Source of the DNA: Microbotryum violaceum
Taxonomy: Eukaryota
Assembly: GCA_001244265.2 (NCBI GenBank)
Contig: CDLV01000015.1
Location: 558,001 to 622,000, forward strand
Direction of reading: 5' to 3'
Length of the DNA: 64,000 nt
Part shown: positions 1 through 64,000 of the stretch, one piece after another
How positions within the stretch are numbered: position 1 is the stretch's first letter
Layout: every line of letters starts with the position of its first letter
The notes under the pieces: model-generated
What the model was told of the DNA's origin: nothing
Database searches by the model: none
Seen by the model: the letters and a program-made list of their open reading frames with translations, nothing else
Position numbers and translations under genes: made by a program

Positions 1-651
1 AGCCGACTCGTCCATGATCAGACAGTGCCTGGTCAGATCTGACATACATCATTGAGCGTCCCTCGTTAACGCTTTTCTCGTTTCCATAGTGTTTCCTTTG
101 TTTTTTGTATTTTCGGGTGCACCTATCGCAATGCGCATACACAGTGCCACGGATTGAAATATGTACTACATAGTAAGCGCGGAGCTCGAGGGAATAAGCG
201 CTCCAGTCAAAACTTCCGGACGTCCCGGAATAAGCGCTCCAGTCGGAACTCCGGGACCTGTGCTCTCGGGTTGAGACACGACGTGCCGAGACATGCCCTG
301 ACATACCGACAGTTTCTTGACAGTGTTTGCCAGAGACTCGCACCGCGCACCACAGCTCGCTTATAGCCTTTTCCTTTCGGTTCAATTTCCAACGTCGCTC
401 TTGTTCCCATTATCACCATCACCCCCAAGCAGCAAATAAATTTGTTGGGAGCGCGGTGCTCGACGAGTCGCTGCTCTAGCAAATTCGCCTCGGCCCTCGC
501 TCCACTTGGAATTCGAGTTTCGACGCCCATCTTCCGCACCGCAGCGATCGTAGCGGTGGATACCTACGGGGCGTCCCCTTCCATCCAACCCCACCCTCGG
601 CGCTACGCTCGAGTTGCATTGCTTTGCTCCTGGACTGAGCTTGGGGCCAAC

Positions 652-2119
652 ATGAGCCCTGACGGTGCCGTTGCGGGATCGGACCAAAGCACGTCTGGTC
701 GGGCCGTCGGCCCCTCGGCGGCTACGACTGGAGGAGCCAAGGTCATGAGCTCCAAACGTGGGAGGAAGCAAGACGACACCTTGCAACCGTCTGTGAGTTA
801 CGAGTTTCCCGTGGATGCAGCATCGTACTGATTGACCTTGGCTCGGCTCGTCTCGTTCGCCGTCGACGCAGCGCGCTCGCGACGTGCAACGCGCCTTTCG
901 AGCCCGACGAGCGGAGCACCTGTCGGCACTCGAGGACAAGGTCCGAACGTTGCAGCAAGAGAATGCCGAGTTACAGCGCGAGCTGGCATACTACAAGGGC
1001 GAAACGAATTGCTCCGTCCCCTCGACTTTGACCAGTCAGGACGCCACCGCTGCGGGTGCTTCGACTTCGTCTCGTTCGGCTACGACCGAATCCGCGGGAA
1101 GCCTTGTCTCCTCCGGCCCCGGGTCGCGCAGGGGGGTCAAGCGAACCAAGAGCAGTAGCAAGGGCCCGTCCCCAGCCTCGATCTTGCACGAGGACAGGTA
1201 CAAGGAAGAGCCGTCGCGATCATCGCTCGCTCCCGGGCATCTGCCGCTTGAAGATGAGCAACGCCGATCTATGTCACAGGACCAGAACCAGGGACCGCGG
1301 GACCAGCCCTGGGGCCATGCTACTACCACGACCTACGCTTGGCGACCCACGCAGCAAATCTACACCCCGCCTCCTCCTGCGGCCGCCACCCCGTGGGCAC
1401 CTCCCTGGTCCCCCCCTTCGTACTCGACCCTACCTCCGCAGCAGGATCCTTCTGAAGCTGTCGGTGACTCTCCCCAACTGCCCGAGCGACCTGCGATGTC
1501 TCCGCTTCCCTCAAAGCGCAGGAGGCCGTCGTCGGCGACGACAACGATGGATTCAAACACCGACTCGCCCATGTCTCCGACGTGTCCGATCCGCGGCTCT
1601 GCTCCCTCCGCGACCACGGGCGCCGCTCCAGCGGATCCCAAGACCAATTCGGCCGCGTCAGTCCTCGTCGAGTGGAGCAAGCAGGCCTCGGCACGGTCGT
1701 ACTCGACCACATCGAGCTCGTGCTGCCCCCCTTCGGTGCCGGCCCCTTCGGCCGATCTTACGGCGCGAGAATTGTGTGGTGCCTCGGCCGATGCGGATTG
1801 CTGTCAACCACCTCCCGCCGGAGGCTCGATGATCGAGGTGAGGACGGCGGGATCTCTGAACGAGCACGAGGGCGAAAACGGGAGCCGCCATTTTTTGCTC
1901 TCAGTCTTTGGCGGACCGGAGGGGAATGCGAGCACAAACGCGAATGCAAAGGGGTTTGGGACGGCGAAAATCAAGAATATCGCGTACGACCCGAACCTGT
2001 GTTGCGGTGGGTTGATCGATTGCAATGGGCCGTTGTTTCAGAACAGTAGCCTTCCGGCGGAGCAGGTGCTTGCTTTGGCCGAGGCGAGTCGGGCCGTCGA
2101 GTCTGGCGCAGTGGCATGA
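652..2119 (+). CDS. bZIP transcription factor with Cys-rich C-terminus
   Basis: ATG at 652. GT-AG intron 793-871 joins KRGRKQDDTLQPS to RARDVQRAFRARRAEHLSALEDKVRTLQQENAELQREL (basic region plus leucine zipper). C-terminal CCGGLIDC. Confidence 0.85.
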
Positions 2120-2250
2120 GCTTGGCTTGGCATTCTTTCGGGGCACAGACACTTGTACTTTTCATATTCTCTTCCTTCCCTCTCTCGTTTTGTGGGTTTT
2201 ACATAATTGGATTGTTGTACCTCCTTGCATTGCATACAAACGGACACTCT

Positions 2251-3455
2251 TCACTGCCACGCTCGCATCGTCTCGATTGAAGGCGACCATTCGTGCCAGA
2301 GGGCGCGACCTTGCTCCAGCATGGCCGGATGAGGGTTTATAGGCTTCCCGTGGACATCGATGTAGAGGACCCCGTCGTTGGATCTGGTTTCTTGCAGCCA
2401 TTTCGAAAGGGGCGGATCCTCGAGTGCTTGGTCGGCCTCGGCGGTAACAAGAGAGGGGATCGCCGAGCTGATACATTTGCCACCTGGGGAAAAAGCGTAC
2501 GCCGGTGAGCGCTGATGGGTCCCATCCTTTTTCGAGCTTGCGCGCATGGGCATGGGTCTGCAGACTTGCCTTGTTCATCCGTACTGACGAAGGGAAACCA
2601 CCACAAAACCCATCTCAGAAAGAACCTCGTCCACGCCGAACTTTCCCTGTTCAAGCCCGAAGTGGGGACGAACCCAGGTGAGATGGCGACGACGTCGACG
2701 TCGCGGGTCTTGAGCGTCGATTTCCAGTAGTGTGCGTTCGCCATTTGGGTGAACTTGGTCGATCGGTAACGTTCCATCGAGAGTGTCGAGGGGGACTTGA
2801 GGATCGTGGGGAGGGACGCCACGGAAGAGGCGGGAACCTTGGTGTGGAGGCCCGAAGAGGTGACGATGATGCGAGGATGGGGAACCGAGCTCGTGGGTTT
2901 GAGCAGTGGGGAGACGAGATGCAGTAGCATGTGCTGAGCTAGGGGCGAGTTTCAAGTTGGCGAGAGATCGACAGGGGTTAGCATGATGAGCTATGCCTGG
3001 CCAGCAGAGCCGTTCCGCAACCGACCGAATGTATTGACAATCGCTTCTTTGCACCATCCACCCGAGAGTGCCTCAAACTTGGCGGTGTAGACGCCGGCAT
3101 TGAGAAGGATGCACTGGATGCCCCCTTGGTGCCGATCCGGCGCGTCGGTTCGTGCTCGTGAAGATTCTGGTGTAGATTCCGCTCCACTCCCCTCTACAAG
3201 CAGCTTGACTTGATCACTGAAGGTTCTCACACTCTCGAACGACTCGAGATCGAGGTGTAGGACGTGTGGCTTTGGAATCTGAGAAGGCACGATGGTTGCC
3301 AACCTGGCTTGGGTCGCCGCGACGTCGCGAGCCCCGATGATGAGTCGCCAGCTTGGGGATGCAGGAGAGGTGGTAGAAGGGACATGGCTGTACAAGTGTC
3401 GAAGAGCTTGAAGACCGAGACCGGACGAGCAACCGGTGCACAAGAGGGTCGGCAT
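2251..3455 (-). CDS. Short-chain dehydrogenase/reductase, multi-exon
   Basis: TGCSSGLG Rossmann motif, LNAG, VTSSGLH and YRSTK (YxxxK) across ORFs 2991-3617, 2337-2930 and 2251-2553. Confidence 0.85.
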
Positions 3456-4019
3456 CGTAGTGTCTGCGGGCAAGGAAGGAAGGCTTTCCCGGATAGCGAG
3501 CGGGTTGGTCAAGTGGGGTACAAGTGGGGGAACGGCGCAGCTGGAAAGCGCGCGCAGTGGAATTAACTTGCGGTCGACATTTCCCGTGGTCTCGGCGGCA
3601 TTATTGCTTTGGGACACGTGTGCTTTGCGACAATGATCATTAAAAACACAGGTCTTGGGAGGGCGCTGGCTCAGGTCCGCCTGCAGACTTGGGCATTTGA
3701 TCCCGTTTTCGATCGGCCGGCCCGGTCAACCAATATATCCGGGAGCTCCAGCAGCGGCAGGGTAAAGGCGGATAATGTCGATAATTTCTAAACAAATTTG
3801 GGGATTGCACCGTATCTTGCCACCCTTTTTGTGGGAGAGTTTACCCAAAGTCATGGGTTTCCGGAGGCGGGAGCGCTGTGCACTCGCTGTGCCACTGCTT
3901 CAGTGCCCGACTGGAGTGTCGTCGCGCTCATAGACCCGGGACGGCCCCCTTTTATCTCATCTCTCATCTCTCATCTCTTATCTCTCATCCACTCGGCCCC
4001 CCACCAACCCCCCACAGCC

Positions 4020-5841
4020 ATGGCCAGCTCCAACAGTGCGCTCAAGATCTTTTCGGGCAAGTGCCAACCCTTCGCCTTGCTCCAGAGAAGGAGGAACGCG
4101 CTACTGACCCTGACCGCCGCGAACGGACGTCGCACAGGCACGTCGCACCCGGAACTGGCGCAACTCATCTGCCGTCGCCTTGGACTGCCGCTCGGCAACT
4201 CAAGCATCGTCACCTTGCCCTCGGGAGAGCTTTCGTACGTGGGAGCTCATCTCGCGCTAAACTCGGACCTTGTTCGTTTTGTACTGATCGCTGACTTTTG
4301 GCACTCCTCCCTGTCTCGCGCCGCGCCTTTGCACGTGATGGTCTCTCGGTGAACCGTCGACATTGCGCTTCGTGACACAGCGTCACCTTCCACGAGTCCG
4401 TTCGTGAAGCCGACGTCTACATCGTCGCCACTGCTTCCTCCGATGAGACCGGCACCAATGGTGCCTTGATGGAGTCAGTCCCCCACCCTCGTTCGCGGTC
4501 ATTGTCATCGTCGTCGTCGTCTTCGCCGTCTTGCCCCTGGGCCACACGGACATCTTCCGAAACCACGACGAGCTTGAACTTATCGTGTTTTTTTTTTGTA
4601 ATCTCACAGACTCTGCATCATGGCCCACACCCTTCGGATAGCCTCGGCGCGAAGGATCACCGCCGTTGTGTGAGTTTGACCCGCTAAACCCCCCGGCTTC
4701 GGAGAGATTCGGCTCTCGTTCGTCGTGGCTAGGGGATACACCACGTGGTCACGGAAATCCCCTGTCGAGTCCCCGACGTCGCATATATTGGGTGCTCATC
4801 ATTGCTTCGTGTCCCTTTTCTGGTGTTCGCTTTCCGCCCAGACAGTCCTCACTTCCCTTACGCTCGCCAGGACAAAAAGGACAAGTCCCGAGCTCCGATC
4901 ACGGCCAAGCTCGTCGCCAACATGCTCGTGCGCGGAGCCGGTATCGATCACGTCATCGTGAGTGGTGATATCACCTTCTTTCGTCTTAAAAACATCCTGA
5001 CGACTCGTTCTGCGATACTGTGGTCCCCTCGGCACTTGCTCGAGCAGACGATGGACCTGCACGCCAGTCAGATCCAAGGCTTCTTTGACATTCCCGTCGA
5101 CAAGTGAGTACGGTCCGACGATCTCACAATGGCTCAAGGCTATAGTCGAGTGACTGAGCCTCCGCCCTCCTGTTTCCCTGTGCAGTGTGAGCTTGCCAGT
5201 CGAGACCTCGGCGAAGAATGAAACAGCCGTCCCCCGCCAATCCTGCACTGAACCCTGCCTACCCTTTTTCCCCATCTTCCCCACTTTCGCAGCTCTACGC
5301 CGAACCGACGATGTTGCAATACCTCCGCGAGACAATGGGCCAAGAGATCCGCAACGCCGTGATCGTCTCCCCCGACGCCGGTGGCGCCAAGCGTGCGTCG
5401 TCCATGGCCGCCGCGCTCGACCTCGACTTTGCGCTGTTCCACAAGGAACGCAAAAAGGCGAACGAGATCGCGCGCATGGTGCTCGTCGGCAACGTCGAGG
5501 GTAAGACCGCGATCCTGATCGACGACATGGCCGACACGTGCGGTACGCTCGCGCTCGCGGCCAAGCATTTGCTCTCGGGTGGGGCCAAGACCGTGCTCGC
5601 TTTGGTCACGCACGGAATCCTGTCCGGTCCGGCGTTGAAGGTGCTCGGGGAGAGCCAGATCGAGAGGCTGATCGTGACCAACTCGATCCCGCAACGGGCG
5701 CACCGCGAAGGGTGTGCGAAGTTGCGCGAGATCGATGTCAGTCACGTCCTGGCCGAGGCGGTGAGGAGGTCCCACTTCGGCGAGAGTGTCAGCGCGCTCT
5801 TCCACGTCGTACCGTTTACGCCGGTCAGTCTGGACTCGTAA
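4020..5841 (+). CDS. PRS: Ribose-phosphate pyrophosphokinase
   Basis: [77 protein letters not shown]; many introns. Confidence 0.96.
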
Positions 5842-6277
5842 ACAGCTCCCACGACATGAGATTGCGTCTGCTCATCGTTTGCATGGGGTTTCTTTGTGAC
5901 TACAGGCAACAAGACTTGATTACGCCCAAAGCGAGGACGAGGCGGTTAAGGCCAAGGTTCCGATCATGCTCAACAACGGCCAAGTTGTCAACGTATAGAC
6001 CACCGAACGCATTCTCTTCTCTCTCCTTTGTGGATCCCCCATATTTCTGATTTGTACCGATACAACTTTCGCCCCGCATTCTTCTTGTCCGGTTTGGTTG
6101 AGAAGAAAAAGAGAACACTTGAAACGACCAGACGTCTCGACGGACTATCTGGAAAACGGCTTCGCTCGCCTGATGATGCAGCACGGCAACGTACACACGC
6201 TCTTGGTCAAGTGCGTGCAGCTGGCGTATTTTGGGCGGTGTTCTATATTCTACAAAGAGGGTGTACATTTTTATTTT

Positions 6278-7307
6278 CTAAATTCGAACGGTCGTGGCGG
6301 CGCCTCTTGAGAGGGCTTGCAAATCTTGTTCTCTGTGGGCAAGCGTCGGGCAAGGATCGGGCTGGTCAGCTCGTGGCCCGGGAGCATTTTGTGAATGAGC
6401 TGGAGCCAAACTTGCATCGCCCAAATGTGTGATTTGAGCGCGAGCACCTCCAAATGTTCGGCTTCCTGTAATCGTTGATCATCGAGACGGCCCGCGATCA
6501 GTTTCTCCGAGCCAGTGGCCAAAAGCCAGTAGATGATCTACTTACGAGCAATTTGCGATACTCCTTTCTGAGTGTATCAATTTGGTCGTTCGTACTGGAC
6601 GATTTGCGTAATTCGTTGACGGTTTTCTCGACCGCTTCGATCCGTTCGATGTGGCTCGTCATCTGTGGACGGACGTGTAGGGTGGCGGTGCGTTGGACGT
6701 CAGGTTTTTTCGGTTGCGGGTTCTGTCGGTCTCTTAGAACAAGTGAAAGCGTACTTTTTTTGTCGAGACGTGCAATTCTTGCACGGAGTCGAGCAACGCT
6801 TTCGAAGCGGTCATGTAGTCTTGCAAGAGGTGTGTGTAGCCCCAAATGCCGACGGTGGTCATCCCGAGCAAAAATCCGATTAGGCTGTGGGGGGGGAGGG
6901 AGGAGGTGGGTTCAGGCCTGTAGAGAGTACGATTGTACTCTGCACTAAACTGACCCTCCTCTGAAAGCACCGATGGGCCGCTGTACTCTGGTCAAGAGTG
7001 GGGAAGGTTCGATTTTTGGTACGGGTTCAGGTGCGAGCGGGGTCAGTCGACTCGTCGAGCTTGAGCTGGCCAGGGGGGATGTTGAGGCTGGAGTGGCGAG
7101 GTCCGCTGTAGAGGATGGCGTGGAGAATGGCTTGGAGGCTGTTGGGTCGTCCGGAAGGATGACGGTCTGTTGCGGTTGGGTCGCATAGCAGCGTACGGCG
7201 TGGGCGAGCGCGAGAGCGAGCGCTGGGGTTCGTGCTGGGGTTGGCTGGTGGTGCAGCGTCGAACAGGCCAAGAGGGAAAGTCGGCAAGAAAGACGCCGTG
7301 TTGCCAT
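6278..7307 (-). CDS. Hypothetical single-pass membrane protein, probably mitochondrial
   Basis: Arg/Leu/Ser-rich presequence-like N-terminus, RPIGAFRGG, hydrophobic LIGFLLGMTTVGIWGY, then coiled-coil exons ending IEQDLQALSRGAATTVRI*. Confidence 0.65.
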
Positions 7308-7542
7308 GCTGGACGAGCGCTGTGACCCGTCGCCGGTGTGTGCAAGAGAGGCTAATGAGCTCAAGAGTAGCTCAAAGAGTAGCTCAAGGACCAGAGGCGA
7401 ATCGCCAGTTTGGTCGCTCCTCGCCGCTCGCTCTCTTTCTTCCTCAGTCTTCCAGAGTCTTCCTCACTTCTTCCTCTCGCAAGCTGCTCCTCATTGTCTA
7501 CGTGACCGTACGACTACCCCTTGGCGCTTCCATGTCGCGGTC

Positions 7543-10500
7543 ATGGCACCCAAGCGACCCAACGATGAATCTTCGGACTCGGTAGCACCCAGGCGTGACT
7601 ACAAGCGACAACGTCTGCAGCAGCAGCGCACCATCAATGTACAGCGAGCACCCACTTCCGCTTCACGCTCGGGGGCGCCGGCTGCTGCTGCCACTACTGT
7701 TCGACCACCACGAACGACGGCAGCACCCAGAGCAGGCGGATCAGCAGCACGCGGTCAGTCGCTGAGACTTGCTCACGTTGCAAAGCACCGTTGCTAATAC
7801 TGGACTGTACACTCAGGCAATGATCAGCTCCCTCCTACGATCGACGTCGACAAGTTTGCCCAGGTCAGCAACAGCCTGCTCGCACAAATATCGGCGATGG
7901 GTTTTCCTGGCTGACTCGGAAGTTCCTTTCTACTAGGCCCGCTCATTCGAGATTGAAGCCATGCGAAGGGCGATCAAGTCGGCAAAGTCGGTCCACTCGC
8001 GAACAAGTTTCTTTGTCCGAGTGGTCGCTCTTCTTGAACAAGACTGACTCGGACGCCTGGCATCGCACAGGGAAGCGAATACGCAACGAGCATTCCAGTC
8101 ACTACCTCGACACCTGAGACGACGGGCGGCCAGTCACAACGTTCGTCGACTACCGACCCGACTGAGGAAGCGCGCGCTGGCCGAGGTACGGACGCCTTAC
8201 CAGCGACGACCTCATGCTGGGCACCTATCCCAGGAGCTGACCAAAACGCCACTCCGAATCACTCACAGGTCCCCAAGGATGCGGCCAAACCAAAAAAAGT
8301 GACACGCAAGATGCTTGGTCCGAGGCGGCGACTGCGAGGGCGGTCCAAGGCTGCCGCATTGCTCAAGCGTCAGCGCGGCAAGTTGTGGCTCGAGACCCAT
8401 GTCTGGCACGCCAAAAGGACCCACATGACGACACGATGGGGCCATAGATTGGTGAGAAGAGTCTTTTTCTAGGTACGTGATCTACAGTCAGCGCTCACCA
8501 GAAATCTAATCAACAGGCGATTCGACCGACGGAAAAAGCTTTCCGACCGTCGTACCGCGCCAGTGTCCACGGCGCGCTCGTCCACGACGCCAGCTACCTG
8601 CAGTACATCGAGCTCACGGGGCCGCAGGATCAACTCGAGCACCTTGTGAGGTTGCTGTGCCCCTTGACACCGGCGGGGCCGGCTTCGAAACGGTGAGAGC
8701 GCATGGACGGGCTTTTGCCGTGTGAAGCCCCCCTGCCGGCCGTTGCTGACTCGCCAGTCTGGGGTCTCTTGCAGGTTCACCTCTGGAATTCGCGAATGCA
8801 GTGCCAACATCTACCCCCCGCGACCTCATCCAGACTCGTTGGCCCCACCACCGGTCTTGATCGGACCTGCGTGCTTCATCTGGGACGTGGCTCCTCCGGA
8901 GGCGACCGCGATGGCTTCTTCCAGCGCCAGCACCTCGAAGGCACCGATTCCGGGCCCGCCGTTGCGACGACTGCTCGTACGGCTCCACCCCACTTTCAAC
9001 AAGGCTGTCCTGGGCGTCGTTCAGACGCACCTCAAGCAGGACCCGGTCACGCTATCGGGCATCGGCGCGAGACCGCTCGAGCAAGAGGTGTTGACGTTCG
9101 AACTGACAGGCCAGCGCTCGACCGAGATCATCAAAGCGTGTCTAAAGCCGACGCTCGCGAATGCGCCCAGCAAGCTCGACGCTTGGAAGCGCCTTGATGA
9201 CAAGGCCGGACCGGCGGGGGTGCCGACTTCGATGGTATTGGGGTTGAGCGTCTACGACCCGAGGTTGAGGTGAGCGACAGTGGCCCGCGGATGAGCCGCC
9301 GCGAAGAGGTAAGCTGATGAAGGATCCCCTTCCCCATCACGGGCTTTCAGCTTCCCTCCCAAGTTGGCCAAGGCGTCCACCAACCCTTCCAAACCACAGA
9401 ATGCGAAAGCCACGACGCTGCTGCAGCCGGGGACGGAACTCGCTCATGTCCATGACTTTTGGTCACCCAAGGTAAGGGCGGCGTTGAGGAAGCCGCATTA
9501 CACCAAGCACGACCTCGACCAACGACGCGCCGAGCTGCTCGTCCCCGGCACAACCTTGACTGCACAAGCGCAAGATGATCGTATTCCCGTGCTCCTGGTG
9601 CAACGTTCGCTCGCGGCGGCGCCGAACGCGCCCGAAGCGATGTACGGCTGGACGCTTATCGTGCCCGCGGGGTGGGGAATGGCGTTTTGGACCTCGTTGG
9701 TCCACACTCAATCGCGCGTCGGAGGGTTGCAACAGGTGCGACAGCAATCGTTCGAAGCCGGGCTCGCGACGTGGCCGCAGGATTTCGTTGGGACGCGCGC
9801 ATTCGACGAGTACGAACTCGCGCGTGAGGTCGAGGACAAGGGGTATTGGGATCGACGACCGCCGGCGAAGCGGCCGAGCTGGGAAAAATTGGGGACCGAG
9901 GCACCTTGGCGGGCCGAAGTGGGCCAGATCGTGGAGCGGCGGTGGAAGGGGCAGGGGTTCGCGGCGGGAGCGCGTCCGGGGGGGAGCCAGAAGAAGTTGC
10001 TCTGGTTGGTCGAAGCGACGATCGCACGCGGGGTCGAGCACGTCTTGATGGAGCGCGAACGAACCGAGGGCAGAAGTAAGACGACTACCAAGCAGGCGAA
10101 AGGGAAAAGAAAAGCATCAGCGAGTGTGACGACGACCAAGCCCACGGGCGCTTCAGCCCTCGTCGACGAATACGTCAAGCGGCTCGTCGAAGAGTTCGAC
10201 TCGGCGAGTGCGACCAACGAGGCGGAGCTGCTGCTCGAAACAGCGCTCGTGCAGTGTCGCGTCACCCCTCTCGGCCGAGGAGCGCCGGAAGAACTGGGGC
10301 TCGTCTATTCGCTCGACCAAGAATGTCGGGACAAGGTCGCTACCGGGCTCGAGCGGAAGCAGGCCTCCGGTGGTGGTGATGAGAGTGATGACGGCGAAGA
10401 CGAGGAGGAGGAGGACGCGGCACTCGTACGTCACCCGGTTGGAGAGGAGCCTTGTTGGCCGCACTTATTCAACAGTTCTCTTGGGTGCAGTTGTGCGAGA

Positions 10501-10784
10501 TCCCGAGCAAGGAGGACGTGATGGGCCGCATTACCTCGGGTGGGTTCTCGCTCGCTCGAGGGCGAGGCCACGCCATCGCCGTTGTGCCCCTGTTTCTGTA
10601 CCTTGACCTGGTCAAGAGGGATGTCAAGTGAGTCTGGTGTCTCAAATGGATACGTGAGAATGACCTCGAGGGACTGATCGCTTTGCTCGATTTTCCCAGC
10701 ACCTCGGGTCGACGTCGCCGCATGGTGGTCGTGCGCAACCGGGACGGGGAGGTTTACAGGCCGTGCTCGTTGACCCTTTTGTAA
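7543..10784 (+). CDS. POP1: RNase P/MRP subunit Pop1
   Basis: ARSFEIEAM, RAFQSLPRHLRRRAASHNVRRLP, WLETHVWHAKR, GWTLIVPAGWGMAFW, WDRRPPAKRP, C-terminal GRITSGGFSLARGRG. Confidence 0.93.
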
Positions 10785-10980
10785 TAAGAATCGCAGTTTT
10801 TCGTTCAAAGTAGTCATGACTCGGGCTGCTCTCGCGCTGCTCTCGGGCTCCGGGGCTGTAGTCTGCGCACCGAAGCGAGCTACGGTAAATGTGAGAAAAA
10901 AAAAGTTGTACAGCTCAGCCGTTGACTTCGGTACATGTGTACTGGTCTCATAGGATCGCTGTCTCCGCGAAGGGAGTGCC

Positions 10981-11270
10981 TCTCGCGAGCGGTTTGAGGT
11001 AACCTCGTCGACCGCTATCTACTTTTTCGTAGGCGAAACAGGAGGCACAGGAATTGGGGGGTAGTGTGATGAACATCTTTGACCAAAATCAAGCCTCCCT
11101 GCGGCGATCTTCAAGCCCAAAAAAACCGAAACCAAGAAGACACGTTTCTTCATGTAGGCACAGTGGCCTGCTCATCACCCATCTGTGGGTCGTCGTTGCT
11201 TTCCTCCTTTAGCTCTTTTTGTCGCCGCCCCAGTCAACCAAAAAGTTTGCAATCTGCGAGCCTCATATGT
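10981..11270 (+). repeat. Degenerate 3'-end fragments of LINE family B (10981-11088) then family A (~11175-11265)
   Basis: 10981-11088 aligns by eye with the B tail at ~31958-32065 (gcggtttg...ggaattggggg...tgatgaaca). 11175-11265 aligns with the A tail (cgtcgttgcttt..cctcctttagctctttttgt..ttgcaat). Confidence 0.8.
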
Positions 11271-11459
11271 TTCAAAGTGAATGGCGTTCAAAAACGCCGT
11301 GCTCCCGGGCGCCGACTACTCCCGTTCTGTAACGCCTAGGCCGCCAACCTCGTTCGTTGGCGACGGGATTCTAGTACTGAATGGCGGGGTGAACTTTGGC
11401 TAAACAAGTCGTCGGGTTTTGCCGCTAGAAGACTCTGCGAACTGGAAGCTGGCCGTATG

Positions 11460-11510
11460 CTAGGTCAGGGGTAAGGATTTTTGACTAGGTCAGGGGTAGG
11501 TTTTTTGACT
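11460..11510. repeat. ~25-bp tandem duplication CTAGGTCAGGGGTA(A)GG(A/T)TTTTTGA
   Basis: Two adjacent near-identical copies seen directly. Confidence 0.8.
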
Positions 11511-11642
11511 GTGCGCTTCGACTCGGCCGTAGCGCGGGCGGTCGCGAGCCCAGCTGGCGGCGTCACTTCGCGCTCCCACCCTCTGTCCCCCCTTGAACCA
11601 TCTCGTTGAACCTCAGATTGCGTCCCCACACCGGTCTGAACC

Positions 11643-12660
11643 ATGTTGGCGCGCGACCGATCGTCTCGGAGCGACTCCGAGACGTCGGGTGCCGCCTCTG
11701 AAAACGCTGCCGCTACATCACTCCTCCCCCAGCCGCAAGGGTCGCCGCACGACACCAAATCTCCCCCCCCCCCCCCCCCCCCTGGTCCACTCTCTTGTGA
11801 TTTCGCGGTTGAGAGACCGTCTCGTGCAGTTTGAACCAGAGGAAATCAGCGCCGACGGCTTGAGCTTCCTCTTCGAGACGGTCGGTGGCGACCTGGGCAC
11901 TCTCGAGTCCTTCGCATTCGCGTCGTACGAGAGAGCGACCACGCGTCACTACCTCCTCTCGGACCAAGAACTCGCCAGGCTCTTGGACCTCGTCGAATCC
12001 ACGAGCGAGGATCTCAACCCGGGGGAGGACGAGCACGTCACCTACGTCCGCAGCTGGGCGCTCCAGATCGAGGAGCTTGCCCTGCTCGTGGCTCGTCGAT
12101 GCCTTCGCCAAGGAAGATCCGAACAAAGTCATCTACGTACGCTACGTTGGTTCGACCCGTGGTCAGACCGCATACAATCGCACTATCGAGGACCGTCGTC
12201 AGCGCAAGACCGGCATCGTGGGCGAGTTTCTGGGCACGCTGCTCGAGGTCGCTCCCCGAGCCTACGAGCACGGAAAGACGTTCGAGGTGCGTTCCGAGAT
12301 GGTACCGACTTTTCGGTTAGAGTTTCTTGACCTGAGCGAATGGCTGTGCACTTTATGCCATAGATCTGAAATGCTCGTCTGCCGTCGTCGGCGTCCCGCG
12401 ACTTGAGGGAGCAAGTCATCATCGCCTTCTTCGGGCGTGACAAACTTTTGAACGTGCAAGCCGGAGGATTTTATGCCTCCTACGCGCCCGACCCCTCCGA
12501 CATTGAGTTCCCCAAGAGCCCTACCTCGCGTTTCTTCCAGAACTTTGCCCAATGGTCCAAACCCGTCCCTCGAGCAATGATCGAACAACTCAAGCACTGG
12601 AAGGACTACGTCGCCGACCTCATCGCCAGCAACCCGCAGTCAACAACGCGCTCGGATTGA
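11643..12660 (+). pseudogene. Disrupted gene for a GIY-YIG-like protein
   Basis: VIYVRYVGST..R..ED..REQVIIAFFG..LLNVQAGG. Frameshift near 12090; in-frame TGA at 12367 after intron 12287-12363; poly-C run at ~11763-11783. Confidence 0.5.
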
Positions 12661-12774
12661 AGCGAAAGTCGGCAGTGGCAGCTGAGCCGAGGATCGACGG
12701 TGCGCCGCCCCCCTGCGGATGTTTTTGCTTGCATCGTATTGTGCGTAACACATCGTCTTTCCATGTTCTCTGAG

Positions 12775-12862
12775 GCCGAAATAGCTCAGTTGGGAGAGCA
12801 TACGCCTGAAGTATTCAGGTTCATACAGCGTAGGGTCCCTGGTTCGAGCCCGGGTTTCGGCA
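12775..12862 (+). tRNA. tRNA-Phe(GAA) with ~15-nt intron
   Basis: GCCGAAA/TTTCGGC acceptor stem, TAGCTCAGTTGG A-box, TACGC-CT-GAA..GCGTA anticodon arm, GGTTCGAGCCC T-loop, downstream T-run. Confidence 0.95.
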
Positions 12863-14189
12863 TCTTTTTGCCTCCCGTTGCGATGGAACGCAAGTCGAGG
12901 CGCACCAGCGACGCCCCTTTTGAGTGTCTTTTCTGCATTTCCTTTTTGGGCGTTTAGTACTGCGTGCGTCGTCGACGATTCCTTGCCACTGCCGCTTCTG
13001 CGGCTGCGTTCACCACCTGTAGGCTGTAGGGTGCGCACCGTTCCTCACTCCCAAGAATAGCTCCCACTGCAGCTGCGAGCAGCTCGTCTCAAACCGTGTA
13101 GGCAACGAAATATTCACTCTTCCTTTTACTGGTCACTACAGCGCGTCATATGATCCGATCCAAAAGGAAGAAGGGACCCAATGTATTCATTCTTTTAGAG
13201 ACCAGTGGGATTCCGTTAAGTTAACGGGATGATTCCAAATGGCAGGAGAATCGAACGCTATTTTGACGAAAGACAGCAGAGAACATTACTCAGATCTTGG
13301 CCCTCCCTGGCGACCTTAGGACCGGCGCATAGTGGCGAGGGTTTCTTCTTGAATGAGTGTCACAAAATCCGATGAGAGTGGGAGTGGAAAAGAAAAGGTT
13401 AGATGGAGTGGCGCGGGTTTGTTCACGGGGTGTGATGTGTTGTTCAGCCTGATATGGCCCTGATGCTGCTGGTCGGCTAGCCGGCCACGTGCTTGCCGTC
13501 CATTTTAAATACAAGTGCTCGCACTGTTCTACGTCAATGAAACAGTGAAGAAGAATACTGGGAATGCTGTAGCTTCGTTCGACTGGCGGGAAAAATACAA
13601 AAGTTGCCATAGAGCTTGTACATGACTTCTGATCGGAACATGGACACCACAGGCACTGCAGGTGCGGCAGACACAACAGTGTGCTGGTACATCCACCACA
13701 CTGCGCAGGCGGCCCTCCGGGCCGCAACCTATTTAAAAACAGCGATCTCAGGTACATTCCTCAACTCACACTTTTTTGGACTAGTTAGAGTAAAGGAAAC
13801 AGCAGATAAATAGGACTAGGAGGAAGCGAACCACCGCCTACCACCGCTATACGATTATCGATCATTTTTATGTTCGAACCGCTAACTATATAGTTGTTCC
13901 TTCCAAGTCTCTGTCCTTGCGTGACACTAACCAAGCAAATTAGACCCTGTATCCGCTGCACGGCCGCGCATCGCCGTCTGCGAGTGACTGTGACCTTGGC
14001 CAATTTTGTCGGAGTGCAGTGCATGCAGTGGCCCGGCGAGTCACTGCACTTCGAGAGGCTGCGAGCCGTCCTGCTGCCACAGAGTGCAACAGGCTGCGAC
14101 AGGCAGGGTGCGCCGATGTTGACGCGTCGCGCTCTCACCGGCTAGCTCTTGGCTTCTCCCCTTGTGAACCACTTCCCACTTGCTTGGTC

Positions 14190-15677
14190 ATGAGCGCCGC
14201 CCAATCGTCGTCGGGTGATCAAAATCTCACCACGCCCGCACGCCCGGCTGCTTTGCCTGGTCAAGCCCAGGCATCAAAAAAGAGGACCGCCAAGCAAAAA
14301 GCTTACTCATCCAACGTCGCTAATGCAAATTCGAAAGAACCCAAATGGGATTGGACCGATGCGGAAGTGATTGCAATGTTGCAAGTCCTCAAGCACATCG
14401 GTACGCCGTCTTTCCCGGACTCGGTCTTCATCAAAGCCAATGAGGCGGTCAGCTGCTTGGATCCTACCAAGACTGGCAACTTCAAGAGGGTTCATCAAAA
14501 GTGGAAATCGGCGAGTCGCGCATGACGCGTCGGTTCGTGTCGCTCAATCTGGATCTCGCACTTCTGACAATACCGGCCCTTGAAAACATGCCCAGTGCTT
14601 GTTCGACACCGATGTTATCAACGAGATCAGGAGCATTCGTGGCGGCGGATGGGACGAGATCAATTCTCGCCCACTCCTGAACGCGGAGCAATGGAAGGCG
14701 GTGAGCGCGTCAACTGTGGTTTGGTTTGTCGCGACGCGTCGCTTACGAGATTCCACCACGCAATCGCCAAATGCCCTAGAGCGGCAATCATCGAGAAACG
14801 TCCATCGAATTTCTACTACCCTTTGACGGCGGCGATCCTGGGGAAGGACTACGCCACGGGTAGTGAAGGATTCAGCTATGGGGACGACGCGTCGACGACA
14901 CAAACCCCGGCGCCCCATCCCGGCCGTCGTTGCCAAGGCTCGGAAGCTGAAATCCTCGGGCTTTCAGAAGAGGATGCTTCGGAGAGTACGGGTGAATTTG
15001 ATGAAGATATCGACCCTCGCGCAGCGTGTGCAACGGTAGGCCTTGGATGCCCTTGCTTGCTTGCCCGAAACCATCGGCTCGTCGACCGCGTGCTGACGCT
15101 CGAGTAATCTCCAACACCGCGTTTACAGCCTTTGCCAGCTTTACGAGCGAAGTCTGTAAGTAAATGTGTAGACGCCAGCTACCGCCCATATGGTCATTCT
15201 GGCCTTTGCTTGATTTGTTTTGCCGTGTTCCTTTCCCAGTCCACCCCCGCCACCAAGAAACCGCGGCTCTCTCGCGACCGTGCCTCTGTGCAACAGCGTG
15301 CCATCATGCAGGCAAGACGGGAGCACCTGGACAACACGCTCGCTGTCCTGAAACAGAAACACGAGGAATCGACCAATCGTATGATAGAACTCCTCGACCG
15401 CGTGATGTTAACCGATCGTGAGAAGTTCCTTGAGCACTTTTACAAATTCGAGGAGCTCGACCAGCCGGCGTGGGATAAAGTCGTGTTCTATGTTGCTGCC
15501 TGTGGGGACACTCTCCCTGTCTCAGTGGTCAGCTACCTGGCCAACCTCAAGACCCGGTGGAAGCCAGATTGGAGTGCCGCTTCGGAGATCATTGCCGAAG
15601 CACGCAATTTCAAGGAGACCGACTATGGTGGGGTTCAGAACTTTGATGTGCCTCCGATACTGCATCCGATGCAATGA
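14190..15677 (+). CDS. Harbinger accessory Myb/SANT-like DNA-binding protein (multi-exon, possibly decayed)
   Basis: WDWTDAEVIAMLQVL...VHQKWKS trihelix-like pattern, then SGGGWD..L.LNAEQW-like segment, beside the transposase. Confidence 0.6.
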
Positions 15678-15679
15678 AC

Positions 15680-16953
15680 AACACCCAGGCTCTGACATGA
15701 ATCTGGCCTGTAAAAGTGCCACATACCGCTCGATTACTCAGTTCGATATCGTAATGTCATTTCTTATCATCTTCTTGAAAGCTTCGCAGACTGTCTTTCC
15801 TGCTGGCTCTGAACTCACCCTTTGCCCTCAAATATTTGTGCTCTCAGACCGTGGATGTCCGAAGATTAGAGGATCAGAAGTAGACTACAGCAACCAGCCT
15901 GAAAGCATAGCCTTGACACGCTTCTGGTCATGCGCGCTGCGTTCAGACCCCGCATGTAGATGTAGGAATAGCAAGTCAAACGAGCACACCGCGAACATGT
16001 TCTGGGATAGAAATCCCTTTCGATTTCGAACCGACGATCATCGCCTCAGCGCGCCTTCCAAAGGACGTGAATGCCGTCTAGAGCGCCAATGCACTGGCCG
16101 AAATATGGCTTGAGCTTCGGGTTGCGTGTGATGATTTTGCTGGTAGGTTCATCGGGTCTCAGTCGATGCACATATATGCCATAGATTTTGGAGGTAATAA
16201 TCGCTTTGACCACTTCGTGAATATACCTGCACAAGGGACAGTAAACCGATGAGCTCGCTGCAAAATTACGGTGAAGAGGAGACGACAAATTAAAGTAAGG
16301 ACTGGAAGCCTTTGCGCAAAAGATAGCTTCCACTCACAAAGCGATGGTTGAAGTTGTTGGAATCAACAAAGATTCCGAAATGATCAACAAAATAACAAGA
16401 ACGGCTGGACTAGGAATCGAACCTGGGTCGCTTCCATTCATTAGAAAAGCTTTGACCAACTAAGCTCCTCGGCCCCTGATATCTGTGCAAGGTCTACTGA
16501 CACCTTCAACAGAAGTCGAGTGCTGAAACCTATGACCCATTTTCCGAACACCATCACTGTGTCGAAGTGCCTGCAGGAGAAATCCGACCCTCTGCTCGAG
16601 TTGTATGAAGTGCGAATCCGTGGAGCCTGAGTAGTGTGGATTCGGAGATCTTGCACGAGCTTGGTGAAGCAGGTGGGTGCGAGGCCAAGCTCATGCAACA
16701 TATTCTGTGGACTGCTGGGTATGAGACACTGAAGGTAACGGTGCCCCGTGTAAGGCGAGTTGTGTATTGGTCTGGGGGGAGAGCGGGGCACTGTTTCGTC
16801 GTCGTCGTCCTCAAACATTTCAATGAGATGCCGTAGCTCTAGTGCTAGTGCTTGAGCCTCTTGACGCAGATGTTCTTTGACAATGCTTGCCATCCCTCGT
16901 TTTTGGTGCATCTTGCCCTGTGAAACCATTGTCGTGAACAGGTGCTGCAACAT
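15680..16953 (-). pseudogene. Harbinger (DDE_Tnp_4/HARBI1-like) transposase pseudogene
   Basis: IHNSPYTGHRYL..ELGL..F.KL, RFQHS, NPKLKPYFGQCIGALDGIHV, RNRKGFLSQNMFAVCSFDL..AGSERSAHD, VIER. Contains stops and frameshifts; intron 16227-16501. Confidence 0.88.
16402..16474 (-). tRNA. tRNA-like pseudogene (anticodon not assignable) inside the transposase intron
   Basis: Minus strand reads GGCCGAG GA GCTT AGTTGGTCA AAGC T TTTCT AATGAAT GGAAG CGAC CCAGG TTCGATT CCTAG TCCAGCC G. D-stem, A-box and B-box are intact; acceptor and T stems have mismatches. Confidence 0.7.
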
Positions 16954-17459
16954 GGATTGCGTATGGAGAAGTGAACCAAACCAAAACGTTATTTTATGAG
17001 CCGACCGCGCCGCGATCGAGGAAAGTGAGGCAAACAGGGCAACTTGTCCAGTACTTGTCCCAACATGTGACCGCACCACTCTGGCACGCCGACGCGTCAT
17101 GGAAGGGAACCAGCGCGAGGAACACTTCAATCAGTCCGGCAATACAAAGTGCGACTTTGCACGTTGACGTTTTCGCAGAACTCCGAGGAGACGCTCTCAG
17201 AAAAGTGGGTACCGGTTTTCTTTGGGCTGGCCGATGCGTGCCGTCGCAAGGCATCTGCAGCGCATATTCCGATCATCGGCCATTGGCAGCTCTCCTAATC
17301 TCGATCTAGTGTTTGTACATCTGCATCACAGAGCGATCGGAAACAGAAGCTGGATGTCCCGAGTCCCGCTCCAGAGTTGTGTGAAATTGCGCAGCATGTT
17401 CAAACACTGCTCGGTAAGGCGCGGTGATTGTCCATCCCCTCCTAGTTCCACGCCAAGAG

Positions 17460-17710
17460 TAGTGTTCCTGATGATCACCACGACTTAGTCCAATGAACAG
17501 GAACGAGAACAGAGTGGTCAGAGACTAAGAGGCACACTCATGGAACGCTAACTGATACAGCTCTGCGATAACAGAGGGACTAAGGAGACGATTAGAGCAG
17601 GGAGATTGAGATACCAAAGGGCTCTAAATGAAGGCACGTTGGGCTCAATCCCAAGAACCAACTTAGACGTTGTAATCGATTGAGGGTTATGAAACCAGCT
17701 ATCCTTGACA
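17460..17710 (-). repeat. Diverged solo LTR related to the copia LTRs at 23408 and 24847
   Basis: 17467-17550 aligns with 23507-23590 (cctgatga..accacgact.agtccaatg..acgagaacagagtgg). Minus strand begins TGTCA and could end TA; no matching TSD found. Confidence 0.65.
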
Positions 17711-18061
17711 TACGTCATAATGACCAAGAAACCAATCATATACCATCGCCAACAATGCCATTTTCTGTACTTGCCGCTCTCAGCCTCCGATATCTCAGAT
17801 TGTAAGGCGCCGCTCCAACGACCCCGAGCCAACCTCAGCGGCCCCAAGCTTGACCTCGCGCGCGGCGCCGCAGCGCCGCTTGACCTTAGTCCTTCTGGCA
17901 GTGTTTCTTCGCCTGCGAACTACATCGTTTAATCCTTTCAGTTTGGACTCGAACTCAGTGAGGCTCGAGTGCGATCTCGTGCCTTTCACCGAGCTACTTG
18001 CCAACCCTTGCCAACTCAAACCGATCAGATCAAGGCCCAGTCAAATTACAAGAGTCCAAAT

Positions 18062-19267
18062 CTACGGCTCTGAAATGATCGATTCGATCCACGCATTGTA
18101 CTCGTCGACAATCTGCGACGGGAGGGCGTGTCCTCCGCCCTTGACCTCCTTGAAATGAGATCCCGGGATCGCGGCATGCAGATCCTTGCCCCTCTGGAAG
18201 TCGACCAACATGTCCTGATCACCGTGGATGATGTAGACCTTGTTGATGGTCTTGCCGATCGTGTTTAGTCGCTCCTCCGAGACGTGGTGGTTGAAGACGG
18301 CCACCATCTGCCCGATCCGCCCTGCGACCGTCTGCCGTTTCGTTATGGCAATCCGCTGGATGAAATTCTCGGAGTGGATCTCGCGCCGCGTCTTGCCTGT
18401 CTTTTCGTCGATCGAGTCTAGGTACTCTTCAGGAAAGAGGACAGAACACACCAGACCGACGGCTTGTGACACGTCTTTGAAGAGACCAAACGAAAGCCGC
18501 GCAAACATGCTGACAACGGGCAACTTGGGCAGGTCAAAGGCCGTGCCGGACTTGGTCGAGGTCAGGATGAGCGAGTTGATGCGTTGGGGGATGAGCGTGG
18601 CCTGGATTGATGTCTTAAAAGTACGATCAGCATCGAGGTAGGCACTCCGAATTCAGCCCTACAACTGACCAATTCCAACGCCGTCATGCCGCCCATCGAC
18701 ACACCTACGACATTGAGCGATTTCTCCTCGGTCCATTCGAGATACTCGAGCAGCTCGAGCGTGTCCTGGGCCATTTCTGACGTCTTGTACAGCCTTCTCG
18801 GGGCGTCCGAAGACCCGACGCCACGGTTATCAAAGACGAGAACCTGTGTGGGCTCAGAGAAACGAAGAGCTCGATAAAGTCCGAGGGGTGAAGTCCGGGG
18901 CAGAACTCGCCTGAACGCCTTTGGCGCGACCAAAGAAAGCGACCTGGGCTTGCCATGCAAATGAAGAGTTGTTGAGACCCATGATAAAGAGGAGGCGTTT
19001 CGATTCGGGGGAAGGGTCGCCATGGATTTCTATGAGACCCGCGGTACCGCGTGAAATTGGGTCAATCGAGGATCAAGTGGTATTAGCAAATGAGATCGAT
19101 CCATGCACCCGCCAGCAGACCCAGATACCAGTCCACTTACCATAGTAGAGCTTGTGACGAGCTGGATCGCGCGACGACTTGGTGCAGACGGTGCAGAACC
19201 CCTTACGAAGCGTGGTCGCCGGATCAAACACCGTCGCCGGGTACTCAACATCGGGTACGACCGCCAT
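18062..19267 (-). CDS. Alpha/beta hydrolase
   Basis: VFDNRGVGSS, GVSMGG nucleophile elbow, IIHGDQD, GGGHAL; several introns. Confidence 0.9.
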
Positions 19268-19635
19268 GCGAGCTTAGTGGGTGCTTTGGTAGGGGTTTTG
19301 GATGAGAAGAGCCGGTTCGGGTGACCTGCGGGTCTCGAGGCCTCGATACAGGGGACGTCGGTGAGGGGAGGAAGGAAGCGAGTGATGACGCACTCGGTCT
19401 CGGGGACTTCGACTTCGGCGATCCAGGCTAATGCCCAGCGCCGGCGCCTCGCTCTCGACTAGCTCGCGTGGTTCCGAGTCGACTTCCGCGTGGGTGCAAA
19501 AGAAGAAGAAAAGACAAGAAAAAGGGCGAGTAATGCAAACCTCCTGGCCATCAGAGATATCAGAGCTGCGAGGACTCGATGTCACAGAACGCTGGGGACA
19601 TAACAAATAAAGGCTGGGCCGGCAAGAAAAAAGAT

Positions 19636-19720
19636 AGGTCCCAGCCGGAATCGAACCGGCCTTTCTCGGACATCCTGAAGCAATCAAAACCGAGTGTACT
19701 AGCCGATATACGATGGGACC
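19636..19720 (-). tRNA. tRNA-Gln(TTG) with ~13-nt intron
   Basis: GGTCCCA/TGGGACC acceptor stem, CTCGG-TT-TTG..CCGAG anticodon arm, GGTTCGATTCC, downstream T6 terminator. Confidence 0.93.
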
Positions 19721-19773
19721 GGATAAGGCGATGCCAAAATATCCCAAATTGCGTAATATAAAATAACCAACAC

Positions 19774-19783
19774 ATCACGTGAT
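19774..19783. promoter_or_regulatory. ATCACGTGAT palindrome (E-box/CDEI-like) at the tRNA-array junction
   Basis: Perfect 10-bp palindrome 54-63 bp upstream of tRNA-Gln(TTG); equivalent motif at the second tRNA-Gln. Confidence 0.55.
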
Positions 19784-19789
19784 CCGTCA

Positions 19790-22700
19790 GGGAATCTCAA
19801 TGATTGTCCGGATATATCGGTCGACCGAGTGGCCATCACCGATCGCGCTTGGACTCCTGTATCGCACTGGCAGACCTTGCTGTCAAAGATCGCATTCAAC
19901 CCACTCGACACGATCCGACAACTCCATCCCATCACCCCGGCATTCACTCGCCCTCACTACCTTGGTAGGGGGGACAAACGAGAAATCTGCTCGTGGTCGC
20001 GGATCGATTATATTCTTGTCCAGCGCAGTTGGGCAAACCGGTTGTTGAGCGCTTCCACACTCTTCGATGCGCCCTGCTCGGACCACAGACCCGTAGTTGC
20101 GACTTTCGCATTGCCTACATCGAACGCTGCTGATGCCGAACCACCCCCTGCTCTTCCCACCACGAGTGAATTCATTTCCAGGCTAAACCCAACGGTCTTC
20201 AACGATCAAGACTTTGTCGATTCGATTCCCGGGGTCGTCGACGAGGTCTATCGGAGACTCGAGGGGACCGCTCCACTCGGTGACGTCTATGACGCCGCTT
20301 TGCGGGCGGTCGCAGCCGCTGGCCACGCACGATACCGCTCGACTCGTGCCGACATGCGCCGACTGCGGGCCGAGAACCAATCCGTCATGGAGGCGTTGGA
20401 GGCACACGGTGAGCATATGAATGAGGCCGAGCGCGATGCGTATGCTCTCGCCAAGTCGCAGTTGGATCAGTTGGCGGTAAAGGAGGCTCAGTGGCTGCGC
20501 ATTCGTGCGCATGTGCCGTCAGTCGACTCGAGGGAAGGTCAATCGGCAAGCATTCGCACGCGTCTCAACCGCCGGAGTCGCCAGACGAGCATCGTCTCGC
20601 TGGAGGATGTGGATGGCACCGAGACCGTTGACATGCAGGAGTCGCTGGGTAGTGCTTCACGGCACGCACAGTCGCTCTTCACGCCGGACCCAGCTCGTGG
20701 CGACCCGACGAACGCACGTCGGTCCCTGCTCGACCCTATTCGCGCAGCGAAATGCTACGATGACGACCGCTCGGACCCTACGTTCGGTCGTCGGCTGCCC
20801 CTTCAAGCCAGAGTGGCGCTTGACGAGCCCTTCAACCTTTCCGAGGTCGAAGCGGCGTTGAAGAAGACGGATTCAGGGCGATCACCGGGGCCTTCGGGCA
20901 TTCCGTATGAGCTTTTCAAGGCGCTGCCGACCTACTTCGCTCCCAAGCTGTTGGACTTGTTCAACTCGATTTGGGAGGGCGGCAAAATGACGGCGTCCTT
21001 GGCAGAGGGGCTGGTGCGGCTCTTTCCCAAGAATAAACCGGGGGCCAATCTGAAATCACTGGGGGCATACCGACCGATCACACTGCGCGAGACAACCTAC
21101 AAGGTCCTCAGCAAGGTCTTGGTGGCGCGACTCAATGGGGTGCTCGGCGAGCTTTTGCCGCCGGCGCAACACGGGTTCATGCCATCAAGACGTTCAGCGG
21201 ACGCGGGAAGTCATCTCACTCTCCTTCTCGAAAAAATCCGATCACTCGGTACTGATGTTTTCCCAGAGGGCGCCCTCTTGTCCTTGGATCAGCAGAGCGC
21301 GTACGATCGGGTCGATCACGCATGGATCTTCGACGTCTTCGAGGCCTTTGGCTTTGGTGAGCGTTTCATTTCCCTGCTGCGCGCTCTGTACGATCCCGAG
21401 ACTCTGGGGGTGCGCTACCTCATCAATGGGTTCCCCACGGAGTTGGTGCGGTTGCTGTGTGGTCTCGGTCAGGGGGATCCTCTCTCGTGCCCGGTTTGGA
21501 ACATCACGTTCCAGCCTTTCCTCGACGCCCTCGTTCGGCGCGGGATCGCGCTCGACCTGCAGAAGGTGTGGCCAGGGGGCCGCGTGCGCAGCTTACGCAT
21601 CTGGCGTTTGCCGACGATGCTGTGGTGGTGGTGGAGTCACCGGCGGCATTGTCGAAGCTGGAAACGCTGTCGCAGACGTGGTACGAGGCAACCAACGGGA
21701 AGACCAACACGGACAAGACGCTGGTGCTACCACTCGGACCGAACTGGCTTCGGGACGAGACTGCGCAGGCGCTGCCATCGGTGCAGGAGGGGGAGAGCTT
21801 CAAGTGGTGCGGCTATGCCTTCTTTCGCCATGGTGACTCGAAACTGTTTTGGACCCATGTTCTTGACAGGATCAAGGCCAAGACCCGCGCCGCTGGAGAC
21901 CGGACACTTTCGCCGAGTGGGAAGGTCTTCTATGCCAACGCTCACATCATCTCGACGGTCCTCCACGTGCTGTCGTTCGACATACCGCCTCAATGGTTCA
22001 TTCAGGCGGCGGAGACGGCACTGACGGACTTTGTCTGGGGAGGGCCGCGGCGAAACACCGTCGCTCGCGAATTCGTGTTCCAGGCTCGGGAGGACGGTGG
22101 CTTGGGCTTGATTTCGATCGGCGACATCGTTCATTCGGTGGCGCTTCGATTTTGGGATGCTGTGGCGGGCTCGAACGAGGCGATCTGGGCGCCCCTAGCT
22201 CGCGAGAGCTGGAGGTCCCTCGTCGCTGCGACCCGCGATTTCAGTCCGTGGGGGTTCTTCAGCAGCACGGCTCGGGTCGAGAAGCTGTATCGCGACTCGA
22301 CGCGCTGGGGGACAGTCGTTGCAGCGGCCAGGGTCACAGTTCCAACCATCAAGTCCGAACTCCTTACGCTGCCCGAATTGCTCTCGCTTCCGCCTCGCCT
22401 CCCTTCACTCTATGCTGAAGGTGCCAAGCACGCATATGACGATGCGGACGCAGTGGCGAAATTTGCGCAGATCGCGGACCTGTACTGGAGGGACGAAGGA
22501 AAGGGCTGGGCTCTGGTTGGTCATCGACGCGGGTTCTGGCAGCACTCTAAGGAACCCGCCCTACAGCACGAGCACGTGTGGTCGCGCGTGGGTCAGTTGC
22601 TCAAGGCGAAAGCCTTGCTGACCAAGACCGCGTTGCGACCTGCTCGGATACCTCTCAAGGAGGCTCCCCGTCCTCGGTGCTTCAAATTCTTTGGGCTCAC

Positions 22701-23387
22701 CCGACCTTTTACGATTCGCAAGCTTCGTCGGCTTGTGAACGTGGTTCGGTTCCCGGGAAGGACGGTCAGGACCGAGCTCTGCCTGGTGAGCAACCTCAGG
22801 AGCCTCGGGTCAAGCGTTTCCCCGAGGGGACTTCTCAGAGCGGGAGGCAGCGCTTCTGGAGTTGGCTTCATGACCGGTTCGCGTCTGCTGCGGAGCAGGA
22901 CACCCACTGGCGGCTTATGTACGATGTGACACCGACGCGCAAGAAGCAACATGTCCAGGGCCATGCTTCTTCGCCGTCGTGTCTGTTCTGTGGCAACGAT
23001 GCAGCGGTCATCGAGACGGTGTCGCACTACTTCTTCGGGTGCGCGTACTCGGCCAGCTACTGGAGCGGGGTGCTGCGCATTCTGTTCGACAAGCTCGGCA
23101 TCGAGGATACCGACGTCGATCCGTCGACGTTCACCCAGGAGCAGCTGACTATGGGGCTCCCCCTTTTACGGGGTCGTGGGAGAACGACTTCGAAGTGGAT
23201 GTGGGTTCGGTTGGCTTGTGCGATTGGGTTCCAGCGGTTGCACTTGCTGCGCTGGCACATCCACCAGCGGTTCGAGAAGGACCGCGTCGTGGTCCCTCCC
23301 TCGATCCCCAGTGCACTTAGAGCGTTCAAGCGTGATTTTCTCTCTCGGGCGGGTTTTGTTCCTGGGGCTCGAGATTGGGAGGTGTGA
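19790..23387 (+). pseudogene. LINE A ORF2 (APE-RT-zinc knuckle), N-terminally truncated, two frameshifts (~21580, ~22755)
   Basis: ORFs 19829-22024, 21457-22929 and 22578-23387 tile a single ORF2. Confidence 0.88.
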
Positions 23388-23407
23388 TGACCGAGTTAAG
23401 TCTTTCC

Positions 23408-23752
23408 TATTGTAAAAATGTTCTCATGTGGTAACTGATGAAGACCACGACTCAGTCCAATGGAACGGGACGAGAACAGAGTGAGTAGGATTCCAGAGAA
23501 TGCATACCTGATGAAGACCACGACTCAGTCCAATGGAACGGGACGAGAACAGAGTGGCCAAAGGCTAAGGGACAAACTCCAGAAGGACTAGGAAGGGATG
23601 ATAAGCGGAGATAATAAAGAGCTAATAGTGACTAAAAAAGGGTAAGACAAATGAGGTGCTGAAGGGCTTCATGAAGTCGCTAGAGGCTCAAGATGAAGTA
23701 CCATAACAGGTACTATACGTAGACTGAAGGACGATGCAACCATATAATGACA
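23408..23752 (-). repeat. 3' LTR (TG...TA)
   Basis: Direct repeat of 24847-25191; internal 49-bp repeat at 23435-23483 and 23508-23556. Confidence 0.93.
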
Positions 23753-24188
23753 CTCCCCCGGTTGGAAGGTCCGAAGATGGAGTAAACGGTACATGGTCGA
23801 AGACTTTTGACGAGATCGGGTAAAGCCGAAAGCGACGGGACTTGTTCGGGTAAAAGGGGCCGAAGACGGGTGGCGGTATGACGGACAATGACGCCATAAA
23901 ACGGGATGGAGAACTGATCTGAAAGGGACCAGTATAACCAAATGCGGGGACGGAAGCCAACAAACCAGAGTACGCTGGTGGACTAGTTGGCACTACTTGG
24001 ACTTGGAGCGAAGGGCTGGTGTACGAAGCCATCATGTTCGCAGACGGGGACGGTGATTGGCAAGAATACCAATACGACTTGACGGTTGATCGGGCTGATG
24101 TAGAGACACCGATACGAAACTTGGACGGGTGATCGGCTTGAAGAAGACCGATACGACGAGGACTTGTGAGGATGAGGACTTGTGACGA

Positions 24189-24842
24189 TTAAAGCGAGTG
24201 ACAGAAAGCGCTGTTAACAAACATAGCTTTGGCTGCTTCCTCCTTGACTGCTTGCGCAAAACCAGGCAGTGGAACACCCATAGTGGAGATTTCCTCAACG
24301 GCGTTTAGGAAGTTGGAAACAAACGACTTGAAATTGGACGTGTTGGAACGCGTGAACGTGCTCCGGAAGATGACGGGGATGAGCTGGATGAAGCGAGCTT
24401 CAGCGCCTTTGGTGTGGTGAATCCGTAGGGCGGTCCACATCTCATGGGCTGAAACACAATTCTTGATAATCTTCATTTGAGAACCGGTAATTGTGTTGTT
24501 GATCAACTCAGCAGCTTTGTCATCCTTGGCTTCAAGATCAAGGGTGTAGATGTCGACGAGTCCTTGCTGAGCAGAGGTGAGCGCGCGAGGCGCGGCGGGT
24601 GAAATCTTTGCGCCTGCGGAGGTTGCTTGCGAAGTGGACGGGGTGACAAGGGCGGCCTCATAGATCGCTAGCAGGGCAGGAATGCCCACAGTTGTGACAT
24701 CCAAACATTTCTTGCGACGAAGATGGTTGCTGATCCAGACGGACCATTCTTCGTACGAGTTCGGATTGTCGCTAAGGTGGATCCTAGAGATGAGGGCGGA
24801 AGACGAAGGCTCGAGAGCAGCTTGGTAGCTCGTTGAGCTCAT
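24189..24842 (-). CDS. Copia-type Gag (UBN2-like), 217 aa
   Basis: NSYEEWSVWISNHLRRK..D.KAAELINNTI..QM.IIKNCVSAHEMWTALRIHH; the ATG lies within the PBS. Confidence 0.8.
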   Translation of the reverse strand: MSSTSYQAALEPSSSALISRIHLSDNPNSYEEWSVWISNHLRRKKCLDVTTVGIPALLAIYEAALVTPSTSQATSAGAKISPAAPRALTSAQQGLVDIYTLDLEAKDDKAAELINNTITGSQMKIIKNCVSAHEMWTALRIHHTKGAEARFIQLIPVIFRSTFTRSNTSNFKSFVSNFLNAVEEISTMGVPLPGFAQAVKEEAAKAMFVNSAFCHSL

Positions 24843-24846
24843 AACC

Positions 24847-25512
<666 letters not shown>

Positions 25513-26107
25513 TGATGGATCTCGCCGAATGGAATGGTCGTTACGGCGTGGATCGGGAAGAAGGCTCGTTCGTTTTATTGGATCGTTTTTTTGCCCGACT
25601 TCCGACGGCTCAACAGCCAGCACTCGAGACTCAGCCAAGGAGGGCCATCGGGCGTTGTCGGGGTGACGAGTAGCTGGCGCTTGGCTGCGGCCTGTTAGTC
25701 ATTGGGGACCTCTATCCCTGGCTTCGACCCCTTTCTTGGTCCCTCGGGTGTGTCCCCCCTCCTCCCCCTCCTTTCCCCTTGTTTTAGTATTTTACTTTCT
25801 CGGTGTTCCCGTTTGTGACTTTCTGTATATTCTCTTCCTTCTTTCTCTAGGCGCTCTTGCCTGGTTTCGAGTATCTTCGCTCCCGCGCTTGGGACGTGAA
25901 GCGGCAGCAGTACTCACCCCCGTTGGAGTCCGCGTTAGGTGCTCGGCGGGCTTTGATCTGCGCAGCGCTCTTTGCGCGCAGGGGTTTGATTTTCACCCAG
26001 CTGCTTGTCGTCGTTGCTTTATTACCTCTTTTAGCTCTTTTTGTAGCGATTCTAGCCAACCCGAAGGATCGTAATTTATGAGCCCAGTTAAACAAAAAAA
26101 AAAAAAA

Positions 26108-26882
26108 CGCTCTTTGCGTCGGAGGCTTTGTGAAGTTTTTCCCTCTTCTTTCCCCCCTTTTTCCCTTCCCTTCCTCTTCTCGTTCCTGTTGCTCGGTTGT
26201 TGACTACGCTTCAGCCACTTCTCCTTTTACACCTAAGCCGTGTGTTGGATTCCGTTGAATGGTTCGTTCGTTCGCGTTGGTCAAGATCTACGGCATGGCT
26301 CGGGAAGGAAGGTCGCTCGTTTCTGGTCAATATCCTCGCGTCAACGCGAGGCTCGTTTCGTTGTACTGGATCGCTTTTCTCTCGGCCCCGACGGCTCAAC
26401 AGCCAGCACTCGAGATTCAGCCAAGGGAGGACATCAGGCGCTGTCGGGGTGACGAGTAGCTGGGGCTTGGCTGCGGCCTGTTAGTCCCTGGGGACCTCTA
26501 CCTCCGGCTTCGACCCCTCCCTTGGCCCCTCGGGTGTGTTCCCCTCCTCTCTGTCACAGTATTCCTGGTTCTCCTTATCCCCAGTCGTGACTTTCTCTAT
26601 ATTCTCCCCCTTCTTTCTCTAGGCGCCCTTGCCTTATTTTCGAGTATCTTCGCTCCCCCTCTTGGGACGTGAAGCGGCAGCAGTACTCACCGCCCGTTGG
26701 AGTCCGCGTTAGGTGCTCGGCGGGTTTTGATCTGCGCAGCGCTCTTTGCGCGCAGGGGTTTGACTTTCACCCAACTGCTTGCCGTCGTTGCTTTATAACC
26801 TCCTTTAGCTCTTTTTGTAGCGGTCCCAGCCAACCCGAAGGATAGCAATTTATGAGCCCCAGTCAAAAACAAAACAAAAAAA
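26108..26882 (+). repeat. LINE family A 3'-UTR fragment with A-rich tail
   Basis: Colinear with ~25378-26107; ends tatgagccccagtc-aaaaacaaaacaaaaaaa. Confidence 0.9.
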
Positions 26883-27083
26883 CCCGCTTTCATTCGTCTC
26901 CTGGGGGGAGCAACCGCTTGGCTGGGGCACTTGAATCCCAAGTATCGGATTGGTGGACACCGGCCCGTTTCTCGCATCTTGCGGGCGGTTTGTGTTATTA
27001 TCGTCAACTTCCATCTAGTTTTTCCGTAGGCCAATCAGGGGGAACAGGAATTGGGGGCAATACGATAAATATATCTACAAAAA
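26883..27083 (+). repeat. LINE family B 3'-end fragment
   Basis: Near-identical to ~31870-32065; followed by a degenerate A-like piece to ~27290. Confidence 0.9.
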
Positions 27084-27572
27084 TCCTCGTGATTGCCCTG
27101 CTAAGTCTGCCCTTCCTCTCTCTCTTCCTGCCTGATGGCTCAGATACAAAAAATTGGGCCACACCCCCTTCCTCCTTTTCCTGCTTTTGGATATAAGCTG
27201 ATTGCGTTGGATCGGCAAGCAGGATCGCGCGCTTGGGTCAAGATTCTTGCGACACGGCGAGCCTGGTTCGGAATTTTTGTTTGGAGCGTTCGCTCGGCAC
27301 ACACTAAAGACTCGAAAGCAACCTGTCGGCAAACCGTTAAACGCTGCAGCAAGCGCGGGCGGCTATGCACGTCGAGAGCAGGTGAGTGTGCGGACGCCGA
27401 TGGTCGGAACGAGCAACTCACCGAGGAAAACGCTGCGCAAGGGGGCCGAAGCTATTCACCTGAACAGACCAAAAAAAGCACAAAAGAGCGTAGGCCAGAA
27501 GGTGACGAACGAAACGACACCGCATTGAGATCTGCGGAAAAAATGAAGGAAGAAAAAATTAGTTGGTAGACA

Positions 27573-27644
27573 AGGTCCCAGCCGGAGTCGAACCGGCCTC
27601 CCCCGGATCAGAACCGGATGTACTAGCCGATATACTATGGGACC
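27573..27644 (-). tRNA. tRNA-Gln(CTG), intronless
   Basis: 72-nt cloverleaf GGTCCCA..TCCGG-TT-CTG-AT-CCGGG..GGTTCGACTCC..TGGGACC T; T6 about 14 bp downstream. Confidence 0.95.
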
Positions 27645-27689
27645 GCTGGAGGGCGCGGTGCGTTAAAACATAATAATATCAAACGCAAA

Positions 27690-27699
27690 GTCACGTGAC
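27690..27699. promoter_or_regulatory. GTCACGTGAC palindrome at the tRNA-array junction
   Basis: Perfect 10-bp palindrome 46-55 bp upstream of tRNA-Gln(CTG). Confidence 0.55.
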
Positions 27700-27703
27700 A
27701 GCA

Positions 27704-27789
27704 ACCCAACTGCTTGCCGTCGTTGCTTTATAACCTCCTTTAGCTCTTTTTGTAGCGGTCCCAGCCAACCCGAAGGAAAAAAAAAAAAA
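27704..27789 (+). repeat. Short LINE A 3' fragment with poly(A)
   Basis: Matches ~26770-26841 and ~34600-34672, followed directly by an A-run. Confidence 0.9.
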
Positions 27790-27790
27790 C

Positions 27791-30700
27791 GGCGGTGATC
27801 TCAACGACTGCCCGCGCCGCCGCCCAGAAGTCGATCGGCGGAACCAAAGTCGGCGCGGCCACCACTGGCCAATCCTGATCGGCAAGCTCGACTCGGCCTA
27901 CACGGACTGCATCCGCTACAAACACCCCATCACCCCATCCTTCACTCGACCTAATCCCAATCGCAAGCGACCCAACTCCTTCTCCCGGCTTGACTACTTT
28001 CTCCTGCAACGGACACACCAAAAAAGACTCGATCAGGCCTCGACGATCTACGACTATCCCAAGGAGCTTTCCGATCACCGACCGGTCTTGATTGTGCTGG
28101 CTCTCTCAGACGATCCTGATGCGACCCTCCCACAGCTCAGCCTACCTACCACATCAAACCAACTACATCGAATCAACACCACAACCTTTAAGACGGTGGA
28201 ATTCCAGCGGATGATGGAAGGATGGTTGGAAGGGGCAAGCGGGGAGGAACCGGTGGGGAAGCTCGAGGTCATTCTGAAGGCGTGCAGGGATAGGGGTGGG
28301 GAGATGGCGAGGAGGCTGCATCGGGAGCGGACGGAACGGATGGAGTATTTGGTGGGGAGGGTGCAGGATCTGGAGGCGATACCGGAATGGGGGGAGGCGG
28401 AAACGGCAGAATGGACAAGGACGTCCGAGGAACTCAAGCGGGCGGTCGAGGAGCGCGCGCGCCTACTCCGGATCCGAGCCCACGTACCCGAGATCGCCTC
28501 CGAGGAACGACTGTCGCGGCCGGTCCACGCCAAGCTCGCGGCGCGGAACTCGGACTCCAAGATCACAGCACTGCGCTTGAGCAACGGAGAGCTAACGCAT
28601 GACATTGATGTCGCTCTTGACCACACGCAGGCGCATTTCCAGCGCCTCTACCACATCGAGCCTCGTGACCCGGACCGCGTCGACCGACTTCGGGACGAAT
28701 TCCTCGCGCCGATCAGGGCGGCGCGGACTTGCGACGACCCGCGCTCGGATCCTCTCTTTCTGCGCCGACTCTCGGAATCGCAGATCGACTTACTCCAGCG
28801 ACCAATCACCGAGGACGAGGTCGTGGCCGCGATCGGGACGACGCACCCGGGGCGATCGCCGGGACCGTCGGGCGTGCCCTACGAACTCTACCAGACCGCA
28901 CCCAAGGCGTGGGCCAAGGTGCTGACCAAGGCCTACAACGCGATGATAGAGCGAGGCTCACTCTCTCCCAAGCAGTGCCAAGGACTCGTGCGCCTCATCT
29001 TCAAGCGACACAAGAAGAATGCCGATCGCGCCGAACTTTCGTCGTACCGGCCGATCACCCTGCGCGAGTGCGATTACAAGATCTTTACCAAGTTCTATGT
29101 CGCCCGTTTGAACCAGATTCTACCCGATCTCCTCCCGCCGCAGCAGCACGGATTCGTCAAGGACCGCCGATCGGCTGACGCTGCACTACACCTTCGTCTC
29201 CTGATCGAGGAAGTTGGCGCGCGCAGGACCGAGTTCCCCGCGGCCGCACTCTTATCTCTTGACCAATCGTCCGCCTACGACCTCGTCGAGCATGACTGGA
29301 TCTTTGCCATCTTTGACGCTCTGGGCGCTCCTGCCACCTTTCTTCGCGTGCTGAGGATGCTCTACTCGGGTGACTCGACCTCGGCCCGCTACATCATCAA
29401 TGGGTTCTTGACGGCGCCGGTACGACTGACGTGTGGGCTCGGCCAAGGGGACCCGGCGTCGTCGTCGGTCTGGGACATCGTGTTTCAGCCGTTTCTGGAT
29501 GCTCTACACCGTCGAAACATCGCGCTGAATCTCTCCATACCTGCACTTCATCCGTACCCACAGAGCCGCGCCATTACATCGCTTGCTTTTGCCGATGACG
29601 TTGTCGTCGCCGTCGCGGGCTTGGGGTCACTCAACTTGCTCGATGACCTGGCGCTCGACTGGAGGCATGCAACGAATGGCCGGCTCAACACGGACAAGAC
29701 GGTCGTCCTACCGATCGGACGCCGCTGGGACCCGGGGCAACGCCCGCTCGTCGTCAAGGCCGCAGGCGAGTCGCTCGAGTGGATCGGCCTCCCCTTCGAC
29801 CGAGCGGCGACACCGAACTCGCCTACGCGAATCTCATCGAACGCCTCGAGGCGACGCTGGAAGGGGTTCAGCATCGCTGGCTCACACACCACACCCGTGC
29901 CTTTTACGTCAATCGGTACGCCATCCCCAAGATCCTGCACTTCCTTGCAGCTGACATCCCGCCGCCCGAAGTCGTCAAGAAGCTCGATGACATGCTCGTC
30001 GATTTCGTCCGTGGGGGCAAGGGCAGGACCAGCTACGGCAGAGATATCGTGTTCACAGCCAAGCTCAAGGGGGACTCGGGGTGATCAGGATGCAGGACGT
30101 CGTGGACGCGGTTGCGGCACGGATCTGGGACGTTCTTCTCGGCGGTTCGGGCGCGATCTGGCAAGGACTTGCGCGCGCGGCACTCCAGCGAGCTCAGTCC
30201 GACCTCGACCTGGCCACCGATCTCTGGCCACATCCATCCACTCCCATCCCCAGCGACCTCCATCCCCGATGGCGAGCAGCATTGGGGGTTCCGAAACAGC
30301 AAGACGCGCAGGTCAACCCGAGGACCTTGACCACCGCGAACTCGCTCGCGCTTCCCACCTTGCTCGGCAGCCTCCACACCCCCATCAGAGGGAGACAGAC
30401 CATCGACGCGGTTCATATACCTGACTACCTTCGTCTCCAGGGCTACCCGAAGGTGGCGGATCTCTATCGGCGCGAGTTGTATGCGGGTGAGGGGTTTCAC
30501 CTTTGGACGCCACCTGCGGATGTGCTCGGTGACAACAGCGAGTACGATCGACGCGGGCTCCCGCAGCGACTGGCAATCGCGGCCTGGTACCGGTTCACTG
30601 TCGATCGACACAAGAACGCGCCCTTGGCGGTGGCAGTGGCGGCAGGACGGCTCAACGTGCCTCCCCGGATCGGCACCAGCGCACCGCTCGAGGCGATTCT

Positions 30701-32071
30701 CCCCAAGCCCGTGGCCCGCTTCTCAATGGAGCAGCGCCTTCCGGACCGGGTGCTTCCACAGCAGGCGAGCCAGTACAAGCTGTTGAACATGGCTCGACCG
30801 TACACCATCCGTCGCATCCGCCGGGTCCTGAACGCGAAGGCCTTTACCAACACGCTCGGGCTCAAGGGACCACTGCAGCCGGGCGATCTCAGGAGCTTCT
30901 GGAAGGCGGTCAACTCGAAGGCACTGACGGCGAGGGAGAGGGAAGTTTGGTTCAAGCTGATTCTCCGCTTCACCCCGACGCGCAAGCTGCAACACCAACA
31001 GAATCACGACACTTCTCCCGCGTGCCTCGTCTGCGAAGCGCCGGTGGACGACACCGACCACTACTTTTTCGGCTGCGTTAACTCGCGGAATGTCTGGATC
31101 GCGGCAAGGGGCGTGCTCTGCGACGCACTCGGGTGCGACACGATTGAGGACGCCCAGTACACGACACTGCAACGGCTCTTTGGCCTCCCCAAGCTCAAGG
31201 CCAAGCTCAGCGAACAGGAAGGGGCGGGCAGGACGATCGAGATGTTCACGGGGATGGTTTTGGAAATGATCAGCAGTGGGAGATGGGGGATGCAGAAGCA
31301 CGGGACGAGGATGGAAAGCGTGGAGAGGAGGAGAGTGGTACTGGAGGAGAGGATGAAGTTGAGGGCGGGAGGAGCAGGGGGCGGGCGAGGGCAGTAGAGG
31401 CTGGGTTCGATTTCCCCCCCACCACACCCCACACACACACACCATCACGCTTCATCTTCCAACAAAACACTGTATACTAAATATCTTGCTTTCATCTTTC
31501 ATCTATTACAGGTCTGCCTTCGTTGCTCATGGACCGGCTCGCGATTTGAGATTGACTCGACGGTGACTCGCGCTCTTTGGCTTCGGGGTTCTGAGTCAAG
31601 GGAGGGATCAGCAGACACAGGCAGAAAGTCGGCTTTGAGGGGCCAGGGACTGCTGAGGTGGAGGTTTTGAGGGGCCTCCACCGCGTCTTGTTGTGACCGA
31701 GCATAGACTTGGGACTTCGCGGGTCAGGGTAGCTGCGCAGTCGCTCTCTTGTCTTTGTCTCGACCGAGTTGGGAAGTGACGGCGGGGTGGGTCTCTTGTC
31801 GTTAGTCAATTATTTTATTACTCTTTCTCTTTCTCTCTCTCTCTTCTTCTCTCTCTCATCTCCTCTCTCTCATTCGTCTCCTGGGGGGAGCAACCGCTTG
31901 GCTGGGGCACTTGAATCCCAAGTATCGGATTGGTGGACACCGGCCCGTTTCTCGCATCTTGCGGGCGGTTTGTGTTATCATCGTCGACTCCCATCTAGTT
32001 TTTCCGTAGGCCAATCAGGTGGAACAGGAATTGGGGGCAATATGATGAACAGTTTCTACCAAAAAAAAAAA
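27791..32071 (+). mobile_element. 5'-truncated L1-like non-LTR retrotransposon, family B
   Basis: Frame open from GGDLNDCP (27791) through [16 protein letters not shown] motifs ([12 protein letters not shown]) and CLVC..DHYFFGC; frameshifts ~29800 and ~30070; stop at 31397; 3' UTR; poly(A) at 32061-32071. Confidence 0.93.
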
Positions 32072-34251
32072 GCGTCTGGAATGTGCTTCTTGGCGGTTCG
32101 GATGCGATCTGGCAGGGACTTGCGCGCGCGGCGATTGTACGAGCCCATCCCACCCCCGACTTTGACTTGGCAACTGATGCGTGGTCTTGCGACTACACTC
32201 CGATCCGAACCGATCTACACCCAAGATGGCAGGCCGTGCTGAAGGTACCATCGACGCACAATGCGCAAGTCAAGCCGAGGACGTTGACGCTCGCGAATCT
32301 TCTCGCCCTTCCGATCAAGTTGCACACCCTTCACTACCTACCGGGAGCACCAGCTGTGTCGCGATCACCCTACGACGTCGACTATGCTGCGTTTGCCATT
32401 TACGCCAAGGTAGCGGACCTGTTCCGACGCGAGCTGTACCCGGGTGGGGGCTTTCATCTCTGGACGCCGCCGACGGATGTGGTCGTCAGCAACAGCGAAT
32501 ACGATCAACGGGGCCGCCCACAACGAGAGCACGTTGTGGCATGGTACCGACATGCGATCAATCGATTAAGGTTCACACAAATAGCTCAACCGGTGGCGGC
32601 AGTACGAATCAACGGGCCTCCCCGAGTCCGCCCCAGATCCGAGGTCCGCCCCACCACGCCGCTCGAGTCGATCCTGCCCCATCCGATCGACCCGCCGCAG
32701 CGCCTTCCGAGACCGGCTCTCCCAGACCAATCAACACAATACAACTTGCTCAGCATGGATCGTCCATACACCATCCGTCGCGTCCGCCGAGTCTTGAATG
32801 CAAAGGCCTTTACCGACACGATCGGTTTCAGGGACTCGCTGCAGCCCGACGATATCAAGGGATTCTGGAAGGGGGTCAACTCGAAGGCATTGACGGCGAG
32901 GGAACGCGAGGTGTGGTTCAAGCTCGTCAGAAACTTCACCCCGACTCGGAGTCTGCAGTTTCATCAAAAGCACGACGACTCGCCCGCGTGCCTCGTCTGT
33001 GGAGCGCCCAAGGACGATCGGAAGCACTACTTCTTCGACTGCGTTGACTCTAGGAACGTTTGGATCGCGGCAAGGGGCGTGCTCTGCGACGCACTGGGGC
33101 TCGACACGATCGAAAACACGCATCACACGGCCGTTCAACACATGTTCGGATTTCCGAAGCTCAAGGCCAGTCTGCGCGATCAAGAAAGAGCGGGGAGGAC
33201 GATCGAAATATTCACCGGGCTGGTCTTGGAGATGATCAGCAGCGGGAGGTGGGGGATGCAGAAGTGGGGGACGAGGATGGAGGGTGTTGGGAGGAGGAGG
33301 ATCATCTTGGAGGAGAGGTTGAAGCTGAGGGCGGGAGGAGCTTGGGGGAGGAGAGGGCAGTAGAGGCTGGGTTCGACTTTTCCCCCATCACCACACACAC
33401 ACACCATATTCTCGTGACATCATTTTCTCCTACTGTACACTAAATAGCTCGCTTTCATCTTTCATTTGTTACAGGTTCAACGTTGCGGAGCATGGACCAT
33501 CTCGCGATTTGGCGTCGACTCGGTGTGGCTCGCGCTCTTCGGCTTCGGGGTTCTGAGTCAAGGGAGGGATCAGCAGACACAGGCAGAAAGTCGGCTTTGA
33601 GGGGCCAGAGACTGCTGAGGTGGAGGTTATGAGGGGCCTCCACCGCGTCTTGTTGTGACCGAGCATAGACTTGGGACTTCTCGGGTCAGGGTAGCTGCGC
33701 AGTCGTTCTCCTGTCTTTGTCTCAACCGAGTTGGGGAGTTGGGAAGTGGGTGCGGGGTGGGCCTCCTGTCTTGGCAGAAAGTCGGCTTTGAGGGGCCAGG
33801 GACTGCCGATGGGGGAGGTTTTGAGGGACCTTCACCGCGTCTTGTTGTGACTGAGCAGAGACTTGGAGCGTCGAGGGTCGTGGTGGTTGCGCAGTCGTGC
33901 TCTTGTCTTCGTCTCGACCGAGTGGGAAGTGGCTGTGGGGTGGGCCTTCTGTCGTTAGTACATTTCTTTTCTTTCTTTTTTTCTCTTCATATCTCTTTCT
34001 CTCTCTCATTAGTCTCTTGGGGGGAGCAACCGCTTGGCTAGGGCATTTGAATCCGAATCTCGGATTGGTGGACTTGGCTCGTTTCTCGCACTTTTGCGGG
34101 CGGTTTGTGTTATCATCGTAGTCTTCCATCTAGTTTTTCCGTAGGCCAAAACAGGGGGAACAGGAACTGAGGGCAATATGATGAACGTTTCTACAAAAAC
34201 AAAAAACAAATCTACCAAAACAAACAAAAACAAAACTATCAAAAAAAAAAA
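32072..34251 (+). mobile_element. More heavily truncated family B variant (C-terminal ORF2 plus 3' UTR)
   Basis: ORF 32083-33363 paralogous to ~30130-31397; 3' UTR has a ~190-bp tandem duplication (33581-33953); A-rich tail. Confidence 0.9.
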
Positions 34252-34704
34252 CCCCCGTCTTCATCAGGCGCTGTCGGGGTGACGAGTAGCTGGGGCTTGG
34301 CTGCGGCCTGTTAGTCCCTGGGGACCTCTACCTCCGGCTTCGACCCCCTCCCTCGGCCCCTCGGGTGTGTTCCCCTCCTCTCTGTCTTAGTATTCCTGGT
34401 TCTCCGTATCCCCAGTTGTGACTTTCTGTATACTCTCCCCCTTCTTTCTCTAGGCGCTCTTGCCTCGTTTTCGAGTATCTTTACTCCCGCTCTTGGGACG
34501 TGAAGCGGCAGCAGTACTCACCGCCCGTTGGAGTCCGCGTTAGGTGCTCGGCGGGTTTTGATCTGCGCAGCGCTCTTTGCGCGCAGGGGTTTGACTTTCA
34601 CCCAACTGCTTGCCGTCGTTGCTTTATAACCTCCTTTAGCTCTTTTTGTAGCGGTCCCAGCCAACCCGAAGGATTGCAATTTATGAGCCCCAGTCAAAAA
34701 AAAA
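34252..34704 (+). repeat. LINE family A 3'-UTR fragment with poly(A)
   Basis: Near-identical to ~26433-26868. Confidence 0.9.
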
Positions 34705-35000
34705 CCCCCGACTTGCAAATTAGCGATGAGTTTCATACAAAAAAAACCCCCCGAGGAAAAAACGAGGTATCATCGCCGACTTCCATCTAGTTTTTCCGCA
34801 GGCCAAAGGGGAAAAAAGAATTAGAGGCGAATCAATGTTTCTAAAACAAGAAATGAATGCTATTGGATTGGCGGACACCGGCCCGTTTCTCGCACGTTAG
34901 CGAGCGGTTTGTTGTCATCGTCGACTTCCATCATCTAGCTCTTTCGTGGGCCAAAGAGAGGGACAGGAGTTGGGGAAAATACGATGAGCAGTTTTTATAG
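34705..35000 (+). repeat. Two or three short, decayed family B 3'-end fragments
   Basis: ttccatctagtttttccgcaggccaa and ggattggcggacaccggcccgtttctcgcac match the B tail with many substitutions. Confidence 0.8.
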
Positions 35001-35911
35001 CCCAGAAAGTCCTTTACTACTATTCTCTCTTGAGACCGCAGTGGTTGAACACACCCTCAGCTGCTGATCTTTCTCTGAAGGCATAGCTAAAGAGCTCGCG
35101 GGCTCGAATTTCGTCTAGTGATTATATCGCGGCGCTCTAGTAAGCAGAAAAAGCTGCCTTCCCATTGAAAAATGACCGATACACTCACTCAAGTGCCTTC
35201 AAGTAAATCCTGGAGTCTTCAATTCGCAAGCTCCGGGATCTCTCTTCTTTTTACGATCGCCGGTGAACCATCAAGGGTTTAATTTCAATACTTGGATTGG
35301 CATGTTGGCTGACAATTGGGCGTAGCAATGCGAGGCATGCTTTACAAAACGAAATGACAAACATCTTCATGTCGTGATTGCTCTGGACCGCTTTTTCCTG
35401 TTTGGATAGCGGTCCCGGACAATTCTAGGGATTGTCATCTACGAGCCCCGGTAAGACAAAAAAAGGACAATAAAAAAGACCCTTCTTGGATCTTCGGTCC
35501 AATCAAGCGCAAAACGGAGATATGCTTGACGAAAGCCCGTGACTCCGTAGCTCTCCTCAATCTACGGTGTATGCGATCCACATAAAGACGCGGCGCTTCC
35601 TTCGCCTTCACGTTTGCGATTACTCGTTTTCGGACGGTAAAGGGAGACGACAGAATGCTGCCGTGCTTTCGACGAGTGATCCCACATAGTAGTATCATTA
35701 CGCGATGAGGGACTTCTGACTGTTTGTGTGTGCAGGGCTGACGCGTGCTAAAGCCCTCCACCGGTTGAAACAGACCCAGTCGACCAGACACTCGCTCGAC
35801 GTCGGTCCGTGGAAAATAGCACGACAAGGGAGGCACAGAAACTTGGTTTCCCTATTACTGCTGCCCTCGCATAATAAATACACAACAACTCGCTCCCAGC
35901 TCGTCTCAAGC

Positions 35912-37096
35912 TCACGCCTTGCGCCTCCTGGCCTTGCCCTTCCTGCCACTCATCCCCTTGCGCATGACTTCGACCGTCTTGCGCTTCGTATACGCCTTGG
36001 CCTGCTCGTCCTCGACCAACTCCTCGACGAAGGACCTCTTCTTGACCCTGCCGACGGGATCGGCGTTGGTCGGGCGTTGGGATTCGTTGAGCACGTGCCC
36101 GACTTGGAAAAATTCGGGAAGCTTGGAATCGGCTTTGGCAGCGTCGCCTCGGTAGAAACGCTTGGGGTCGAGGGCGTTGCGTAGTCGCATCGCTTGGACC
36201 TCGCGTTTAAGTTGAGGGGTTATGGCTGGTGCGGGCATGTTGAACCATGAAGGTCCTGCCGTTGGTGGGTGACGCTGCAAACGAGAGAGCAGATCGTCAG
36301 TTTCGAAAAAGTAAAATTTTTGCGCTTCGGTCGATAGTCTCTCGCCGCACTGCCTTGATGTCCTTCTTGCTCAAACTCTTCATCGGCATCATTCCCCACT
36401 TGTCACCCTTGATGACCTTGCCCGAAGTCGATTTACTCGCGTTTACGATCGCAGATTCTCGCATGCTCGTTTCGGGTTTGATATTGTCCGCTCGCACGGG
36501 CTTGTTCGAAATCGTGTTGAGGCCGCGGTTCACTTTAAGCGGTGCGACGAGAGATTTGGGGATCAGAGAACTTTTCGAAGTCGATGCTTTGGGTCTGTCG
36601 AAAGATCGGAATGTCAGACTTGGGGGATGCGCATAGTATAGGAACCGAGAGGAATGGTAAGGACAACTCACTCGTCCTGACCACTGTCATCCTCCTCGTC
36701 ATCGTCGTCGTCACTGGATTCATCATCGTCTTGTTCATGTCCGAATGTAATGATCTCGTCATTGTTGGCTAGTGCATCGCCATCTTGTACCGCCTTGCCC
36801 TTGCCCTTGCCCTTGCTGTTACTCTGACTGTTACTCTGACTGGCAGCGGCTTGCCTCGCCTTGAGCAACAAGTGCTTCATCTGCCGTCGTGTCTGCAAAT
36901 CCAATGGATCGTCATCGTCTTTCTCGTCGTCCACATCGTCAGTTGAAGAATCCGATTCTCCCTTCTCCGACGACGAGGAAGAGGATTGGTCGACGGAATG
37001 GCTCGACACGGAAGCGATGGTCGTGTCCTTTGTTGGAGAGAGGAGAGGAGGTCGAAGGGAGGTCGAAGAGGAGGTGGCTCTTGTTATGGACGGCAT
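35912..37096 (-). CDS. FCF2: rRNA-processing protein Fcf2
   Basis: TAGPSWFNMPA..KREVQAMRLRNALDPKRFY..PEFFQVG..SFVEELV; acidic N-terminus; two introns. Confidence 0.9.
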
Positions 37097-37369
37097 GAGG
37101 ATGTGGTGGGAAGATGGGCGAGGATGGTGAGTTGGTGGGCTTAACGGAGGGGGAGCGCGCGAGCTTCGCAGCCGACGAACCCGACCGGCGCGCGGTGTCG
37201 GGCGGTGTGTGGCGCGGCGCGTGCTCGGTTGACTAATAATTGCGATTTATTTATTACGAATGCGGAACTGGCGAATTGGTGAGTTCACAAACCAAACTTT
37301 TGCAAGAGCGTTCCTCCCCACAAACATCCCTACTTTTTGGCCACACAACAGCAGGGCCGTGCACCGATC

Positions 37370-40067
37370 ATGGCGCGCACCAAAGCCAACGATAGCAACG
37401 TGTTCAAGTCCAAAAAGGGGCGCTTGCATCTGCTCGCGACCGACAAGGAACGAGCGTTCGATCGCAAAGGATCGACGGTCAATCGACTCGAGACGAGCGA
37501 CGATGCTTTTGGTGGCGACGAGGACGAGTGTCAGTTGGCTGTGCTCGCTACGACCTTTTTTTTCCCCAAGCAACACATTGCTCAATCTTCTCTCCCTCCC
37601 ACTTCACAGTCCACCGACAGAGGGACTCGATCCTGTTCGAACACACCCATGCCAGTCGCAACGACAAGAACGGCAAGTCCCTCCTTGGCCTCAAATGCCA
37701 TCAAGTCTGGACTACCCCATCTGATGACCACTCTACCATCCTTTTTTTCACAGACCTAGGTGATCTCTCGGATGACGACGAGATTTATGGACTCGACTTG
37801 CCCTCTCAAGACGAGCATCAAGACGATGAACACGACGATCATCAGGGAGAGCACGAGGCACCAGCTCAACGAAAGCAGTTCAAGAGGGCCCCCATGAACG
37901 ATACCAACAAGGGGAGGTTTTCCAAGTCATCTGCAGCTACCGACGAGAAGGAGCGCGCCGCCGACTCGCAAGATGACGACGACGACGACGATTCTGACGA
38001 AAACGACCATGCCCCGACCAAGCCTTCCGACGACAACGACGACGACGACGACGACGACAATGGGGCCGATCGCGAAGGCGCCCAAGACTCGGACGACGAA
38101 GACACCTGGGCACCTGGATCGTACCATGCCTCGCGACGCGCACCGGGCGAAGCCGATTCAGAGGACGACGAGGCACTCGAATTGGAAGAGGCCGAAGCGA
38201 GGCGGTTGCAGAAAAAGAGCAAAACCGCTTTGGCCGCTGAAGACTATGGCCTGGACGAAGCCGAGGACGAGCTCGAAGGAACGTCGACGAATCGGACACG
38301 GTTCGAAGAGGAGGATGTAGCTTCCAACGCCAACTCAGCCCAGGTTCAGGTCGAATGGACTGAGGAAAAGGCGATCGCGCATCTGCTCAAGCACAACCCC
38401 GAGAACTTGGCCTTGCTCGACGACCTGACCAGGATCGCAGAGAGAATCAAGGTCGTCGAAACGGCTTTGGTGGATCTGCGCAAAGGGGGCGAACAGTCGG
38501 GCGAGGAGCACCAAGCTTTGCCTATCGTCGAGCTGGAACACCGTGAGCGAAGCTTGATCAGTGGCGCTTGGATAAGCCTAAGATATGAACCTAACGCCGC
38601 CCTTCCACAGAGGCGCTCGTCACCTATCTCCCAACCTTGACATTCTACTTTTCCCTCTTACTCTCGCCTCACCCGTCTCGCGAGCTGCTCACCGCCGTCC
38701 TCACGAGGTTGTCGTCGCTGCGCACTGCTTTGGCTTCTATGGAAGAGCTCGAACTCACGACCCAACTCGACGACTCGGACGATGAGGACTCTGGGGACTC
38801 TGGGGACAATCCAAAAGGCATGGAGCTTTCCGAGATCTGGGACAAGGGCGGGATGCAACCTGTCAGTGGCGAGGACGATGATGAAGACTCGGACGAAGAC
38901 GATGAGGACGACTTGGAAGACGATATCGACGCCGACATGGCCGAACTCGCTGAAGCCGACTTGGACTTTGATTCTGACGAATTTGACTCGGACCTCGAGG
39001 ACGAGAGGACGGGTTCAATGCTCGCGGGTATGGACGACGCCGAGCTCGAGACGCTGATGGAGCAGATGAAGGGGGACCGAAGTGCCGATGCGCTCATTGC
39101 CAAGGTCCAAGAGATTCAAGCGGCCAAAAAGGCCGGCCAGGCTGCTTCCGGTTCGAAGAAAGCGAGCAAAACGGCGACGAAAGAGTCTAACCAGAAGGAC
39201 AGGGTCAAGAAGCCCAAAAAGCAAGTCGTCATACCCGAGTTGCCGGCTTTGTCATCGGCGCCTGCTTTACGCAAAAAGGCGTCTCGAGTGGATGCCTGGG
39301 CTGCGGACGATTACCTCGATCCGACGAGCTTGGCCCTTGGTGATTCGACCGACAAGGCCTCGACGCGGCATTCGCTGCGGTTCCACGTCTCACAGGTCTC
39401 CCAAAAAGAGAAGCGGCGTAACGAAGGCAACGGGCGTCGCGTCGGTGGTGACGACGATTTGCCCAGACGGAGCAAGGAGAACGCGCGTAGGGAGGTGCTC
39501 AAACGACAGCAGCATGGTGTGCCTACTTCCGCGACGGGGGCCGCGCTCGACGACGATGATTGGGGGGAGGACGACCTTCGAGTGGCCAAGACGGTGCGCG
39601 GATCAAACTCTGGCGAAAGTGGGGAGGGTGGGGAAGACGGATCGAGTGGGTTGGACTATTACGAACAGGTCGCAGCCGAGTCCAAGGCCGGTCGACTAGC
39701 CAAGAAGGTCAAGTACGACGAAGAGCGTCAGGCAGAAAAGTGAGTGCTTTGCAGAGATCAATCTATTCAGAAGTCAACTGACCTTGAAATTGACGCACAC
39801 AGGGAGGAACTCATGTCGCTTGCCGACTCGTCCGTCGACGGACCCCGAGGTGCAACTCGCACGATCATGGCCAATAAAGGTCTCACGCCGCGTCGATCCA
39901 AGGCGTCACGCAACTCGCGTGTCAAGAAGCGCTTGCAGTACGACAAGGCGCTCAAGAAGGTCGCTTCGATGAAGGCCGTGTATAAGGGTGGCGATCGCAG
40001 CAATTACGAAGGAGAGAAGAGTGGCATTGGGAAGAATACGGTCAAGTCCGTGCGGCTCAACAAGTAG
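37370..40067 (+). CDS. SAS10: SSU processome protein Sas10/Utp3
   Basis: Acidic protein with C-terminal IMANKGLTPRRSK..RNSRVKKRLQYDKA..YEGEKSGI..VKSVRL. Confidence 0.92.
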
Positions 40068-40324
40068 GAGTCGCGGTTGGACGTTTTTTTGCTGTAGAAC
40101 CATGTTTTCTTTTTGCAATGCTGCCCGTCTGTGTTCAACACTTCATTGCGACCAGGCAAAGAGAGAAGGCAAGGGTGGAACACGATCGCTGGAGTGCGCC
40201 GCGAAAGCGAGACGCGCTTAAACGAAATCTCCTCGGGCTAGGGGCACAACAGATTCTTTTGAGCAACCTTGAAATTTCAACGTGGCAGCAGCAAGCACTA
40301 AAGAGATACAAAAAGACGCGACGC

Positions 40325-41945
40325 TTAGGCCTTGATCTTCTTGACACCCTCGAACGCCCTTTTCTCGGCCGCGGTCTGGAAGCGACCGTGACCGAATTTG
40401 GAACTCGTGTCGATGAACTTGAGCGTGATCTGCTCGGTCGCCTTGCGCGAGGTGTGGGTGATGAGCGACTTGCGCAGGGTCAAGACGCGCTTCTTGACAC
40501 CGACGGTCGAGCCCTTGACAACAACGAAGTCGTTCTTAACGATACCGTATCGGACGAAGCCACCGAGGGGGTTAATCGACTTCTCCGTGATGTCGAATTC
40601 GGTCGCACCCGAGTTGGCGTCACCAGCGGCGCCAATTCGGTAAATCTTCTTCGATCTGTAGAGAGCAAAAGTGGCAACGGTGAATATGCCATCCACGGGC
40701 AAGAAAACGAAAGGGAGAGAGCGCGAAAACTCACCGCTCGGTACGATGATGGTAACCGTTTTGACCGGCACGCGCGACCGAGTACATGACCTTGGAAGGA
40801 TGCCATGCACCAATGCAAGCTACCTTTCGCAATCCCTTGTGGGTCTTGCGCGGCAACTTCTTGGTTCCCCAACGGTGGGTCACACCCTCGAAACCGTGAC
40901 CGTGAGTGACACCGATGATGTCGATGTTCTCATTCTGCTCGAACACGGACGCGATGTCGACGGTCTTCTCAAAGTGCGACTTGGCGAACTCAACCTTGTC
41001 AGCGATCGAGCCACCGTTGACCTGGATCTCCATCAAATGGGCCTTCTTTTGCTGGAGGCCGGTCTTGCGGATCTGGGTGTGTGCGAGAACGCGGACGACG
41101 GAGCAGTACTTGGAGATACGCTCGAGCTCGCGGGCGATCGACGACTTGGGCCCAGTCTCGGCGTGCTTCTTGGCGGACTTGGTGAAGGCCTTTTTCTTGG
41201 ATCGGTACCAGTTCTTGTAGAATCGGCGCTTCAACTCGTCGGAAAGGTGCTCGGCCCAGACGGTGGTGAGCGATCGGAGACCACGGGGGGTCTCGACGTA
41301 GCCAACAACACCGACGACGACCATTGGGGGGGTGTCGATGACGGTGACGGCCTCGACGACCTCCTTCCTGTGCATCTCTGATGGTCGCGGAGAGGAGAGA
41401 GGAGGGGTCAGCAGTGGTTAAACAAGAGAGGGAAAAAGCGCGCCGATGGCTGGCTTACTGGATCCAGGTCGCTCCAACTCGCGGACAATGTGGGTCATGC
41501 CGGCCTTGTAACCGAGGAAGGCGGTCAAGTGGACGGGCTTGGACTTGTCATCCTGTGGTGTTGCAAGTGGGCGAAGACAAGGCGAGAGTGGTCAGCAGTT
41601 GTTGAGAGGTTGCGGTGGGACTCCTTAGCTGAGATGACTTACGGTGGGGAAGGCCTTTGCCTTACCACGGTGACGAGCTGCACGCTTGCGCGGCAAGAAA
41701 CCCAAAGAGCCGTGTCGGGGGTGCCTGTGGTGATGGTGAGGTAGGAGGAGTGAGGATGGTCGGTCGGTCAGTCTCGACGGGTTGGGGGCTCACTCCGCAA
41801 CAGGTCGCACTCGCGCCGCCGTGACACCTTCGGGCTTGGGGTCGCGGCCTTGATGCGCCAGCTGCCACGGCCAGGTCTAGCCAGGCAGCACCGTCGACGG
41901 CGCGAGCAGACCGAGACAGACTCACTCAAACTTCCTGTGAGACAT
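40325..41945 (-). CDS. RPL3: 60S ribosomal protein L3 (uL3)
   Basis: [66 protein letters not shown]. Confidence 0.98.
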
Positions 41946-42868
41946 ATCGACTAGGAAGAACAACGAGAAAATACAGGTGTCAGCGGGTCTGTGTCGAATC
42001 ATGTAATCGTGGGGGTGTGTGGTGATCGTGGTCGTGTCCTCGGTGCTACTCGCTGGCTGAGCTGGGCCGCAAAGCGCGGAGGGTCGGTGCGACGACGAAG
42101 TCCACGACGGCCACGCCTGCAGCGTCCCATGCGTATGCGTATGCAAACCCCCACCCCTTCCGGCCCATACCAGTCCATGTCGATCATGGTCGAGTTGTGT
42201 GTAAGAAGATGGTCAAGGACTGAGGTGCTGGGAGGATAGGTCGTAGGGCTTGCGATGCTGGGCCGCGTCGTTGAGGCGCTGGGCGTCGGCTTTCGCTGGC
42301 TGTCGGCCGTCGAAAAAAAGATGCGGCGGCGGGCCCGGTCGCAGCGCACAAGGCCCAGGCTGGCAGGCCGGCAGGCAAGCAGCTGGTGTGGTGGAGCAAA
42401 TCGTCGACAGAACGGCCTAGTCCATGCAGTACACGATATTCCACCCAAAGTGTTGAACGTAGCCAACACCAAGATGGACCATGGACGTCGGGCACTCACC
42501 CGAACAGAACCTGTAGGAAGGGATGTTAGATGGGCGAAAGGCAACCCAGCTTCGAGCGCCCGAGACCCTAGCGCCGCATCTTCCACGGGCGTAGACGAGC
42601 GCAGGCGCGCCGCCGAGCTCGCGCGCTGGAGAATCGGTAATACAAATTGAGCTCAGTTACTATTAGCGCCCCCACTTGGTATACTGACGGAACGACAGCA
42701 GTAATAGTCGCGCAGATCAGGGCGTTCGCTGGGAAACTCGGAGCTGAATTCGTTGGCCAATCTCTCGCTTGCTCGCTCTCTCGAGTCCACGACCACGTCT
42801 CCGTCGCCGTCTATCGCCGTAACACGGCTCCACCCCGACCATCCTGCAGGCATGAGTGGCCACACGAG

Positions 42869-45800
42869 ATGAACAAACCAGGCGGTATGAATGCAACCTG
42901 GCAAAGGTGAGTCATGCATATCATACTGCCATCTCCTTCCGTACCATCTACCCCTGCGCCGGTCGAAAGCCCACCCCCTCCGTGTTCCCCCCACACAAGA
43001 AGTGCCGGATGCGTCGAGTCGATGCGAGCTCGCGATCAGACCATCTCCCGCTGACCCTCGCTCGGTCTCGCCCGATTGCCCGCTCCCACTCCAGTCTGAC
43101 GACCTTGTCCAAGGGCACCGACGAGACACGGTCATGGACGAGCTTGGTCGTCACCGTCGTCGCGGTGCTGCTGACGTTGAGGGTGTTGCTGCACGTCCTG
43201 CTCGCGCTGTTCGTGCCTCGGCTTCGGATTCGCACCGTGTTCGCGCTCGGCCTCGGCGGCTTTGAATGGCACGACCCGTCCGGCGTCGTCATCACCGTCG
43301 AACGCTTCGCATGGTCCATCGTCGGCACCAACACCTCCAAGAAAGGCTGGTTCATCCTCAGGTGCGTTGGCGTCGAGGTGCGCATTCCAAAGCGCATCGT
43401 CATCGAGCCGCCTCCACCACGTCCACCGCGAAACACGTCTGGCACTCCTCGCCGCAAGGCTCGATTCGAACACCCGCGAGATGGACCTTCCAGCAGACAA
43501 CACCCTCTCAACCTCAATGGCTCATCAGCAAGGAAGGACTCGGTGTTCGACCCCTCTTACTCCCCACCGCAAACCCCTCGCCTGGACGAGGACAGCGACG
43601 ATGTGCAGCAGCGTTCTGCTCGTCGTGCCCGAAAGCCGCGTCTGTCACGACTCGCTCTTCGCCTCGTCCGGCACATGCTCGCATTGGTGCTCGCCCCGAT
43701 CCACCTCATCGTTCGACGACTGACCTCGCTCCTGACCCTGTTCGCGGTCGAGATCGATCTCGCCGTCGAGCTCGAGGACATCGCCCGTGTCAAGTGCCTC
43801 GTCGATGTCGGCGGTGAGATCGCTCGCCCCTTTGTCGTACGTCGTACCGTCGACAAACACCGACGCTCGAGCAGGCATGATATCGATCGCGAGGCCCACA
43901 TTGGGGTCTGGATCGCCATCTCGGGGCTCAAGATTCACGAGGTTCTGCCACCCAAATCGACCATTCCGCAGACGCCGACCCCGCTGCCCGCCGTCGAAAT
44001 ACAGTCCCTGCTCCTGCTGTCGGCCTCGACCCCTTTCGGACCGACGGGTGGGCTCATCTCCCTCATCAAGTGTCGTGGCAAGCAGTGGAACGCAGGACGG
44101 GCGACTGTACGGGTGTCGCTGACGATCGAGAAACCCCGTCGCGCGAGAAAGGATCTCGACACGGGCGTGCACATCCGAGTGTACGAAGGGAAAGCGCTGC
44201 TCGCCAAGGTCGAAGATCTGCTGCACGAACGCAAGCAGTTTCTTCGTCGACACCCTCGACCGGATCGTGCCGTCGTTGGTGCAGCAGAAGAGCTTTCCAA
44301 GGCCCAGAACAGTGCCAAACCGAAACCAACGCCTCTCTTCTTCCTGCGCTCCTTCGACGCTGAGATCCCGCTCGTCGTCGTTTCGGCTCACTACCACACC
44401 CCTCACCATACACTTGCGGCGTGCCCCAAACGACAACTCCCGCAGGCCGTCGCGTTCGCACTGACGATCCGCAAGATATCGGCTCGACTGCGTATGAGCG
44501 GCTCGACGGACATGGTCAAACGCGAGCACGCCGAGTGGCTCGGCAAAGATCGAGTTCTGGGTTTGGGAGGAACGATTGGCTGGGGCGAGATTGAAGGCAG
44601 GGTCAAGGTCGACGGATCGGCAGGTGAGTGCAACGATGAATAGGTTTCCGACAGACAAAGGTCTGATCCCATGATGTCGTGTGCAGAGGACATCCTTCCC
44701 AATTCGGCCAAAGCGTTCTCGATCGGTCGCTCCTCGGTAACGACGACGACGACTTGGTTACCTCCCAGATTATTCGAGTCCTTTGCGGCCCACACACCCG
44801 AACTCGTGACGTACACATCCCCTCGGTACTTCAACGACGAGACCGTTATTATCGAAGGCTACATCGGCGAGGTGCGAGGGCACGCCAAGTACGAGACGAT
44901 CGACAGCGCGCTGCGTATTTTTATGGCGCGCCCGCGGTCCCAGTTCGGCAAGTATACCCGCACGGACTTGTCGTCCAACAGCGAGGCCAAGGTCGTCCGG
45001 GGAGCGCCGCGCGTCGTCGGGCACATCGCGATGGCGGGGATCGAGCTGCGCGTGCAGGCGCCGACGAGCAGTTCCGAGGACGACATCGCCGACGATCGCG
45101 ACCAATTTTTCCGCGAGTGGGCTTGTCCGGATCTGTTTTGTCTCTCCATTCCCAACGGGACCTTTAGCTTCGGGGGCGAGTACGAGGACCGCAGCCTGCG
45201 GCGCACCGAGGCTGATCGCCGCTTGGCCAGACGAAATGAGAAATACCGGAGCAAACGACCGGGCGAGCCGCACGACCGCGAGGCGAGCTACAAGTCCGTT
45301 GAGTTGCGCGACAAGGGCATGCTCACCGAGAGCAAAATTCCCATCAAACAGCACTACGCCGACGCGCCTGAATCGACGCTGTCGGACGTGCACGATCTGC
45401 GCTCGCTCCCTATGATGTACACGGCGCGGGCCCACGTCGCGGCCGAGACGCTCAACATCTACATCATTGCGACAGACCCTATCCGAGGCGAGGGAGGTAC
45501 CGGAAGCAGCGAGTGCTTCCTGGACCAGCAATCGACGCTGCCTTCGAACACGCGGCGTCTCGACATTCTCGCCGCGGGTCCGGTCGAGATCACGCTGACG
45601 CAGCAGATCAAGTGCTCGGTCAAGGACGACGCCCAGCTCGGAGCGATCGCCGAATTCAACCTCCACACGCTCGTCGGCGAACACAACATCTTGGTCGAAC
45701 ATGTTGGAATTGACTTGTGGCGACCGATCGTGATGAGCTGCCTGCGCGATTTCGTGTCGTCGTGGGCGAACGCTTCGGCGACCAAGACGACGCGAGCCAA

Positions 45801-48800
45801 GACGACTGACGAATTGGGTCTGCCCGAGCCCAAGCCGCTCGTGCGATTATTGCCCCACAACCAGTGCTTTTACGCCGCCATCGGGACCTTTGACGTGCGC
45901 CTCGCTGGGTCCGACCCCAAGAACGACGGGCAAGCCTGTCGCGGTATCGCCGTCCACTGCGGCCCCGTCGTGTTCGAGTACCTGCTCCAGCCCAAGCTGC
46001 GCCAGGAAGGCGCCGTCAACTACGGCAACCGCGCCTCACTCGAGCTGGCCGAAGACATCCGCCAGGAGGCAAACGCGTTGGCGATGTCGCACCGCGACCA
46101 AGCGCTCGTCAAGGTCGCGGTCCACGATTGGAGCATCGACCCCGTCGTCGACGCCCGCGAGACGCTGGGGCATACGCGAAAGTACTCGATGTGGCCCGGG
46201 ATGGAGCAGGATGGCCACGAGGACGCTTCGTGGGAGTTGCGCAACCGCGCCCACATTACGGATCTGACGAAACGGCGCAAGACGATCATGGTCCATCGAC
46301 CGGACAAGACCGTCAAGCGCATCGCCCACGTTCCCATACTGGCCCTGCGTGCTCGAATTGTTGAAGTTAAGGGGCGGACCCCCAATGGGCCCCTGGACGA
46401 GGTCATCGTGTCGGTCAAGGGTCGCACGGGGACCTTCCGGCTCGAGTTGTTCAGCATCTACCTGTGCCTCGTCGCCTTTTCTGCGCTACGTTCGCTTTCA
46501 CCGAAGCACAACCCCGAACTGAGCCCCCGGCCTCCCGCGGTCGATCCTGACGTGGACGAGGACGTGGGCTCGGACGAAGTCGAGCATGCCGAGGGCGAAT
46601 CGTCCAAGGCTGATTCGGCGAAACGACCCAAGCCCCTGGTTAGCCTGCGGGGTGACGTCGATGATCTGAATCTGTTCATCACCCTACCCCACAACGTGCC
46701 ATTGTACCTCAACCTCAAGCGCCCCTGCGTGCAGTACACGAAGCAGATTGGCCTTCTCGTTGAATGGGACACAGGTTTGCTAGCGGGTGACAGTCCGACC
46801 GTGCTGGGCAAGTGGGACGATCTTTTGCGCCTGCGTGTCACCTCGCTCGCCGTCCGACCTGAACCGGGGAACGATGGGCATCGACCGTTTGTGATTTCGT
46901 TGTCGTCCGAAACAGCCCGCATGAGGATACCTTTCCGCTACGTCTGTGAGTAGGAGAGAGAGCCGACTTGTCGCTTCGCACAATTTGATGCTCATGTCTA
47001 CAACCTGCTGTGGGTGTGTTCAGATTCGCGCATCATCGACAACGTCGCCAACCTGATCAAAGCGACGAAGCAGTTGGTGCACCAGCACGTCAAGGGCGGG
47101 ATGAACTTTGTCCTCGAGCCGGAAGCCGAAGCGGCGAAAAAGCTACCGCGGATCGAGCTCAACATCAAGATGTTTGCGATCGAAATCCAGGACGATCCGT
47201 TCGAAACACGGTTAAACATCATCTGGCGTGCCGGGTACGAGGAGCAGAGCGCACGCATTGAGCGCCAACACGCGTTTCAGGCCAAGCTTGAGGCCATCCG
47301 TAAGGCGCACGAGGAGAACGGGGTGCCCCTCAAGGACGACATCCACATCGACGGTTGTGCACAAGAGACGCCCATGGCGCGGCACGGGCCCAACGGGCAC
47401 CACACCGTCAGCCCCAAGCAGGCCCTTCACGACTTGCTGGCGTACAACTCGTCGCACTGGGTCAAGCGTATGCGCAATGCTGTGGCGGAGCAGGCGCGTC
47501 GTGAAGAAGCCCTTACCAGGCGACTGTACGGCGGCAAGCACAACAGCAAGCGACCCGACTCGGTGCTCCCCGTCCCCTTGCTGCCAACGAGTAAATCCGT
47601 GCCGCTGGCTCGCGCGACGCTGCACAACCTGCAGTTCACGATCTCGCGCACGAGCTTTGCCGACGAAAAGCTTCCCGACTTCTTGCACGACGTCGGCAAG
47701 GGTTTGCCGCGCGATACCCAATTTACGCTCCTGGTGCCGATGCACGTCAACGTGCAGATGAGCGAAGCGACGATTCGTCTCCGCGACTACCCGCTTCCGC
47801 TGCTCCACATTCCCATCGCTCCTGATGCCCCCGATGTGGCCAAGACGCAGACACCCAAGGCGAGTTGGATCATGGACATGGACCTCGTCATTGGCGAAGA
47901 GATCGGGAGCGAAGAGTCCATCCGTCGCGTCCCCGTCGTGATCGTGCCCGCGCATGCGGCCAAGTCGAGCACGAACCTGTATTCGATCGTCGTTCCACGT
48001 ACAGCGATGACGACCAAGATGTACGCGGTGCCCACGATTCGAGTGCGGTCGCCGTACGCGACACGGATTGGTTGGGGGAATTCGATCTCGCCGGCAATCC
48101 AAGACGTCGCCAAGGTGCTCGACACGATCACGAAGCAGTCTCCCGATCCTTCGGACCGGATTGGCTTCTGGGACAAGATCCGGCTCCAGTTCCATTGGCG
48201 CGTATCGGTGTTGTTCGAAGGCGAAGGTCCCGTGCACTTCCATCTCAAGGGTAGTCGGGACCCGTACTCGATCACGGGCTTCGGCGCCGGCTTCGTCAAG
48301 TCGTGGCACGGCAGCGTCAAGTTTCTCGTTGGGCACCAAAATCCCGATCGCGAGTTCTTCCAGATCCTGTCGGACCGCTACATTCTCGGTGTGCCCAATC
48401 TGCGCGACTATGTCGACAACGCTGCGACGGGTTTGGCACAGACGAACCGGGACAATGCCGAGTACACGGACAACAACACAACATTGAACGGCCTCGAAAC
48501 GGGTCAGTACAAGTTTGGCGCCGACACCGAGTTCGTCAAGGTATGCGCCCGACTTGTGCACGGCGTGCGCTGGGGTATGGGATGCGTCGTCGAGCGGGCG
48601 TGCACGGACAAGACTTGCGAAAAGGTCGAATGCAAAGGTCGGACCCCATTTCACCGCGCCTGTCGTATCTGGGACTTTATCCCTCACTGGGAAGTGCACA
48701 CCAAAACTGATCGGGCCATCAAGACCGATGGGGAGGTGAGCCCGCGTAGCCTTCTTCGATAGTAGACTGAGGCAGCTGACTTCGTTTACTTTGACTGCAC

Positions 48801-51800
48801 TGCTTGAGGTCGAGGACTCGTTTGCTGGCTTCCGTTCCGACTTTATCCACTTTTCAATCTCGCTCACCTCACCGTCGACGCTGGATCTGCCTTCGTGCGG
48901 GACGTCTCCGAACCCCGATGACGCGAGCAGCGATCACGAAGCCGAGTCGTTCGTCGAGGACGTCGACAAGAGCAACAGCTTGCACTTCACGCCGCACGCG
49001 ATGGCGCATTTTGCACGGTGGTGGAAGCTCTTTGACGGCACCATGTCCCTGCCGATCCGTCAGGGCAAGCTGTTCCCTTCGTCGCAAGCGCCCTCGAAGA
49101 AGTTTGGCAAGCACTGCGCGACGATCAAGTATCGCTTCAGTCTCGCCCCCTTGTTTATCTCGCACACCTACCGCCAAGATGCGCCGGAGGAATGGGCCAA
49201 GGGAGAGACGACGGCCCTCGGCATCAAGGCTAAGATTGGCCGCTTCAACGTCGATTTGCACCAGCGCGAACAGGAATCGCTCGTCACACATTCGGACACG
49301 ATGGTGACCAAACAGGTGATTCACAAGGCCTTCTACCTCGCCGAAGTCGACCTCGACGACGTGGACCTTCGCGCCATCTCGGCGACGTTCAGCGAGCCCG
49401 AAAAGGCGCAGCTGGTCCCTCTGGAGGAGATGAACGAAGGAGAGCAGGAGCTGCCGCTGCTGCCTTTGCCAAACATCTCTGACGAGGATTTGGCGTGGGT
49501 CGATCGGGATGACTACGTCGATATCTCCTACAGCTTCGAGGACGAGGCGCCCCGCGTTCGCATGTTCCCCTTCATCACCTGTCCTCGGCTCACATACGAT
49601 CGCCAGATTGACGTCGCGCGATGGACGCCGGAAGAAGCGGAGGAGGAGCAGCGACGTCATGACCAGGAGGGACACAAGAGTGGTGCCGGGGATCATGCGC
49701 GATACCAAACGCTCGAATTGACGCACGACGAGCGCAGCGAACAGGCCTACCCAAAGAGCAAGTTTGGGCGTGAGCCGTCGCACACTTGTCTCGTCGGGCA
49801 AGCCAAATGTACGTACATCATTGCCGGTGCTTCGAAATTACCATGACTTCTCCGCTCATATCCTTTCCCCTGATCTTATCAAACAGCTGCGATCGACATC
49901 CAGATAGATGCCGCTAACGCTCGCCTCGAAGAGCTTCAGAGCCAGCAAAAGGTTGGTCTGGCTGGTCGTGGAGGTAGGTAGGGGCTTGTGACAGAATACT
50001 GACAGTGGCATCCCTCCCGCAGACCCCTGCGATCGCGCACACTGGGCGCGAGCTCGAGTCTCGCATCGCCGCCATCACGGCCATCATCGCGCGGCTCAAA
50101 AAAGTGCGTGAAGCTGAAGTCTCGGCCAAGCGTTCGCCCACGGGTTGCAACGACGACTCGTCCTCGACGCATCCGCACGAGCCGGCCGAAGACGAAGGCG
50201 AAGAGCTGTCGCACATTACGAGCCACTTTTATTCCCAGTGGGGCGATTGGGAGAACCGATACATGTTCCACAATCCTTCGATGCACTTGACGAACGCTTC
50301 GCGCCAGATCTTGCTCAAGTACTACCATTCTTCGCAAGATCGCAAGGCGTTCGTATACCACCTCTCAGCCACGGCGATCAAGTTCATCCGCGACCTCGCT
50401 GCCCCCGCCGAGGACTCCAAGTCCAAAAAGTCGACCGTGCGCCAGAAGGGTGCGAAGGACACGAACGATTTGACCGTCCGAGGCGCTTCCTCGTCGGACG
50501 TATCGGCCTCGGCGCGGCGATTACTCGACGACTTGCTCAAGAGCCACGTCGAAGAGGGCAAGACGCCCGGTTCCAGCCGGGCCAATTCGTGGGCCGAGGG
50601 CGAGGATCAAGGCAGTCGAGCTAGGCAGCACCAAGACGACGACCACGGCGACATGGAGCTCGATCCCGACGCCGCGTCCCTACTGCTTCCGGAACGGTAC
50701 ACGAGCAAACGCGCCCACTTCTGCATGTTCATCAAGCCGCAGATCGCGCTGACGAGCGACGTCGATGACAAGTCGACTGTGATCCTGACCGCGTTCCGCG
50801 CCCAGTTCAAGTCGTTCGCGGTCAACGACAGCGAGTACCCCGATGACCCCATCAACGCGGACGTCTTGCACTCGACGTTCGCGACACTCGAAGGGCTTCA
50901 GGCCTTTTGCCCCCAGGTCTCGACGAGAACCAAGGGTTTGACCAAGCTGACCGTGCCGCTCGAGACGCTGATTGACCTGCGCGTGGAGCCCTGGGGCTTC
51001 GATCGTATCGTCCCTCGTACCTGGGCATCGATGCGCTACGACAAGTTCAACAAGTTGCGTCTGGGCTCGAGCAAGGCTGTGCACGAGCAGGAGGCCCCGC
51101 ATCTCTGGGCTCCGTCGATGAGTCATTTCCGCACGGGTACTGGCAAGTCGATATACACATGTTCTAGTTTAATCTCGAGGGCGAGAAGCTGAACTCCTCT
51201 ATTTTGACCCACGGATGAACCAGATCGCATTGCCCTGAAGAACGACAAGCTTTCTGTGTCGGCGAATCCGACTCACTTCACAGCCGTGTACAACGTCGTC
51301 ACTGACCTACTCTTGTACAGCGATCCTGCTCACAAGCGGCGCAACACCAAGCTTGAGGCGCTGGTGTTCACCCATGATTTCACCCACCTCGACGGGGCCA
51401 TCGGCGTCGTCAGCGACCTGCAATACAAGGTTCGATCCCTCGCGGCGATGGTCCTGCAGTACCGTATCCATCTCGACGAACTCGATGGCGAAGGTCGCCT
51501 CGAGATGTTCACCTACATGACCGAAGCTATCCGGCAGGCGTCCGAGTTGACTCTGCTCGTCGAGTCCATCTCGCGCGCGCGATCGCTGAGTGGGGCTCTC
51601 AAGCCTGCGACGAGTCACGCGGGCCTCCTGTTCGAAGCCAAGGCACCCGAACTGACGTGGCACATGCACGACAACGCCGACATTCCCTTTGCCAAGTTCT
51701 CTGTCACGGGTGCCGAATTTGCATGGACGAGCAAGTCCGACAGCTCGGTATCGAATCGTCTCGTTATTAAGGACCTCAAGGCGCTCAACAGCAGTCCCGA

Positions 51801-53483
51801 GCATCTGTTTGCGGAGATTATCGCCAAGTACCACGGCGATCGTGACAACAACATGGCCAAAGTCGACGTGTTCGCAGCCGTGCTATGGAACGCGTTGCCG
51901 CCCGTCGGAGGTATCTCGATCGTGGAGCAATTCGAGCTGCACCTCCACCCGATCCGACTGCAGCTCGAGCATCATGTCGGACGGCGCATCATGGACTATG
52001 TATTTTCGCAGCGGCGCAAGTCCGACGAGGACGGTGGCGACAGCCGGGACCACTCCGAAGCCGAGAGCGACGCCGACTCGATCTCCAGTGGATCCCAGAA
52101 GCAGGCACAGCGATCGCTCAAATCCAAGCTGTCCAACAACTCGTTGAGACCTCCCTCAATTGCGGTTCATGGCAATCATTCCGTCGACTCGCTTCAGCTT
52201 CGTCGCCAGAATGAGCTTGCCGTCAATGGCTCGGTATCGCAGCTGATGTCTTCTTCCGCTTCGAGCATCCACACGGGACAACGACAGCTTCGTCACGTCA
52301 GCTCGATGGACGTGCTTTCGCTCGCAACGAGCGAACAGGTCCTCGACGCCGAGGAGATGCGCGCACGTGCCCGCTTGAATCGCACCTTCGTGCTGGTCGA
52401 CATCAGCCCCACGACGCTGTGTCTCACGTACAAAGTAAGTGTATACCCACTCAAAACTTGCTTCTGCTGTGCTTTGGTTTGCTGATCACTGCGCTCCGTT
52501 CCCGTTGTTAGTCTGAAAAGTCTGACCACAGCCGAATGTTTGACCTTTTCGACATTGTCTACAAGACCCCGTCGATGCAGTACCGCTCCAAGACGTGGTC
52601 ATTTCTCGATCTGATCACCGTAATGAGAAAGGACACGATGAAGTCGATTTGGTCCCAGCGTTCTTCTTTGCTGGGCCAGTACCTGTCGCGCGCGCACCGC
52701 AAGCTGCCTCTGACCGAACAGCGCTCGGCTATGAGTCAGGGACTCAAGTCCAAAATCAAGATGCCCTTCCGCCACAAAATCACGGCACCTTCGAACCACA
52801 GCATGCCTGTGACGCGCGGCCCGACCAGTCCTCTGGGCCGTGTGCGCACCGCATCGCCGAATTCGCAGTCGCACAACGGCGACTACGCAGCGGGAGACGC
52901 TGAAGCAGCGGCCGAGGCTGTTGCCGAGGCTCAGGAAGTCCGCGGTCGTGGGCAGCAACCCGAGGCGATTGTCGCCGAACTCGAACGAGCCGAAGCGACT
53001 GCCGCGTTGGTTCCTTTCCCGCAGGCTCAACAGCACCACATACTTTCGGATGATCGCTTCATTGCCGAGCCCGAACCGATGGTCCCTACCCCTAGCTCGC
53101 CCGGGTCAACCTCGTCGCTCAGCGCTCGCAGTAGTCGATCGAGCAATCTGGATCGAGTACGCCAGTTGACTCACTCCATGTCAGAAGGTCGAAGCAGCTC
53201 GCACCATTCCGACTCTTCCAGCTCATCATACCCGAGTAAGCTTCCAGGGCCTTGAATATCTAAGCCACATTAAGTTCAGCACTGACCTGGGTGGAACTGC
53301 ATCTTTTGTCACAGCACACCGACCACTTCGGGCGTCCATCTCGGGCATCTCGGACCAGGAAAAGGCTCATCTACTTCTGGGGTGAGCACGACTTCTCGCC
53401 CCTTCGTCTTGGAGAGCTGATATAGCCATGCTGACCATCCAAGATCTTGCCACAGCTCGAGTTTCCGGACTAGTCGTGAATAG
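42869..53483 (+). CDS. FMP27: Fmp27/Hobbit (BLTP2) bridge-like lipid transfer protein
   Basis: N-terminal TM segment; IQDDPFE, RLRDYPLPL, DPSDRIGFWDKIRLQFH, LPIRQGKLFP, PPVGGISIVEQFE motifs; terminal exons inferred. Confidence 0.92.
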
Positions 53484-54191
53484 CGCGGCCCATCCATATT
53501 GCACTTGGCCAGTGCCACCATATCTCTCATTGGTTTCGAATGTCCTTGTCTGTGCGTGTTTCTATGCAGTTTATCTCTTCTTCTTCCACGTGTCGTATTT
53601 TTGCCACTTGCTCTAAATCGCAATGTTACGTGATTCCGTGTCTGGACACTGGAAATCAACGCCGTCGCCAATAGTGCAGTGCAGTGGGGGGTCCCATGTT
53701 CCACGCTTGGACCTCGTGTAGCTTCTCTATCCTGGTAATCTTTGTGTTCTGGATCGCAACAAAGACGACTCCGCTGACGAGAGCCTGAGAGCAGACGTCG
53801 AACTTGAAGCAGTGGGGCAGAGCGGAGCCCGCAGCAGTAAGCACCGAGCTTGCGGCTCGGGCCGACTATGATTCGATCGGCTTTGGACGGACCTCGTCAG
53901 CCCAACGCTTTCGCTAGCGCCGTGCTGTAGTCACTCTATTCTAGTCGTGTAGTTGCTCCACTCTAAGCGCATGCGCGCAACTGAGTCGCCCCTGCACCGT
54001 ACTGCACCACTTTGCACCTCTTTACCGGACCTCGGCGACGCTGTCGCTGTCGCTCTCACTCTCGCTGCTGGCGCTGCTGCTGCTGGTGACTTCGCGCGGC
54101 GCCACCTCTTTTGACTTGTGCACGCGCACGCGACACTCCACGACCCGAGCCCACGACCCAACCCCTTGCCCGCTGACATCGCGTAGCTAGC

Positions 54192-55965
54192 ATGTGAGTG
54201 AACCATTGCCCCGGTCTCTTGACTTGAACCCCTGATCGACCATGAGCATGTCGCCTGCCATTACAAACGAGTCGGCCGGGATCGTCGCGTCGACGAATCC
54301 TCTCGGAGCTCGGCTGTGCTGGGGTGAATGTCAAACGCTGGATCGGCACAGACCGAGTGAAGCTAGATGCTTCCAACTACCTTGATTGGATTCTACGTGA
54401 CATGTTGTCGCCTGAACCACCGTGCCTTCACGCGGACTTTGCCACTGGACTCCGCCCCCCGCCGCCGATATTGCTCCCCGGACCTGCCCGCACCTCCGTA
54501 TTGTTTTGTGTGCGGTGCTGACCCTAATCAACGAGCTCACGAACAGGTGTGGCCGATTTGCGCAGAGCTACGATGCTGATGACCTCCAACAGGAACTCGT
54601 GCGGCAGTACTTCATTCCACAGCGACCGAGGGGCAGGCGGCGTGGCGGGGCACCACCCCGCGGCGATGACGATGACAACGATGATGACGGTGATGACGCC
54701 GGCGGTAACGACGAGGCTCAAGAGGACCAAGAGCAACAATTGGATCAAGGAGAGTGCTCTCGGCTCCATGAACGCATCACGGATGGACAGCAAGAGGGAA
54801 CAATTGCGTCGGGTCAAGCAAGTGGCAGTGGCTTTTTGGAGGAAAGAAGCAGCAGCACTGCTCGTGCCTCGGGGAGCAGTGGGGTGATAGAATGGGCAAG
54901 CGATACGGCCAAGAAGAGATATCGTCCACGATACAACGTTCCCCCGAAAAGCAACTCGGCAGTGCTGATCCGCGACAAGACCATGTCAGCGCGCTCAGGC
55001 GCCGAATACTACTCTCTCGATCTGCTGCAGTGGGGCCTCATCCCAGCATGGAGCAAGGAACCGCCCGAGGGCGGTCCTCTACACACCATCAACTGCACGT
55101 ACGAGAATCTCAGTCAAGGCACACCGTTGTGGAGATCGGTCCGCGATTCCAAGAGGTGCATCGTCGTCGCCGACGGGTTCTACGAATGGTTAACTAAAGG
55201 CAAGGACAAGCTGCCCCATTTCATCAAGCCCGCCGATGGTCGGCTTCTATGTATGGCAGGACTCTACGACCATGCGACGTGAGTTTAACACTTGCTCAAT
55301 TTCACGCCACGTCAGTGTATGGGCTCTGGCTAATACTCCTCGCCTGTCCCGCACCATAGATTCGGTGACAGTTTCGATCCCGTCACCACATTCACGATCA
55401 TCACCGTCCCAGCGAACCAGCAGATGTCGACAGTAATTCGCTGTCCAACAATTGCGACTCTCCTCTGATTACTTCCCTTCAGCAGCTGATTCTGGGATAT
55501 TTTGCGCAGCTACACCACCGCATGCCCGCCATTTTGCAAAACCCCGAGGAGATCCGATTGTGGCTGTCCGAGGAAAAGTGGACCAAGCCCATCGAGAACC
55601 TCATCCGCCCGTACGAGCGAGAACTCACTATTTACCAAGTACCCAAAGGCGTAGGCAAGGTTGGCAACGAATCGCCAACATTCATTGAGCCGATCAAAGG
55701 TGCCCCGGGGACGCTCGAGACGATGTTCGCGAAGCAAAATTCCCAAGGCTCTCCCAACATGCCCAAATCAGCATCAGCGAGTTCGGCATCCCCCAAGTGG
55801 AAGTCTTCTTCACCCGCGACCCTGAAAAAAGAACCAGCTACCCACAAGCGAAAGAAGGGGAGTTTCATTGAGGTCATTGACTTGCTCGACGATTCCGACG
55901 GCGCTGCTGAGGGCGAATCGAACGCCGATGCGAAACCGGCTAAAAAGCTTCGTGAAGCTTCCTGA
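54192..55965 (+). CDS. HMCES: SRAP-domain abasic-site protein (HMCES/YedK family)
   Basis: AT|G-CGRF after splicing 54194-54546; RYNVPP, WGLIPAW, RCIVVADGFYEW, FTIIT, HHRMPAIL. Confidence 0.88.
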
Positions 55966-56752
55966 CGTCGGCAAGGTTGAGGAGGCAGAGCTGTGACACT
56001 TGGGAATTGTCTACCTAATCTATTCTACACACCTGCTGCAAGAACGCCGATGCACGTGATACTCGCAGCCCGGTCGGGATTTGAAAGTGAGAGGCGGCGG
56101 CGGGAGCGGTGGCACTTACTAGCCACCGACTGCTGGAAAATCCCGATTGGCCCGATCTGCTTGCCGGCGCATCAGATTGGTGATTCAGATTACCTAGTAC
56201 GTACCAAACTACGTATAGTGATTCAATGCAACCCGTCAATGGTGTGCAAGCAATTTTTACAGCTTTAGCCTGCAGGCTGGCTGCTGACATGCTGATCGCT
56301 CAACCAAAGCCTGTTCCTGTACTAAAGGCTATCCGCGCGTTGGGCCAGAAGCGGGAATTGCCCGTCTCCGGCAACCCCAGAGCGGCCGAATTGTCAAAGC
56401 GCACTGCCCATGCGAGGTTGCGCGCCTCGCGCCTGGACCTGGTCAGTCGTCTCGATTCATCGATCGGTCCCCTATCTGGCCGCGGGGCACTCTGGCATCG
56501 CTTTACTCGATTCGGTTGAATGAATTAGAGTTCTCTCTTATCGAGCGATGCGCTCGGGCCCGCCAAGTATTTCGGCCATCCTCAAACCTCTGACGGGTCC
56601 CCGCATCCGCACCGGAAAGGTTGAGCTAGCGACAATCTTATAGTGGCCGCAGACGAGCCTCGTGTTGAAGTTCCAACCAGTGCCAATCTCCCGCTTTCTG
56701 TTTCCTGCCACTCCACTCTCTGCCACTTAATTTTTCACTCGGCCTCTGGATC

Positions 56753-58526
56753 ATGTTACAATCATCGAGCCTGTTGTGCTTCGCCATGGTCGGGCTGCTC
56801 GGCGAAACGTTCGCCAGTCCCATCAGCTTTTCGGCCAAGGGTTCGATTTCGATCCCGCTGCAGCGGCGCCTGGGCTTTTCGGACCTCGACCGCCGCATCG
56901 CACAGCACCAAGCCCTCAAGGCGAGGTACGGTATTCCTCTGGAGGATGAAGACGTCCAAGCTAGTCGACGACTCTTACGCAAAAGAGCATCGTCCGCTTC
57001 CCTGCCCATCGCGGGTACCGATCAGTCAGTTCCTCGTTCTCGGTTCTCGGTCACGTGCCTCTATCGATCGCAGTGTCTTCGCGAGAGAAGGATTTGCTCA
57101 CTAGGTCTTGAGGGCGATTTTATGTGCCACAGAACATTCTACGGGTCTCTCACCGTTGGAACCCCGGCTTTCACGTACGAAGTCGTGCTCGACACTGGGT
57201 CATCTGTACGTACCCCGTCCGCTTTCTGGCCGTCCGTGCGGGAACAGACTCCTGGCTCATCCATACCGATCTAACCCCGACCATTATCTCCCTCTCTTTC
57301 TGATAGGACTTGGTCATAATGGTGCCGGGAGTGGACCGGGATGACGCTTGCGTCGGTAACTGTGTAATCACGGGCCAGCTTTACCCTGCTCTCAACGGGT
57401 CGACGTCGGCCGTGGCTTTGAACAGGACCACGAATCTCGTCTATGGGGGCGGCATCGCCGCGGGCTACCTCGTCAACGACACGGTCTCGATGGGCGGCTT
57501 CACCTCCGTGCAAACGATCGCAGCCTGCAACAATGTCACGTCCCTGACCTCGTCCTCTGACGAAACGGGTCTCATCGGCCTGGCCTTCGAGTCACTCTCC
57601 GGAACGGGCTCGCGACCGTTCATGCAGGGTCTTTACGAGACCGGACAATTGGCAGAGCCCCTGTTCGCGTTCGCTCCCGCTCCACTTGATCTCGAGGACG
57701 TCGGCCCATACCAAACTACGGTACCTGGCGGATTCTTGGACATTGGGGCCACAAATTCGAGCCTCTTCACCGGCTCGATTGGGTACACTGGTCTGACCGG
57801 TGGCCAGGGTAAGTACTGGGAGATCCCGCTGGACGCGTTCCACGTCCAAGGCGTCGACGTCAACATCTCGACCCCGAATGCTGTCATCGACTCTGGTACA
57901 AACTCTTTGGCGATCCCGACACTTGCTGCGGAGAAGATCTTCGCAGCCATCGCAGATTCAAAGCTCATCGCCGGCACAGGCGGGCTTTACGAGTATCCAT
58001 GCAAGACCAATGTTTCGCTCACCTTGACGTTCAACGGAGTACAATTCACTACGGCACCCAAGTTCTTCAACGGCGGCGTTTCCCCTGGTCGAAAAGAAAC
58101 TCATTGCATCGGAGCCGTCTCTGCTCTGGGTGGTAGCTCGGAAGAAGCGTTGACAACCTATGTCATCGGCACGCCATTGTGAGCGACCACGGAACTTTCT
58201 CACCCGCAGGTTAGCCTCGACTCATACATTTCCGCTGCGTCTCTGAATTCTTTCTCCCACACAGTATCATGAACTTTTACAGCGTCTTCCGCTTCAACCC
58301 ACCCTCCGTTGGCTTTGCACCCATCACTAATTCATCGGCGTTGACTTCGGGTGGAATTCCTCGATCCAACGGCACGACCTCGGCGAATGTCACGACGACC
58401 TCGTCATCCAATGGCGCGTCTGCCACGGCTCGCTCCTCAGTTTCACGCCTGTCTGCTCGAGGCTCGGTCCTCGGTGCCTGCGTGGGACTCGTCGTGACTG
58501 CCGGCGCATTCGTCTTTGGCGCTTGA
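56753..58526 (+). CDS. Secreted, probably GPI-anchored pepsin-like aspartic protease 1
   Basis: Signal peptide, VLDTGSS and VIDSGT catalytic motifs, Ser/Thr-rich tail with hydrophobic C-terminus. Confidence 0.9.
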
Positions 58527-59129
58527 GAGTAGTTATCGGTAGCGCTCGCGACAGGCTCCCGGGTAGTTTGACTTTGGGGGAACTAACAAGTGAATACATA
58601 AACATTGTGCTTAATTATTGAATCCCTGGCCACGCCATGAGCCCCAAGCTCCTGCATCGAAGAAATGCTAAGTGCGCGAGGCCGGCATCTGAAAAGTTCA
58701 GGGGCCACGAGAGATGCAAGCCCTTCGGAAGAACTTGGCCGGCGTGGCACAAGTGAGCTTCTGGCCACGTTCGGCATTACTGCGGGATACCACGCGCCTC
58801 GAAGCGACTCACTGTTTTATTAGACCATTTTCTATGTAGATGTAGATGTGCGGCAGTCCGAGTAGGTCTGGTAGCGAGAATGCGATCAAGTTAAGCTGTC
58901 GATATTCCCCTGGCCATGGGTGTGATGATCAGCTCATGCTATGGACCACCGGGTGGCCCCACGATGACGTCGACTGGCCGAAGCTGCACCTGGCGCAACG
59001 GACTCCGGCCCAAATTAGCACCCACACGCCAACCAAGCACAACACCGCCCACTGCCGCATTACCTTCCTGCTCCTGCTCCTGCTCTGCCCATCCCTCATC
59101 CCTAAGCGTTTTCAACCACTCAGCACAAC

Positions 59130-60947
59130 ATGGTGCACTCGTCTGGTCTCGTGTATCTGGCCTTTGTCGGTCTCGTCGGGCAAGCGATGGCGACTCCTGC
59201 GCCTCGAGACCTTCACAGCCGCGCTGGCAAGATCTCGACCTCGCTCCCGCTGCACAAACGCGTCTCGCGTAGATCGAACGGCCTGTCCGATCTCGACACC
59301 CGCATCGCCCAGCTGCTGGCAACCAAGTCCAAGTACGGCCTCTCTCTCGACGAGGAGGATTTCAAGGCTACGAGTCGTCTCTCAAAGCGTGCATCGGGTA
59401 GTCAGGTTGCGCTCGCCGGCAACGACGAGTGAGTCGTCTCCGCGGAGAAGATGACAACGACGTCAGCGCGAAATCGCCTTGACTGACGAAATCTATGGTG
59501 GCGGCGGTGTGTGACTGTGCTCGATCGAACCTTACCTTGACAGATCCTACTATGCCTCCATTTCTCTTGGTACACCCTCCTACACGTATGAGGTTGCCCT
59601 CGACACCGGATCAGCCGTAGGTCTCCGCGTGCTCCAGCTCGGTCGAGGAATTTGTCACTCGAGTGCTTGCTGTCGCACGCGCTAACTCTATATGCACCTA
59701 CTTTGTCCGATACAACAGGATCTGGTTATGATAACATCTGACGCCAACATGCAAGCATGTGCATCTGAATGCACCATCACGAGCCAGCTCTACCCGGCCA
59801 CGAACGGATCTTCGTCGGCCAAATCGCTCGGCCAATCGGTTGACATCGTCTACGGCACCGGGTCTGCTAACGGTGTGCTTGTCGCGGACACGATGACGAT
59901 GGGTGGCTTCACGGCGCAACAAATCATCGCCGCTTGCGACAACGTGACTGGATTGACGACCTCGCCGGACCAGTCAGGCCTCATGGGTCTCGCTTTCCAA
60001 GCCTTGTCGGCCTCCGGCTCGATGCCCTTCTTGCAGGGCCTCTACACCGCCGGCTCCCTCTCGCAGCCGTTGTTCGCGCTTGCTGGCGCATCACTTGGCC
60101 CTCAGGATGTTCCTTCGTTCGATGCCGTCGTACCTGGTGGCTTCATGGACATTGGTACGACCAACTCGTCGTTGTACACGGGTACGATCAACTACGTCGG
60201 CCTCACGGCCGGCAAAGGTCTTTACTGGCAGATTCCCCTCGACGCCATGACAGTGCAAGGGACCAACCTCGGGATCTCAGCTTCGGCCGTGGTCATCGAC
60301 TCCGGAACGAACTCGATCGCCGTTCCTCAGAGCGTCGCCAGCGCCATCTACGCCGGCATCTCGGGCTCGCAGGCCATTCCCAACAGTGGTGGACTATACG
60401 CGTATCCTTGCGCCACCTCGGTCACGCTGACGATGACCTTTGGTGGAGTCGTGTACTCAATGCTCCCCAAGAACTTCAACACCGGAACGGCGACGAAGAG
60501 TGGAACTTACTGCGTCGGAGCCGTTTCCTCACTCGGCACGTCGCAGAGTGCCAAAGATACCTTCATTGTTGGAACGCCCTTGTGAGTGGGCGCGATCGCC
60601 CGCCCTTCGATCGATTGGCTGACTCGATTTTTGTGCTCCATATCAGCCTCATGAGTCTGTACCAAGTATACCGATTCGAGCCCCCTGCTGTCGGTTTCGC
60701 AACCATCACGACCGCGTCAGTCTTGACCTCGGGCGGAATCCCTGAATCCAACGGCACCTCGGCCTCGGGTGGTCCTTCTTCCGGTAGTAAAACGCCGGTG
60801 CGTATCACGGCGACCGGCACGGCTGCTGCGTCGGCTACGGGTAGCGCTTCGGGTAGTTCGGGCTCGAGTTCGACCACTCGAGGATCTGCCTTGGGTGCAA
60901 TCCTCGGTCTCGCGATGACCGCCGGCGCGTTCGCCGCCCTAGCCTAA
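59130..60947 (+). CDS. Secreted, probably GPI-anchored pepsin-like aspartic protease 2 (tandem paralog)
   Basis: ALDTGS and VIDSGT; same exon structure as paralog 1. Confidence 0.9.
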
Positions 60948-61230
60948 TCTTGGGACGACACGTCCTTTTTTTTTCTCTCTTCTGGCGTTCTGACGTGAAG
61001 GATCTTGGCTTATATCGAGCTGATATAGTGCTATCGATGCAAAGTGCTCGCCTCCCAGGCTGCTTTGCTTGTGTCCACACAATTGCGTAAAGGCACGGTG
61101 ATCTGATGCGTTGAGTTTGGATATAATATGCTGATAAGATACCAAAAGCTTGGAGACGAACTCTTTTCTGAACCGGTACCGATTTGATGGTATAGGATGA
61201 ATTGCGTGAAGAAGAAAAAAAAAGGTGGCA

Positions 61231-62804
61231 CTATCTTCTTCCCGTCCCAGCAGTGGCAGTGGCAGCGATCGCCTGTGCCCTTGCCAGCGCGGCCTGTCTA
61301 TCAGCTTCTTCGACTTCACGTATCCGTTCGGGGGAATCAAAGAGCTTGACACTGCGAGAAGGAGGGAGTGGGAGAATGATGTGAGCTGACGCTGGCAGAA
61401 GGTAGACGAGGGGGCCTCCATCAGCCATTCCAACTTTTGGAAAACAACACTGACAGGATCCTCGGTGTCTCCAACCAATTCCTCGATCCGCTCGCTCGTT
61501 CGCGCTTCCACACCTCGGTCCAAAAGTACCTGTTGGAGTGTGCTTCCCTTTAGCTAAACTAATTCGTACTTGCAGCCCAGAACAGAATCAAGAACCCACC
61601 ACCAATGGCCCGTGAGGAGACCCAATGCATCCCCCATGATAGCGCCCATGCCCCATCCCGTTCCACCACCGGCAAGAGCCCAGGAAAAGAGACAAAGGGC
61701 GTAAGGGAGATAAGGGGCGGTGATGGTGATGATGCCGAAGAGGGAGAGGCGCACGGTCGGGTTGAGGCGTGACCAGAGGTAGACGAGCTGCGGGTGAGAA
61801 GAGGTACGACACGTCAGTTCGCTGTAATATCTCCTCTAAGAGTAACCATGATAGGTTCCTGGGACGTACGGTGAAGGATAGTGGTGACGAGAGGAATGGG
61901 GAAGGTGATAGGGGAGAGAGGATCTGTTGGCCGTGCCCGAGCGGTGTACACGAGAGAGAGAGAGAGGAGTCAGTGCCGAAACAGTCAGGAAAGTTGTCGG
62001 TGCTTGCAAGGTACTGACGAGAAGCAATGCGCAAGACACAGTCAGTAGCCAGATGTAGTCGGCTCTCCGCCCATGGAAGGTTGATTCCTCGAGCATTTTG
62101 CTGTACCGCATGCTGTCGAGGGCACGTTGGAAATGGGGTCAGTCTTGACCGGCAGCAGCTGCGTAGTAGTGGGTGGCACGTCGTTGTGCAAGTGATGCTC
62201 CAGGGACGCAGTGACGCACAAGAAGAATATGTGGAAGAAAAAGTCGAGCCCGAGTGGGCCCCAGTACATGAAACACGTGGCGATCCTCCACAGCTGCAGG
62301 CCGCCGATACGGGGTGGGGGGTCGGTCAGACCGGGACGGACGGGACGAAACGCGGTCGGTCGGTCAGGCCGGTCAGGACCCAGAAGCGATGCAGGAACGA
62401 GCGGTCAGCATCAACGAGCCAAGCATCGTCATTGATGAAAAGCAGGACGGACCTGGCCATGCTCAAACGCGGAGCGATAGGTGAAGTAGAGCTGCAGGGG
62501 CGTGACGACGTTGCATTGCTGTGCAGTGGGGTTAGGTCGGGAGCGAGGCGCACACAGATATGATCATCAGTATCGAGTGCGCAGGAACGAGGAACGAGGA
62601 ACGAGCCGGACGTACTACGGCCACACTAAGCGCGACGGCCGAGCTGTAGGCGTGGTGCACCAAACATGGTCAGACCGAAGTGAGCGATGACGTGGGAGAC
62701 GGGCACAGAGCGGTGAAGACAGGGGGCGACCAGTCCGTCGGTAGATGAGGGTTCACGTACGCAAGGTAGCACTTGGTGACGATCGGCAAGTCACCGATCT
62801 CCAT
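61231..62804 (-). CDS. DER1: Derlin (ERAD membrane protein)
   Basis: MEIGDLPIVTKCYL, YWGPLGLDFFFHIFF, MRYSKMLEESTFHGRRADY, WSRLNP.VRLSLFG..APYLPY, GLLTGH. Confidence 0.9.
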
Positions 62805-63804
62805 GGCTTGTACGAGGAAGCGACACTTGCCTTCCGCTGGCGTCGTACACGTGCAGTACGAGTCGAGTTGACCGAAGCCAAGCCCGATTCCGAAGCGCGA
62901 GAGGAACGACCCGAGCCAGCGAGAGGCAGCTCAGGCAGCTCTCGAGTAGGTCCCCTTAGTAGGTCTCTGTAGGTCTCGCCTTGGCTCTTGCCTTTCTCGC
63001 GCCACTTGCTCGTCTCGCACGTGATCGTCGCCGGTACTGGTCTCTCGTGTGTGCCCTTTCGCGTTCTCGGTTGGGAAAAGGGGAAGTGTGATTGTTGGCA
63101 TCGGGATCGGACTGGGTGAGTTGTCCTGTCCCTCTTACCGGCATCGACCGTGTGCTTGCTTCCAGACTGACTGACGCAGCTCACCTCACCTCACGCGGCC
63201 CTCCTTACAGGCTCACTTGGTCCCACGATCGCCGCTTCGGGCATGTTGCACCAGTCTTCAACGAGGGCGTGCAAGTGTGCTTCCACCTCGACAGCGCTGG
63301 TCGCCTGTGCGCACGTCCACGCCCTCCTGCGAGGCTCGCGATCCCCGTCTCGATCGACCTTCGCAACCCGAGCTGGAGCCGGTCCCGGACCGAGCACACC
63401 GCACCCGGTCGCCGAGTCGGGTGGCGATCCTACCTCACCAGCGTACCACCATGCTGCTCTGACATATACAGCGCCTCTGTGGTACCGAGAGCAGTGGCAG
63501 CAAGCAAGGTCAGGCGAAACCTGGCACAATTGGTTCAGCCACAGCCGCGTTCCGCTCGCGCTCGATCCGAAGAACACCCGCGCCCCACCGCCGTCACCTC
63601 CCCCGCAGCGTGCATCGTCGCATTCTTCTTCCGGGATGGCCAAATCTAGAGACACCCATTCCATCGACGAAAGTGCTCGTGAGAGTATAGCCCGCTACCT
63701 CGCCTCGCGCACCCTTTCTTCGACCGAGCACTCGACGCGAGCCATCGACGAGCTTCCCCATGACGACCCAGCTCAAATACTCGCGCCGGCGAAACGACTC
63801 GGCA

Positions 63805-64000
63805 TGTCTGTCGTCGCCAACTATCTGCTGCTAGACCTAGCAGCAAGCAACGCAGCATCGCCAGAACTGGATCAATCCCCGTCCTGGCCGCAGTGGCTCG
63901 ATCCTCGTGAGGCCCTTCAAAACGTCATCGACTACGGTGCGCCCCCGAAGGAGCTGGCGATCGCACTACCCCACCTGGCCGACGAGGCGGAACGAATACA
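63805..64000 (+). CDS. Possible start of a hypothetical gene running off the window
   Basis: ATG-initiated frame (MSVVANYLLLD..) stays open to the window end; no recognisable motif. Confidence 0.3.

Follow-up and report, generated by a model that had tools for sequence, protein, structure and literature searches.

For integration at tRNA genes by non-LTR retrotransposons, the table of a 2018 review lists dictyostelid amoebae only (PMC5911963). TRE5-A inserts about 50 bp upstream in a head-to-head arrangement, the 5′ end of the element toward that of the tRNA (PMC3159450), and the reported ranges are 40-54 bp upstream for TRE5 and 39-64 bp for NLTR-B (PMC5911963); NLTR-B is presented as an independent invention of TRE5-like behaviour. 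The known fungal tRNA-gene targeters are LTR elements, Ty1-Ty4 and Ty3-like elements, and a non-LTR tRNA-gene targeter in fungi was not found in the literature searched. L1-clade LINEs of Microbotryum violaceum have been reported (Hood 2005, as cited in PMC3956500) and are probably the same elements as those analysed here; the literature passages found make no mention of tRNA association or stacking of these elements.

LINE stacks beside two tRNA-Gln genes

All LINE DNA in the window, the 64-kb stretch of M. violaceum DNA that was analysed, falls into two large stacks and one small relic (Table 1). Apart from these, the window is rich in genes (bZIP, POP1, hydrolase, Hobbit/FMP27, SRAP, Asp protease). 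Each large stack begins just upstream of one of two minus-strand tRNA-Gln genes, as an earlier note on this DNA had claimed. Both genes are real: ARAGORN supports each of them and Rfam supports tRNA2, while tRNA1 was missed by Rfam and by default ARAGORN because of its intron. The two genes align at 76%, share a strand, are separated by 7.9 kb and differ in isoacceptor, and a B box and a downstream T-run (terminator) can be read in each.

Table 1. Features of the window discussed in the text (positions within the 64-kb stretch).
Feature	Position	Strand	Remarks
Mini-stack, decayed B-tail + A-tail	10975-11270	+	78.6% to B tail; A-tail likeness read from sequence
tRNA-Phe, third tRNA gene	12775-12862	+
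tRNA1, tRNA-Gln(TTG/UUG)	19636-19720	-	13-nt intron; ARAGORN with introns allowed
Upstream flank U1	19721-19789		TATA-like AT-rich stretch, then TCACGTGA, then 7 nt to LINE
A-long, family-A copy	19790-26107	+	Pfam RVT_1, zf-RVT; 95-97% aa identity to P0057 over residues 142-1346
Nested copia-type gag-only mini LTR element	23408-25191	-	Retrotran_gag_2, 1.2e-9
A-tail2, 5′-truncated family-A copy	26108-26882	+	3′ UTR only; abuts A-long poly(A)
B-tail, final ~200 bp of family-B copy	26883-27083	+	CCCG before it
Putative, very decayed family-A 3′ UTR fragment	27105-27244	+	Weak
tRNA2, tRNA-Gln(CTG/CUG)	27573-27644	-	ARAGORN; Rfam tRNA 53.4 bits
Upstream flank U2	27645-27703		AT-rich stretch, then TCACGTGA, then 5 nt to LINE
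A-tail3, final 73 nt of family-A 3′ UTR as kept here + A13	27704-27789	+
B-long, family-B copy	27791-32071	+	Pfam; 95% aa to P0013
C unit, family-C copy, last 429 aa + 3′ UTR	32072-34251	+	Poly(A)-ended
A-tail4, 5′-truncated family-A tail	34252-34704	+	CCCCCGTCTT before it; 96.4% to 26432-26875
Three short diverged B/C-type tail fragments	34705-34746, 34747-34860, 34861-about 35000	+

Family-A homology in stack 1 was traced to 19790 (at most to 19784), which is 64-70 bp from the 5′ end of tRNA1, and stack 2 begins with a family-A tail 60 bp from the 5′ end of tRNA2. From 19784 to about 35000, every LINE piece lies on the plus strand, so that, as had been proposed, the 5′ end of each unit in both stacks faces the 5′ end of the minus-strand tRNA gene. 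In a post hoc calculation, the probability that at least two of three LINE clusters would start 40-80 bp upstream of any of the three tRNA genes, head-to-head, was 2.8e-6 for the whole window, or 1.8e-5 for an assumed 25 kb of non-coding DNA. No LINE was found at the tRNA-Phe gene; the terminal part of a long open reading frame, likely a gene, takes up the region upstream of it.

Unit junctions have one form, in which a poly(A) run is followed immediately by the next 5′-truncated unit on the same strand, and no flank-derived duplication of a target was seen at the junctions between stack units. Units end in seven A-runs, each 7-14 nt long, that lie between 26094 and 34746; an eighth run, at 27471, ends none.

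Families and order of the units

The elements are L1-type non-LTR retrotransposons (APE, RT, zinc knuckle) with a poly(A) 3′ end and variable 5′ truncation. They belong to three related families, A, B and C, and not to two families sharing both sites as first thought. In the window copies, where just the final third of the APE domain survives, Pfam detected RVT_1 and zf-RVT; P0013 and P0065, relatives that are full-length, gave both of these domains together with Exo_endo_phos. Pfam detected no RNase H in the Microbotryum elements. Among solved structures, human L1 ORF2p is the closest relative (1.2e-87, profile positions 3-899), compared with 1.4e-32 for R2. A near full-length family-B copy on another contig (L001; 89-91% nucleotide identity) carries an 803-aa ORF1 in which the L1-like layout (coiled coil, RRM, CTD; Pfam Transposase_22) was not recognised: at E<=1 it matched nothing in Pfam or the PDB.

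Stack 1 opens with A-long, a single copy split into two parts by a nested mini LTR element. Its truncation point falls in the endonuclease domain, at the G of GDLNDCP; its ORF2 remnant reaches about 23384 with two frameshifts, and its 3′ UTR, interrupted by the LTR element, ends in poly(A) at 26094-26107. Self-BLAST showed the LTRs as a 347-bp repeat (23406-23752 and 24845-25191) with 100% identity, and we placed the LTR edges at 23408 and 24847 and read a TTTCC target duplication at 23403-23407 and 25192-25196. This mini element is no component of the LINE system, and since it is nested in A-long, A-long predates its insertion. Next, A-tail2 is 85% identical to the A-long tail and 96.4% identical to 34262-34705, and B-tail is 94.5% identical to 31867-32065 and 91% identical to the L001 tail. 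The earlier note had counted four units here. A-long, the A-UTR unit and B-tail stand, and the fourth, a decayed A copy, is at best hinted at by collinear hits of marginal significance (E = 6e-4 to 0.07). The units first called A-UTR do belong to family A and are better described as 5′-truncated 3′-UTR tails.

In stack 2, A-tail3 matches 26769-26842 and 34600-34673 at 74/74 nt and was polyadenylated about 27 nt short of the usual A end. Family-B homology in B-long starts exactly at 27791, with truncation at the GG of GGDLNDCP, and ends in poly(A) at 32061-32071; contigs of full-length copies extend upstream of 27791. B-long shares 99% aa identity with P0006 and P0007 over the first 700 aa, and 91% nucleotide identity with L001 from L001 position 5703. 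Compared with short-read contigs from all three other-organism runs, it has a 6-nt insertion at 27815; it also lacks one base each at 29799 and 30068 relative to the same three runs and some X15 contigs. The following unit, B′ of the earlier note, belongs to the third family: it is truncated at residue 1663 of 2091 and shows 96% aa identity to P0020, versus 63% to family B. Similarity to other copies drops with distance from tRNA2, from A-tail3 (74/74 nt) through B-long (99% aa), the C unit (96% aa) and A-tail4 (96% nt) to the last fragments (79-81% nt to B tails), which agrees with the proposal that the most decayed units are distal.

Unit order and family content thus differ between the two stacks, which supports at least two separate insertion events, involving different families, at the two tRNA-Gln genes and not one duplication.

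Explanations for stack placement

A TRE5-like preference of Microbotryum LINEs for tRNA-upstream sites, displayed at two neighbouring loci, is likely but unproven, and we consider the case for it evenly balanced. Under this explanation, families A, B and C would integrate preferentially at the upstream edge of the Pol III initiation complex on tRNA genes, some 60-70 bp from the mature tRNA 5′ end, with the element 5′ end toward the tRNA. Repeated integration at the tRNA-near border would then stack 5′-truncated copies head to tail and displace older ones outward. The cue would presumably be the Pol III machinery (TFIIIB/TFIIIC), perhaps read, by analogy with TRE5-A, by the orphan 803-aa ORF1 protein. 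The preference would hold genome-wide, and stack order would be insertion order. A history in which units were pushed outward is plausible, but insertion at poly(A) tails or template jumping would produce the same arrangement. More tentatively, L1-like LINEs of Microbotryum could have evolved, independently of the slime-mould TREs, a mode of integration that is guided by the Pol III complex, keeps one orientation and falls about 60 bp from the tRNA gene on its upstream side, a fungal first among non-LTR systems. Three families would share one landing site and build time-ordered stacks, and TCACGTGA, at the edge of the complex, may serve as a cleavage landmark.

Several observations weigh against tRNA-directed integration. 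The two large stacks both lie at tRNA-Gln genes (2/2), but these are only two loci, neighbouring genes with related upstream flanks, and neither the relic stack nor L001 lies at a tRNA gene. Of the three tRNA genes in the window, one (tRNA-Phe) is empty. A fixed-distance ruler with staggered cuts would be expected to leave flank duplications between units, and none is present. L001 sits inside a copia gag, without a visible target duplication, on a 12.4-kb contig that has no tRNA gene. Neither ARAGORN nor Rfam found a tRNA beside the mini-stack at 10975-11270, the nearest being the plus-strand tRNA-Phe, 1.5 kb off and wrong-facing. Moreover, LINE and LTR-retrotransposon (copia or gypsy) domains are fused in 6 of 91 proteins, the six being gene models. 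L001, the mini-stack and these fusion models argue against strict tRNA targeting, and with some copies lying elsewhere than at tRNA genes, any preference must be less than absolute.

Such copies speak for an absence of dedicated targeting, which we regard as unlikely. The first copy would have landed by chance, or would have survived because the spacer upstream of a tRNA gene is harmless and open within a compact genome, and the stack would have grown at resident poly(A)/5′ borders or by template jumping, the reverse transcriptase switching between LINE RNAs during one event. Junctions of poly(A) and 5′-truncated unit without flank duplication would follow naturally, and A-tail3 plus B-long could be one template-jump product. 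The same kind of junction occurs elsewhere in the genus: mixed-family head-to-tail pairs were seen in seven of the eight long gene models examined from other Microbotryum species (with 5′ truncation points at 951, 1219, 1233 and 1880) and at contig ends. However, growth at poly(A) leaves both 60-70 bp starts and their shared orientation unexplained. A pure poly(A)-tail model also predicts that the tRNA-near unit is the oldest, whereas here the units close to the tRNA appear to be the youngest and divergence is greatest at the far end. The one datable target, that of L001, has no A-rich sequence on its priming side.

Targeting by sequence, or by a factor bound to it, seems improbable to us. Here TCACGTGA, which we take to be a perfect bHLH/Cbf1-type site (an E-box palindrome), or its bound protein would mark the cleavage, and the tRNA association would be secondary, because paralogous tRNA-Gln genes share the motif upstream. 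A motif search found exactly two matches to the palindrome in the 64 kb, one per stack boundary and each 5-7 bp before the stack start: 19775-19782, 55-62 bp from tRNA1, and 27691-27698, 47-54 bp from tRNA2. The spacing from motif to LINE (5 and 7 nt) is tighter than that from tRNA to LINE (60 versus 64-70 bp), and U1 and U2 have TGCGT, an AT-rich run and the motif in common. Yet TCACGTGA may simply belong to a conserved tRNA-Gln upstream region, and a palindrome alone cannot set orientation. It is absent from the 5′ junction of the L001 insertion, the single TCACGTGA in L001 (9759-9766) adjoins no LINE, and the 13 CACGTG sites that lie outside the stacks are all free of LINEs.

That the stacks are one segmental duplication or a misassembly, the two refuters named in the earlier note, is highly improbable despite the closeness (7.9 kb), shared strand and similar flanks of the tRNA-Gln genes and the proneness of repeats to assembly errors: duplication is not borne out by self-BLAST, which gave no collinear stack-to-stack similarity beyond shared tails, by the first units (A-long versus A-tail3 plus B-long) or by the genes (different isoacceptors, with an intron in one only), and misassembly is argued against by two independent short-read contigs of single-copy depth, one from X15 spanning 27037-27622 with no differences and one from X11, labelled as another organism, spanning 27031-27733 with three differences and carrying the tRNA2/A-tail junction.

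If tRNA-directed integration is correct, an L1-like system that shares the TRE5 geometry in a fungus would add to the examples of convergent 'safe-haven' targeting within a compact genome. The stacks would be ordered records of family activity, and the many sequenced Microbotryum sister species would allow old and new insertions to be compared at the same tRNA genes. Should the E-box palindrome be the cue, it would represent a new kind of LINE tether; should the pattern fail genome-wide, the locus would be merely an ordinary nest of LINE fragments.

Comparison with described retrotransposons

Head-to-tail LINE arrays are known from Zepp of Chlorella and from HeT-A/TART at Drosophila telomeres, and Zorro3 of Candida inserts at poly(A) tracts. 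Like the Microbotryum units, these involve 5′-truncated copies joined to a preceding poly(A) end in one orientation; they differ in occupying chromosome ends or A-tracts, at no fixed distance from tRNA genes. Ty1 and Ty3 of yeast are likewise fungal retrotransposons that land by Pol III genes (PMC5911963), but they are integrase-based LTR elements, Ty3 integrating at the Pol III transcription start site and Ty1 across a window of up to about 1 kb upstream. NLTR-B of Polysphondylium pallidum resembles the Microbotryum elements in being a non-LTR element placed a short distance (39-64 bp) upstream of tRNA genes (PMC5911963). It has an RNase H domain, which Pfam did not detect in the Microbotryum elements, and groups apart from the TREs.

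There is a close likeness to TRE5-A (DRE) and other TRE5 elements of Dictyostelium discoideum, a likeness of behaviour and domain layout in which the TREs are compared by description. The Microbotryum system differs in its host, a basidiomycete fungus, in its distance from the tRNA (60-70 bp versus 40-54 bp), in the direct stacking of units with no visible target duplications, and in including copies that lie apart from tRNA genes; for TRE5, the association with tRNA genes is described as strict. In the sources consulted, TRE5 elements are also L1-type, with an ORF2 comprising APE, RT and zinc finger, and show frequent 5′ truncation, target deletions with truncated inserts being frequent as well (PMC3159450, PMC5006619, PMC5911963). 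The ORF1s of TREs are orphans without relatives (PMC5006619), as is that of L001. The position and orientation of the Microbotryum stacks match those given for TRE5-A (PMC3159450), in line with the comparison to TRE5 in the earlier note.

Position of the LINE stacks relative to the tRNA genes

When introns were allowed in ARAGORN, we found three credible tRNA genes in the window, a tRNA-Phe(GAA) gene and two tRNA-Gln genes, here called tRNA1 and tRNA2. Default ARAGORN and Rfam detect only the tRNA-Phe gene and tRNA2, and the default, intron-blind run names the tRNA-Phe gene Tyr. A fourth prediction, with a 1012-nt 'intron', was rejected as spurious. B boxes are present in both tRNA-Gln genes, each of which is directly followed by a T-run. 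With the LINEs taken out, tRNA1 and tRNA2 would stand ~550 bp apart, resembling an old tandem pair.

As the earlier note had proposed, a head-to-tail array of LINEs begins just upstream of both tRNA-Gln genes (stack 1 at tRNA1, stack 2 at tRNA2), with every unit on the plus strand. A-tail3, the first unit of stack 2, starts 60 bp from tRNA2. In stack 1 the first unit is A-long, whose homology starts at 19790 with the G of the conserved endonuclease motif GDLNDCP. This leaves 70 bp to tRNA1, a distance that falls to 64 bp if the 6 nt before 19790 are counted as part of the element. From the end of stack 1 to the 3' end of tRNA2 there are 489 bp. No LINE lies upstream of the tRNA-Phe gene, which sits ~115 bp past a stop codon that we interpret as terminating the gene upstream. 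Outside 19.6-35 kb, the window is ordinary gene-rich DNA, with bZIP, POP1 (POPLD), alpha/beta hydrolase, long Hobbit/FMP27, SRAP and aspartyl protease genes or Pfam domains.

tRNA genes (ARAGORN, introns allowed) and retroelement units of the window, and the family-B copy on the metagenome contig L001
Feature	Position	Strand	Remarks
tRNA-Phe(GAA)	12775-12862	+	15-nt intron
tRNA-Gln(TTG), tRNA1	c[19636,19720]	-	13-nt intron
Stack 1: A-long	19790-26107	+	2 frameshifts; nested LTR element
Copia-type gag-only LTR element	23408-25191		1.8 kb; nested in A-long 3' UTR; TTTCC duplication
Stack 1: A-tail2	26108-26882	+	3' UTR only
Stack 1: B-tail	26883-27083	+	last ~200 bp of B
Stack 1: A-like trace	27105-27244	+	doubtful
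tRNA-Gln(CTG), tRNA2	c[27573,27644]	-	
Stack 2: A-tail3	27704-27789	+	73 nt + A13
Stack 2: B-long	27791-32071	+	6-nt insertion and two missing bases vs short-read contigs
Stack 2: C unit	32072-34251	+	last 429 aa + 3' UTR
Stack 2: A-tail4	34252-34704	+	5'-truncated tail
Stack 2: three B/C-type fragments	to ~35000	+	79-81% identity
Family-B copy on L001	5' end near 2783; poly(A) end 9022		ORF1 2872-5283 (803 aa); ORF2 from 5286

Several units carry marks of their own. The LTRs of the element nested in A-long are identical across a 347-bp BLAST repeat, and this element probably inserted later than any other in the region. The poly(A) of A-tail3 comes ~27 nt short of the usual family-A tail end, which suggests an alternative 3' end. 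The bases missing from B-long, one at 29799 and one at 30068, are seen against all three other-organism runs and against only part of the contigs of run X15.

Families of the elements and copies elsewhere

The long plus-strand frames contain the Pfam domains RVT_1 and zf-RVT, and full-length relatives also contain Exo_endo_phos. A profile of ten ORF2 proteins matched human L1 ORF2p at 1.2e-87, spanning endonuclease and RT, whereas R2 proteins matched the profile at only 1.4e-32. Judged by these domains and scores, the window elements are L1-type LINEs, in agreement with the L1-clade elements of Microbotryum (Hood 2005, as cited in the accessible text of PMC3956500). Two families had been described at the stacks; A and B are indeed distinct (42% amino acid identity), but the C unit has 96% identity to a relative protein, P0020, and only 63% to family B, and therefore represents a third family, C. 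The LINE proteins of the window reach up to 99% identity to Microbotryum gene models (M. silenes-dioicae, M. saponariae and M. intermedium), which identifies the window as anther-smut DNA. A cluster look-up matched only unnamed APE-RT clusters, and no relative was found in a scan of viral contigs.

A metagenome scan with the ten-protein ORF2 alignment, in which 80 loci were kept, returned a single close relative, on the 12.4-kb contig L001. This family-B copy is nearly full-length (89-91% nucleotide identity, with an internal deletion of ~0.9 kb) and includes an ORF1, for which neither Pfam nor PDB gave a match. Only 2 nt separate the ORF1 stop codon from the start of ORF2, and the two frames are fused in many Microbotryum gene models into proteins of ~2000 aa. 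The copy interrupts a copia gag that runs in the opposite direction, and by reading-frame logic target bases were neither gained nor lost. No tRNA was detected on L001 by ARAGORN, nor by Rfam at E<=1. The other 79 loci, distant LINEs that are uninformative on the Microbotryum clade, have any tRNA gene in 4 cases, none near a LINE 5' end.

LINE copies are not confined to tRNA genes: LINE and LTR-element domains are joined in 6 of the 91 proteins matching the window LINEs, and a decayed tail pair at 10975-11270 has no adjoining tRNA. Of eight long Microbotryum gene models inspected, seven consist of a pair of LINE units from different families, joined head to tail by read-through, and one of these seven spans a poly-lysine stretch, that is, translated poly(A). 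At other loci, contig ends from four sequencing runs likewise showed a poly(A) joined to a truncated tail. Stacks of mixed families on one strand are therefore common in Microbotryum.

Minus-strand transcripts may also arise from the region. A 688-nt contig of run X20, matching window 26903-27733 on the minus strand, has two skips, of 59 nt (27363-27421) and 92 nt (27532-27623), and resembles a spliced transcript because both skips end in GT..AG on that strand. It starts in a LINE tail, passes tRNA2 in sense and has a 5' splice site within tRNA2. At 28003-28148, towards the 5' end of family B, the same run has at high depth a choice of two antisense skips, one of 79 nt and one of 146 nt (minus strand, GT..AG), which suggests that B copies have spliced antisense transcripts.

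Origin of the stacks

A TRE5-like preference for the upstream border of tRNA genes, in one orientation, is the best-supported mechanism, and we give it about an even chance. Elements would integrate in a fixed direction where the Pol III initiation complex ends on its upstream side; further hits on the side of the stack nearest the tRNA would pile up units, and older units would be pushed outward from the tRNA. Similarity along stack 2, from near to far, runs 74/74 nt, 99% aa, 96% aa, 96% nt and 79-81% nt, a drop that favours a near-young, far-old order and is confounded by family differences. The lack of duplications between units fits the zero-length target change in L001. Counting the LINE DNA of the window as three clusters, we obtained by post hoc calculation a probability of 2.8e-6 (1.8e-5 with 25 kb of non-coding space only) that two or more of them would start head-to-head with any of the three tRNA genes, at 40-80 bp upstream.

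Alternatively, and in our judgement improbably, a first copy landed by chance or was tolerated by selection, and the stacks then grew as template jumping or insertion at poly(A) ends added further units. Within the stacks, poly(A) is followed directly by the next truncated unit, and we found no flank-derived duplications of at least 8 nt between units; a single match, within the nested LTR element, is due to chance. Directly after 6 of 7 unit-ending A-runs, C(1-6) and then G precede the next truncated unit (noted at 26883, 27790, 34252, 34705 and 34747, also 26108), perhaps because bases were added without a template or because nicks occur preferentially at such sites; in L001, too, the target side begins CG.

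It is more doubtful still that the cue is the palindrome TCACGTGA, or a factor binding it. The tRNA-Gln upstream flanks (19721-19782 and 27645-27698) both contain TGCGT and an AT-rich run followed by TCACGTGA; between the palindrome and the LINE lie 7 nt in stack 1 and 5 nt in stack 2. The palindrome occurs twice in the 64-kb window, both times at a stack start; no LINE adjoins any of the 13 CACGTG sites that lie outside the stacks.

B-long starts one aligned codon before the start of A-long, only 3 nt apart in elements of ~7 kb. Missing 5' halves were looked for across the tRNA genes, and six-frame reading of 18000-19640 and 26880-27575 gave no endonuclease N-terminus, so that elements split by the tRNA genes were rejected. 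A 5'-truncation hotspot at GDLNDCP is not supported, as 0 of 66 database proteins with the motif start there and truncation points in the tandem gene models vary (951, 1219, 1233 and 1880); no cause was therefore found for the shared start.

The earlier note had also raised segmental duplication and misassembly. The stacks share tails only, without collinearity, and their tRNAs are different isoacceptors, so that segmental duplication is excluded. An artefact is very improbable: at the tRNA2/A-tail3 junction, where misassembly was checked, short-read contigs at single-copy depth agree with the assembly (27037-27622 in X15, 0 differences; 27031-27733 in X11, 3 differences), and this junction is therefore not an assembly artefact. 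It is common to two organism labels, X11 bearing another label. Among short-read contigs compared with 26108-31850, no joint skips a unit at tRNA2; run X9, without cover at 27068-27643, is uninformative on empty and filled alleles.

Comparison with known tRNA-targeting elements

A TRE5-like preference has its model in Dictyostelium. According to the accessible text of PMC3159450, the non-LTR element TRE5-A inserts upstream of tRNA genes at a distance of ~50 bp, its own 5' end toward that of the tRNA, and target deletions are reported for truncated inserts, which the lack of duplications in the Microbotryum stacks fits. Non-LTR tRNA targeters in the accessible portion of the PMC5911963 table (TRE5, TRE3, NLTR-A and NLTR-B) are from dictyostelids only, at distances of 40-54 bp for TRE5 and 39-64 bp for NLTR-B. 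A literature search lacking many subscription papers turned up no fungus, Microbotryum included, for which non-LTR elements associated with tRNA genes have been reported, nor did we find mention of such elements in the accessible text of the M. lychnidis-dioicae genome paper. The likeness to TRE5-A drawn here is one of position and orientation, and if the pattern holds genome-wide, the Microbotryum stacks would be a new fungal case among tRNA-targeting non-LTR systems.

Follow-up and report, generated by a model that had tools for sequence, protein, structure and literature searches.

A repeat-bounded, intron-like unit in the long terminal repeat of a young Microbotryum retrotransposon

Introduction

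Can the long terminal repeat (LTR) of a retrotransposon harbour an intron? Introns removed from an RNA by splicing are lost from the DNA that reverse transcription makes of it, and the known spliced LTR elements therefore depend on keeping unspliced RNA as a template. The question is raised by a copia-type element in a 64,000-nucleotide stretch of the Microbotryum violaceum genome (contig CDLV01000015.1, positions 558,001 to 622,000 of the forward strand; hereafter, the window). An initial annotation of this stretch described a 73-nt GT-AG unit bounded by a 49-bp direct repeat within the LTR and proposed that it might be a self-regenerating intron. That proposal starts from the premise that retroelements should lose introns, which overstates the case: spliced introns are described as retained in Drosophila copia, barley BARE1, and legume Ogre (PMC3735527). 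For BARE1, the same source states that spliced RNA favours Gag production and that a distinct pool of unspliced RNA is packaged and copied. New in the present analysis are the RNA context of the unit, a second LTR family in which both forms of the layout occur, an argument from the identity of the repeats, and an account of why assembled contigs cannot decide whether the unit is spliced.

Anatomy of the element

The element is a minus-strand, copia-type LTR element of 1.8 kb (23408-25191) that carries gag only and has identical LTRs. Two 347-nt blocks (23406-23752 and 24845-25191) are 100% identical, stand in direct orientation, and lie 1439 nt apart. Once the 5-bp target-site duplication is set aside, the LTR proper measures 345 nt, with its 3' copy at 23408-23752; when the LTR end is taken as 23408, the duplication GGAAA flanks the element. 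The LTR begins with TGTCA and ends in ACAATA, so that its CA is three bases short of the terminus, and sibling LTRs in the sequencing runs end in ...CTGCGACA. The principal parts of the element are listed below in the order of the element strand.

24847..25191, minus strand: 5' LTR, 345 nt (the identical block is 24845-25191)
24835..24846, minus strand: candidate primer binding site (PBS) GGTTATGAGCTC, directly 3' of the 5' LTR and overlapping the gag ATG
24189..24842, minus strand: gag open reading frame, 217 aa, PF14223, without pol downstream
24062..24189, minus strand: tandem repeats with periods of 40 and 16, 3' of gag, varying in length among copies
23753..23759, minus strand: candidate polypurine tract GGGGGAG, adjoining the 3' LTR, from reading of the sequence
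23408..23752, minus strand: 3' LTR, 345 nt, first letters TGTCATTA, last letters ACAATA
23403..23407, minus strand, with a second copy at 25192-25196: target-site duplication GGAAA, from the flanking sequence

The gag product belongs to the Pfam family PF14223 (Retrotran_gag_2; E 1.2e-09, 38.4 bits against a cut-off of 27) and is 98% identical to a 318-aa protein of Microbotryum silenes-dioicae, the one match out of 668 candidates in a protein search among near lengths only. This relative has about 90 extra residues at the tandem-repeat region, and one contig of run X14 carries about 295 extra letters in the tandem repeats that follow gag. The pol functions (protease, integrase, reverse transcriptase, and RNase H) are absent, only about 430 nt separating the gag stop from the 3' LTR; the sole open reading frame between gag and the 3' LTR (23688-24035) matches no Pfam family. 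Since it has no pol, the element is non-autonomous, and since its LTRs are identical, its insertion is very recent. Together with its transcription, described below, these features identify the element as a very young, transcribed, non-autonomous retrotransposon of the Ty1/copia superfamily in a Microbotryum anther-smut fungus.

The repeat module

Read on the element strand, the 3' part of each LTR consists of a leading segment L (ending ...CCTTAGCCTTTGGC), a first repeat copy R1 of 49 nt, a spacer S of 24 nt, a second repeat copy R2 of 49 nt, and a tail of 27 nt. This module, L-R1-S-R2-tail, makes up the final 150 nt of the LTR. Its parts are located as follows.

23508..23556 (24947-24995 in the 5' LTR), minus strand: R1, first copy of the 49-nt repeat, 49/49 identical to R2
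23484..23507 (24923-24946 in the 5' LTR), minus strand: S, 24-nt spacer GTATGCATTCTCTGGAATCCTACT, beginning with the candidate donor GTATGC
23435..23483 (24874-24922 in the 5' LTR), minus strand: R2, second repeat copy, with the branch-like CTGAG and a CAG end
23408..23434 (24847-24873 in the 5' LTR), minus strand: LTR tail, 27 nt, TTACCACATGAGAACATTTTTACAATA

The candidate intron comprises S and R2 and is 73 nt long (23507-23435, or 24946-24874 in the 5' LTR). GTATGC follows directly on the CAG that ends R1, the unit itself terminates in CAG, and the A of its CTGAG lies 18 nt before the end. The positions and letters reported in the initial annotation for the LTR, the 49-bp repeat, the 73-nt GT-AG unit, the CTGAG, the 27-nt end, the PBS, and the gag ATG all hold. 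The bases just outside the two repeat copies differ, TTTGGC preceding R1 and CCTACT preceding R2, with GTATGC after the first and TTACCA after the second. The repeats begin at position 197 of the 345 nt of the LTR, and the sole TATA-like motifs are found at positions 126 and 135 (i.e., 60-70 nt upstream). Removal of S and R2 leaves L-R-tail, a layout identical to that of the related one-repeat relic considered below.

Two simple origins for this arrangement were considered and set aside. A plain tandem duplication of 73 nt is ruled out, as the 23-24 nt that accompany the two repeats are unrelated (a hand count on aligned rows finds 6 of 23 positions shared by L and S) and the spacer resembles neither flank. 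Had S arisen by rolling reverse transcription of a lariat or an intron circle, a 56-nt unit or an S-R-S-R arrangement would be expected, and both misfit the module. Within the window, S occurs in the two LTRs only, and 100 shuffles gave 0 matches at up to 3 mismatches.

The frequency of comparable units was assessed with loose intron criteria: an initial GT, G at +5, a YAG end (CAG or TAG), and CTRA 10-38 nt before the end. Intron-like units of this kind are common, with 245 candidates in the window, or about 1.9 per kb per strand. When the two ends are held at a fixed distance of 73 nt, only 8 of 127,854 places (window, both strands) qualify; two of the eight are the LTR units themselves and one is a confirmed host intron. 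The coincidence of the repeat edges with splice-like signals is far beyond chance, common as the intron-like units themselves are.

Host introns as a yardstick

Four of the 17 sequencing runs (X1, X2, X3, and X14) were aligned to positions 4845-24844, an interval that includes one LTR copy together with host genes that served as a splicing control. The host genes in this interval are a PRPP synthetase gene and a POP1-like gene. Among the joints listed, contigs of X2, X3, and X14 reveal nine host introns through their GT..AG joints, with lengths of 63, 65, 73, 81, 82, 82, 83, 90, and 189 nt. Eight of the nine thus fall within 63-90 nt, and the similarity in size between the 73-nt unit and host introns that the initial annotation had pointed out is borne out.

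The splice signals of the unit resemble those of the host introns in part. The host donors, a small sample of nine, are GTGAGT (2), GTCAGT (2), GTGAGA (2), GTCAGC, GTACGG, and GTGAGC. G1, T2, and G5 are present in all nine and also in the LTR unit; the A3, T4, and C6 of the LTR donor are shared with one, none, and two of the nine, respectively. With A3 so rare and T4 missing among the host donors, the LTR donor appears weak relative to this local sample. A CTRAY branch motif (CTGAC, CTAAT, or CTGAT) is found in five of the nine host introns, and in the four introns measured 20-27 nt separate the branch A from the 3' end. The branch-like motif of the LTR unit ends in G; the final base is C or T in each of the five host motifs.

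Transcription and the limits of assembled contigs

None of the 17 runs is catalogued as RNA. Contigs of X2, X3, and X14 nevertheless skip host introns, and these three runs are therefore cDNA. Run X1 covers 28 of 30 bins and has no intron-skipping joint among the joints listed; it looks like DNA. Parts of the interval lack coverage in X2 and X14, and the four runs show no transcript starts or ends. Contigs of the element are found in all three cDNA runs, with 0-3 differences, and the family is therefore transcribed. In X2, the element contigs span 23527-23980, 24044-24244, and 24407-24588. In X14, a contig of 1680 nt leads from R2 of the 5' LTR across the tail, the PBS, gag, and U3 into R1 of the 3' LTR.

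The unspliced form of the module can be seen directly. An 88-nt contig of X2 (23469-23556) covers R1, S, and the first part of R2 with zero mismatches, and unspliced molecules are therefore present in the RNA. As a side observation, the depth of the S-bridging X2 contig is 42.2 and that of the U3-plus-internal contig is 15.7, values that cannot rank the parts of a gene.

The spliced form, by its nature, could not be recognised in these contigs. The repeat (49 nt) is longer than the contig word length of 31, and every 31-mer of the spliced product L-R-tail also occurs in the unspliced form. Because L-R-tail has no 31-mer of its own, contigs built at k=31 cannot show a spliced product, whatever its abundance. 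No LTR joint is found among the 15 of 28 joints listed, an uninformative result, as contigs cannot carry a distinctive spliced form. The sequence of a spliced RNA is, moreover, the same as that produced by a direct-repeat deletion by reverse transcriptase. Contigs end at 23527 in four runs, which is where a k=31 graph must branch at the 49-nt repeat.

A related LTR family with both forms of the layout

The initial annotation counted a duplication private to this copy, with GT not conserved, as evidence against its proposal and called for a survey of related LTRs. The duplication is not private: a related family keeps the order repeat-GT-repeat-AG, with a unit of 72 nt. The first trace of this family is a relic within the window.

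17467..17539, minus strand: relic of a related LTR with ONE repeat, L' (17517-17539)-R' (17468-17516)-GAACACTACTCT..., 82% identical over 73 nt

Identity to the element amounts to 42 of 49 positions for R' against R and to 17 of 23 for L' against L; the remainder of the relic LTR is no longer alignable. Besides this relic, no further copies of the element are present in the window. A contig of X2 that aligns to the relic departs from it behind 17515 with the plus-strand letters AAGGTAAGATTCCAAAGAGCTGACCTGAT, and its sense reading is ..ATCAG, then GTCAGCTCTTTGGAATCTTACCT, then TACTCTG.., which corresponds to R1'-S'-R2'. The related family therefore has both forms, the one-repeat relic in the window and the two-repeat form in the X2 contig. 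Its spacer S' measures 23 nt and is homologous to S (about 18 of 25 aligned columns match, and the core TGGAATC is kept). The related unit, at 72 nt against 73, retains the GT, the G at +5, the C at +6, and the CAG end. Its donor, GTCAGC, is also the donor of the host intron at 7864, and R' contains CTAAG and CAG.

On these comparisons, the R-S-R layout would either predate the split of the two families or have moved between them. The GT and CAG are conserved by inheritance at about 72% identity, a level at which retention of two bases is unremarkable, and therefore provide only modest evidence for function. In metagenome contigs, a degenerate R pattern found 0 loci, and gag gave 369 pattern matches with 0 confirmed.

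The identity of R1 and R2 (49/49) stands out against the seven differences in 49 between R and R'. If the layout predates the split and nothing homogenised the repeats, zero differences would be expected with P of about 5e-4. The two copies may have been kept alike by a recent origin, by template jumps between the two repeats, or by the overwriting of one by the other. Retroviral direct repeats, whether tandem or spaced, are reported to be deleted at high rates during reverse transcription (PMC4189041). Despite such deletion, the two-repeat form survives in two families that have diverged and in an insertion of very recent date, and it is thus probably either useful or restored.

Priming and the leader

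The candidate PBS GGTTATGAGCTC agrees at 11 of 13 positions with the motif GGGTTATGAGCCC, and the leader of a sibling element has GGGTTATGAGCCC exactly, at the same place. GGGTTATGAGCCC would be complementary to initiator tRNA-Met at its anticodon stem-loop. No initiator tRNA-Met gene is present in the window, whose only tRNA genes are those for tRNA-Tyr and tRNA-Gln. Ty5, Drosophila copia, and copia elements of fungi are described as primed at the anticodon loop of a tRNA (PMC10886601, PMC5371799), and the present element is probably primed at this PBS overlapping the gag ATG.

The leader as a whole (24800-25020) shows no unusual tendency to fold (z +0.39; 129 of 200 shuffles were equally good). 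The predicted fold has GAGAACA of the tail paired with R at its start. A sibling found in runs X2 and X14 carries, just ahead of its PBS, an exact inverse complement to at least 30 nt around the S/R junction, made up of the last 15 nt of S and the first 15 nt of R (a loose end behind 23498). This loose end is tentatively read as the leader of the sibling, in preference to a fold-back or a captured cDNA starting at the PBS. As to a derivation of R from an RNA family or a small RNA, no Rfam matches were found in 23300-25300 at E <= 1, and the Helenus/Ajax paper is reported to list no such LTRs for Microbotryum.

How the module may be used and maintained

The reading preferred here, tentatively and as something short of probable, is that S and R2 form a facultative, rather weak leader intron of the host type that is kept or restored through the repeat. 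Part of the transcripts would lose S and R2 and serve as gag mRNA. Such an intron might aid expression, given that introns of basidiomycetes can be required for mRNA accumulation; in the basidiomycete Cryptococcus, genes deprived of their introns are reported to accumulate far less mRNA (PMC3744415, PMC5851062). The unspliced RNA would be the main template for reverse transcription, by analogy with BARE. Removal by the spliceosome and a template jump by reverse transcriptase would both yield the same L-R-tail. Minus-strand strong-stop DNA with a single repeat could then pair with R2 at a 3' end that carries both repeats; its extension across S and R1 would restore the module, and each such event would overwrite one repeat with the other and keep the pair identical. 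Because R1 equals the last 49 nt of the unit, both removal routes would converge on one product, the module would be restorable, and the repeats would be homogenised.

The restoring step would require that the transcript start at or very near R1 and that the poly(A) site lie beyond R2. If the transcript instead starts well upstream of R1, strong-stop DNA would carry L and pair in register, and restoration would fail. Conservation with the related family sets in 23 nt ahead of R1; this boundary and the TATA-like motifs 60-70 nt upstream neither support nor exclude the restoring step.

The initial proposal of a self-regenerating intron is partly supported, in that the layout is conserved and transcribed and appears host-like. 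Its strongest version is a self-perpetuating LTR intron, spliced for gag expression and rebuilt in each cycle, with R2 overwritten by R1. Overwriting in every cycle would explain the 49/49 identity in a layout older than the family split; taken as a whole, this version seems unlikely. Several observations weigh against any intron reading: R1-S-R2 is unspliced in cDNA, the donor is weak and the branch-like motif has a final G, template switching in the absence of splicing would equally produce both a one-repeat sister and identical R1 and R2, and the origin of S is left unaccounted for.

Reverse transcription alone might indeed have made the R-S-R arrangement, by a misaligned transfer or jump; the splice signals would then be incidental and the unit never spliced, and later jumps between copies would delete, expand, and homogenise the repeats. 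Such an origin is a serious possibility, if on balance a doubtful one. Retroviral repeat deletion, mostly by intramolecular jumps, is described as giving variable numbers of LTR repeats (PMC4189041), a process with which the one-repeat relic at 17467-17539 and the 49/49 identity agree. The unspliced form in cDNA, the weak donor and imperfect branch, and the frequency of intron-like units in the window are likewise in its favour. Yet it gives no source for the 24-nt spacer, L and S being unrelated (6/23), and it leaves unexplained why the repeat edges lie exactly on CAG/GT and CAG. It also has to accommodate the persistence of a deletion-prone form in two families that differ by 14% in R and about 28% in S.

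It is less probable again that R is a functional site that was doubled, whether a promoter-proximal or enhancer element or the partner in an RNA stem near the PBS that aids primer placement or strand transfer. Conservation between the families is higher in R than in the adjoining segments (42/49, vs. 17/23 for L and about 18/25 for S), the start of R pairs with the tail GAGAACA in the predicted fold, and the pre-PBS complement of at least 30 nt in the sibling would form a long stem; however, the whole leader folds no better than shuffled sequence (z +0.39), and the splice-like edges are again unexplained. The enhancer repeats of retroviral LTRs are arranged in tandem. Their number is reported to vary (PMC4189041), a point in favour, but the repeats described here are found 60-70 nt past the only TATA-like motifs and inside the final 150 nt of the LTR, which is probably not the position of a U3 enhancer. 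That the duplication is an artefact of assembly has a negligible likelihood: both LTRs carry it identically, an independent X2 contig crosses R1-S-R2 without a mismatch, and the contig ends at 23527 in four runs match the branching expected at k=31.

Comparison with known systems

The closest natural comparisons are copia, BARE1, and Ogre (PMC3735527). These are likewise LTR elements that keep an intron, and copia and BARE1 belong to the same superfamily as the present element. Their introns are internal (in pol, at the end of gag, or between open reading frames), and that source places none in an LTR or after a copy of its own 3' part. Splicing is reported as demonstrated for these three elements, whereas the LTR module is known from its sequence and from unspliced contigs. 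Among the literature matches listed, no paper on an intron inside a retrotransposon LTR was found, which is no proof that none exists.

An engineered parallel exists in split-intron retroviral vectors (Ismail et al. 2000, via PMC3182074), in which the copying of the LTR assembles an intron that is absent in that form from the packaged RNA. As described there, these vectors use no direct repeat and are designed to lose their packaging signal; the donor is placed between U3 and R in the 3' LTR, and the acceptor lies 3' of that signal. Unlike in these vectors, both candidate splice sites of the Microbotryum element stand together in each LTR.

Intron birth by duplication of an AGGT segment is known as the Rogers model. 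In the introns so described (PMC3265369, PMC4974935), the duplication supplies the 3' part of the intron and its removal restores the unduplicated sequence, as would be the case here. The two situations differ in that the donor GT of the LTR unit stands in an unduplicated 24-nt spacer and in that the locus is an LTR leader rather than a host gene. Retroviral direct-repeat deletion (PMC4189041) shares with the module a spaced repeat and the expectation of one-repeat derivatives, of which the relic at 17467-17539 is an example; as described, deletion explains loss and not the persistence of two repeats or their splice-like edges.

A weak intron in the LTR could also expose the RNA of the element to RNA interference. 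The core RNAi genes are reported to be present in Microbotryum (PMC4469406). In Cryptococcus, SCANR is described as linking poorly spliced transposon transcripts to RNAi (PMC5851062), a setting that likewise combines a basidiomycete, transposon RNA, and weak introns. SCANR, in that description, is a host defence that acts on transposon introns generally, and LTR repeats are not part of it.

Significance

Should the splice-like signals prove incidental, the locus would still offer a clean example from nature of how direct repeats behave in a fungal LTR. If the intron reading is true, an LTR intron placed after a copy of its own 3' end would withstand both splicing and repeat deletion, because strand transfer could rebuild it. 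Such an arrangement would be a new solution to the conflict between making a good mRNA and making a good template, and a natural counterpart of the split-intron vectors. It would also provide a built-in marker of the RNA end from which each part of the LTR is copied.

Variation among siblings of the LTR element

The gag-only copia-type element on the minus strand has siblings, other copies of its family known from contigs of the sequencing runs (X2, X3 and X14, which are cDNA, and X1, which looks like DNA), and these differ from it behind gag and at the LTR end and may differ in the leader. In X2 and X14 contigs with a loose end behind 23498, the inverse complement of a stretch spanning the 24-nt LTR spacer (S) and the 49-nt repeat that follows it (R) lies directly before the PBS GGGTTATGAGCCC and the gag start of a sibling molecule. 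The complementarity is exact for the last 15 nt of S and the first 15 nt of R, after which GGTTA follows; the shared 30-mer is marked by the start of an 88-nt X2 contig at 23469. The inverse complement may represent a long stem adjoining the PBS of that sibling, a fold-back, or captured cDNA.

Stretches of the LTR element that bear on sibling variation
23469-23498: S/R stretch matched by the inverse complement in X2 and X14 contigs
24062-24257: tandem repeats of 40 nt and 16 nt, variable in length, behind gag

The post-gag repeats carry about 295 extra letters in one X14 contig, and the 318-aa protein from M. silenes-dioicae has about 90 extra residues at this position. At the LTR end, sibling contigs from X1, X3 and X14 (loose ends before 23416; stretch 23406-23416) have the tail in common up to ...GAGAACATTT, after which they end in CTGCGACA, a canonical CA end, whereas the element studied here has TTACAATA. 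The flanks of the CTGCGACA-ended LTRs differ between runs, and several copies with this other end therefore exist.

Neighboring retroelements

Weak similarity to copia-type gag recurs at 59160-59459 (27% over 100 aa relative to the gag of the LTR element), and this match points to a further copia element, an unrelated one, toward the end of the window. A LINE-like retrotransposon with RVT_1 and zf-RVT domains is present as three copies or pieces.

Features surrounding the LTR element
19636-23387, plus: non-LTR (LINE-like) retrotransposon copy or piece 1
27573-31394, plus: LINE-like copy or piece 2
31999-33360, plus: LINE-like copy or piece 3
25562-27083 and 34003-34704: block of direct repeats of 770-790 nt each, 85-96% alike
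27573-27644, minus: tRNA-Gln gene
19636-19721: degenerate look-alike of the tRNA-Gln gene, 75% alike
59160-59459, plus: weak second copia-type gag match (tblastn, E 0.001)

The first LINE-like copy (19636-23387) has the LTR element inserted immediately at its 3' end. The direct-repeat block, which adjoins the 5' LTR and is common to the 3' regions of the LINE-like copies, is probably tandemly repeated LINE tail sequence. Two of the three LINE-like copies start about 100 nt from the tRNA-Gln gene or its degenerate look-alike; these retrotransposons may use tRNA genes as a target or may possess a tRNA-derived head.
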